DNA from: an uncultured bacterium
Lineage (GTDB): Bacteria > GCA-001730085
DNA length: 32,000 bases
NCBI GenBank assembly: GCA_964565945.1
Contig: CAZMGY010000011.1
Location: forward strand, 1 to 32,000
Reading direction: 5' to 3'
The translations under genes were made by a program, and so were the position numbers. This document shows positions 1 to 32,000 of the stretch, piece by piece (the first letter of the stretch is position 1; the number at the start of each line of letters is the position of its first letter). The notes under the pieces were generated by a model that ran no database searches, was not told where the DNA came from, and worked only from the letters and a program-made list of their open reading frames with translations.

Positions 1-1461
1 TGTAGGAGTAAAATTAAGATCTTGAGGTTGGTAGTCGAAAAACAGCTCGTCAAGATAAATCAGCGCATCTTGATTGCTAGGGTTGAGGGATTTTTGGAAC
101 TCTCTCCAGTTGGGGATAATTTTTTTCTTGTTTCCTTGAACTTCTCGGAGGAACGTTGTCATTTCAGAGGATTTCAGAAATTTTTGATGAATATCGTACA
201 CGGACAAATGTTGCCGTTGAGCCAAAGTGCGGAGGGTGTAGCCCAATGCATTGAGGATTTGAAGGCGCTCGTCAAGGGCGATCTTTGTGTTGCGAGCTAG
301 CTGAAGTGTGTATGTGACGAGGCCGTCTATCTGTTCTGCTGAGGGGACCACTTTATCACGAGTCTCGGGTTGCCAAACGGTGCTGGGTAATTTGATTGAC
401 AACTTACGGGGCAGATTGATCCGATGATCAGTTTCTGGTTGGATGTTCCATTGTTCGACGGCCACCCCTTGCACCAACAAGGACAAGGTGGATGAAGAAT
501 CCAGATCCGATTTTTTGTTAGCTTGATACAATACGTCGGAAGGTTGAGGGGATGCTTTACGGACTTTTTGATCGCGCTTGGTGGACACACGGGGCTGTAA
601 AAAAACGGTGATGAGTGTTTCGGGAGACATACCAGTTCCCTTGTCGGAAATGGTGAATCCTTGGGCGTTGACGTTGATGTCAATGGCTCCTTCAAAGTTA
701 GGCGAAAATATTTGACCGTTAGCTTGCACCGAGTGAAACCCACTTGTGTCATTGAGCGGGGATCCTTCATAACTAACTTTAACCGTATCTTCGTATTGAA
801 AGTAGTTGGCGAGTGTTTCTCGGATTTCTTGTTGGGCATTGTGATCAAGTGAGGTTGTGACAGTGACGAGTGTTCCCTGGGCAGGGGTATCGTTTGGAAG
901 CTTCTCGGAGGCACCAAAAACCTTGAGTTTGTATTGCAAAATGTCTTGTTTGCGAAAAATAGTTAACAGGCTAGTTGTCTTCTGGTGAGTGGTGAGGTAT
1001 TGAATTTGATCGGTTTCTTCTTGGAGCAGGGAAAAAGAACCCATTGCTCCCATTCCAAACTGGCCGATCACGTTGGCGCTGTAACCTAAATGATCTTTGA
1101 CGGCATCGACAGCGTTGGAAGCAATTTCGCGAGTCGCTGTTCCTGGACCTGAGGCTTGGCCGACATCGTAATTATGGAAATCGACTGGGTCGAAATTTTT
1201 TGTAGGTCCGACGGTTTCGTGTAAATATTTAGAAACGCTTTGGTAGGGGTCGGAATTTCCATGGTGTTGAACGAGTTCCTGGATTGCTTGTGTTTTTTTC
1301 TTTTCAGGAAATAAGCTGAGATAGCGTACGTAAGATGCCACGCTAGCCAAAGGGTGTCCCTCCATTTTAGACAATTGAGTTCCTGGAGCTAAAGCCATTA
1401 GATAAAGTGTATTGAAGAGTTGAAACATAAAAAGGCTAATGGTCAGGAGTCGTACAAACAT
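1..1461 (-). CDS. Partial CDS (N-terminal 487 codons; the 3' end runs off the window start). Hydrophobic-N-terminus protein with GHKL/Hsp90-like ATPase motifs.
   Basis: Absent from the supplied ORF track because it has no stop inside the window. I read all 487 minus-strand codons in the frame ending at nt 1 and found no stop. ATG is at 1461-1459, with an in-frame stop just upstream at 1465-1467. N-terminus is MFVRLLTISLFMFQLFNTLYLMALAPG. Motifs: EIASNAVDAV (1099-1128), GQFGMGAMG (1039-1065), DKGTGM (628-645). Track ORFs 22-300(+), 327-917(-) and 661-852(+) lie inside it in other frames. Confidence 0.7.
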   Translation of the reverse strand, partial: MFVRLLTISLFMFQLFNTLYLMALAPGTQLSKMEGHPLASVASYVRYLSLFPEKKKTQAIQELVQHHGNSDPYQSVSKYLHETVGPTKNFDPVDFHNYDVGQASGPGTATREIASNAVDAVKDHLGYSANVIGQFGMGAMGSFSLLQEETDQIQYLTTHQKTTSLLTIFRKQDILQYKLKVFGASEKLPNDTPAQGTLVTVTTSLDHNAQQEIRETLANYFQYEDTVKVSYEGSPLNDTSGFHSVQANGQIFSPNFEGAIDINVNAQGFTISDKGTGMSPETLITVFLQPRVSTKRDQKVRKASPQPSDVLYQANKKSDLDSSSTLSLLVQGVAVEQWNIQPETDHRINLPRKLSIKLPSTVWQPETRDKVVPSAEQIDGLVTYTLQLARNTKIALDERLQILNALGYTLRTLAQRQHLSVYDIHQKFLKSSEMTTFLREVQGNKKKIIPNWREFQKSLNPSNQDALIYLDELFFDYQPQDLNFTPT

Positions 1462-1583
1462 TTTTAAAAGAACCCCTTCTTAGGCTTAAAGTGAAATATT
1501 TATAGCTATAATTGTATTATTTACTAACTAAAATGTCAATATTAATATTTATTAGGTTTTATTGCAATAAGATATTTCATAAA

Positions 1584-1613
1584 TTGAGTTTTGGGATGCC
1601 TTTGGGGTACAAT
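1584..1613 (+). promoter_or_regulatory. Candidate sigma70-type promoter for the HAD phosphatase gene (TTGAGT-18-TACAAT)
   Basis: TTGAGT at 1584-1589, 18-nt spacer, TACAAT at 1608-1613. It sits downstream of a very AT-rich divergent region (about 1490-1580). It would give a leader of about 135 nt before the ATG at 1755. Confidence 0.35.
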
Positions 1614-1754
1614 ACACGCTTGTGAACGATAGTTAGGAGGATGCATCTGGTGTGAAAAGGGTCTTTGGGGCTATTCCTGTAGCCGAAGTGGTGGGGGAGG
1701 AGCTTTTGGATCTTCGAAATCTGGGTGATTGGACAAGTAAGGAGAAAAGACATA

Positions 1755-2408
1755 ATGGGCAAAGGTGTGATTTTTGATTTGGATGGAACGTTGATTAATA
1801 GCATTGAAGATTTAGGAACTTCGATGAATGTGGCTTTGGAGGCTTTGGGCTGTCCTGAGCGTTCCTTGGCTTTTTATAAAGGGATCATTGGTGGAGGTGT
1901 TAAGGATTTTACTTGCCAGTCGTTGCCCGAGAATGACCGATCCAACGAGCCCCTTGTTGCTGAGTGCATGTGCATGTTTCAAGAACATTATCAAGATCAT
2001 TGGGCGGACAAAAGTCATTTGTATGAGGGGATTGCAGAGATGCTTGACTATTTTCAAGCTCAAGGAGTGCCGATGAATATTTTGTCCAACAAACCAGATG
2101 CTTTTGTGCAAAATATTGTGAAGCATTATTTTCAGAATTGGAGTTTTGTTTGTGTGTCGGGTGCTGTGGAGAATTTTCTTCCTAAGCCCGATCCCACCTT
2201 GCTCAAACGCATGATGCAAATTATGAATCTAGATGCGCAAGATATGTATTACATTGGAGATACAGAAGTCGATGTGGCTACGGCACGTAATGCTGGTTGT
2301 CTAGCGGTGGCGGTTATGTGGGGGTTTCGCCACGAAGATAGGTTGCGAGCAGCACGTCCAGATTACTGCTTGCAGGAACCTGCTCAACTAAAGGACCTTA
2401 TCGGATAG
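1755..2408 (+). CDS. HAD-superfamily phosphatase (phosphoglycolate phosphatase-like)
   Basis: HAD motifs are present: I FDLDGTL, II ILSNKP, III PKPDP, IV YIGDTEVD. I prefer ATG 1755 (MGKGVIFDLDGT) over the track start 1725 because AAGGAG lies 8-9 nt upstream. Confidence 0.85.
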   Translation: MGKGVIFDLDGTLINSIEDLGTSMNVALEALGCPERSLAFYKGIIGGGVKDFTCQSLPENDRSNEPLVAECMCMFQEHYQDHWADKSHLYEGIAEMLDYFQAQGVPMNILSNKPDAFVQNIVKHYFQNWSFVCVSGAVENFLPKPDPTLLKRMMQIMNLDAQDMYYIGDTEVDVATARNAGCLAVAVMWGFRHEDRLRAARPDYCLQEPAQLKDLIG

Positions 2409-2441
2409 TGTTCCCCTTCGAAAAGAAATGCAAAAAGAAGA

Positions 2442-2470
2442 TTGACAATCTTTTTGTGATTTTATAAAAT
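2442..2470 (+). promoter_or_regulatory. Near-consensus sigma70 promoter of the imelysin/DUF1111/ATPase operon (TTGACA-17-TAAAAT)
   Basis: TTGACA at 2442-2447, exactly 17-nt spacer, TAAAAT at 2465-2470. RBS AAAGGAGG precedes the ATG at 2519. Confidence 0.55.
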
Positions 2471-2484
2471 GAAAGTAAATTTCA
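2470..2484. promoter_or_regulatory. 15-bp palindromic operator candidate TGAAAGTAAATTTCA (Fur-box-like 7-1-7)
   Basis: Inverted arms TGAAA/TTTCA. By my count it matches 10 of 14 positions of the Fur 7-1-7 motif TGATAATnATTATCA. It is 13/15 identical to the site at 11133-11147. It abuts the -10 hexamer and covers the expected transcription start. Confidence 0.45.
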
Positions 2485-2518
2485 TTTTCATAAATAATTG
2501 ATAAAAGGAGGAACCTCA

Positions 2519-3685
2519 ATGTTGAAACAGGTGATTTTAATGAGTTTTGTGGCATGGACCGGATTAACTGGTGTTGCTCAAGCTCAAGAGAGCACTCAGC
2601 TTAAGCAAGATTTTATTAAGACCTATAGTCGTTTGGTCTACTTGAATTATGCTGATGCCTATAATAAAGCTTTGGATTTGCAAGACTGCATCGAGGCGTT
2701 TTTAAATCGTCCGAACGAAGGAACTTTGGCCGCGGCTCAACAAAGCTGGTTGATGTCGCGTGTGCCTTATGGACAGTCGGAAGTGTTCCGTTTTTATGAA
2801 GGTCCGATTGATTTTGTTGATGAAGTTCGTGGTTTAGAAGGGCCTGAAGGGCGTTTAAACTCATGGCCTCTCGATGAAGCTTATATTGATTATGTGGAAG
2901 GTAATCCCAAAGCTGGTTTGGTTCAAAATACAGCGATGAGCTTGACCAAAGAAACATTATCGGCTAAAAATCAGGAAAATGACGAAGCAGATGTGGCTTT
3001 AGGTTACCATTCGATTGAATTTTTGTTGTGGGGTCAAGATTTGAATGATTTTGGTCCAGGTCAACGCCCTGTGAAAGATTATTTGCTGGGGGACTCCGTG
3101 TGTGAGCGACGACGCACCTATTTACGCTTGGTCACCGAAATTTTGATTGAAGATCTTAAGTTTTTGGTCAATGAATGGGATCCTCAAGGTCGCGACAATT
3201 ATGTGGAACGATTTCTGCTTAAAGATGTCAATGTGGTTTTGGCCGATGTGCTCACGTCTTTGGCTACTATGAGCGGATTTGAACTGTCAGCTGAGCGGAT
3301 GGCAGTGCCCTTAGATAGTGGTGATCCCGAAGATGAACATTCCTGTTTTAGCGACAACACGCATAACGATTTTCTTTTTAATGCTTTAGGTTTGGCGAAT
3401 GTTTATTACGGCACTTATGGCACTTTTGATGGTACGGGCCTTGATCAAATTATTGTGGCGTACAATGCCGATTTGGATCAAATGATTAGAGAAAAATTAA
3501 ATCAAGTGTTTAACCGAATGGGGAAGATTGGGGTTCCGATTGATTATCGTGTCTTAGGTTCTTTTGAAGATAGTCGTGAGCGCCGGGTAATGGAGCAAAC
3601 GATCCAAGCTTTGATGAGCTTAGCTGATTTGTTCAAACAGGCGGGGCCTATTTTGGGTGTTAATGTGGAAATGCGCAGTGAATAG
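2519..3685 (+). CDS. Periplasmic imelysin-like protein (Peptidase_M75 / IrpA-like, EfeO-related)
   Basis: Signal peptide MLKQVILMSFVAWTGLTGVAQAQ. The family-typical HxxE block GYHSIEFLLWGQD is present. I prefer ATG 2519 with its AAAGGAGG RBS over the track start 2498. Confidence 0.8.
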   Translation: MLKQVILMSFVAWTGLTGVAQAQESTQLKQDFIKTYSRLVYLNYADAYNKALDLQDCIEAFLNRPNEGTLAAAQQSWLMSRVPYGQSEVFRFYEGPIDFVDEVRGLEGPEGRLNSWPLDEAYIDYVEGNPKAGLVQNTAMSLTKETLSAKNQENDEADVALGYHSIEFLLWGQDLNDFGPGQRPVKDYLLGDSVCERRRTYLRLVTEILIEDLKFLVNEWDPQGRDNYVERFLLKDVNVVLADVLTSLATMSGFELSAERMAVPLDSGDPEDEHSCFSDNTHNDFLFNALGLANVYYGTYGTFDGTGLDQIIVAYNADLDQMIREKLNQVFNRMGKIGVPIDYRVLGSFEDSRERRVMEQTIQALMSLADLFKQAGPILGVNVEMRSE

Positions 3686-5075
3686 AACGTCCTTTTTGCT
3701 ATTCCTACTCCTATGGGGGGGGCTATGCATTTCAAAAAATTTACAAGCCTTGGACAATAGCGATAAGCGTGACTTTCGCTCTAAATTGATGTCGGGTGGT
3801 GAGACAACCGTGATTAATACGTCGCGCGAGGCTTTTGCAAAGCCAGCGGCTAATTTACCAATGGCTAAGCTGAGGGACTTTACTTTTGGCAACCGTGTGT
3901 TCAACACCAAATGGGTGACGGCACCAGCCTCGGTGAAAAGTTTTGATGGTTTAGGACCTCTTTTTAATCAACGTTCGTGCTCGGCTTGTCATTTTAAGGA
4001 TGGGCGTGGTCGCCCTCCTCTCGAGAATGAAACTGAGATGACATCGATGCTGGTGCGAGTGAGTGTTTGGAATGAAGATGGTACGCAGGCGATTGATCAT
4101 CCTGTTTATGGAAATCAAATCAATGAGCGAGGTATTTTGAATATTAAGGGTGAAGGACGTATTGAAATTACCTATGAAGAAGTGGAAGGTCGTTTTGCCG
4201 ATGGAGAAGTTTATTCTTTGCGTAAACCAACTTATCACTTCAAAGACATGAATTATGGATCCGTAGAAGACGATCTTTTGTTTTCACCACGGGTGGCGCC
4301 TTCAATGTTTGGTTTAGGACTTCTTGAAGCTATTTCGGAAGAAACCATTTTAGCGTTTGTTGATGAAGACGATTGCGATGGTGAGGGCATTTCGGGGCGA
4401 GCCAACTATGTGGAAGATAAGGTTAAAGGTGAAATTCGTTTAGGTCGCTTCGGTTGGAAAGCAAATCAACCCAGCTTGCGCCAACAAAATGCGAAGGCGA
4501 TTATTGGAGATATTGGGATCACCAGTGATTTATTTCCCGATGAAAATGTAACCGCGATACCGAATGCGGAGTTTGTTTCGGGAGGGGCACCTGAACTTTC
4601 AAGCAAGTTTTTGGATAAGCTAACGTTTTACGTTCAAACTTTGGCTGTTCCTGCGCGACGCAAGGTTGGTGACCACCTTGTGCTGAAAGGAGAAGAGATT
4701 TTTAAAAAAGCCAATTGTCACAGTTGTCATAAAGAGACGTTGGTGACAGGTGAGCACGAGGATGTGCCAGAGTTATCGCGACAGACCATTCATCCGTACA
4801 CAGATCTTTTATTGCATGATATGGGCGAAGGTTTAGCTGATGGGCGGCCTGATGGTCAGGCGAATGGACGTGAGTGGCGCACCGCTCCTTTGTGGGGTAT
4901 TGGCTTGACGAAGACCGTTAACAAGCATACTTTTTTTCTGCACGATGGTCGAGCGCGTAATTTGATGGAAGCGCTTTTGTGGCATGGGGGTGAAGCTGAA
5001 GCAGCAAAACAACACGTGCTTCAGCGGGATAAAGATGATCGAACAGCTTTGATGGTGTTTTTAAATTCTCTTTAG
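3657..5075 (+). CDS. Di-haem cytochrome c DUF1111 protein (annotated in databases as thiol oxidoreductase or putative peroxidase)
   Basis: Two CxxCH haem-binding motifs (CSACH, CHSCH). N-terminal signal-like segment NRTSFLLFLLLWGGLCIS. The length (472 aa) is typical of DUF1111. The start is GTG 3657 or ATG 3663; either overlaps the imelysin stop at 3685. Confidence 0.8.
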   Translation: MLMWKCAVNRTSFLLFLLLWGGLCISKNLQALDNSDKRDFRSKLMSGGETTVINTSREAFAKPAANLPMAKLRDFTFGNRVFNTKWVTAPASVKSFDGLGPLFNQRSCSACHFKDGRGRPPLENETEMTSMLVRVSVWNEDGTQAIDHPVYGNQINERGILNIKGEGRIEITYEEVEGRFADGEVYSLRKPTYHFKDMNYGSVEDDLLFSPRVAPSMFGLGLLEAISEETILAFVDEDDCDGEGISGRANYVEDKVKGEIRLGRFGWKANQPSLRQQNAKAIIGDIGITSDLFPDENVTAIPNAEFVSGGAPELSSKFLDKLTFYVQTLAVPARRKVGDHLVLKGEEIFKKANCHSCHKETLVTGEHEDVPELSRQTIHPYTDLLLHDMGEGLADGRPDGQANGREWRTAPLWGIGLTKTVNKHTFFLHDGRARNLMEALLWHGGEAEAAKQHVLQRDKDDRTALMVFLNSL

Positions 5076-5080
5076 ATTAA

Positions 5081-8000
5081 ATGGTAAAAAGGATGAAACA
5101 TCTTGTGAAGAAATATTCGTGGGTATTAGTGCAAGTTATTTTTTGTTTTATTAGTGGGACTGTCTTACCTAGTTCGGTGGCATGGGGCTTAGCACCTCAA
5201 TCTCAGGTAAACTCTTTGGCACAAGTTGATTGGAAAAATGTGCCTAGGAACGAATCTCAAAGTTCTTTCATAACAGCTCTTGATAAATCTGAAGAAAGTC
5301 TAGATAAGGATCGTTCTGTTAAGGAATTCACCTTTGAAGAAAAAATCGCCGACCTTTCTCGAGGGCAGCAATTTTTTTTGAAGTTGCCTGTCGAATACCT
5401 GTATTTGTTTTCGATTATTTTTGTTTTGATTTATATTTTTAGTGGAGGTAATTTTTATAGCTTTATTTTGTTAGGAGTGGGTTTGTTACCATTTTTGCAT
5501 TGGGTGTGGCTTAAAATTGAGCCTTATTGGGCCAAAACATTAGCCAAATCCTTGAATTGGTTGCGCAACAAAGAAGCCTTTTTAGTTTTTTTTGCCGCGT
5601 TGTTATTGGTGATTGAAATTATGGGTCACATTGGGATTGTCTTAGGACCTTTTTCGACCGTCTTTTTTGTGATTGGCTTGGTGGGTGTGATTCTGTTTGC
5701 TTTACCCATGATTTACAACGGGTTTTTGGTCTTAATGTACTTTTTTGAAAAACTATTTCGTGGTGAAAATCCGTTTGAAGAACTCAATGAAGAGTTCACC
5801 AAAGGTTTGGCATTCTTTTTGTTGATTTTTCTTCCTTTGGTGACAGGGGCGTTTCCTTTAGATTTGGTTGCGGTGGCTTTGATTGCCGTGGTGATTCAGT
5901 TAGCTGAAGTTTTGGAAGAGCATATGATTAAGATGAAAGATAAAGCCGTTGAAGATCTCAAGAGAGAAATTCCCGATCAAGTGCGGGTGGTGCGTTGGGG
6001 AGATAAGGTGTTTGAGACCGATCAATTGCCGACGGTGCCTCTCGAACGAGTGGAAAAAGCTTTGGCCAAGGGGACTTCTATTGTTGTACGTGTGTTAAGA
6101 AATGAGCCTGTTCCTAAAATCGATGGTTACGTTGCGGGCTTTGAAGAGGCCACACGGGTCGATAAATCGGCATTTAATGGGGAGTCGAAAGCTGTGCCCC
6201 TTAAAGAATATGACTTTCTCGAGGGCGGCTCCTTGGTCTTGAATGGCTATGTTGATATTCGTGTTGATAAAGCTGGCGACGAAACCGAAATTGGTAAAAT
6301 TGAAGCATCTCTCACAGAGTTTGATCCGAAAGGATTTTCCGAGGTGAAAGCTTTGTCGGATAAAGTGATCAAATACTTTGGTTTAGGTTTGATTTTGATT
6401 GCTTTAGTAGGTTTTGTTGTGAGTGGTTCGTGGATGGTGACGATTGCGGCCTTGGCGGCTGTCTGTGCCTGTCCCTTCTTGGTGGGGATTCCCTTGGCTT
6501 TTGTGGCGGCTCGTCAAAATATGGCTACCAAAAATATTGCGATTCGCAAGAATGAATCCTTTTCTCCGATCAATGTTTTGGTTCTTGACAAAACCGACAC
6601 CATTACGGTGAACAAAAAAATGAAACTCGATCCTAAGCAGCCCGTATGGATGTTTGATGCCAACGAAGATCCGAAGGTCTTGTTGTATCAGGCTGCGGTG
6701 GTAGAGCGAGAGCTAGAAGAAAGCAATCCTTATGCGCGTGTGATTATGAATCAAGCTTTGGAGGATGGATGGACGCGTGCTCAGATTAACAAAGAATTAC
6801 TCACGAGTTTTGATGCAAAATCGAGAGGAGCGTGGGGCTATGTGCAGGGGAGACGTTTGTTTTTGGGGAATATGAAACAGCTACGGCAAGTGACTCAAGG
6901 AGATATTGTTCAAGAAAATTTGATTCAAGACAAGGTGGATTCGTTTTCGGCCGAAGGGATTACACCCATTGTGGCGTACGATTTAGAAGCAGGCAAACCT
7001 CTCGGAGTTTTACGCGTGACACAGCATTTGCGTGAAGGAGTGGATCAGCTTATCAATAATTTTTTGGACATGGGTAAATTGACCTGGTATCAAAAAATCT
7101 TCAATGTTTTGTCTAAAAAAATGTTTCATTTTGAACCGTATCCTAAGAATATCCTTCCGATGGTGGCCTCGGGAGATACCAAAAACAGTGTTAAATATGT
7201 CTTGAAGCAAACACCGATTAAGTTCGGTATGGCTGAGGTAACACCACGACAAAAAACGATTATTGTCTATTGGCTACAAAATGATGGTAATGTCGATAAA
7301 ATTAAACAAGAGCTACAAGGACGTCAGGAGCCACTTGTTTTTAATTGGCACGAATTTAAGAAAAAGTTTCTTAATGACGATGAAGGTCGTGCTTTTTTGA
7401 AAAAGTATCGTAAACTAGAAAAATCGCTTAAAGCGGGTGAGGATAAGCCTGTTATTAAATCGAATCCTAACCGGGTTGGTATGATTGGTGATGGAACCAA
7501 CGACACAATGGCGCTCAAGATGGCTGATGTTGGCTTTTCCTTTGAGTCGGCCACTAAATTTTCTAAATCAGCAGCAGATGTTTTGTTAGGTGATGGGGAC
7601 GATGTGTTTAAAAATTTAAATACCTTTCTCAAAATGCAGCGTCGCACCTATACGACAATCTTTATTAATATTTTTATTGTCGCGGTGATTTGGAATTTAA
7701 TGATGGTGAGTTTGATTTTTGCGGGCATTCTTGAGCCTCAAATTGCGGCCTTGCTTCATTCCATGAATACTGTTTTGGTTATACTGCTGTCTTTGGCTCT
7801 TATGGCTAAGCCTGGTACCCATTTTAAAGAGTTGTTTTTTGGTGGAAGTTCTTCTTCGAAAGAAAAGGAAGACTCTGCCAAACCTAAACCTAAGAAAGCT
7901 ATTGTGGCTTCAGATGAGGGTGATGAACAGCATAAACACAAGAATCCTCATGCCAGTTGTAAGTTGTGTCAGAAAATTGTGGCCAAACCAAAACCCGAGG

Positions 8001-8674
8001 ACAGAGGTGGTTTGAATCAAAAAATCTTGCAAGATGTTTTGGATCGCTGGGAAAGTTTTTCTGCAGTGGAACGAATGAATGGAGTTTTTGTTGATAATTA
8101 TGCCTTGGGTTTGGATCAAAGGGTATCGCTCGAACTTCTTGTGAAGTGGGTGCATAACAATCGTCGTCGAATCACAATTCAAAAACCCCGTTTTTTGCCT
8201 GAATTTAGTTCGTGGCATGTTTCGGATGAATGTTATGAGATTGAGGTAAATCCATCTTATCAAACTTGGCCTGAATATGAAGCTTTGTTGCAGTCTCAGA
8301 TTGTACGTAATGTGTTAGAAATGTATCTGACTGACCGTTTGCGTTTACAGAGAATAGATGCTGACAAGATTCGTTTAAGGTACTCCCAACAGTGGTTTGC
8401 TTGGCTTTATGAGTACCAGGTGATTATGATGGCTGTTTTATATGGAGATCAGTTAGACCAAATACGTCAAGCGTTTAAGCGTTATGAACAAAAGATACAT
8501 CCTTGGCAAGAGCACTCTACTGTTCTAAATGATGTGTTTAGCCGTACATTTGAGCAATTACAACAGGACAGAGCAATGTATGATATAAAAGGTGCTGAGA
8601 TTCAAAATTGGATTCGAAGATCTAATATATACAATCAAACAAGGTTTAATCTTAAAATACTTGTGGCTGCGTAA
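5081..8674 (+). CDS. P1B-type (heavy-metal) P-type ATPase-like fusion protein, 1197 aa, with atypical core motifs and extra N- and C-terminal regions
   Basis: Ordered P1B landmarks are all present. A-domain: FNGESKAVPL (6176-6187). TM motif: CACPFLVGIPLA (6464-). Phosphorylation site: LDKTDTIT (6587-6601). N-domain: ESNPYARVI (6725-6730). Also VASGDTKNS (7169-7177), AEVTPRQKTIIVYWLQNDG, GMIGDGTNDTMALKMADVGFSF (7487-7504), then two C-terminal hydrophobic helices. It starts 5 nt after the DUF1111 stop. Confidence 0.8.
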   Translation: MVKRMKHLVKKYSWVLVQVIFCFISGTVLPSSVAWGLAPQSQVNSLAQVDWKNVPRNESQSSFITALDKSEESLDKDRSVKEFTFEEKIADLSRGQQFFLKLPVEYLYLFSIIFVLIYIFSGGNFYSFILLGVGLLPFLHWVWLKIEPYWAKTLAKSLNWLRNKEAFLVFFAALLLVIEIMGHIGIVLGPFSTVFFVIGLVGVILFALPMIYNGFLVLMYFFEKLFRGENPFEELNEEFTKGLAFFLLIFLPLVTGAFPLDLVAVALIAVVIQLAEVLEEHMIKMKDKAVEDLKREIPDQVRVVRWGDKVFETDQLPTVPLERVEKALAKGTSIVVRVLRNEPVPKIDGYVAGFEEATRVDKSAFNGESKAVPLKEYDFLEGGSLVLNGYVDIRVDKAGDETEIGKIEASLTEFDPKGFSEVKALSDKVIKYFGLGLILIALVGFVVSGSWMVTIAALAAVCACPFLVGIPLAFVAARQNMATKNIAIRKNESFSPINVLVLDKTDTITVNKKMKLDPKQPVWMFDANEDPKVLLYQAAVVERELEESNPYARVIMNQALEDGWTRAQINKELLTSFDAKSRGAWGYVQGRRLFLGNMKQLRQVTQGDIVQENLIQDKVDSFSAEGITPIVAYDLEAGKPLGVLRVTQHLREGVDQLINNFLDMGKLTWYQKIFNVLSKKMFHFEPYPKNILPMVASGDTKNSVKYVLKQTPIKFGMAEVTPRQKTIIVYWLQNDGNVDKIKQELQGRQEPLVFNWHEFKKKFLNDDEGRAFLKKYRKLEKSLKAGEDKPVIKSNPNRVGMIGDGTNDTMALKMADVGFSFESATKFSKSAADVLLGDGDDVFKNLNTFLKMQRRTYTTIFINIFIVAVIWNLMMVSLIFAGILEPQIAALLHSMNTVLVILLSLALMAKPGTHFKELFFGGSSSSKEKEDSAKPKPKKAIVASDEGDEQHKHKNPHASCKLCQKIVAKPKPEDRGGLNQKILQDVLDRWESFSAVERMNGVFVDNYALGLDQRVSLELLVKWVHNNRRRITIQKPRFLPEFSSWHVSDECYEIEVNPSYQTWPEYEALLQSQIVRNVLEMYLTDRLRLQRIDADKIRLRYSQQWFAWLYEYQVIMMAVLYGDQLDQIRQAFKRYEQKIHPWQEHSTVLNDVFSRTFEQLQQDRAMYDIKGAEIQNWIRRSNIYNQTRFNLKILVAA

Positions 8675-9191
8675 TTGCACTTTTGGTAACTTTTCCCCTT
8701 GTTGCCTGGCAGCAAAATGTTATCAAACATTTGCAAGAGGAAGACTCAGAGTCTGCGTTATCAATAAAAAAAACAGGTCGAAAATGCGACAGGTTTTGAA
8801 ATTGGCATGGGACTCACCATGGTTGTGCAAAATGTATGGGGTGTCAATAGACTAGATTTATGTTAGCACTGATTCACTGTACATTTTGTCTTGATTTTAA
8901 GCAGTATGTGTCCGCTGTTTGGGTGCATAGTAGGGTCTTGAGGTGAAGTTTTCCAGAGATCTTGCTTATAAATCACATAAAAAGACTTTATCCTAATATG
9001 TCCTAAGCGAAGCCTGTTAAGGGTTTTCGTGTGATAAGAGTTCTCGTTTTTTGTGTGCTTCGATCGTAAATATAGTTAAATTGACGAGCTTATTAGGGTG
9101 TGTTTCAAAAAAAAACGATTTGGGTTTGGGAATAAATGATGTAAAATAGAAACTGGTTTTAGGGAATCTGTCACAATAAGGAAGAGATTTT

Positions 9192-9986
9192 ATGATCAAG
9201 CGGTTGATACTTTTAGGTTTGTTGTTGAACTTTGTGGGCATTTCTGGCTTGCAGGCTCGTTTGATTAAACAAGATATCAATTACAAAGTGGAAGGCACCT
9301 CTTTTAAAGGCTATTTGGTTTACGACAATGCGTTTAAAAATCAGCGACCTGGTATTTTAGTTGTGCATGAGTGGTGGGGGCACAACGCTTATGCGCGTAA
9401 GCGTGCGGAGATGATGGCGCAGCTGGGTTATGTTGCCTTAGCTGTTGATATGTATGGCAACGGTCGGCAAGCTAGCCATCCTAAAGATGCAGGTAAATTT
9501 GCTTCGGCGGTGATGGAGAATTTACCAGAAGCTACTAAGCGTTTTCAAGCGGCTATGGATATTCTTAAAGCCAACACTTTCACCAATAGTCGGAAGATTG
9601 GTGCTATTGGGTATTGCTTCGGGGGGGGTGTGGTGTTACATATGGCACGTTTAGGTTTGCCTCTTAAAGGTGTGGTGAGTTTTCACGGAAGTTTGGGAAC
9701 AGCTATTCCAACTCAAAAAGGCCAAGTCAAAGCTCGCATTTTGGTGTGTAATGGAGCGGCTGATCCATTTGTGTCATCTGAAGCAATTAAATCTTTTAAA
9801 CAAGAAATGAGAGATGCCGATGTTGATTTTCGTTTTATCAACTACGATGGCGCTACTCATAGTTTCACCCAACCTCAGGCCGATGAGTTAGGCCGAAAGT
9901 TTGGTTTGCCACTTGCCTATAACGCTCAGGCCGATCGCGAGTCTTGGCAAGAAATGCAAGCCTTTTTTAAGAAAGTTTTTGTTTAG
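9192..9986 (+). CDS. Secreted dienelactone hydrolase family protein
   Basis: Signal peptide MIKRLILLGLLLNFVGISGLQA. DLH nucleophile block GAIGYCFGGG, and a C-terminal DGATHSF histidine block. RBS AAGGAAG. Confidence 0.85.
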   Translation: MIKRLILLGLLLNFVGISGLQARLIKQDINYKVEGTSFKGYLVYDNAFKNQRPGILVVHEWWGHNAYARKRAEMMAQLGYVALAVDMYGNGRQASHPKDAGKFASAVMENLPEATKRFQAAMDILKANTFTNSRKIGAIGYCFGGGVVLHMARLGLPLKGVVSFHGSLGTAIPTQKGQVKARILVCNGAADPFVSSEAIKSFKQEMRDADVDFRFINYDGATHSFTQPQADELGRKFGLPLAYNAQADRESWQEMQAFFKKVFV

Positions 9987-10169
9987 AAAAAGCTGTCTAA
10001 AGCTTTACTGGCTTGTCCTAAGGCCTTTTGTTTGAGTTGTTCCTTGGCTTTTTAAAAAGAGACGGGGCTTCGGAAGATTTGTTATCAAGATTCTGTAAAG
10101 ATAATAAGTTGCTATTTTGACAAAAGAATGCATTAACCTTATCAATCAAGTAAGTTATTTTTTCTTTGT

Positions 10170-10781
10170 TTATGTAAGATATGATCCAGTATAGCATGTT
10201 TGAGATGGATAGCACCAACAGGAGGTGAGATGGTCGTTAACCAGACCAACAGCTTGCATATAGGCATACATAATGGTTGATCCGACAAAAGACATGCCGC
10301 GCTTTTTAAGGTCTTTGGATAATGCGTCGCTGTGGGTGGGGGAAACGGGGAGTTCCTCGAAGCTTTGCCAGTGATTTTGGATGGGCTGATAGTTCACAAA
10401 GCTCCACAGGTAGCTGTCGAATGAACCAAATTCTTGCTGAACGGCTATAAAGATCCTCGCATTGGTGCGCGTGGCTCTGATTTTGAGACGGTTGCGAATA
10501 ATATTTGGATTAAGACACAAGTCTTCGAGTTCTTGATTGGACATGCCTGCAACGCAATGAACATCAAAGCCATGAAAGGCTTTGCGATAACCGGCTCTTT
10601 TTTTAAGAACGGTTTCCCAACTTAAACCCGCTTGAGCTCCCTCGAGAATAAGCATCTCAAAGAGCAGTCGATCATCGTGCACGGGGATGCCCCATTCGTG
10701 ATCATGATAATCGGCATAAAATTGCTGATTCGGTTTATTGCCAAAACAGCGAACAGATTGGATTGGTGATACATACTTCAT
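10170..10781 (-). CDS. tag: DNA-3-methyladenine glycosylase I
   Basis: The N-terminal Tag signature RCFGNKPNQQFYADYHDHEWGIPVHDDRLLFEMLILEGAQAGLSW is present, with the C-terminal DHLTSC zinc-ligand region. Confidence 0.9.
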   Translation of the reverse strand: MKYVSPIQSVRCFGNKPNQQFYADYHDHEWGIPVHDDRLLFEMLILEGAQAGLSWETVLKKRAGYRKAFHGFDVHCVAGMSNQELEDLCLNPNIIRNRLKIRATRTNARIFIAVQQEFGSFDSYLWSFVNYQPIQNHWQSFEELPVSPTHSDALSKDLKKRGMSFVGSTIMYAYMQAVGLVNDHLTSCWCYPSQTCYTGSYLT

Positions 10782-11131
10782 AAACTTAGGTTAGCTAGGG
10801 TGGGTGGACTTGTCAATAGATCTCAAATAAGAAGGATCTTAAAGAGCCAGATAGTGGTAAAATAGCCCTGTTTCGTTAAGCGTACAGATGTTCTCCTTTG
10901 TGTCATTGGAATGTAGGACTAGGTCAAAAGGTGGACATCGTGGGTCTCGGAGGTTTAGGCCACATTGCCGAAAAATTTTCCATTGGGGAGAAGGGCTTTA
11001 TTGCGGTAATCCAAGATAGCGAAGGCAGGACGTATTGCTACTGAACAGTATGCAATAATCGGCTGTTTGGGGCATTTAAAGCTTAAGTTTTAGTACCTTT
11101 TATCAAGAATGTGCTTGTTAATAGAATTATC

Positions 11132-11160
11132 TTGAAAATGAATTTCAAGTTCTGTATAGT
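11132..11160 (+). promoter_or_regulatory. Candidate sigma70 promoter of the Fe(III) ABC operon (TTGAAA-17-TATAGT)
   Basis: TTGAAA at 11132-11137, 17-nt spacer, TATAGT at 11155-11160. RBS AAGGAGGGG precedes the ATG at 11215. Confidence 0.5.
11133..11147. promoter_or_regulatory. 15-bp palindromic operator candidate TGAAAATGAATTTCA (Fur-box-like 7-1-7)
   Basis: By my count it matches 11 of 14 positions of TGATAATnATTATCA. It is 13/15 identical to 2470-2484. It overlaps the -35 hexamer and spacer of the promoter. Confidence 0.5.
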
Positions 11161-11214
11161 GGATTTATTTTTTAGGATAAATCCTTGTGGATTAAATGAA
11201 GTAAAGGAGGGGAT

Positions 11215-12201
11215 ATGATGCGGTTAGGACAGAGGCTCTTGGTGTGTATGGTATTGGTGAGTTCATGGGCGCATGCGGAGGAATTGACGATTTATTCGGG
11301 ACGTTCCGAAAAATTAGTGGGGCCCATTCTTAAGCAATTTGAAGAAGAAACGGGAGTGAAGTTAAATATTCGTTATGGCAAAACGCCTCAACTTGCAGCA
11401 GCCATTATCGAAGAAGGACGTCGTTCCCCAGCCGATATTTTTTATGCCCAAGATGGGGGTGCTTTAGGTGCTCTGGCCGAAGAATCTTTGCTAACAGCGA
11501 TTAGTGATAATCTGATTGGTCAAGTCGATGTACGTTTTGTTTCTCCAACGGGCAGCTGGATTGGCATCACTGGACGTGCTCGCACGGTCGATTACAACAC
11601 TGAGGCTGTCAATCTCGATGAGTTACCCAATTCGATTTGGGGGTTTTTGGACAAACGTTGGTCACAAGGAAGGATTGGTTGGGCCCCTTTGAATAGTTCG
11701 TTTCAATCTTTTGTGGCGGCTCTTTTGGTGACGCAGGGCGAAGAGCGCACGCGTTTATGGTTGCGTGGAATTCTAGCCAATCAGCCACAAGTTTATCCTA
11801 AAAACACACCAATTGTGGCGGCTTTAGGGCGGGGAGAAATTGAAGTTGGTTTTGTGAATAATTACTATTTGCATCGCTTTTTGGCCAAAAACCCTAACTT
11901 TCCAGTGGCTCATCACTACACCAAAGGAGACGCTGGTTCGATGATTAACATTGCTGGGATGGGAATTCTACGTTCGTCGAACAAAACAGAGTTGGCGGAA
12001 AAGTTGATTCAATATTTGCTATCGGCCAAAGCCCAAACTTATTTTGCCGAAAATACCTTTGAATATCCCTTAGTGAAAGGTGTGAATGTGCAAGGTCCTC
12101 AGAAAACATTGCAAGATGTGCCAGCACCTGATTTGGATTTGAGTAACTTGAAACGTATTCGCGAAGCGGTTCGAATTCTCAAAGACGAAAGGGTGCTCTA
12201 G
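11215..12201 (+). CDS. Fe(III) ABC transporter periplasmic substrate-binding protein (FbpA/AfuA/FutA family)
   Basis: Signal peptide MMRLGQRLLVCMVLVSSWAHA. The family-typical N-terminal block ELTIYSGRSEKLVGPILKQFEEETGVKLNIRYG and SPADIFYAQD are present. Confidence 0.85.
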   Translation: MMRLGQRLLVCMVLVSSWAHAEELTIYSGRSEKLVGPILKQFEEETGVKLNIRYGKTPQLAAAIIEEGRRSPADIFYAQDGGALGALAEESLLTAISDNLIGQVDVRFVSPTGSWIGITGRARTVDYNTEAVNLDELPNSIWGFLDKRWSQGRIGWAPLNSSFQSFVAALLVTQGEERTRLWLRGILANQPQVYPKNTPIVAALGRGEIEVGFVNNYYLHRFLAKNPNFPVAHHYTKGDAGSMINIAGMGILRSSNKTELAEKLIQYLLSAKAQTYFAENTFEYPLVKGVNVQGPQKTLQDVPAPDLDLSNLKRIREAVRILKDERVL

Positions 12202-12206
12202 ATTTT

Positions 12207-13745
12207 ATGATTCAGCGTTGCTATGGGGGCTTGTTGAGCTTTATCCTGCTTTTGCCATTGGTCTATGTGGCGATCCATGTCTATCAATTTGGTTGGCAGT
12301 GGGGCGATTTTTTAGGGCAGCCAGATTTATGGCGAGCTGTCCAAGGATCGGTGGTTTTGGTGTTTGCAGTGGTATTACTGTCGTGTGTTTTGGCTTTGCC
12401 AGCGGCTCTCTTGCTCGAAAAAACCGATCTGCCTTGGAGATCTTTTTGGAATATGTGCTTTGTGTTGCCAATGGCAATACCTAGTTTTGCTGGGAGCTTT
12501 GCTTTGATTTCAGCCTTAGGCCCTAAGGGAAGCTTGGTGGCCAACTTACTGAAGCTGGAGTCCCTACCCTCGATTTATGGGCTTCCAGGAGCCGTTCTAG
12601 GAATTTCTTTGTTTACGTTTCCTTATATTTTTTTAGCGGCTCAGGTGGCTTTACGGTCAATGAGTCCTAACCTTGATGAGGTCGCGTTAACGATGGGGGT
12701 GAAACGCCGTTATTTGGTGTTACGCCTATGGTTGCCTTATCTTAAAAAACCTGTGCTCGCGGGGGTTCTTCTGGTTGGATTTTATGCCTTGAGTGATTTT
12801 GGAACACCGACGTTGATGCGTTATACCAGTTTAACGCAAGAGATTTATTTAGCTTACAGTGCTTATTTTGACCGGCAATACGCGGCTGTTCTTAATGTTA
12901 TTTTGGTTGGGATTGCTTTGGTGTTTCTCTGGTTCGAACGGCGTTACCGAGGTCGAACACAACATTTGGAATGTGATCGCGATATGCGCAGAAAGGCCTA
13001 TCGTATTTCGTTAGGGCGTTACCGATATTTGGCGTGGCTGTGGTGTGGCCTGGTGGTGATGCTTTCTTTAGTGATTCCAGTGGGTGTGATGCTGTATTGG
13101 TTAAGTCAGGGGGTGGAGCGCGTATGTGTTTTGAGTGTGTTGCAGCGTTTATTGCCTTCGATGGGTGTGGCCGCTGGTGTGGCTTGTTTGATTACGTGTG
13201 TGATGTATCCAGTCGCCTATTGGGTTCAGCGTAAAGACGGTTACTGGAAACATGTGGAGGGATGCGTTTATGTGGGGTCAGCCATTCCAGGTTTGGTGAT
13301 TGCTTTGGCACTTATTTTTTTAAGCCGTTTTTTGCCAGCCTCCTTCTATCAGTCGTATGGCCTTTTGCTGGTGGGTTATTTGATTTTGTTTGGCGTAAAA
13401 AGCTTTGTGGTGTTGCGTTCGGCGGTGGCTGAAGTTTCAGTGCGCTTGGAAGAAGCGGCGCGCACGCTTGGTGTTAATGAATGGGGCGCTTTTAAGTATG
13501 TGACCTTTCCTTTGACCCGAACAGCTTTGGGAGCATCGTTTATTTTGATTTTTGTGGCGGTGATCAAAGAGTTACCGATCACCTTGTTGTTGGCACCGAT
13601 GGGCTATCAAAGTTTAGCCACCCATATATGGATGAGCACGGAAGAAGCTTTTTTTGCCGAAGCTGCTTTGTCATCTTTGCTCTTGCTCGGGATGGCTGGA
13701 TTGGCTATGATGATGATTTTAAGACAACAAAAGAGGACAGCATGA
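12207..13745 (+). CDS. Fe(III) ABC transporter permease, duplicated two-module type (FbpB/AfuB-like)
   Basis: 512 aa and highly hydrophobic. It has two repeated permease modules, each with an EAA-like loop (LDEVALTMGV..., LEEAARTLGV...). It starts 5 nt after the substrate-binding protein stop. Confidence 0.85.
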   Translation: MIQRCYGGLLSFILLLPLVYVAIHVYQFGWQWGDFLGQPDLWRAVQGSVVLVFAVVLLSCVLALPAALLLEKTDLPWRSFWNMCFVLPMAIPSFAGSFALISALGPKGSLVANLLKLESLPSIYGLPGAVLGISLFTFPYIFLAAQVALRSMSPNLDEVALTMGVKRRYLVLRLWLPYLKKPVLAGVLLVGFYALSDFGTPTLMRYTSLTQEIYLAYSAYFDRQYAAVLNVILVGIALVFLWFERRYRGRTQHLECDRDMRRKAYRISLGRYRYLAWLWCGLVVMLSLVIPVGVMLYWLSQGVERVCVLSVLQRLLPSMGVAAGVACLITCVMYPVAYWVQRKDGYWKHVEGCVYVGSAIPGLVIALALIFLSRFLPASFYQSYGLLLVGYLILFGVKSFVVLRSAVAEVSVRLEEAARTLGVNEWGAFKYVTFPLTRTALGASFILIFVAVIKELPITLLLAPMGYQSLATHIWMSTEEAFFAEAALSSLLLLGMAGLAMMMILRQQKRTA

Positions 13746-14389
13746 GTTCTTATTTAAACGTAAGTTCACTTCAAATCACTTACTCGTCGGGGTGTTGTGT
13801 AGGACCCTATGCCTTTGAGGTGGTGCAAGGAGAGCTCGTGGCTGTGGTTGGTCCGAGTGGGGCAGGTAAGACCACTTTGTTGCGTATCTTGGCTGGGTTG
13901 GTTCAACCCGATCATGGTCAGGTTATTTTGGATCAAAATGTCTTGAGTGATGATAAAACTTTTTTGCCACCGAATAAGCGCCGGGTTGGTTTGGTGTTTC
14001 AAGATTACGTCCTGTTTCCGCATTTAACTGTCGAACAAAATATTGCCTTTGCCTTTAAAGTGATTGGACAGCCTTTTTCAGCCGAAGAGATAGAGATGCG
14101 ACTCCACAAGGTGCGACTTAAGGGCATGCTAAAGCGCTACCCTCACGAATTATCGGGAGGGCAGCAACAACGTGTTGCCTTGATTCGGGCTTTAGCTGCT
14201 GAACCAAAACTCCTCTTGATGGATGAGCCTTTTGCCAGTCTTGATGCCCAACTGCGAGATGATGTGATTCTCGAAACAATGGACACCTTACGTCAGTTGA
14301 AAATGACGAGCCTGATTGTGACCCATAATCCCCAGGAGCTTGAAGCTCATGTGGATCGCGTTTTAGATCTCAGTTGTGAAAACTTTTAG
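13742..14389 (+). CDS. ABC transporter ATP-binding protein (FbpC-like)
   Basis: Walker A GPSGAGKTT, signature LSGGQQQRV, Walker B LLLMDEPF. I prefer ATG 13742 (MSSYLNV), which forms an ATGA overlap with the permease stop. The track start 13628 lies inside the permease gene. Confidence 0.85.
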   Translation: MSSYLNVSSLQITYSSGCCVGPYAFEVVQGELVAVVGPSGAGKTTLLRILAGLVQPDHGQVILDQNVLSDDKTFLPPNKRRVGLVFQDYVLFPHLTVEQNIAFAFKVIGQPFSAEEIEMRLHKVRLKGMLKRYPHELSGGQQQRVALIRALAAEPKLLLMDEPFASLDAQLRDDVILETMDTLRQLKMTSLIVTHNPQELEAHVDRVLDLSCENF

Positions 14390-14591
14390 GGCTGTTAGGC
14401 GAATTGTGAAATATTTTTGCCACAATCATATCTTTTAGTTCTTTGGGACTTGTATTGGTTATGAGGTATAGCAGCCTTATTTTTGGGCGCGTTGCTTATT
14501 TTTGAGCTTTCTGAATGCCATGAGCCTCCACTAAGTGGCTGATCCTTTGATTATGCGATACAATAAGACCTTTTGAGTTAAAGGAGGGCTT

Positions 14592-15587
14592 ATGGATCGC
14601 TTAGCAAGTGTGCAGCGTCTTGCCGATGAAGAACCTTATGAAGTCCCCTTGCGGCCTCAATGTCTTGACGACTTTCTCGGTCAGGAGACGGTTAAAGAAC
14701 AATTACAGTTGTTCATTGATGCGGCACGTTTGCGCGAGGAGCCTCTAGATCATGTGCTGTTGTCGGGTCCTCCAGGTTTGGGCAAAACCACCTTGTCGCA
14801 TATTATTGCCAAAGAGATGGGGGTTCAGTTACATTTGGTTTCGGGACCTCTGCTTGAACGTCCCGCCAATTTGGTTGGCTTATTAACTAACTTGAACAAG
14901 CATGATGTGCTGTTTATCGATGAAATCCATCGTATTAATCCGATGGTCGAAGAATACCTATACCCTGCCATGGAAGATTTTGCGATTGATATCATTGTTG
15001 ATAAGGGGCCGAATGCTCGTGCGTTGCACCTGAATTTATCTCCGTTCACGTTGATTGGGGCCACCACACGCAGTGGCTTACTGACATCGCCTTTACGTTC
15101 GCGTTTTGGGGTGATTTCCCGTTTGGATTTTTACAAGCCCGAGGAGCTTGGGCATATTGTGTTGCGTTCGGCGGGCATATTGAATATTCCGATCGATGAT
15201 GATGGGGCGATGGAGATTGCCCGTCGTTCGCGAGGGACAGCCCGGATTGCCAATCGTTTGCTGCGTCGTGTGCGCGATTATGCTCAGGTGCGCGGTAATG
15301 GCCAAGTGACTTTACTGATTGCTCAGCAAGCGGCTAGCATGCTTAATATCGATCATCATGGTTTGGATGATATGGACAAATTGATTTTAGGGGCTTTGAT
15401 TAATAAGTTTGATGGAGGACCAGTGGGGATTAATACCTTATCGGTGGTTGTGGGCGAAGAAGTTGATACGCTTGAACATGTGTATGAACCCTATTTGATT
15501 ATGCAAGGTTTTATTAAGCGCACACCGAGTGGTCGCAAAGCCACAGCTTTGGCTTATGATGCTTTGGGTATTAAGGTGCGTTTATGA
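14592..15587 (+). CDS. ruvB: Holliday junction branch-migration helicase RuvB
   Basis: [13 protein letters not shown], Walker [11 protein letters not shown], Walker [10 protein letters not shown], and the sensor region [29 protein letters not shown]. Confidence 0.95.
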
Positions 15588-16075
15588 AACGCCACATCAT
15601 TATGGATGGCTACAATGTGATGCACCGTTGGGCGAATGAACGCTTTATGTTACTGTCTGCTGGTCTCGAACAGAAACGCGATGCCTTTGTGAAGCAATTG
15701 CAGGATTATCAGGACTTGCAAGGCGAAGAACTCACGATTGTGTTTGATGGTTATTCGGGGCGTGACAAGGGTTCGAGTGTTAAGAGGGGGCAAACGAAAG
15801 CTTCGCCACGGCAGGTGAAAGTGCTTTTCTCGAAAACTAAGCAAAGCGCTGATACGGTGATTGAGGCGATGGTGGCTCAAGATAAGCACCCGCAAAGCTT
15901 GCTTGTGGTGACAGCCGATCGACAAATCGCTCAATTGGTGCGAGGATATGGGGCGCAGGTGTGGAGTCCTGAATTTTTAGAACAAGATTTGAAACAGGTG
16001 TTAGCAAGTATGCGTAAGGATTTAGACTTTCAAGTGCTTAAACCCAAAGGATGGCGAGTGGAGGATCGATTATGA
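15584..16075 (+). CDS. NYN-domain protein, YacP/Rae1-like (PIN-like ribonuclease fold)
   Basis: Ordered acidic blocks [21 protein letters not shown] and VVTADRQI, as in YacP-like NYN proteins. ATGA overlap with the ruvB stop. Confidence 0.7.
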
Positions 16076-16854
16076 ATAAAATTTTTTATTTGCTCGTAAT
16101 CAATGTGATCGCTGTGCTTGGTTTGTTGTTTTATCTGAACGTTCAGGTGTACTTTAAGGTTAAATCAAATGAAACTCAAATGGGGTTTTCGCAAAAGGTG
16201 GTGCAAGAGGTGCAGCAGTCTAAAATCGTGCTTGAAGAAACCTTAATTAAACACAAAGGGGAAATTACCTTCAAAGAAAAGATGATCGATAAAGAAAAGG
16301 AAAAGTCGATTGAACTTTCGCGCAAACTTTCGGAAAAAGTGAATGAAACCCTTATATTGAAAGATGCGTTGCGTAAGAAAAAGACCATTGAAGAAATGTT
16401 TAACGAAGATCGTATAAAATTTAAAAAGGAGAAAAAAACTTTGCAAGCCGAAGTCGATCAGTTGAAAAAAGATAATAAGGGTCTTAAGGAGCGGATTGAG
16501 CAGCTGAAAAAAGCTCCAGTTTTGACTGGATTGAGCAGTCCGACCCAATTGTCGGGTGTAGGGGCCAGTATGGGGGCATCGGCGTCTAAAAAAACACTAA
16601 AAATCGAAAAACCTAAGCGAGATGCAGGTTTTGTTTTGAGCAAAAATCCCGACTATAACTTTGTGGTAGTTGCTCTGGGCTCCGAAGATGGTATATTTAT
16701 GGGACAGCGTTTGAATGTATTGAGGGAGGGGCAAATTATTGGCAAAGTTAGGGTTGAGAAGATTTTTGACAAAATGAGTTCAGCGGTGATTCTCCAAGAC
16801 ACCTTTCGTGACAAAAAAATCGCGCAGGGTGATAATGTTAGGGTTTTTCGCTAA
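16072..16854 (+). CDS. Membrane-anchored coiled-coil protein with a small C-terminal beta-rich domain (function unknown)
   Basis: I prefer ATG 16072 ([22 protein letters not shown], an N-terminal TM helix), which forms an ATGA overlap with the NYN stop. A long K/E-rich heptad-like stretch follows. C-terminus is FVVVALGSEDGIFMGQRLNVLREGQIIGKVRVEKI...GDNVRVF. Confidence 0.65.
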   Translation: MNKIFYLLVINVIAVLGLLFYLNVQVYFKVKSNETQMGFSQKVVQEVQQSKIVLEETLIKHKGEITFKEKMIDKEKEKSIELSRKLSEKVNETLILKDALRKKKTIEEMFNEDRIKFKKEKKTLQAEVDQLKKDNKGLKERIEQLKKAPVLTGLSSPTQLSGVGASMGASASKKTLKIEKPKRDAGFVLSKNPDYNFVVVALGSEDGIFMGQRLNVLREGQIIGKVRVEKIFDKMSSAVILQDTFRDKKIAQGDNVRVFR

Positions 16855-16856
16855 GT

Positions 16857-16886
16857 TTGACAAACTGAATTATCATATGCTATACA
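16857..16886 (+). promoter_or_regulatory. Candidate promoter (TTGACA-18-TGcTATACA, extended -10)
   Basis: TTGACA at 16857-16862, TG at 16878-16879, TATACA at 16881-16886, ending 34 nt upstream of the ATG at 16920. Confidence 0.4.
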
Positions 16887-16919
16887 CATTCATTATCGTG
16901 AAAATGGGAGAATATTAAG

Positions 16920-18548
16920 ATGCAATTAAAATTATGGACAACCCTATTGTTGGGTATTTTCTTGGTGGTTGAGCCTGTGTGGGCTCAAAGTATGTTTCGT
17001 AAGGTTAAAAGTGTAAGTGACAATAAAGATTTTAAGGCTAAAAAAGTAACTGAAGCAGCCATGGGAATATCTCTGAATGGGGTTAAAGTGGCTCGTGTAC
17101 CTAACAAAGTTTCAGCTATTCAGATTCCTGAAGATATCGGGGTTGTGAAAACCTCCTATCGAGGGGTTGGCGATCGTCTTGTTGTGCATATTCAGGACGC
17201 TCACTGTAACTACGAAGCACAGACCAATATTTATAAAATTATCAAAAATTTGGCCGAAAACAACAATGTTCGCTTGTTGGCGGTGGAAGGCTCGGTAGGT
17301 TTTATTGATGTGACACCTTTTTCGTCGTTTCCCGATCAGAAAATCAAAGAAGAGGTGGCGGATTTTTTTATGAAAAAAGGCCGGATCACGGGACCAGAGT
17401 ATTATGCGATCACTTCGGAGAAGGATATGGAGCTTTTTGGTATCGAAGACAAAGACAAGTATGCGAAAAACTTGGATGCTTTTAAGAAAACCATGCCTTA
17501 TCGTCCCCGTTTTGAGTCGGTTGTGGCCAAGCTTAAAAATATTTTTGAACAGTTGAAGCCCAAAATTTATAATCGGCAGTTAATTTTGATGGATAGTAAG
17601 GAAAAGGCTCATGATGATCAAGAGATAACTTTTAGTAAGTACTGCGATTTTTTGATTGGAATGGCCAAAAAATCCAAGCTCAATCTTAAAGAATACAGTA
17701 ATATGCTGCAGTTTTCCGTGGTTTCTAACTTGGAAGATGAAATTGACTTTGACAAGGTGGACGAAGAACGAAATGCGTTGATCGAAGGGATTCGCAAGCG
17801 TTTATCGAAGCGTTACTTTCACGAATTGGTTCTTAAAACGACCCATTATAAGAACGGAAAACTGACAGCTGGTGAGTATCATGACTACATTATAAAGTTG
17901 GCGCGTGGTCGTAAAGTCGACCTGGACAACTATAAGAACTTAGGCAACTACACCGAATATATGTTGGCCTATGAGGGGATTGATCACGATGAACTTTTGC
18001 GTGAAAAAGAGATTGTGGAAGATGACGTTAAAATGACAATTTTTGAAAACACAGAGCAAAAATTGATGGCTGATTTGGACAAAGTACTCAAAAAAATTGA
18101 TGGCTTTTATCAATTGGAGATGACTCGGGATGACTTGAATTTTTACAAACGTAAAAAAGATCTCTTTTCGTTTGCAAAGTTTTTGTCTTTTATCGGTACC
18201 TATGCACCGCGCTATAATGTTTCGTTTGATTTGCCTTCGAACATTGTGGAGCTAGATCAGTATTATGGCGACTTTATTGATTATTACGCTTGTGCTAAGA
18301 GTCGTGATGAGGTGCTGAATAATAAAACTTTGGTTCGAATGGATGAGATGGGCGAAAAAATTTCTGTTCAGGTTTGCGGGGGTTTTCACACCGATGGCAT
18401 GATGCGTGAATTGAAGGATAAAAAGATTTCTTACGTTGTGTTGGCGCCACGGATTACCAAAGATGATCCTAATAATCCATACTTGGATATTTTATTGGGT
18501 CGGACACAACCTTTCGATGACCTCTTCGAAGAGGAAGAGGTCGCTTAG
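16920..18548 (+). CDS. Secreted 542-aa hypothetical protein with a ChaN/TIKI/erythromycin-esterase-like motif pair
   Basis: Signal peptide MQLKLWTTLLLGIFLVVEPVWAQ. N-terminal LVVHIQDAHCNYEAQ...RLLAVEG and C-terminal VQVCGGFHTDGM blocks are separated by a long K/E/D-rich helical region. RBS GGGAG. Confidence 0.7.
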   Translation: MQLKLWTTLLLGIFLVVEPVWAQSMFRKVKSVSDNKDFKAKKVTEAAMGISLNGVKVARVPNKVSAIQIPEDIGVVKTSYRGVGDRLVVHIQDAHCNYEAQTNIYKIIKNLAENNNVRLLAVEGSVGFIDVTPFSSFPDQKIKEEVADFFMKKGRITGPEYYAITSEKDMELFGIEDKDKYAKNLDAFKKTMPYRPRFESVVAKLKNIFEQLKPKIYNRQLILMDSKEKAHDDQEITFSKYCDFLIGMAKKSKLNLKEYSNMLQFSVVSNLEDEIDFDKVDEERNALIEGIRKRLSKRYFHELVLKTTHYKNGKLTAGEYHDYIIKLARGRKVDLDNYKNLGNYTEYMLAYEGIDHDELLREKEIVEDDVKMTIFENTEQKLMADLDKVLKKIDGFYQLEMTRDDLNFYKRKKDLFSFAKFLSFIGTYAPRYNVSFDLPSNIVELDQYYGDFIDYYACAKSRDEVLNNKTLVRMDEMGEKISVQVCGGFHTDGMMRELKDKKISYVVLAPRITKDDPNNPYLDILLGRTQPFDDLFEEEEVA

Positions 18549-18722
18549 TATAGTAATTTCGCGACCAGGTTTATGTCATCCCGTGGCTTGCTTGTCGTGT
18601 ACCTTACATGGTCTTGTGGATCGCGGGATCGAAAACCACTTAAATAAAGCTCGACAGTATTTTTGAAAATTTACATATCTCTGATCACTGTTTTTCACCC
18701 AAGGGTTATTCTTTAGAATGGA

Positions 18723-18929
18723 GTGAGGGGTTCTTTTTATTTAATGCTTCACGTGACTCTTCAGGGGGAGGTGTCTTATGTGAGTTTTGAAACCAATAAA
18801 AAAGAAAAAGAAGATCTGTCTAGGATATTGCAGAATGTTCACTTGATTTCTCAAGGATACACAATTGATGTAATTCAATTAAGAAGGGAAAAGCGCCTTA
18901 CTATTGAAAATTATCGGAAGCGTTTTTGA
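18723..18929 (+). CDS. Doubtful small ORF (68 aa from the track start; 49 aa if it starts at GTG 18780)
   Basis: This is the only ORF in a 640-nt gap. GGGGGAGG at 18764-18771 lies 8 nt before the in-frame GTG at 18780. I recognise no motif. Confidence 0.2.
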   Translation: MRGSFYLMLHVTLQGEVSYVSFETNKKEKEDLSRILQNVHLISQGYTIDVIQLRREKRLTIENYRKRF

Positions 18930-19188
18930 CAAATTTTACTTGTACAAATATGCCAATTTAGTTTATCCTAGGGAGGGGAATGTGTGGTTCTTCGCAATGG
19001 GGTCAAAGTAGCACGATCCATTGAATTCCGATACTCTTGATCGCGTTACTATAGAAAGCATTTGAAACGAATAATTATAATCTAACGATTCATAGAGAGA
19101 TTTTTATTTTGCTTGCGTTTCTTGAACGCCGCTTAAACGATGTGATTTTAAATACAACGATGACTGGATGAGTAGTAAGGAGTGAAGT

Positions 19189-19662
19189 ATGGAAAAGGTC
19201 TATTTGTCGCGCAAAGGGTACCAAAATTTTAAAGAAGAACTTGAGCACTTAAAGGCAGAGGTGCGACCAGGGCTATCCAAAAAAATTGAGGAAGCCCGCA
19301 TGCATGGTGATCTTAAAGAAAATGCGGAGTATCATGCTGCTCGTGAAGAACAAGGTTTGACCGAAGCCCGTATTAATGAAATTCAAGATAAAATGGCTCG
19401 TACTCAAATCATTGATGACCAAGACATTGCTTCGGATGCCATTTATGTGGGGGCTACGGTCACTCTCTATGATCAAGATATAGACACCGAAATTGTTTAC
19501 ACCTTAGTGTCGGAAGATGAAGCTGATTTTGCTGAGGGTAAAATTTCGATCAGTTCTCCTGTGGGCAAAGCCCTATTGGGTTATAAAGTGGATGAATTGG
19601 TCGAAATAAAGGTTCCAGCGCGAACCATTGTGTACAAAGTGGTTAAGATTGAACGTCTATAG
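19189..19662 (+). CDS. greA: Transcription elongation factor GreA
   Basis: MEKVYLSRKGYQNFKEELEHLK...ARMHGDLKENAEYHAAREEQ (the conserved acidic-tip coiled coil) and the C-terminal ISISSPVGKALLG block. RBS AAGGAG. Confidence 0.95.
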   Translation: MEKVYLSRKGYQNFKEELEHLKAEVRPGLSKKIEEARMHGDLKENAEYHAAREEQGLTEARINEIQDKMARTQIIDDQDIASDAIYVGATVTLYDQDIDTEIVYTLVSEDEADFAEGKISISSPVGKALLGYKVDELVEIKVPARTIVYKVVKIERL

Positions 19663-20536
19663 ATATCTTCGTTGGGGGCTTGTTGTGATGCTTATTGGGG
19701 GTCAGATGCTAAAGGCTCAAACGTCCGATGTTTATCTTCAACAAGCCGAGAAGGTGACAGCTCCTTTGCAACGATTGGATTGGTTAACAGCGGCCATTGA
19801 GGAAAATCGAGATCCTCATTGGCCGTTTTTGCATATGGCTTATTACCAACGTGGGTTGGCTTACCGCGATATGGGCTTTTGGGAGGAAGCTGCGGAAGAT
19901 TTTGGGCGTAGTTTGGTTTACTTTAAAGGCTATATTCCAGCCTACTATGAACGAGCGGCCGTTTTAGCCAAGTTGGAACGCTGGTCAGAGGTTTTGGAGG
20001 AGCTCAGTTTGGTAGAGCAAGTGGAGGTGAATGCGTTTACGCATTATGCACAGCGCGGAGAAGCATATTATGCTTATGGTGACTACAAAAGTGCTTTGAA
20101 TAACTTTTACTGGGCGATTCGGATTGGGCAGTTTTCTTTAACCATTTTTGAAAAAATGGTTTTGGCGCATATTCGTGGTCATGAATATGAAAAGGCACTT
20201 CAAGTTCTGAAAGATTGGAAGTCCGAAATCGATCGGGATGATTTATACTATTTCCTAAAAGGGTTGATTTATTTTTTAATGCAGAAGGCTCGGGAGTGGG
20301 AGGTTTATAAAGATAAGTTGACCCTCTATACTGCTAAGAGCGATGCGCTTTATGTTGATTTGGGAGAGCGGGCTGAGACAGCTTTTGTACGAGCTGACCA
20401 GTTGGGTTTTAATGAACGTAGTAGTGGCGAATGGAAAGAGATTCCTCGGGTACGCGAACATTTGAATGATTTCTTGAGGTTTTATTTGAAATCGAGTAAG
20501 TTGAAATCTATGAAGTCAGGAACAGGAGTTAACTAA
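19628..20536 (+). CDS. TPR-repeat protein; start uncertain
   Basis: TPR-like A/Y/W-rich repeats (YYQRGLAYRDMGFWEEAAEDF, YYERAAVLAKLERWSEVLEEL, YAQRGEAYYAYGDYKSALNNF). The track start TTG 19628 overlaps the greA end. In-frame alternatives are TTG 19649 and ATG 19688. LRWGLVVMLIGGQMLKA looks signal-like. Confidence 0.65.
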   Translation: MCTKWLRLNVYRYLRWGLVVMLIGGQMLKAQTSDVYLQQAEKVTAPLQRLDWLTAAIEENRDPHWPFLHMAYYQRGLAYRDMGFWEEAAEDFGRSLVYFKGYIPAYYERAAVLAKLERWSEVLEELSLVEQVEVNAFTHYAQRGEAYYAYGDYKSALNNFYWAIRIGQFSLTIFEKMVLAHIRGHEYEKALQVLKDWKSEIDRDDLYYFLKGLIYFLMQKAREWEVYKDKLTLYTAKSDALYVDLGERAETAFVRADQLGFNERSSGEWKEIPRVREHLNDFLRFYLKSSKLKSMKSGTGVN

Positions 20537-20539
20537 ACG

Positions 20540-21589
20540 ATGGATCATAAAAAAAATAAGTACAGCACTGGCTTGGAGTGGCACGATAATAAAATTAAGG
20601 AGTTGGCCGATTTATGTTCAACTTTTGAACACCAGCCCTATATCAAAGAAATTTTGACTACTGTGGTTAAAATGGGTTTAGAGAAAACGGACAATATCGA
20701 CCTTAAACTTGTGAACACTGCGCTTAAAGACATGTGCTATAGTTTTTTGAAATTATCGGCATATCGGAGTATCCGCAAAGTGATTGTTTTTGGTTCGGCA
20801 CGCACGCTCGAAGATGATCCTGTCTATATTATGGCGCAAAAATTTTCGAAACGAATTGTCGACGAGGACTATATGGTGATCACTGGTGCGGGGCCTGGTG
20901 TTATGGAAGCGGGAAACCGCGGAGCTGGGCGCGCCAAAAGTTTTGGTGTTAATATCAATTTGCCCTTTGAGCAAGAAGCTAATCCTTACATCGACAACGA
21001 TCATAAATTGATCAACTTTAATTATTTCTTTACGCGTAAGTTGATTTTTATCAAAGAGTCTTGCGCAACAGCTATTTTTCCTGGTGGGTTTGGAACACTT
21101 GATGAAGCTTTTGAAAATATGACTTTGTTTCAAACGGGCAAAAGTGTGCCGCGACCGATTCTTTTGATGGAGCCAGAAGGGGGGACGTATTGGACCAAAT
21201 GGCAAGAATTCATGTGTGAAACCTTGTTAAAACCAGGCTATATCAGTGAGACAGATTTAGAGTTGTTTCAGATTTGCTATTCGATTGAAGATGCGGTTGA
21301 GGTGATCACTAAGTTCTACTCGGTGTACCACTCGATTCGCAACATTGACCCGTTCACGGTTATACGCCTGAATCGACCGATTTCTCAAAACCCATTGGAT
21401 CAAATTCGCGAGGAATTCAAAAAACTTTTCGTCGATGGAGAGCTTGTGCAACAAGATGCTTTGCCCGAGGAGGTTGAGCGCAATGAGTTTCCTGAATTGC
21501 CGCGTTTGGTGTTTCGCTTTGAACATCGAGACTATGGTTTATTGAAACGGATGCTTGATCGGCTTAACCATGACGATAAATTGTATTAA
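20540..21589 (+). CDS. LOG-family (TIGR00730-type) nucleotide 5'-monophosphate nucleosidase-like protein with N- and C-terminal extensions (PpnN-like architecture)
   Basis: LOG signature blocks VITGAGPGVMEAGNRGA and FPGGFGTLDEAFE. It starts 3 nt after the TPR gene stop. Confidence 0.8.
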   Translation: MDHKKNKYSTGLEWHDNKIKELADLCSTFEHQPYIKEILTTVVKMGLEKTDNIDLKLVNTALKDMCYSFLKLSAYRSIRKVIVFGSARTLEDDPVYIMAQKFSKRIVDEDYMVITGAGPGVMEAGNRGAGRAKSFGVNINLPFEQEANPYIDNDHKLINFNYFFTRKLIFIKESCATAIFPGGFGTLDEAFENMTLFQTGKSVPRPILLMEPEGGTYWTKWQEFMCETLLKPGYISETDLELFQICYSIEDAVEVITKFYSVYHSIRNIDPFTVIRLNRPISQNPLDQIREEFKKLFVDGELVQQDALPEEVERNEFPELPRLVFRFEHRDYGLLKRMLDRLNHDDKLY

Positions 21590-21662
21590 TATATAGCAAT
21601 AGTGTCCAGAAAAGGATGCCATAGCTTGCTACGTTTTATTTAAAGCCAAAGATTAATATTTG

Positions 21663-21691
21663 TTGAGTTAAATCTTAATTTATGCTAAAAT
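21663..21691 (+). promoter_or_regulatory. Candidate promoter (TTGAGT-17-TGcTAAAAT, extended -10)
   Basis: TTGAGT at 21663-21668, TG at 21683-21684, TAAAAT at 21686-21691, ending 60 nt upstream of the ATG at 21751. Confidence 0.5.
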
Positions 21692-21750
21692 AAGGGGGTA
21701 CTTAGAGTTGTGTCGTAGTAAACTACTGAAGCGTGGAGGGTTAGCTTGTT

Positions 21751-22227
21751 ATGAAGAAGTTATTTTTAGCGTCGGTATTGGCTGTCTTGTCCCCATCATT
21801 GTGGGCTGTTAGTTTAGAACAATCTGCTTCGACTATGCAAGAAGCGCTTAGACATCAATCGGACTACGCATATCATCAAGCCGATGTTGTCGTTGAACCC
21901 GAAGTGCAAGAAGATGTCCTTGTTGTGCTTAATCCTATTGCTCAACGTTTGGCTTTTTTCACCAATCACAGTCATTTAGTGTCTCATCAAGCCAGCAATT
22001 ATTTTCGACAACGCTACGAAGGTTATACGGTGACTCCAGAGACCGATTGGTCTTTGCGATCGCTTCCTTCTTTGTATACTTTTGAGGCTTATGGCTTGGA
22101 AAACTTCTTACCCGTTTTGTCTCCTTGGTCTTTTTCTTGGGTAGATGTGGATATGTCTCGTGACTATATTCATTTGAATCTAAGAAATAGCTATCAGATC
22201 CAACGCGCTGTTTTGAAATTTTCTTAA
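21751..22227 (+). CDS. Small secreted hypothetical protein (158 aa)
   Basis: Signal peptide MKKLFLASVLAVLSPSLWAV. RBS GGAGGG. I recognise no motif. Confidence 0.6.
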   Translation: MKKLFLASVLAVLSPSLWAVSLEQSASTMQEALRHQSDYAYHQADVVVEPEVQEDVLVVLNPIAQRLAFFTNHSHLVSHQASNYFRQRYEGYTVTPETDWSLRSLPSLYTFEAYGLENFLPVLSPWSFSWVDVDMSRDYIHLNLRNSYQIQRAVLKFS

Positions 22228-22277
22228 ACGGTTCGTTCTCCAAACTCTTGGGAAAACTTTATTCTTGACGGTAGCTG

Positions 22278-22286
22278 TGCTACAAT
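22278..22286 (+). promoter_or_regulatory. Candidate extended -10 element TGcTACAAT
   Basis: TG at 22278-22279 and TACAAT at 22281-22286. There is no good -35 at 17 nt. It ends 88 nt upstream of the ATG at 22374. Confidence 0.4.
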
Positions 22287-22373
22287 CAGTATCTCTTCAC
22301 ACATTCTTATGTTTGTATGTTTGTGGCTATTTGATGGGTGTTAAATTTTGCCAGAGGGGGGGTAGGAGGGGGG

Positions 22374-22838
22374 ATGAAGAAACGTTTTTTTGTTTGGGCA
22401 GGGATGCTGGGGTCCATGCTTTTAAGTGGCTGTTTAACGATGCAGCCCACAAATCGGAGAAGCACTGACGAACAGTATATGTCGAATCTTTATGGGAAAA
22501 AGGCTCGTGAAGAAGCCTCTGAAATGTCGATGAATCTTAAGTTTGAAGACATTCCGATTCCAGCTGGTTTTGACTTGGATTATAAAGAGTCCTTTGTGTT
22601 TAGCAACGGTGTTTCTCAGGTGGGTATTTTGCGCTACATTGGGCGCGCCGATTTGACGTCGTTGACGACCTTTTTTAAAAGTCAGATGCCCATGTACAAT
22701 TGGGAAATGATCGTTATAGTGGAGTATAAGCGCGTGATTCTTAATTTTGAAAAAGAAACACAGACGTGTACAATTATTTTAGAGCCCTTGGGAGGTCGTG
22801 TAATTATAACGATTGCGTCGGGTCCGATTGGCCAATAA
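22374..22838 (+). CDS. Lipoprotein, function unknown
   Basis: I prefer ATG 22374: strong RBS TAGGAGGGG, then MKKRFFVWAGMLGSMLLSGC with the lipobox LLSGC. Confidence 0.75.
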   Translation: MKKRFFVWAGMLGSMLLSGCLTMQPTNRRSTDEQYMSNLYGKKAREEASEMSMNLKFEDIPIPAGFDLDYKESFVFSNGVSQVGILRYIGRADLTSLTTFFKSQMPMYNWEMIVIVEYKRVILNFEKETQTCTIILEPLGGRVIITIASGPIGQ

Positions 22839-22862
22839 TAGCAGAAAATTTAAGGAGATAGT

Positions 22863-23537
22863 ATGTCGAAGCCGAAACATCACATGACACGTCATGAATT
22901 GAAAGAAGACCAAGTCCTGGGAGCTATGGAAGGCTTTTGGTCTTATGTTGGTTTGCACAAAGAAAAGCTGATTATAGCTTTTGTTATGATCGTTGTGAGT
23001 GCAGGAATCTATGTGTCGCTTGAAAAAGTGCAGCAACGTCGTCGAGAAGATGTTTTTCTTTCTTTGCATCAAGCCAAAAAGGACTTGAAGGGCACTCATA
23101 AAGATAAAGCTATGGTGCAGCTGAAGAATATTGTGGATAAGTATCCGAAATCGGTTGAAGCCTTGGAAGCCCTACTGTTGTTGGGGGAAGAGTATTACAA
23201 CCTGGGCAAGTATCAGATGTGTGTTGATTTGACCAAGCATATGCTTAAAAAGAAAGGGGCTTCTAGCAAGATAGGGCAACAATTGCTGTTGATTCAAGCT
23301 TTGAGCTTTGAGCAAATGGGCGAATTTCAGTATGCGGCGAAGACTTATGTTCGTCTGATAGATCAAGATCCGCGCACTTACATTGTTCCCGAAGCCAAAT
23401 TGTCATTGGCACGCTGTTATCGACAATTGTCGCGTGATGATGAAGCCAAAGAGTTGTATCAGTCGGTAATATTGGATTATCCCGAATCAAATTGGGCTCA
23501 AAAGGCGGCTTCGCTCGTTGCCTTAATGAAGTCTTAA
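22863..23537 (+). CDS. Membrane-anchored TPR protein (YfgM/YbgF-like architecture)
   Basis: Charged N-terminus, a single TM helix (LIIAFVMIVVSAGIYVSL), then TPR-like repeats. C-terminus is YPESNWAQKAASL. RBS AAGGAG. Confidence 0.7.
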   Translation: MSKPKHHMTRHELKEDQVLGAMEGFWSYVGLHKEKLIIAFVMIVVSAGIYVSLEKVQQRRREDVFLSLHQAKKDLKGTHKDKAMVQLKNIVDKYPKSVEALEALLLLGEEYYNLGKYQMCVDLTKHMLKKKGASSKIGQQLLLIQALSFEQMGEFQYAAKTYVRLIDQDPRTYIVPEAKLSLARCYRQLSRDDEAKELYQSVILDYPESNWAQKAASLVALMKS

Positions 23538-23561
23538 ATCGTCTTAAGGGAGAATCCCTAC

Positions 23562-23966
23562 GTGGTTTTTTTAGAACAAAATGTTAGAGTATATGAGCGT
23601 TTTTCACGGGCAAGTTATTTATTTTATTCGATCCATCGGGTCGGTAAAAATAAGCCGGTAATTTCTTTTGAGCGTAGTATTTTTAGAAGCATCAGCGCAG
23701 GAGGTCTTTTTTTTGAGACATTTTCTCTTAAGGAGTCCATCTTGAAGCGATTATCGCGAGGGGAATATCAATTTTTATTGCAAGTGGAGTTATCAGAAAT
23801 GACCCAGCCACTGACCTTATGGTCGAGGGTGTGCTGGTGCAAGGGAGCCTCGGATTATTTAGAAAGTCATAAGAATGGGTTTGGTGTTGAATTTATCGAT
23901 ATTGCACAAACTCAACGTGAACGCTTGCAGGATTTTGTGGCTGGGCAAATACTCAAGATGGTGTAA
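23562..23966 (+). CDS. PilZ-domain protein (variant c-di-GMP motif)
   Basis: RxxxR (RVYER) followed by SISAGGLFF, which resembles the D/NxSxxG block but has Ser in the first position. GTG start at 23562, with AAGGGAG 9 nt upstream. Confidence 0.6.
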   Translation: MVFLEQNVRVYERFSRASYLFYSIHRVGKNKPVISFERSIFRSISAGGLFFETFSLKESILKRLSRGEYQFLLQVELSEMTQPLTLWSRVCWCKGASDYLESHKNGFGVEFIDIAQTQRERLQDFVAGQILKMV

Positions 23967-23972
23967 ACAACA

Positions 23973-24872
23973 ATGAGTTCCTTGAATGAAAAAAAACTCA
24001 ATAACTTGATTGATCAACTTGTGACGACCTACAAAAAACATGGAATTAATCATATCGAAGGTTTGTGCTTACCTAATCCCAAGGTGATCGATGAGGTGAT
24101 TGATTCCCTATCCAATATTATTTTTCCTGGTTACACCTATGAAGAAGAAGTGACCAAAGCCAATTTGAATCATTATGTGGGTGATTTGATCAGCCAGGTT
24201 CATCGGCGATTAGTGCCCGAAGTGGCCAAGGGTTTAGGTTATCAAAAAAAAGAAAGTTCAGCTGCTTTTACAAAAGAAGCTGAATTGATTGTGATCAAGT
24301 TTTTGGATCAGCTGGCCGATGTGTGCACGGTTCTTAAAACTGATATCGAAGCGGCCGAAGGTGGGGATCCTGCCGCTCAGTCGTTTGATGAGATTATTCT
24401 GAGTTATCCGTGTACCTATGCCATTATGGTGCATCGTTTGGCGCATGAACTGTTTAAGGCAGGTGTTCCTTTGATTCCTCGGATCATGAGCGAAAGGGCT
24501 CATTCGGTGACTGGGATTGATATTCATCCTGGTGCTAAGATTGGTCAGCACTTTTTTATCGATCATGGCACGGGTGTGGTGATTGGCGAAACCTGTGATA
24601 TTGGCCATCACGTTAAGCTGTACCAAGGTGTGACCTTGGGAGCAATGAGTTTTCCTAAAGATGGCAAAGGGCGGGTGATCAAAGGTAAAAAACGTCATCC
24701 CATCTTGGCCGATGGTGTGACCATTTATGCTGGAGCCACTATTTTAGGGGCGATTCAGATTGGTGAAAACTCAGTTGTTGGTGGAAATGTATGGTTAACG
24801 GATTCGATTCCACCGAATACTGTTGTGACTATTTCGGAACCAGACCTGGTGATTCGCACCAAATTCAAATAA
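23973..24872 (+). CDS. cysE: Serine O-acetyltransferase
   Basis: Helical N-terminal SAT domain. DIHPGAKIGQHFFIDHGTGVVIGET, then left-handed beta-helix hexapeptide repeats. Confidence 0.9.
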   Translation: MSSLNEKKLNNLIDQLVTTYKKHGINHIEGLCLPNPKVIDEVIDSLSNIIFPGYTYEEEVTKANLNHYVGDLISQVHRRLVPEVAKGLGYQKKESSAAFTKEAELIVIKFLDQLADVCTVLKTDIEAAEGGDPAAQSFDEIILSYPCTYAIMVHRLAHELFKAGVPLIPRIMSERAHSVTGIDIHPGAKIGQHFFIDHGTGVVIGETCDIGHHVKLYQGVTLGAMSFPKDGKGRVIKGKKRHPILADGVTIYAGATILGAIQIGENSVVGGNVWLTDSIPPNTVVTISEPDLVIRTKFK

Positions 24873-24900
24873 AAGACCCTTGAGTAATAAGAAGTGTGCC

Positions 24901-25022
24901 AAGCTCCTCAATCTTTGGCTCCGAGTGACACCGATCTTTTAGAGGTTTTGTATGAAAGTGGTTTGGTGGCAATCAAACTGGTGGTCTATTATGCCGATAT
25001 AGGGCAAGAGGAGCTTTTTTTT
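24901..25022 (+). terminator. Possible cysE terminator: a long-range 9-bp stem closing about 98 nt, followed by a T8 tract
   Basis: AAGCTCCTC (24901-24909) is the exact complement of GAGGAGCTT (25008-25016). The second arm runs into TTTTTTTT (25015-25022). The loop is far longer than in a canonical intrinsic terminator. Confidence 0.3.
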
Positions 25023-25075
25023 GGAAAGGGGGTCTAGCAACGTTTTCCAAAAGTCCGCCTAAGCTTAATCAACAA

Positions 25076-25084
25076 TGCTATAAT
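25076..25084 (+). promoter_or_regulatory. Consensus extended -10 promoter element TGcTATAAT for metX-metW
   Basis: TG at 25076-25077 and TATAAT at 25079-25084, ending 39 nt upstream of the ATG at 25123. RBS GAAGGAG. Confidence 0.5.
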
Positions 25085-25122
25085 GGCGTCTACTTTAACA
25101 TGAAAGAAGGAGTTGGATATCG

Positions 25123-26232
25123 ATGGCGAGTGTTGGCTTGGTGCAAGCACACACACATACGTTTAGCGATAGCATGGTTTTAGAATCGGGCCAACGATTG
25201 GATGAGCTCACTCTGACCTACGAAGTTTATGGTGAAATGAATGCCGACAAAACCAATATGGTTTGGGTGACGCATGCTTTAAGTGGAGATGCTCATGCCG
25301 CAGGGCACCACGATATGGGTGATGCCAAACCTGGTTGGTGGGACTTGATGATTGGACCAGGCAAGGCTCTTGATACCAGCCGTTATTGTGTGGTTTGTTC
25401 GAATGTTTTGGGCGGTTGCAAGGGAAGCTCAGGCCCTTATTCAATCAATTCTCAGACTCAGCAGGCTTACGGCATGAATTTTCCAATGGTGACGATTGGT
25501 GATATGGTGGAAGCGCAAAGACGTTTGATGCAGGTGCTCGAAATCCCAAAATTGCATGCGGTGGTTGGTGGATCGATGGGAGGAATGCAAGCTTTAGAAT
25601 GGGCGGTGCGTTTCCCTGACCTTGTATCGGGAGTGATTGTGATTGCTTCGACCTCACGCTTATCTGCGCAAAGTATTGCGTTTAATGAAGTCGGTCGCCA
25701 TGCCATTATGTCCGACAAGAATTGGAACAAAGGCTTGTACGATGAAAATTATCCTCCCCAACAGGGTTTGGCTATTGCACGGATGATAGGTCATATTACC
25801 TATTTGAGTGAAGAAGCGATGCATCGTAAATTTGGTCGGCGTTTGCAGGAAAAAAATCAATTTGGTTATGACTTTGATACCGATTTTGAGGTTGAAAGTT
25901 ATTTAAAGTACCAAGGAGATCTCTTTGTCGAGCGCTTTGATGCGAACAGTTATTTATATCTTACCAAAGCAATGGATTACTTTGATTTGTCGCAGAGTTA
26001 TGGTTCGCTTGAGCAGGCTATGGCTAGAGTTGAGAGCAAAATGTTGGTGGTTTCTCTTACTTCGGATTGGTTGTTTCCCAGTAAGCAATCCTTAGACATT
26101 GTGCATGCGCTTATGCATGAAGGCAAAGAGGTTTCGTTTTGTGATATTGAAACCGACTGTGGACACGATGCTTTTTTGATTAAAGAAAAGCCCCTCACAT
26201 CTTTGATGAAAGGTTTCTTAGAATATGTTTAA
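25123..26232 (+). CDS. metX: Homoserine O-acetyltransferase
   Basis: Alpha/beta hydrolase with the nucleophile block VVGGSMGGMQALEW. WVTHALSGDAHAAG and the C-terminal GHDAFL are typical of MetX. Confidence 0.92.
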   Translation: MASVGLVQAHTHTFSDSMVLESGQRLDELTLTYEVYGEMNADKTNMVWVTHALSGDAHAAGHHDMGDAKPGWWDLMIGPGKALDTSRYCVVCSNVLGGCKGSSGPYSINSQTQQAYGMNFPMVTIGDMVEAQRRLMQVLEIPKLHAVVGGSMGGMQALEWAVRFPDLVSGVIVIASTSRLSAQSIAFNEVGRHAIMSDKNWNKGLYDENYPPQQGLAIARMIGHITYLSEEAMHRKFGRRLQEKNQFGYDFDTDFEVESYLKYQGDLFVERFDANSYLYLTKAMDYFDLSQSYGSLEQAMARVESKMLVVSLTSDWLFPSKQSLDIVHALMHEGKEVSFCDIETDCGHDAFLIKEKPLTSLMKGFLEYV

Positions 26233-26815
26233 GGCCTATCAGAAAGATATTGTTGATTTAGTTCCTGAGGGAAGTCGTGTTTTGGATTTGGGCTGCGGTG
26301 AAGGCAATTTGCTTTACACGCTCAAAAAATTCAAAAATATTCAGGCGGTTGGTGTCGATATTTGCCAAGATAACGTTACTCGTTCGGTGGTCAAAGGTAT
26401 TGCAACCATTCAAGGGGACATCGATGTGGGATTGGCATTTTATGCTGATCAGTCATTTAATGTGGTGATCTTAAGTCAAACTTTGCAAGTGGTGCGCAGG
26501 CCAATAGATGTTCTTAAAGAAATGGTGCGAGTTGGTCAAACGGCTATAGTGAGTGTGCCGAACTTTGGTCATTGGCCTTTGCGTGTCCAAATCTTTTTTA
26601 AAGGTCATATGCCCAAAAATAAAACTTTGGGCTATGAGTGGTACGATACACCCAACATTCATTTGGCGAGCATGAAAGACGTTCAAGATGTTTTTGCGAT
26701 GAATCAAATTAAGGTTTTGGAGCGAAGGCTCTATGCCTCCAGTGGCCGTAAGTTACGTTGCGGATGGAGGGGAAACCTTTTTGCTGAAACGGCTTTATTT
26801 GTCATTCAAAGGTAG
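26225..26815 (+). CDS. metW: Methionine biosynthesis protein MetW (methyltransferase fold)
   Basis: SAM-binding-like VLDLGCGEGNLL. It overlaps the metX end by 8 nt, which is the classical metX-metW pairing. Confidence 0.88.
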   Translation: MFKAYQKDIVDLVPEGSRVLDLGCGEGNLLYTLKKFKNIQAVGVDICQDNVTRSVVKGIATIQGDIDVGLAFYADQSFNVVILSQTLQVVRRPIDVLKEMVRVGQTAIVSVPNFGHWPLRVQIFFKGHMPKNKTLGYEWYDTPNIHLASMKDVQDVFAMNQIKVLERRLYASSGRKLRCGWRGNLFAETALFVIQR

Positions 26816-27031
26816 ACGCGCCATGTTGGTTTTGGAGCTATTTTCAGGCAACATTTTTAAGGATTGCTTGTGACCTTATCGATGGCCACCGATTACATCG
26901 AAATAGGATTGTTGTGGAGGAATACTGGTCGCAGGACAGCTATCGCTTTGTCCTTGGGCACTATTTCTCAAATTCTACTGATAGCTTTGCTGTTTAATTT
27001 ATTCTGATAAAGGTCATAAGGAAGATTGTTT

Positions 27032-27107
<76 letters not shown>

Positions 27108-27126
27108 ACAGAAACGCGGAGGTCAG

Positions 27127-27155
27127 ATTCTATCAGGTTCGGTGGTGTTTGTAAA
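27127..27155 (-). promoter_or_regulatory. Candidate promoter for tRNA-Phe (TTTACA-17-TAGAAT on the minus strand)
   Basis: On the minus strand, TTTACA is at 27155-27150 and TAGAAT at 27132-27127, with a 17-nt spacer. The -10 ends 19 nt upstream of the mature tRNA 5' end. Confidence 0.45.
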
Positions 27156-27351
27156 TAAAATTCTCCTGCCTTAGCTGCGTCCAAGCTGACAAATGAGCTC
27201 AAAATCAGCCTTGTCGAAGGGTGAATTGATAGTCGCGAACCTTTTTGCAGTACCTTTAAGATTCTGAAGTTCTGGGTGATCGCGTAGCTTTTGCAAAGGA
27301 ATGATGATCTTTCTGCCTTCGTGAGAAGGCGAGGAGAAGTAGGGGGCCTTC

Positions 27352-27380
27352 TAGACAGGATTTATTTAAGATGCTAAAAT
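27352..27380 (+). promoter_or_regulatory. Candidate promoter (TAGACA-17-TGcTAAAAT, extended -10) for the polyprenyl synthase-mdh unit
   Basis: TAGACA at 27352-27357, TG at 27372-27373, TAAAAT at 27375-27380, ending 30 nt upstream of GTG 27410. Confidence 0.45.
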
Positions 27381-27409
27381 AAAATTTTGGATTTTTAGGA
27401 GAATTTTTA

Positions 27410-28405
27410 GTGAATATTCAAGCCATTTATCAGTTTTTAAGCCAAGATATGACTTTGATTAACGAGGCTATAACGCAAACGCTTAAACGTTGTCGCCAGC
27501 CTTTGATTGCGACGCTTAATGATTTTGTGTTAGATTCGAAAAGCAAAAAGTTGCGTCCTGTTTTGATGCTCTTGTCGTTTCGTGCAGCTGGAGGCTCTGT
27601 TGATGATTTACATGTCGATCATTATGTGATTAAGGCTGGTGTGGCGATGGAATTGATGCACCGGGCATCTTTGGTGCATGATGACGTGATTGATCATGCC
27701 GAGTACCGCCATGATCGGTTGAGTATTCAATCCAAATGGAATCCTGAAATAGCTGTGGCTTTTGGCAATTTTGTTTATTCCGAAGCGTTTCATTTGTCGT
27801 CGTCGAGTCGCTCCCTCGAAGTGGTGCAGGCGTTAACCTTGGCAACACGCGAGATGTGCGAAGGTGAGCTGATTCAAGTATGTGAACGTGGTAATTTTGC
27901 TTTTTCGCGTGACGGCTATATTTTTATGATTCAAAATAAAACTGCCAGCTTGTTTGCGGCCTCCTGCTTGATAGGAGCGATCACGGCAGAAACCAACAAG
28001 GATCAGCAACAGGCTTTGTATGATTTTGGCATGGCTTTGGGAATTGCCTTTCAGATGATTGATGACACGATGGATGTGATGGCTCCCGTGGAAGATTTGG
28101 GCAAAAATTCTGGGCAAGATTTGGCTTCGGGTGAATTGACATTGCCTATCATTCATTTGCTTGATGTGTCCGATGACAAAGAGGCTGTGATTGATTTGAT
28201 TAAGAAAAGCAAAGACGAAGCGATTTTTCTTGAATTACGCAAAGGTTTTGCTGTGTCACAAGCCGTTGAACGAACACAGAACGATATTCAGCAATACATT
28301 GATAAGGCTAACGAAGCTTTGTCCCGTATCCCTCAGTCCGAAGCAACAATGATGTTTGGCCAGCTGGTGAGTTTTTTGCAGGGACGATTGAATTTAAACG
28401 TTTAA
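27410..28405 (+). CDS. trans-Polyprenyl diphosphate synthase (long-chain, IspB-like; product chain length not inferable)
   Basis: First aspartate-rich motif LVHDDVID and second FQMIDDTMD. GTG start, with TAGGAG 9 nt upstream. Confidence 0.88.
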   Translation: MNIQAIYQFLSQDMTLINEAITQTLKRCRQPLIATLNDFVLDSKSKKLRPVLMLLSFRAAGGSVDDLHVDHYVIKAGVAMELMHRASLVHDDVIDHAEYRHDRLSIQSKWNPEIAVAFGNFVYSEAFHLSSSSRSLEVVQALTLATREMCEGELIQVCERGNFAFSRDGYIFMIQNKTASLFAASCLIGAITAETNKDQQQALYDFGMALGIAFQMIDDTMDVMAPVEDLGKNSGQDLASGELTLPIIHLLDVSDDKEAVIDLIKKSKDEAIFLELRKGFAVSQAVERTQNDIQQYIDKANEALSRIPQSEATMMFGQLVSFLQGRLNLNV

Positions 28406-28435
28406 CAACTTCCGTAACTAGAATAAAGGAGTAAG

Positions 28436-29365
28436 ATGATGGATCATAAAGTAACCGTTGTGGGTGCAGGTTTTGTCGGAGCGACATGTGCATGCCGTAT
28501 TATCGAGCAAGATTTAGCCGATACCGTATTGATTGATATTATGGAAGGTATGCCACAGGGGAAAGCCTTGGATTTAATGCAATCGGCACCGATTGAAGGA
28601 TACAACGCTGCGATTGTTGGAACCAATGATTATGCTGATACGGCCGACAGTGATGTGGTTGTGATCACAGCTGGTTTACCGCGCAAACCTGGCATGAGCC
28701 GTGACGATCTTTTGGTGGCCAATGCCGATATTGTTAAAAGCATCACCGAGCAGGTGGTTAAGTACAGTCCCAGTGCAGTGATTGTGACGGTGAGCAACCC
28801 CCTAGATGTGATGACCTATTTGTCTTACAAAGTATCGGGTTTTCCCCAAGAACGCGTGGTGGGTATGGCGGGTATTTTGGATGCGGCCCGTTATCGCTGG
28901 TTTATTGCTGAAGTCCTCAAAGTGGCGCCTTCGCAAGTGAATGCTATGGTTTTGGGTGGTCACGGTGATTCGATGGTGCCTATGCCACGTTTTTCGACGG
29001 TGAATGGAATTGCGATTACGGAGCTTTTGCCTGCTGAGACGATTGATGTTATCAATGTGCGCACCCAAAATGGTGGTGCTGAGATTGTAAAGTTGTTGCA
29101 AAAAGGCTCAGCCTATTATGCACCGTCAGCTTCTGCGGTCGAGATGGTCAAGAGCATTTTGCACGATGATGGCAAAATCTTGCCTTGTGCGGCTTATCTA
29201 TCTGGTCAGTATGGTCTTGACGATGTCTATTGCGGGGTTCCTGTGCGTTTGGGGAAGGGGGGGGTTCAAGAGGTGATTGAACTTTCCTTGACCGATGAAG
29301 AGAAGGTTGCTTTGCAAAAGTCAGGCCAAGATGTGAAAGATAATATTGCTAAGTTAAGTCTATAA
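28436..29365 (+). CDS. mdh: Malate dehydrogenase (LDH-like family)
   Basis: Rossmann motif [30 protein letters not shown] substrate-specificity block. Catalytic [18 protein letters not shown]. Confidence 0.92.
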
Positions 29366-29417
29366 AATAATTTAGATTTTTTAAAAAGCCGTGGCAGAAG
29401 ATGTTGGGGTTTCTTTT

Positions 29418-29440
29418 AAAAGGCTATGCCTTTTCTTGTT
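29418..29440 (+). terminator. Weak intrinsic-terminator-like hairpin after mdh
   Basis: AAAAGGC (29418-29424), loop TAT, GCCTTTT (29428-29434), then CTTGTT. There are only 3 G:C pairs and the loop is 3 nt. Confidence 0.3.
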
Positions 29441-29513
29441 GATATGTTGATATTTCTTCAAAATGATACGTTTAGAGATTGATGCTAGGTCTGATGAGGA
29501 ACTTTAATATGGA

Positions 29514-29542
29514 TTGAACTTTTTGTAATCTCGCTATACAAT
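29514..29542 (+). promoter_or_regulatory. Candidate sigma70 promoter for sucCD (TTGAAC-17-TACAAT)
   Basis: TTGAAC at 29514-29519, 17-nt spacer, TACAAT at 29537-29542, ending 43 nt upstream of the ATG at 29585. Confidence 0.5.
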
Positions 29543-29584
29543 GATTTTATTTGTATTTAATGTCTTCTAAGGAGAAGTGCAACC

Positions 29585-30718
29585 ATGAAAATTCATGAAC
29601 ATCAGGCCAAAGATTTATTCAAAGCCGAAGGCGTTCCCGTTCCCGAAGGGCAAGTGGCGTTTACGGCAGATGAAGTTTTTCAAATAGCTCAAACGATCGG
29701 TTACCCTTGTGTGATTAAAGCTCAGGTTCACGTTGGTGGACGTGGTAAAGCTGGTGCGATCAAAGTTGTTTTTAACGACGATGAGTGTCGCAGTGAAGCC
29801 GAGCGCATTTTAGGAATGGATGTGAAGGGCTTGACCGTCGAAAAAGTTTTGGTGGAACAAGGGGCCAATATCGATAAGGAATACTATGTTGGAATTATCT
29901 TAGACCGTACTTTACGTGACAATGTTTTGATGATTTCGGCGATGGGCGGTGTGGATATTGAAGAAGTGGCTGAATCGGAACCCGACAAAATCTTTAAACT
30001 CCCTATGAAGTCATTACAGTCAATTTCGGCTGAAGATATGGATCAAATTATTCAGTTCCTTGAGTTGGATGATGATTTGCAAGCTGGCTTTAAAGATATT
30101 TTAACCAAGTTGGTGGTGGCTTATTTTGCGAATGATGCTCAGTTGGCTGAGATTAACCCTTTGGTTTTAACTGGTGAACGCACCTGGCTGGCTTGTGATG
30201 GCAAGGTGTTGATCGATGAAAACGCTTTGTTTCGTCACGAAGCATTAAAAGTCTTCGAAGATGAGGCCGAAGACAACGAACTTGAGCGCGAAGCCCATAA
30301 GCAAGGCATTGCCTATGTGAAACTTGATGGTAATGTTGGTATTATTGGTAACGGTGCTGGTTTGGTGATGACGACGATGGACGAGGTGAATCGTGCTGGT
30401 GGTCAGCCCGCTAACTTTTTGGATATCGGTGGTGGAGCCAAAAAAGAAATGATGGAAAAGTGTCTCGAAGTTCTTTATTCCGATGCTCAAGTCGAGGGAA
30501 TATTCATTAACATTTTTGGTGGCATCACCCGTTGTGATGAAGTGGCCCATGGATTGATTGAGATGATTAAAGATGCACCTCGGCAGATTCCTATTGTGCT
30601 TCGTTTGTCGGGCACACGGGCGACTGAAGGACGTGCGGTTGTCGAAGGGCGTGATGATTTGATCAGTGCCAAAACGATGAGCGAAGGGGCTCAAAAAATT
30701 GTTGAGGCGATGGCGTAA
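29585..30718 (+). CDS. sucC: Succinate--CoA ligase (ADP-forming) beta subunit
   Basis: MKIHEHQAKDLF, ATP-grasp block CVIKAQVHVGGRGKAGAIK, NIFGGITRCDEVA. RBS AAGGAG. Confidence 0.95.
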   Translation: MKIHEHQAKDLFKAEGVPVPEGQVAFTADEVFQIAQTIGYPCVIKAQVHVGGRGKAGAIKVVFNDDECRSEAERILGMDVKGLTVEKVLVEQGANIDKEYYVGIILDRTLRDNVLMISAMGGVDIEEVAESEPDKIFKLPMKSLQSISAEDMDQIIQFLELDDDLQAGFKDILTKLVVAYFANDAQLAEINPLVLTGERTWLACDGKVLIDENALFRHEALKVFEDEAEDNELEREAHKQGIAYVKLDGNVGIIGNGAGLVMTTMDEVNRAGGQPANFLDIGGGAKKEMMEKCLEVLYSDAQVEGIFINIFGGITRCDEVAHGLIEMIKDAPRQIPIVLRLSGTRATEGRAVVEGRDDLISAKTMSEGAQKIVEAMA

Positions 30719-30737
30719 ATAGCTGGATTGCGAAATT

Positions 30738-30774
30738 CATAACCACGGATTAATGAGCGAATCTCGTGATTATG
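30738..30774 (+). other. Imperfect 13-bp hairpin inside the 107-nt sucC-sucD spacer
   Basis: CATAACCACGGATT (30738-30751) pairs with AATCTCGTGATTATG (30760-30774), with one bulge and one mismatch. The loop is AATGAGCG. No T tract follows. Confidence 0.4.
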
Positions 30775-30825
30775 CCACAGGATGACAAGACAGGTTAAGA
30801 TACAAGAAACACAAAGGATAGAGAG

Positions 30826-31704
30826 ATGAGTATTTTACTAAGGAAAGACACAAAAGTGATTGTTCAAGGAATCACAGGGCGCGAAGGAAGTTATCATACG
30901 CAATCGATGTTGGATTATGGCACGGAAGTGTTGGGGGGTGTGACCCCTGGAAAAGGTGGTCAAGAAACGTGGGGTTTGCCTGTGTTTAACACGTGCAAAG
31001 AAGCTGTTACTGCGACTGGTGCCAATGCTTCAGTGATTTTTGTACCCGCGCGTTTTGCCAAAGATGCTATTTTGGATGCAGCTGATGGTGGTGTGCAATT
31101 GATTGTTTGCATCACCGAAGGAATTCCTTTTCAGGATATGGTGGAAGCCACCGCTCATGTGAAGACCAACGGAGCTCAGCTTATTGGTCCCAACTGTCCT
31201 GGTTTAGCCTCGCCTGGCATTGGCAAAATGGGAATTACGCCTGCTGAAATTTTGAGCGAAGGTCCTGTTGGCATGATTTCGCGTAGTGGAACCTTGACCT
31301 ACGAGCTTGTGGATGCTTTGACCCGCTTGGGTATTGGCCAAACCACCTGTGTGGGGATCGGTGGTGACCCCGTGTTAGGTTTGAGCTTCCGTGATCTTTT
31401 GGAAATGTTCGAGAACGATCCCGAAACCAAAGCAGTAGTGATGGTCGGTGAAATTGGTGGAACCGACGAGGAAGATGCGGCGGAATATATTGCTCAAATG
31501 TCGAAGCCCGTGGTTTGCTTTATCTCGGGTAAAACAGCGCCCCCAGGTAAACGTATGGGGCATGCTGGCGCAATTATTTCTGGGGGCAAAGGAACGGCTC
31601 AATCGAAAGTCGAAGCTTTGTCAAGTGCTGGAGTGACCATTATGGATACTACTGGCGAAGTGGTGCAAAAAATTCAAGACATTTTGGGCGCTAAGGTGGC
31701 TTAA
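30826..31704 (+). CDS. sucD: Succinate--CoA ligase alpha subunit
   Basis: [15 protein letters not shown] CoA-binding block and the phosphohistidine loop [11 protein letters not shown]. Confidence 0.95.
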
Positions 31705-31714
31705 TAAAAGCGTT

Positions 31715-31737
31715 ACCCCGCGACTTGATTGTGGGGT
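31715..31737 (+). terminator. Weak hairpin after sucD
   Basis: ACCCCGC (31715-31721) pairs with GTGGGGT (31731-31737), including one G-U pair; the loop is 9 nt. The downstream sequence TCGCTTAACTTTATT is only moderately T-rich. Confidence 0.25.
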
Positions 31738-32000
31738 TCGCTTAACTTTATTAAATGTTATTTCTGTGAGGGCATAAATTCAACAAGGAAATAAATGTGT
31801 CGCCCTCTTTAGTGCGTGTGTTAGCGATTGACGTTGGTGGCGGGCTGGACGATATTAGAACTTATTTGATATAGGTTTTTTTAAAATTTGTATGTTATCC
31901 TACCAGATTGACCTCGCTTATATTATATATGTTTTATAGGGTTTTGCTCTTAAATGAGGGGTTTTCTGTCTTGGAGAGGGAGAGCCTCTCCAAGGAATAA

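What the first reader, a model, noticed from the sequence alone, without database searches (positions are those of the whole stretch)
2442..8674. Periplasmic imelysin + di-haem DUF1111 operon ends in a P1B-ATPase-like fusion rather than a permease
Seen in the sequence: one near-consensus promoter with an overlapping palindrome drives three co-directional ORFs. They are packed tightly: imelysin and DUF1111 overlap by 23-29 nt, and the DUF1111-to-ATPase gap is 5 nt.

Established knowledge: imelysin (Peptidase_M75 fold, HxxE block) and DUF1111 di-haem proteins commonly pair in iron-responsive periplasmic modules. The M75 domain is the EfeO-type metal-binding domain of EfeUOB, where the membrane partner is the permease EfeU.

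Inference: the membrane partner here is a divergent P1B-type ATPase. Two readings are possible. (a) It is an ATP-energised variant of an Efe-like iron capture pathway. (b) Because characterised P1B pumps export from the cytoplasm, it may be a dedicated metallation pump loading the periplasmic imelysin or di-haem proteins, as CcoI-type pumps do for cuproenzymes. I do not recognise this three-gene architecture as a described system.
Basis: partly seen in the sequence, partly recalled or inferred. Interest (0 to 1): 0.78.

Follow-up and report, generated by a model that had tools for sequence, protein, structure and literature searches.

The report
Iron-box operon with an odd metal pump
Three tightly packed genes (two exported iron-associated proteins and a very unusual heavy-metal pump) probably share one promoter with a Fur-like control site, but the grouping is a local gene-order accident in one host-associated bacterial lineage, not a conserved new transport system.

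Summary
A near-consensus promoter at 2442-2470 precedes three co-directional genes: imelysin (PF09375), di-haem DHOR/DUF1111 (PF06537) and a 1197-aa P1B-like ATPase.

- Among 1.84 billion representative proteins the ATPase has four close relatives, all in PVC/Chlamydiae-related bacteria. None of them lies next to imelysin or DHOR.
- Its orthologue in a Bugula neritina symbiont shows the same order: HAD gene, promoter, ATPase. The cassette is missing there.
- The closest DHOR homologues sit in stand-alone imelysin-DHOR pairs with no pump nearby.

So the cassette lies between the pump's own promoter and the pump gene.

New here: a 15-bp Fur-box-like palindrome, TGAAAnT-n-AnTTTCA, overlaps that promoter. 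It occurs once more in the window, on the promoter of an FbpA-type ferric-iron ABC importer (0.12 sites expected by chance). It also occurs at the orthologous pump promoter. The three genes are therefore probably co-regulated members of a metal regulon, likely iron. They are not a dedicated three-part transporter.

The pump keeps all catalytic residues but fits no curated P1B subfamily. It is a new divergent variant, substrate unknown.

The parts
1725..2408 (+). HAD-family phosphatase gene (phosphoglycolate-phosphatase-like, below the curated cut-off). It is the conserved upstream neighbour of the ATPase promoter.
   Evidence: PF13419, E=1.4e-29. 43% identical to the HAD gene directly upstream of the orthologous ATPase in the Bugula symbiont locus L002.
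2442..2470 (+). Sigma-70-type promoter TTGACA-17-TAAAAT.
   Evidence: Matches 11 of 12 positions. One of only two such sites in 32 kb. L002 has TTGACA at 9782 in the same position after its HAD gene.
2470..2484 (.). Operator-like 7-1-7 inverted repeat TGAAAGT-A-AATTTCA. It overlaps the last base of the -10 hexamer and the probable transcription start, and lies inside the larger palindrome 2459-2495.
   Evidence: The pattern TGAAA-N5-TTTCA occurs exactly twice in the window, against 0.12 expected; no shuffle of 100 reached 2. It occurs once in L002, at the orthologous promoter. It matches 10 of 14 positions of the B. subtilis Fur 7-1-7 consensus (my comparison; the consensus is cited in PMC6212828).
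2519..3685 (+). Imelysin-like protein (Peptidase_M75) with a Sec-type signal peptide and an intact GxHxxE motif. The longest ORF starts at 2498.
   Evidence: PF09375, 212 bits. GYHSIE at nt 3002-3019. RBS AAGGAGG at 2505-2511. Gene callers give 388 aa.
3657..5075 (+). Di-haem DHOR/DUF1111 protein with a signal peptide and two CxxCH motifs. It overlaps the imelysin stop by 8-29 nt, depending on the start codon, so translational coupling is probable.
   Evidence: PF06537, 375 bits. CSACH at nt 3978-3992 and CHSCH at nt 4716-4730. Junction sequence.
5081..8674 (+). Divergent P1B-type ATPase, 1197 aa (1189 aa if it starts at GTG 5105). N-terminal leader: hydrophobic helix followed by GLAPQS. Two extra TM helices precede MA/MB. 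Core motifs: NGES, CACP, DKTDT, SGDT, GDGTND. M5 has WN and M6 has HSMNT. Two clade-specific insertions in the P domain. Unknown 270-aa C-terminal extension containing HKHKNPHASCKLC.
11132..11160 (+). fbpA promoter TTGAAA-17-TATAGT. The second copy of the 7-1-7 box (TGAAAAT-G-AATTTCA, 11133-11147) overlaps the -35 hexamer and the spacer.
11215..14389 (+). FbpABC-type ferric-iron ABC importer: binding protein 11215..12201, double-domain permease 12207..13745, ATPase 13628..14389. It is the probable inner-membrane route for periplasmic iron and a probable member of the same regulon.
   Evidence: The binding protein scores 282 bits (E=5.5e-83) against the ferric iron-binding protein 7w3w, and also matches FbpA/HitA structures. 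Pfam hits.

Best explanation
Window 2442-8674 is most likely a single transcription unit in a PVC/Chlamydiae-related, probably host-associated bacterium.

How it is built:
- A strong sigma-70 promoter is overlapped by a Fur-box-like 7-1-7 operator.
- It drives (1) a Sec-exported imelysin-like protein.
- It drives (2) a translationally coupled, Sec-exported di-haem DHOR.
- It drives (3) a lineage-specific, highly divergent P1B-type ATPase.

How it arose:
- The promoter and operator belonged to the ATPase gene in the ancestor.
- The imelysin-DHOR pair is a self-contained two-gene periplasmic cassette that now lies between that promoter and the ATPase ORF.
- This came about either by insertion here or by loss in the sister lineage.

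How it is controlled and what it does:
- The same operator sits on the promoter of the neighbouring fbpABC ferric-iron importer.
- The three genes are therefore co-regulated members of a metal regulon, most likely iron. They are not three parts of one transporter.
- The ATPase is expected to work like other P1B pumps: ATP-driven, phospho-aspartate-dependent export of a transition-metal cation from cytoplasm to periplasm. Its substrate is unknown.
- Iron handled by imelysin/DHOR would enter through FbpABC.

Shown: gene content, motifs, non-conservation of the adjacency, conservation of the promoter and box, and the second box at fbpA.
Inferred: co-transcription, the identity of the regulator, the direction of transport and the substrate.
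For: Gene content and promoter:
- Domains and motifs.
- Promoter.
- No internal + strand promoter between 2971 and 7397.

The ATPase clade is tiny:
- Five representatives among 1.84 billion proteins. The score drops from 288 to 122 bits at the next hit.
- Two relatives come from 'PVC group bacterium (ex Bugula neritina AB1)'.

Contexts of the relatives:
- P0073: HAD, ATPase, FtsH.
- P0074 and P0076: purL, ATPase, purM.
- P0075: UbiA, ATPase, SurE.

Orthologous promoter:
- The HAD genes are 43% identical.
- TTGACA plus the 11-mer TTCATTTTCAT is unique in each locus, at the same relative place.
- L002 holds no trace of imelysin or DHOR.

The cassette stands alone elsewhere:
- Contexts.
- Those loci have GC 0.48-0.52 and GC skew near 0. 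The window lineage has GC 0.35-0.43 and skew about 0.2.

The box:
- TGAAA-N5-TTTCA occurs at 2470 and 11133 only, against 0.12 expected.
- It occurs at the L002 ATPase promoter.
- The second window site overlaps the -35 of a 10/12 promoter for fbpA.
- FbpA identity.

Catalytic residues are invariant in a 71-sequence alignment: E368, D503, K504, T507, T509, G698, D699, K725, D804, N807 and D808.

Structure:
- AF2 model of the core, residues 150-920, has pLDDT mostly 80-97.
- The best Foldseek matches are CopA, ATP7B, ZntA and CadA.
- A profile of the clade scores Cu pumps highest: 141 bits against 89 for CadA, 73 for KdpB and 68 for ZntA.

Literature:
- Imelysin operons are Fur-regulated and lack EfeU (PMC3143127).
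- Fur-controlled P1B Fe(II) pumps FrvA and PfeT are known (PMC6212828).
Against: - No transcript data exist, so co-transcription is inferred from spacing alone.
- Only four relatives of the ATPase have context, from two or three organisms. 'Not conserved' therefore rests on a small sample.
- No close relative of the window organism could be found that carries the pump.
- The box matches the Fur consensus at only 10-11 of 14 positions. No fur gene lies in the window, and the regulator could be a different protein sensing something else.
- A box over the -10 implies repression when the metal is plentiful. That is the wrong logic for a simple detoxifying exporter.
- In this protein DKTGT reads DKTDT, and the whole clade lacks the HP motif. 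Activity is therefore not guaranteed.
- Insertion of the cassette cannot be told apart from its loss. Within the window the cassette's GC skew (about 0.2) and GC content do not stand out.
Confidence: 0.5

Rival explanations
1. Dedicated metallation pump. The ATPase exports a metal that loads the periplasmic imelysin or DHOR, as CcoI/CopA2-type pumps do for cuproenzymes. The three genes would then form one functional module.
For: - Tight packing under one promoter.
- An operator shared with an iron importer.
- The clade is nearest to Cu pumps.
- M75 domains bind Cu2+, Zn2+ and Fe in vitro (PMC9174327).
Against: - The adjacency is absent from all four relatives.
- The cassette works without a pump in other organisms (PMC3143127).
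- The DHOR cofactor is haem c, which P1B pumps do not deliver (established knowledge).
- The orthologous pump carries the same promoter and box with no cassette to serve.
Confidence: 0.12
2. ATP-energised uptake. The ATPase imports the metal captured by imelysin/DHOR and so replaces EfeU.
For: - A repressor-type box shared with fbpA fits an acquisition gene.
- An unusual N-terminal leader and extra TM helices.
Against: - Characterised P1B pumps export (established knowledge).
- FbpABC is present 2.5 kb away.
- The adjacency is not conserved.
- The architecture and catalytic motifs are those of ordinary exporters.
Confidence: 0.05
3. Neutral juxtaposition. The cassette happens to lie upstream of an unrelated pump gene, the palindrome is not a metal-responsive operator, and sharing a transcript has no functional meaning.
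For: - The block upstream of RuvB is rearranged in relatives.
- The match to the Fur consensus is only moderate.
- With up to 2 mismatches the box is not enriched: 7 sites against 5.55 expected.
Against: - There are two perfect sites in 32 kb against 0.12 expected, and both lie on promoters.
- The box is conserved at the orthologous promoter, even though the proteins are only about 42% identical.
Confidence: 0.25
4. The ATPase-like protein no longer pumps metals. It would be a degenerate or re-purposed P-type ATPase.
For: - DKTDT replaces DKTGT, NGES replaces TGES, and the M4 Pro is displaced (CACP).
- The HP motif is lost throughout the clade.
- It scores below every curated P1B cut-off.
- Large insertions and a C-terminal extension match no known family.
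Against: - All residues needed for phosphorylation and dephosphorylation are invariant.
- The orthologue has canonical DKTGT and TGES.
- The ORF is intact in several independent assemblies.
- There are two or three conserved paralogues per genome.
Confidence: 0.08

Closest known systems
P1B-1 Cu(I)-ATPases (CopA of A. fulgidus and L. pneumophila; ATP7B)
   Same: - Best sequence, profile and fold matches.
- MA/MB plus M1-M6 core with A, P and N domains.
- TGE, DKT.T, TGD and GDGxND residues conserved.
- An invariant Cys in M4 and an Asn in M5.
   Different: - Only 20-25% identity; below the TIGR01525 and TIGR01511 cut-offs.
- No HMA domain and no HP motif.
- M4 reads CACP; M5 reads WN instead of YN; M6 reads HxxNT instead of MxxSS.
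- An N-terminal leader, two extra TM helices, two P-domain insertions and a long C-terminal extension.
Fur-controlled Fe(II)-efflux P1B4 pumps (L. monocytogenes FrvA, B. subtilis PfeT)
   Same: A P1B ATPase whose promoter carries a Fur-type box (here putative). It sits in the context of iron homeostasis genes (PMC6212828).
   Different: - P1B4 pumps have six TM helices, SPC in M4 and HEGxT in M6 (from my own knowledge).
- The window protein has the MA/MB-type architecture and different ligands.
- No sequence affinity to that subgroup was seen.
Fur-regulated imelysin clusters such as P. aeruginosa PA4370-PA4373 and V. cholerae VC1264-VC1266
   Same: An imelysin with GxHxxE next to a DUF1111 di-haem protein. 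Both are exported, there is no EfeU-type permease, and regulation is linked to iron (PMC3143127).
   Different: - There is no second, IPPA-type imelysin gene.
- Here the pair is followed by, and probably co-transcribed with, a P1B-type ATPase.
EfeUOB ferrous-iron transporter
   Same: It contains an M75 (imelysin-fold) periplasmic component.
   Different: - No EfeU/FTR1 permease was found among the window ORFs scanned.
- No cupredoxin domain.
- The haem protein is a c-type di-haem DHOR, not a DyP peroxidase.

Membership tests
P-type ATPase superfamily | Phosphorylated Asp in DKTGT, a TGE loop, TGD, the GDGxND hinge, and curated score cut-offs. | tested here: met
   - D503, K504, T507, T509, E368, G698, D699, K725, D804, N807 and D808 are invariant in a 71-sequence alignment.
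- PF00122 scores 59.4 against a cut-off of 28.1.
- TIGR01494 scores 77.3 against a cut-off of 62.3.
- The local variant reads DKTDT.
P1B (heavy-metal) ATPases | Score above the curated subfamily cut-offs (TIGR01525, TIGR01511, TIGR01512). | tested here: not met
   193 against 346, 135 against 397 and 139 against 313 bits respectively.
P1B (heavy-metal) ATPases | MA/MB plus M1-M6 architecture, with solved P1B pumps as the closest folds. | tested here: met
   - AF2 core pLDDT is mostly 80-97.
- The top Foldseek hits are 4bbj, 7r0g, ATP7B, ZntA and CadA, all ahead of KdpB.
- The profile search gives the same order.
P1B (heavy-metal) ATPases | CPx-type motif (CPC, CPH, SPC or TPC) in M4. | tested here: inconclusive
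   - C464 is invariant in the clade.
- The window protein and its orthologue read C-A-C-P.
- Paralogues P0074 and P0076 read CPC; P0075 reads SSCP.
- The Pro is displaced by two residues in the window protein.
P1B (heavy-metal) ATPases | HP motif (SEHPL) in the nucleotide-binding domain. | tested here: not met
   His is replaced by N549 here and is absent from all five clade members. E542, G581, G583 and G596 are kept.
P1B-1 copper pumps, including CcoI/FixI metallation pumps | M5 YN and M6 MxxSS ligands; for CcoI, linkage to cbb3 oxidase genes. | tested here: not met
   M5 reads W871-N872 and M6 reads H893-S-M-N-T. No oxidase genes were found in the window.
EfeUOB | EfeU (FTR1) permease, EfeO with cupredoxin plus M75 domains, and a DyP-type EfeB. 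| tested here: not met
   Only an M75-only protein is present. The haem protein is PF06537. No FTR1 or DyP hit was found in any scanned ORF.
Imelysin/DUF1111 periplasmic iron-associated cassette | An imelysin with GxHxxE adjacent to a DUF1111 protein with two CxxCH motifs, both exported. | tested here: met
   Motifs. Signal peptides were judged by eye. The same two-gene arrangement is found in the closest homologues.
Fur regulon | A Fur-box operator bound by an iron-loaded Fur protein, with derepression on iron limitation. | not testable with these tools
   Sequence evidence only. The 7-1-7 palindrome matches the B. subtilis consensus at 10-11 of 14 positions, at two promoters in the window and at the orthologous promoter. 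No fur gene lies in the window.

The most novel reading that the evidence does not exclude
The five-member clade would be a new P1B subfamily with these features: an N-terminal leader, a displaced M4 Pro, WN/HxxNT ligands and no HP motif. Its 'A' paralogue would be an iron-limitation-induced pump that truly cooperates with periplasmic imelysin/DHOR and FbpABC. It could do so by exporting a metal that these proteins need, or by moving metal inward. That would make this operon the first ATP-driven variant of an imelysin-type metal-handling pathway.
Probability: 0.1. Interest if true: 0.75.

Novelty: new variant of a known kind. Interest (0 to 1): 0.4.

Why it matters
- The three-gene 'system' is better read as a regulatory grouping than as a machine. 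This guards against over-interpreting gene adjacency.
- Two things remain of real interest.
- First, there is a very rare, strongly divergent branch of heavy-metal pumps, with two or three paralogues per genome, in a poorly known host-associated PVC lineage. Its ligand set and domain additions match no described subfamily.
- Second, a conserved Fur-like box ties one of these pumps to ferric-iron import. This gives a simple handle for defining the metal regulon of organisms that cannot be cultured.

Tried and rejected
- The word-index homologue search with the ATPase found only the protein itself plus generic P1B pumps at about 24% identity.
- The genome-contig scan with the clade alignment picked generic patterns (GDGxND).
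- The metagenome scan failed with five clade-specific segments because no stretch was conserved enough. With two segments it found no relatives.
- The C-terminal extension (aa about 980-1197) is shared at 21% identity with paralogue P0074. It has no Pfam match, and its AF2 model has pLDDT 49, too low to search with.
- The N-terminal 190 aa have no Pfam match.
- tblastn found no remnants of imelysin or DHOR in the orthologous leader.
- I first searched for the palindrome as AAATGAAA-N5-TTTCATTT. That pattern was not significant and missed the fbpA site. The shorter core TGAAA-N5-TTTCA is the significant one.
- Literature searches for the Bugula symbiont genome gave nothing useful. The P1B classification paper PMC4119550 is not held.
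- I considered ArgR, CRP/FNR and DtxR-type boxes for the palindrome, from memory. Their half-sites or spacing do not fit, so I rejected them. None was tested.

Full report
OBSERVATION

The window carries three co-directional ORFs at 2498..3685, 3657..5075 and 5081..8674.

Profile searches identify them as follows:
- Imelysin: PF09375, 212 bits.
- Di-haem DHOR/DUF1111: PF06537, 375 bits.
- A P-type ATPase: PF00122, 59 bits; generic P-type model TIGR01494, 77 bits against a cut-off of 62.
- The ATPase's best subfamily is heavy-metal TIGR01525, at 193 bits. That is well below the cut-off of 346.

The imelysin has an intact GxHxxE motif (GYHSIE, aa 169-174). The DHOR has two CxxCH motifs.

The promoter TTGACA-17-TAAAAT at 2442-2470 matches 11 of 12 positions.
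- It is one of only two such sites in the 32 kb, against 0.61 expected.
- An inverted repeat overlaps it.
- No + strand promoter-like site lies between 2971 and 7397, and terminator-like hits are no more numerous than in shuffles.

Start codons need small corrections.
- The imelysin probably starts at 2519, behind AAGGAGG.
- The DHOR may start at 3678. That gives the 8-nt overlap seen in homologous cassettes.
- The ATPase may start at GTG 5105, giving a 29-nt gap.

THE ORGANISM

GC is 0.43. GC skew is about +0.2 along the whole window, and nearly all genes are on one strand.
- The closest named RuvB relatives, at 66% identity, are 'Chlamydiae bacterium' MAGs.
- Two relatives of the ATPase come from 'PVC group bacterium (ex Bugula neritina AB1)'.
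- The same sequence turns up in several independent assemblies.

The window is ordinary chromosome. It carries RuvB, GreA, Mdh, SucCD and a tRNA-Phe.

THE ATPASE

An exhaustive search of 1.84 billion representative proteins finds only four close relatives: P0073 (42% identity), P0074, P0075 and P0076. The score then drops from 288 to 122 bits, where ordinary P1B pumps begin.

These relatives are paralogues spread over two or three organisms.
- P0073 and P0076 lie in the Bugula symbiont genome.
- P0074 occurs in the same samples as the window organism, on DNA of matching composition.

A 71-sequence alignment shows every residue needed for P-type chemistry to be invariant: E368, D503, K504, T507, T509, G698, D699, K725, D804, N807 and D808.

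The AF2 model is confident for residues 150-920.
- It matches CopA, ATP7B, ZntA and CadA ahead of KdpB.
- A profile of the clade scores copper pumps highest.

The protein departs from every described P1B subgroup in these ways:
- The HP motif is lost.
- M4 reads CACP, with the Pro displaced. Paralogues P0074 and P0076 keep CPC.
- M5 reads WN and M6 reads HxxNT.
- DKTGT reads DKTDT in this protein only.
- There is an N-terminal hydrophobic leader followed by an invariant L-[AS]-P-x-[ST].
- Two extra TM helices precede MA.
- The P domain has two clade-specific insertions.
- A 270-aa C-terminal extension has no detectable relatives.

It works like a P1B pump, but it is not a member of any curated subfamily.

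IS THE ADJACENCY MEANINGFUL?

None of the four relatives lies next to imelysin or DHOR:
- P0073: HAD, ATPase, FtsH.
- P0074 and P0076: purL, ATPase, purM.
- P0075: UbiA, ATPase, SurE.

The P0073 locus is orthologous to the window.
- Its upstream HAD gene is 43% identical to the window's.
- The same TTGACA promoter follows it.
- Just after the -10 comes the 11-mer TTCATTTTCAT, which is unique in each locus.
- That locus holds no trace of imelysin or DHOR.

The closest DHOR homologues (58-64% identity) point the same way.
- They lie in stand-alone imelysin-DHOR pairs with unrelated flanks and no ATPase.
- Their DNA has a quite different composition.

Relatives of the window organism keep gene order downstream of RuvB but not upstream of it.

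The published survey of imelysins notes that such operons are Fur-regulated and lack the EfeU permease (PMC3143127).

The cassette therefore sits between the pump's own promoter and the pump gene. The arrangement is lineage-specific. I cannot tell insertion here from loss in the Bugula lineage. The cassette's GC skew matches the rest of the window, so any insertion is not recent.

A SHARED OPERATOR

The core of the palindrome is TGAAAGT-A-AATTTCA at 2470-2484. This is a 7-1-7 inverted repeat.
- The pattern TGAAA-N5-TTTCA occurs exactly twice in the window, against 0.12 expected. No shuffle of 100 reached two.
- The second site, 11133-11147, overlaps the -35 of a 10/12 promoter, 68 nt upstream of the next gene's ATG.
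- That gene's product matches solved ferric iron-binding proteins (FbpA/HitA) at 282 bits.
- FbpB- and FbpC-like genes follow it.
- The pattern also occurs once in the 23-kb Bugula locus, exactly at the orthologous ATPase promoter.
- It is absent from the loci of the other paralogues.

All three sites fit TGAAAnT-n-AnTTTCA. They match the B. subtilis Fur 7-1-7 consensus TGATAAT-n-ATTATCA at 10-11 of 14 positions. That comparison is mine; the consensus is as used in PMC6212828.

Fur-controlled P1B iron pumps are known (FrvA and PfeT; PMC6212828).

This supports co-regulation of the pump, the cassette and the ferric-iron importer by one regulator, plausibly a metal sensor. The regulator itself is not identified.

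MECHANISM

- Shown: gene content, motifs, promoter and box conservation, and non-conservation of the adjacency.
- Inferred: there is one transcript. It is repressed by a Fur-family protein when iron is plentiful. The exported imelysin and DHOR act in the periplasm as in other bacteria. Iron enters through FbpABC. The ATPase exports an unidentified transition metal.

The ligand set is Cys, Asn, His and Asn/Thr, which is harder than that of Cu(I) pumps. Together with the iron context this makes a divalent metal such as Fe(II) a reasonable guess. It is only a guess.

The metallation-pump and import readings remain possible but lack support from gene-order conservation.

VERDICT

- The proposed three-component system is not supported as a conserved entity.
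- What is new is a very rare, divergent P1B clade and a conserved Fur-like box linking one of its members to iron-uptake genes.
- Interest is moderate.

Noticed in passing
window 1-1461 (-), with promoter at 1539-1511 (-): A long ORF runs off the left edge (at least 487 aa, ATG at 1461), so the ORF listing does not report it. The listed ORFs 22..300 (+) and 327..917 (-) are probably spurious. It has a weak GHKL-ATPase hit (PF13589, E=4e-4, below cut-off). It has its own 11/12 promoter, TTGACA-17-TACAAT, followed by the palindrome TATAGCTATA.
   Followed up: partly
window 5180-5200 (ATPase aa 34-40), window about 1380 (-), and the N-termini of P0073-P0076: A leader motif, a hydrophobic helix followed by [WYFLM][GA]-L-[AS]-P-x-[ST], is shared by all five ATPase clade members and by the GHKL-like ORF. 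A six-frame regex scan of about 120 kb (window, L002, L003, L008, L009) finds it in ORFs of at least 150 aa only at these six N-termini. It looks like a signal peptide whose cleavage site is followed by Pro. Its role is unknown.
   Followed up: partly
window 5081-5930 (ATPase aa 1-283): Topology puzzle. The N-terminal helix (aa 15-36) plus a hairpin (aa 102-146) precede MA/MB. Helix parity and the positive-inside rule cannot both hold, so the side on which residues 38-100 lie is unresolved.
   Followed up: partly
window 11132-14389: An FbpABC-type ferric-iron ABC importer. Its promoter carries the second copy of the 7-1-7 box.
   Followed up: yes
L003 9672-9722; L003 and L009 at 10001 onward: Paralogues P0074 and P0076 sit between purL and purM in both organisms. 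They keep canonical CPC and carry 9-10 His (plus 6 Cys in P0076) between the leader and the first TM hairpin. The P0074 promoter (TTGACA-17-TATTAT) is followed by a different perfect palindrome, TAAATAGAAA-TAT-TTTCTATTTA.
   Followed up: partly
window 8000-8674 (ATPase aa about 980-1197): The C-terminal extension is shared only with P0074, at 21% identity. It has no Pfam or PDB relative, and the AF2 model is unusable. It is preceded by HKHKNPHASCKLC at aa 951-963. All five clade members end in Ala (LVAA, EVSA, LFVA, ERFA, GDSA).
   Followed up: partly
whole window: GC skew is about +0.2 throughout, and almost all genes are on the + strand. Related loci L002, L003, L008, L009, L098 and L100 show the same. 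This looks like a compositional signature of the lineage.
   Followed up: no
window 8675-9191: A 517-nt gap between the ATPase and the dienelactone-hydrolase gene has no called gene, no Rfam match and no recognisable terminator.
   Followed up: no
window 16051-18548, 21751-22838: Four ORFs (267, 542, 158 and 166 aa) match no curated family at threshold; only the 267-aa one has a weak sub-cutoff NCBIfam hit (TIGR03752, E=8.5e-4). Gene order here is conserved in relatives L098 and L100, so they are probably real lineage-specific genes.
   Followed up: no

What the first reader, a model, noticed from the sequence alone, without database searches (positions are those of the whole stretch)
6176..7504. 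The P-type ATPase core has nearly every signature motif altered while its fold landmarks keep their order
Read directly from the translation:
- Actuator TGES is NGES (6176-6187).
- The TM metal site CPC/CPx is CPF, within CACPF (6464-6478).
- The phosphorylation site DKTGT is DKTDT (6587-6601).
- The P1B nucleotide-domain SEHP is ESNP (6725-6730).
- TGD is SGD (7169-7177).
- GDGxND (7487-7504) and AEVxPxxK...LQ..G are canonical.

The catalytic Asp is retained. The invariant Gly of DKTGT is replaced by Asp, encoded by GAC at 6596-6598; a single A-to-G change would restore Gly. An insertion of about 60 aa (residues about 738-797, nt 7292-7471, K/E-rich) also sits between LQNDG and VGMIGDG, where canonical pumps have only a few residues.

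Inference: this is either a mechanistically unusual pump or a pseudo-ATPase repurposed as a channel, sensor or scaffold.
Basis: seen in the sequence. Interest (0 to 1): 0.7.

Follow-up and report, generated by a model that had tools for sequence, protein, structure and literature searches.

The report
Divergent heavy-metal pump family, catalytic core intact
This gene encodes a very divergent relative of bacterial heavy-metal pumps, found in only a few uncultured bacteria, that changes several "invariant" side positions (including DKTGT to DKTDT) but keeps every residue that does the phosphate chemistry, so it is more likely an unusual working pump than a dead one.

Summary
The ORF 5081-8674 (+), 1197 aa, is a real and intact P1B-type (heavy-metal) P-type ATPase homologue.

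Two of the five "alterations" need correcting:
- SGD is a normal variant. It occurs in 82 of 215 comparator pumps.
- The TM4 motif is CAC-P, in register with CPC. Both cysteines are kept and the proline has moved by two residues. It is not "CPF".

DKTDT is not an error. Six near-identical variants from independent assemblies all carry it.

An exhaustive search of 1.84 billion representative proteins finds only five related clusters, in a few uncultured genomes with two or three paralogues each. They share two P-domain insertions (about 25 and 60 aa), two extra N-terminal membrane helices, a signal-peptide-like start followed by L[AS]PxS, and long variable tails. At DKTGT position 4 they carry G, D or N. 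All but the most distant member have lost the HP histidine.

Every phosphoryl-transfer and Mg2+ residue is invariant: D503, K504, T507, G698-D699, K725, D804, N807, D808 and G367-E368. The M3-M6 helices are the best-conserved parts.

I read this as a new, fast-evolving variant of P1B pumps that probably still cycles through aspartyl-phosphate. A pseudo-ATPase is less likely but not excluded.

The parts
5081..8674 (+). Complete ORF of the divergent P1B-type ATPase homologue. It is 1197 aa, or 1189 aa if translation starts at the GTG at 5105, as some gene callers chose.
   Evidence: ORF list. Pfam E1-E2_ATPase 4.3e-16. TIGR01525 heavy-metal P-type ATPase 8.8e-57, but 193 bits against a cut-off of 346. 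Best PDB sequence hits are CopA-type pumps. The AF2 model's best fold hits are ATP7B, LpCopA, ZntA and CadA.
5108..5203 (+). Signal-peptide-like hydrophobic N-terminal helix (aa 10-36) followed by the family-specific motif L-[AS]-P-x-S (aa 37-41, nt 5189-5203).
   Evidence: L37, P39 and S41 are invariant in all six family members. N-termini aligned on the motif show small residues at -3/-1. The motif is seen only in family members among the ORFs of the fetched loci.
5390..5518 (+). Two extra transmembrane helices (aa 104-120 and 125-146) N-terminal to the canonical MA helix.
   Evidence: Hydropathy scan. AF2 helices H104-120 and H125-146. The CopA alignment starts at MB, around aa 204.
5573..5965 (+). 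MA, MB (with platform), M1 and M2 helices (aa 165-295).
   Evidence: Alignment to AfCopA from aa 204. AF2 helices H165-184, H189-226, H237-255 and H260-295.
5966..6340 (+). Actuator (A) domain. The TGE motif reads NGES at 6176-6187, and G367-E368 are invariant.
   Evidence: N at this position also occurs in 3 of 215 otherwise ordinary pumps.
6341..6529 (+). M3-M4 helices. The TM4 motif C462-A-C464-P465-F (6464-6478) is in register with CPC-A-L: both Cys are kept and the Pro is displaced by two residues.
   Evidence: C464 is invariant in all six family members. P0090 and P0092 keep CPC.
6587..6601 (+). Phosphorylation motif DKTDT. D503, K504 and T507 are invariant. Position 4 is Asp (GAC).
   Evidence: Family states at position 4 are D, G, N, G, N, G.
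6641..6997 (+). Nucleotide-binding (N) domain (aa 521-639). E542 is kept, the HP motif reads N549-P550 (6719-6730 = ESNP), and GxG is eroded (R582-G583).
7073..7153 (+). P-domain insertion 1 (about 25 aa, aa 665-691), helical, with N675, S678 and F682 conserved in the family.
   Evidence: R651 to G698 is 42-46 residues in the family against 21 in comparators. AF2 helix 669-682 with pLDDT of about 80-90. Within-family identity 0.38.
7169..7177 (+). SGD, the TGD-equivalent phosphate-binding motif. This is a normal variant.
   Evidence: G698 and D699 are invariant in 40 sequences. 82 of 215 comparators have SGD.
7232..7255 (+). AEVTPRQK, with the conserved P-domain lysine K725.
   Evidence: K725 is invariant in 40 sequences.
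7289..7471 (+). P-domain insertion 2 (about 60 aa, aa 737-797), helical and K/E-rich, containing the conserved 'PLV.NW.EF' motif.
   Evidence: K725 to G803 is 56-78 residues in the family against 17 in comparators. AF2 helices 737-745, 756-764 and 767-784 with pLDDT above 90.
7487..7504 (+). GDGTND, the Mg2+/phosphate-binding motif, canonical.
   Evidence: G803, D804, G805, N807 and D808 are invariant in 40 sequences.
7604..7810 (+). M5-M6 helices. W871-N872 replaces YN, and H893..N896-T897 replaces MxxSS. These are candidate ligands of the transport site.
   Evidence: H893 invariant in six members. This is the best-conserved segment of the family, identity 0.43.
7931..7969 (+). His/Cys patch HKHKNPHASCKLC (aa 951-963, includes a CxxC) in the cytosolic tail just after M6.
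   Evidence: Comparable His/Cys-rich stretches occur in the tails of P0090 and P0092.
8003..8671 (+). C-terminal domain of about 220 aa and unknown fold, weakly shared with paralogue-type P0090.
   Evidence: No Pfam hit. No homologues by word search. BLASTP to the P0090 tail gives E=2e-4, 21% over 146 aa. AF2 pLDDT is 54 and there are no fold matches.
2498..5075 (+). Upstream genes that are probably co-transcribed: imelysin-like (Peptidase_M75, 2498-3685) and di-haem oxidoreductase DHOR (3657-5075). DHOR ends 5 nt before the ATPase ORF.
   Evidence: Pfam 1.8e-62 and 7.9e-112. Promoter-like TTGACA-17-TAAAAT at 2442-2470 (site counts are not above chance).

Best explanation
The gene encodes a member of a small, fast-evolving, lineage-restricted offshoot of the P1B (heavy-metal) P-type ATPases. 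It most likely still works as a P-type pump.

Proposed cycle (inferred, not shown):
- Asp503 is phosphorylated with Mg2+ held by D804, N807 and D808.
- The phosphate is bound by K504, T505, T507, S697-G698-D699 and K725.
- The phosphoenzyme is hydrolysed by the A-domain Gly367-Glu368 loop.
- This drives a thiophilic or borderline metal ion through a membrane site built from C462, C464 (TM4), N872 (TM5) and H893, N896, T897 (TM6).

The departures from consensus sit at second-shell positions: N for T in TGE, the TM4 Pro shifted by two residues, D for G in DKTGT and N for H in HP. They reflect a remodelled cytosolic head-piece rather than loss of function. That head-piece includes two helical insertions in the P domain, an altered adenine pocket, two extra N-terminal TM helices and long tails carrying His/Cys patches.

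At position 4 of DKTGT the family uses only G, D or N. These are the residues that most easily take a left-handed turn conformation, which suggests the backbone geometry of the phosphorylation loop is still under selection.

The fold, the family, the conserved residues and the insertions are shown here. Catalytic competence, the ion and the direction of transport are inferred.
For: 1. The fold and nearest relatives are P1B pumps.
- phmmer to AfCopA gives 1.7e-18; the family profile gives 1.1e-46.
- The top Foldseek hits are ATP7B, LpCopA, ZntA and CadA, with target-normalised TM-scores of 0.49-0.69.

2. Fourteen positions are invariant across the 5 family members plus 35 ordinary P1B pumps: G367, E368, D503, K504, T507, T509, G698, D699, K725, G803, D804, G805, N807, D808. 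This is the full phosphoryl-transfer and Mg2+ set. It holds although family members are only 27-40% identical to the window protein and the family sits on a long branch.

3. All six genes are intact ORFs with no internal stops. Six strain variants from several independent assemblies keep DKTDT.

4. Constraint by domain is pump-like. Identity is 0.43 for M5-M6, 0.39 for M3-M4, 0.36 for P and 0.26 for N. Comparators give 0.41, 0.41, 0.42 and 0.28.

5. Position 4 of DKTGT is G, D, N, G, N, G in the family, with codons GGA, GAC, AAT, GGA, AAT, GGG. On the NJ tree the D lineage and the N lineage left G independently.

6. NGES also occurs in otherwise canonical pumps, for example P0102 with CPC, DKTGT and SHP. 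SGD is common.

7. His/Cys patches lie in the soluble tails, as in known metal pumps: CxxC at aa 960-963 here, and His- and Cys-rich stretches in P0090 and P0092.

8. In this window the gene is tightly linked to periplasmic iron-associated genes (imelysin, DHOR), and a ferric-type ABC importer lies 2.5 kb downstream.
Against: - The His of the P1B 'HP' adenine-binding motif is replaced in five of the six members (N, S, N, N, N), and the N-domain GxG is eroded in the window protein and lost in P0092. ATP binding may therefore be weak or different.
- Gly at DKTGT position 4 is kept in 214 of 215 comparators. Its replacement by a charged Asp next to the phosphorylation site could be disabling.
- The A domain is less conserved within the family than among ordinary pumps, 0.27 against 0.39.
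- Divergence within two or three genomes equals that of the whole comparator set, which fits relaxed constraint.
- Genomic context is not conserved between paralogues or orthologues, apart from an upstream HAD hydrolase. The iron link is therefore weak.
- The signal-peptide-like N-terminus plus two extra helices gives a topology that does not fit the standard cytoplasmic head-piece.
- There are no biochemical data.
Confidence: 0.55

Rival explanations
1. Pseudo-ATPase. The P1B scaffold has lost productive ATP turnover and serves as a metal-binding sensor, regulator, passive channel or membrane scaffold. The large variable C-terminal domains and P-domain insertions would carry the new function. 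The conserved Asp/Lys/GDGxND pocket is kept only for structural reasons or for ligand (Mg2+ or phosphate) binding.
For: - The HP histidine is lost in five of six members and GxG is eroded.
- G is replaced by D or N at the most conserved position of the superfamily signature in three of six members.
- The first residue of TGE is N or R in four of six members.
- The family sits on a long branch and has a weakly conserved A domain.
- C-terminal extensions are very variable, from 61 to about 1000 aa against a median of 7 in comparators.
- There are two or three paralogues per genome.
- Pfam and NCBIfam scores fall below the subfamily cut-offs.
Against: - All 14 catalytic, Mg2+ and phosphate positions are invariant despite 27-40% overall identity. 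Known pseudoenzymes typically lose the nucleophile or the metal ligands.
- The dephosphorylation Glu368 has no structural role outside catalysis, yet it is invariant.
- The membrane ion-site helices are the most conserved parts.
Confidence: 0.27
2. The protein is phospho-cycling, but not a standard ATP-driven exporter. With its adenine pocket remodelled, it may be phosphorylated by another donor (another nucleotide or a small acyl- or phospho-donor). Alternatively it may act mainly as a metal-gated phosphatase or 'transceptor', with the neighbouring Asp506 speeding up hydrolysis, as the second Asp does in DxDxT HAD phosphatases.
For: - The P-domain and A-domain catalytic residues are kept, while only the N-domain ligands change.
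- An acidic or amide residue lies next to the nucleophile loop in three members.
- From my own knowledge of the HAD superfamily: motif I is DxDx[TV], and residues other than Gly are tolerated at the fourth position.
Against: - The extra Asp is at D+3, not at D+2 where the HAD general acid sits.
- The closest orthologue, P0089, has plain DKTGT, so the feature is not essential to the family.
- E542 of the adenine pocket is invariant, which suggests a nucleotide is still bound.
- This reading is purely inferential.
Confidence: 0.12
3. Artefact or decaying pseudogene. DKTDT and the other changes are sequencing or assembly errors, or recent inactivating mutations private to this genome.
For: GAC is one transition from GGC. 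The closest orthologue has Gly.
Against: - Six protein variants from several independent assemblies all read DKTDT, NGES and CACPF.
- A second assembly of the locus differs at only 2 of 17,125 nt.
- The ORF is intact over 1197 aa, and its relatives are intact as well.
- The HP loss and both insertions are shared with relatives at 27-40% identity.
Confidence: 0.02

Closest known systems
P1B-1 Cu+-ATPases (CopA of Archaeoglobus fulgidus 3j08/7r0g, Legionella pneumophila 3rfu/4bbj, human ATP7B 7si3)
   Same: They are the best sequence and fold matches. Shared features are the MA/MB + M1-M6 core, the A, P and small N domains in the same order, two Cys in TM4, Asn in TM5, and the catalytic residues D, K, T, GD, K and GDGxND.
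   Different: - The TM4 Pro is displaced (CAC-P).
- WN replaces YN, and H..NT replaces MxxSS.
- DKTDT and NGES replace DKTGT and TGES, and HP is lost.
- There is no ferredoxin-like N-terminal metal-binding domain.
- There are two extra TM helices and a signal-like N-terminus.
- The P domain carries insertions of 25 and 60 aa.
- There is a 290-aa C-terminal extension.
- The TIGR01511 score is 135 bits against a cut-off of 397.
Uncharacterised short P1B pumps with CPC in TM4, Asn in TM5 and 'HN.(G/S)S' in TM6 (e.g. P0093, P0099, P0104, P0117; about 620-670 aa)
   Same: They are the highest-scoring non-family hits in the exhaustive search, at about 1e-30 to 1e-25. They share a His at the same TM6 position and the absence of an N-terminal MBD.
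   Different: They have canonical TGES, DKTGT, HP and TGD/SGD. They lack both insertions and the long tails. Their substrate is unknown to me.
P1B-4 Co2+/Fe2+ ATPases (PfeT, CtpD, sCoaT 7qbz type)
   Same: They have a His in TM6 as an ion-site residue and no classical N-terminal MBD. The iron-related neighbourhood in this window would fit an iron-handling pump.
   Different: P1B-4 pumps have SPC in TM4 and HEGxT in TM6, together with DKTGT and HP. This family is not closest to them in score.
HAD-superfamily phosphatases (motif I DxDx[TV])
   Same: The P domain is a HAD fold, with weak Pfam Hydrolase and Hydrolase_3 hits. From my own knowledge, HAD enzymes tolerate residues other than Gly at the fourth motif-I position. 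Both HAD hydrolases next to the family genes read FDLDGTL.
   Different: Here the D+2 residue is Thr, as in pumps, not the catalytic Asp of phosphatases. The protein also has the full pump architecture.

Membership tests
P-type ATPase superfamily | Phosphorylatable Asp in a DKTGT-type loop at the end of the first P-domain strand | tested here: met
   D503 aligns to the CopA phospho-Asp and is invariant in 40 sequences. The literal motif DKTGT is not met (DKTDT).
P-type ATPase superfamily | Literal DKTGT signature (Gly at position 4) | tested here: not met
   Position 4 is D506 (GAC). 214 of 215 comparators have DKTGT.
P-type ATPase superfamily | A-domain TGE loop with the catalytic Glu | tested here: met
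   G367-E368 are invariant. The first residue is N instead of T/S, which is rare but present in 3 of 215 ordinary pumps.
P-type ATPase superfamily | P-domain TGD/SGD, the conserved Lys and GDGxND | tested here: met
   S697-G698-D699, K725, G803-D804-G805, N807 and D808.
P-type ATPase superfamily | Formation of an acyl-phosphate intermediate and ATP hydrolysis | not testable with these tools
   This needs biochemistry.
P1B (heavy-metal) subfamily | MA/MB helices preceding a six-helix core, small N domain, P1B-like fold | tested here: met
   The alignment to CopA runs from MB onward. AF2 helices are listed. The top Foldseek hits are all P1B. Two further helices precede MA.
P1B (heavy-metal) subfamily | CPx-type motif (Pro flanked by Cys/Ser/His) in TM4 | tested here: inconclusive
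   C-A-C-P-F is in register with C-P-C-A-L. Both Cys are present and the Pro is shifted by two residues. Paralogue types P0090 and P0092 keep CPC.
P1B (heavy-metal) subfamily | HP dipeptide (adenine-binding His) in the N domain | tested here: not met
   N549-P550 aligns to H-P. The His is absent in five of six family members and kept only in the distant P0094.
P1B (heavy-metal) subfamily | Score above the curated subfamily cut-off (TIGR01525) | tested here: not met
   193 bits against a cut-off of 346. The general TIGR01494 P-type model passes, at 77 against 62.
P1B-1 Cu+ subgroup | CPC (TM4) + YN (TM5) + MxxSS (TM6) | tested here: not met
   The protein has CAC-P, WN and H..NT.
Pseudoenzyme (dead P-type ATPase) | Loss of the nucleophile, the Mg2+ ligands or the dephosphorylation Glu | tested here: not met
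   All are retained and invariant across the family.

The most novel reading that the evidence does not exclude
This is a previously undescribed clade of P-type-ATPase-derived membrane proteins. It is confined to a few uncultured bacterial lineages, with two or three paralogues per genome. It has rebuilt its cytosolic head-piece with a new helical P-domain subdomain, an adenine pocket without His, and a phosphorylation loop that naturally tolerates Asp or Asn in place of the 'invariant' Gly. It has also acquired an exported-looking N-terminus with a conserved L[AS]PxS motif and variable, sometimes giant, C-terminal domains. On this reading it operates by a modified cycle, for example as a metal-gated transceptor or with a different phosphoryl donor, rather than as a standard exporter.
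Probability: 0.2. Interest if true: 0.7.

Novelty: new variant of a known kind. Interest (0 to 1): 0.5.

Why it matters
DKTGT is treated as the defining, essentially invariant signature of all P-type ATPases. Here a natural family keeps the whole catalytic set but carries Gly, Asp or Asn at position 4 and has no HP histidine.

If these proteins are active, they show what the phosphorylation loop and the P1B nucleotide pocket can tolerate. This bears on how ATP7A and ATP7B disease variants at these motifs are interpreted. They would also add a new P1B subgroup with an unknown ion site (Cys2/Asn/His/Asn) and new accessory domains.

If they are inactive, they would be a rare, clean example of a bacterial pseudo-P-type ATPase that still preserves its catalytic residues.

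Either way the practical reach is modest, because the family is tiny and known only from uncultured organisms.

Tried and rejected
- Word-index protein search with the full protein. It found only the identical cluster and ordinary P1B pumps at 24% identity or less. The family was found only by the exhaustive HMMER search.
- Both scans of GTDB genome contigs. The first found no relative. The second, using the family alignment, picked generic patterns (GDGxND, WN..LI) and returned 80 ordinary P1B loci and no family member.
- Organism identification, which failed:
  - Cluster look-ups carry no names.
  - Accession searches in the paper library found nothing.
  - The best named RuvB relatives are only 66% identical (a 'Chlamydiae bacterium' MAG), followed by Zixibacteria and other candidate phyla at 62-66%.
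- Strain-level dN/dS was impossible, because window and L001 differ at 2 of 17,125 nt.
- RuvB-based synteny in relatives (L090, L091). The downstream genes are conserved, but the ATPase block is not upstream of RuvB there.
- C-terminal domain, which gave nothing: no Pfam hit, no homologues, AF2 pLDDT 54 and no fold match with E<1.
- Literature searches for DKTDT/DKSNT, for pseudo-P-type ATPases, for Gly mutants of DKTGT and for FUPA families gave nothing relevant.
- Rfam found no riboswitch near the operon. The promoter and terminator scan gave site counts at chance level.
- I considered and rejected sequencing error, a pseudogene and mis-registration of the motifs as explanations.
Full report
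**1. What is in the sequence**

The finding lies inside one long ORF, 5081-8674 on the + strand, of 1197 aa. Some gene callers start it at the GTG at 5105, giving 1189 aa.

- NGES at aa 366-369
- CACPF at aa 462-466
- DKTDT at aa 503-507, with GAC as the fourth codon
- ESNP at aa 547-550
- SGD at aa 697-699
- AEVTP..K at aa 718-725
- GDGTND at aa 803-808

Family assignment:
- Pfam sees an E1-E2_ATPase domain (4.3e-16) and only sub-threshold HAD hits.
- NCBIfam's best model is the heavy-metal P1B subfamily TIGR01525 (8.8e-57). At 193 bits it is far below the curated cut-off of 346. The general P-type model TIGR01494 passes.
- The best solved relatives are CopA-type copper pumps.
- An AlphaFold2 model built on a 40-sequence alignment is confident over the core, about aa 100-920. 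Its best fold matches are all P1B pumps: ATP7B, LpCopA, ZntA and CadA.

**2. Are the motifs correctly registered?**

Mostly yes. The residue-by-residue phmmer alignment to A. fulgidus CopA, the 40-sequence alignment and a family profile against the PDB agree on four points:
- NGES sits on the TGE loop.
- DKTDT sits on DKTGT.
- N549-P550 sits on the His-Pro of SEHP.
- GDGTND sits on GDGxND.

Two points need correction.

First, the TM4 motif. C462-A-C464-P-F aligns without gaps to C-P-C-A-L, and the next conserved proline (P471) stays in register. So both cysteines are kept and the proline has moved two residues. This is not "CPF replacing CPC".

Second, SGD is not an alteration.

The real rarities in the same comparator set:

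| Position | Comparators |
|---|---|
| DKTGT position 4 | 214 DKTGT, 1 DKTAT |
| His of HP | present in about 208 |
| First residue of TGE | T 200, S 9, N 3, D 1 |

The 60-aa insertion is real. K725 to G803 is 77 residues against a median of 17.

**3. It is not an error and not a decaying gene**

- The 90% cluster of this protein holds six near-identical variants from NCBI and from several sequencing-run assemblies. All read NGES, CACPF and DKTDT.
- A second assembly of the locus differs at only 2 of 17,125 nt.
- The ORF and those of all its relatives are free of internal stops.

**4. The family**

A word-index search found nothing between identity and ordinary P1B pumps at about 24% identity. 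The exhaustive HMMER search of 1.84 billion representatives found four related clusters:
- P0089, 5e-201
- P0090, 5e-124
- P0091, 9e-119
- P0092, 2e-80

After these the scores fall to about 1e-30 for P0093 and P0094, and the remaining hits listed are ordinary-length pumps. P0094, a 2263-aa protein at 1.5e-30, proved to be a sixth and more distant member. It has the same N-terminal motif and both insertions.

On a neighbour-joining tree of 221 sequences the family is monophyletic, with P0094 as its sister. It sits on a long branch: the mean distance to other pumps is 2.2, against 1.3 among those pumps.

Genomic look-ups show the following:
- One MAG, GCA_001730085.1, carries both P0089 and P0092.
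- The same sample also carries P0091.
- P0090 and P0092 occupy the same slot, purQ-purL-X-purM-purN-mfd.
- The window protein and P0089 both follow an orthologous HAD hydrolase, 43% identical.

So there are at least two or three paralogue types per genome, in a handful of uncultured lineages. I could not name the organism. The best named RuvB relative is only 66% identical, a MAG labelled Chlamydiae, followed by Zixibacteria and other candidate phyla.

**5. Motif states across the family**

| Motif | Window | P0089 | P0090 | P0091 | P0092 | P0094 |
|---|---|---|---|---|---|---|
| TGE loop | NGES | TGES | NGEE | TGEA | NGEE | RGEA |
| TM4 | CACPF | CACPF | CPCAF | SSCPL | CPCSF | CLCPI |
| Phosphorylation loop | DKTDT | DKTGT | DKSNT | DKTGT | DKSNT | DKTGT |
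| HP position | N-P | S-L | N-Q | N-F | N-S | H-P |

- SGD is present in five members and TGD in P0094.
- GDGxND is present in all six.
- TM5 reads WN in five members. TM6 has H893 in all six and N896 in five.

The family ancestor therefore probably had DKTGT and HP. The Gly was left independently in two lineages (GGN to GAC, and to AAT). The His was lost after P0094 branched off.

**6. Active or dead?**

The decisive observation is which residues do not change. In the alignment of the five close members with 35 ordinary P1B pumps, only 14 columns are invariant: G367, E368, D503, K504, T507, T509, G698, D699, K725, G803, D804, G805, N807 and D808. These are:
- the nucleophile
- the phosphate-binding Lys, Thr and GD
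- the Mg2+ ligands
- the Glu that hydrolyses the phosphoenzyme

The family keeps all of them while diverging to 27-40% identity overall. A scaffold that no longer turned over would have no reason to keep the dephosphorylation Glu in particular.

Constraint by domain also looks like that of a pump:

| Segment | Family identity | Comparator identity |
|---|---|---|
| M5-M6 | 0.43 | 0.41 |
| M3-M4 | 0.39 | 0.41 |
| P domain | 0.36 | 0.42 |
| A domain | 0.27 | 0.39 |
| N domain | 0.26 | 0.28 |

Position 4 of the phosphorylation loop is restricted to G, D or N. These are the three residues that most readily adopt a left-handed turn conformation. This is general structural knowledge and was not tested here. 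The pattern suggests that the loop geometry is still selected.

Evidence pointing the other way:
- The adenine-binding His is gone and the N-domain GxG is eroded.
- The A domain is less conserved than usual.
- The branch is long.

I therefore put an active but unusual pump at about 0.55. I put a pseudo-ATPase at about 0.27 and a phospho-cycling protein with a non-standard donor or role at about 0.12. An artefact is close to zero.

**7. What it might carry**

The membrane site differs from every named P1B subgroup that I checked. It has two Cys in TM4, Asn in TM5 and His..Asn-Thr in TM6.

The nearest ordinary pumps form an uncharacterised short group with CPC, Asn in TM5 and 'HN.(G/S)S' in TM6.

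His/Cys patches occur in the soluble tails:
- HKHKNPHASCKLC, with a CxxC, at aa 951-963 here
- His runs and CC pairs in P0090
- 15 Cys/His in the N-terminus of P0092

This is the pattern seen in the metal-binding tails of known P1B pumps.

In this window the gene follows an imelysin-like gene and a di-haem oxidoreductase gene with a 5-nt gap. A ferric-type ABC importer lies 2.5 kb downstream. That hints at iron. However, the closest orthologue and the paralogues sit in unrelated contexts, so the hint is weak.

**8. Features that remain unexplained**

- *Topology.* All six members begin with what looks like a Sec signal peptide: a basic n-region, a hydrophobic core, and small residues at -3/-1 immediately before the conserved L[AS]PxS. 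Two extra TM helices (aa 104-120 and 125-146) precede MA. A cleaved signal peptide followed by two helices would place MA in the wrong orientation for a cytoplasmic head-piece. The topology therefore needs an experiment.
- *The two P-domain insertions.* They are predicted as confident helices. The first is well conserved at 0.38 identity and the second poorly at 0.22. Their role is unknown.
- *The C-terminal domain.* This domain of about 220 aa has no detectable relatives apart from a weak match to P0090.

**9. Verdict**

It is best filed as a new, very divergent variant of the P1B heavy-metal pumps. It fails the literal signatures for DKTGT, HP and the subfamily score cut-off. It passes every test on catalytic residues and on fold.

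Interest is moderate. Natural Asp or Asn at the "invariant" Gly of DKTGT would surprise a specialist. However, the family is tiny, comes from unnamed uncultured bacteria, and nothing can be settled without biochemistry.

Noticed in passing
window 7931-7969 (aa 951-963): A His/Cys patch, HKHKNPHASCKLC, containing a CxxC lies in the tail just after the last membrane helix. Relatives P0090 and P0092 have even richer His/Cys stretches in their N- or C-terminal tails. These look like metal-binding tails.
   Followed up: partly
window 5108-5203 (aa 10-41): The N-terminus resembles a Sec signal peptide and is followed by a motif, L[AS]PxS, that is invariant in all six family members. Together with the two extra TM helices at 5390-5518, this gives a topology that conflicts with a cytoplasmic head-piece.
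   Followed up: partly
window 2498-5075 and 11215-14389: This is an iron-acquisition-like neighbourhood. An imelysin-like (Peptidase_M75) gene and a di-haem oxidoreductase (DHOR) gene lie directly upstream of the ATPase and overlap each other by 29 nt. A ferric-type ABC importer (binding protein, permease, ATPase) lies downstream. A strong -35/-10 match sits at 2442-2470.
   Followed up: partly
window 1725-2408; L002 9089-9757: A HAD_2-type hydrolase with motif FDLDGTL lies upstream of the ATPase-like gene, both here and in the genome carrying the closest orthologue (43% identity). In the window, the imelysin-DHOR pair sits between the hydrolase and the ATPase gene.
   Followed up: partly
L094 8001-14792 (P0094, GCA_040960315.1): A 2263-aa distant member of the same family has a C-terminal extension of about 1000 residues or more, of unknown nature. 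It keeps DKTGT and HP but has RGEA in place of TGE.
   Followed up: partly
window 16051-16854 and 16920-18548: Two ORFs (267 and 542 aa) with no Pfam match follow RuvB-YacP. ORFs of similar size occupy the same position in two distant relatives (L090, L091), so they appear to be conserved lineage-specific genes.
   Followed up: no
window 1-32000: GC skew is uniformly positive (0.08-0.29 in every 1-kb bin), and 25 of the 28 ORFs of at least 150 aa are on the + strand. This is consistent with one replication arm. The organism could not be named; its RuvB is at most 66% identical to any named relative.
   Followed up: partly
window 27032-27107 (-): tRNA-Phe (GAA) is the only RNA gene detected. 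It is on the minority strand.
   Followed up: no
L090, L091 (relatives with RuvB 81% and 76% identical): Synteny downstream of RuvB is conserved in these relatives, but pheS/pheT lie upstream in place of the block from the HAD hydrolase to the ABC importer (about 12.7 kb). That block, including the ATPase-like gene, is therefore placed differently or is absent in relatives.
   Followed up: partly
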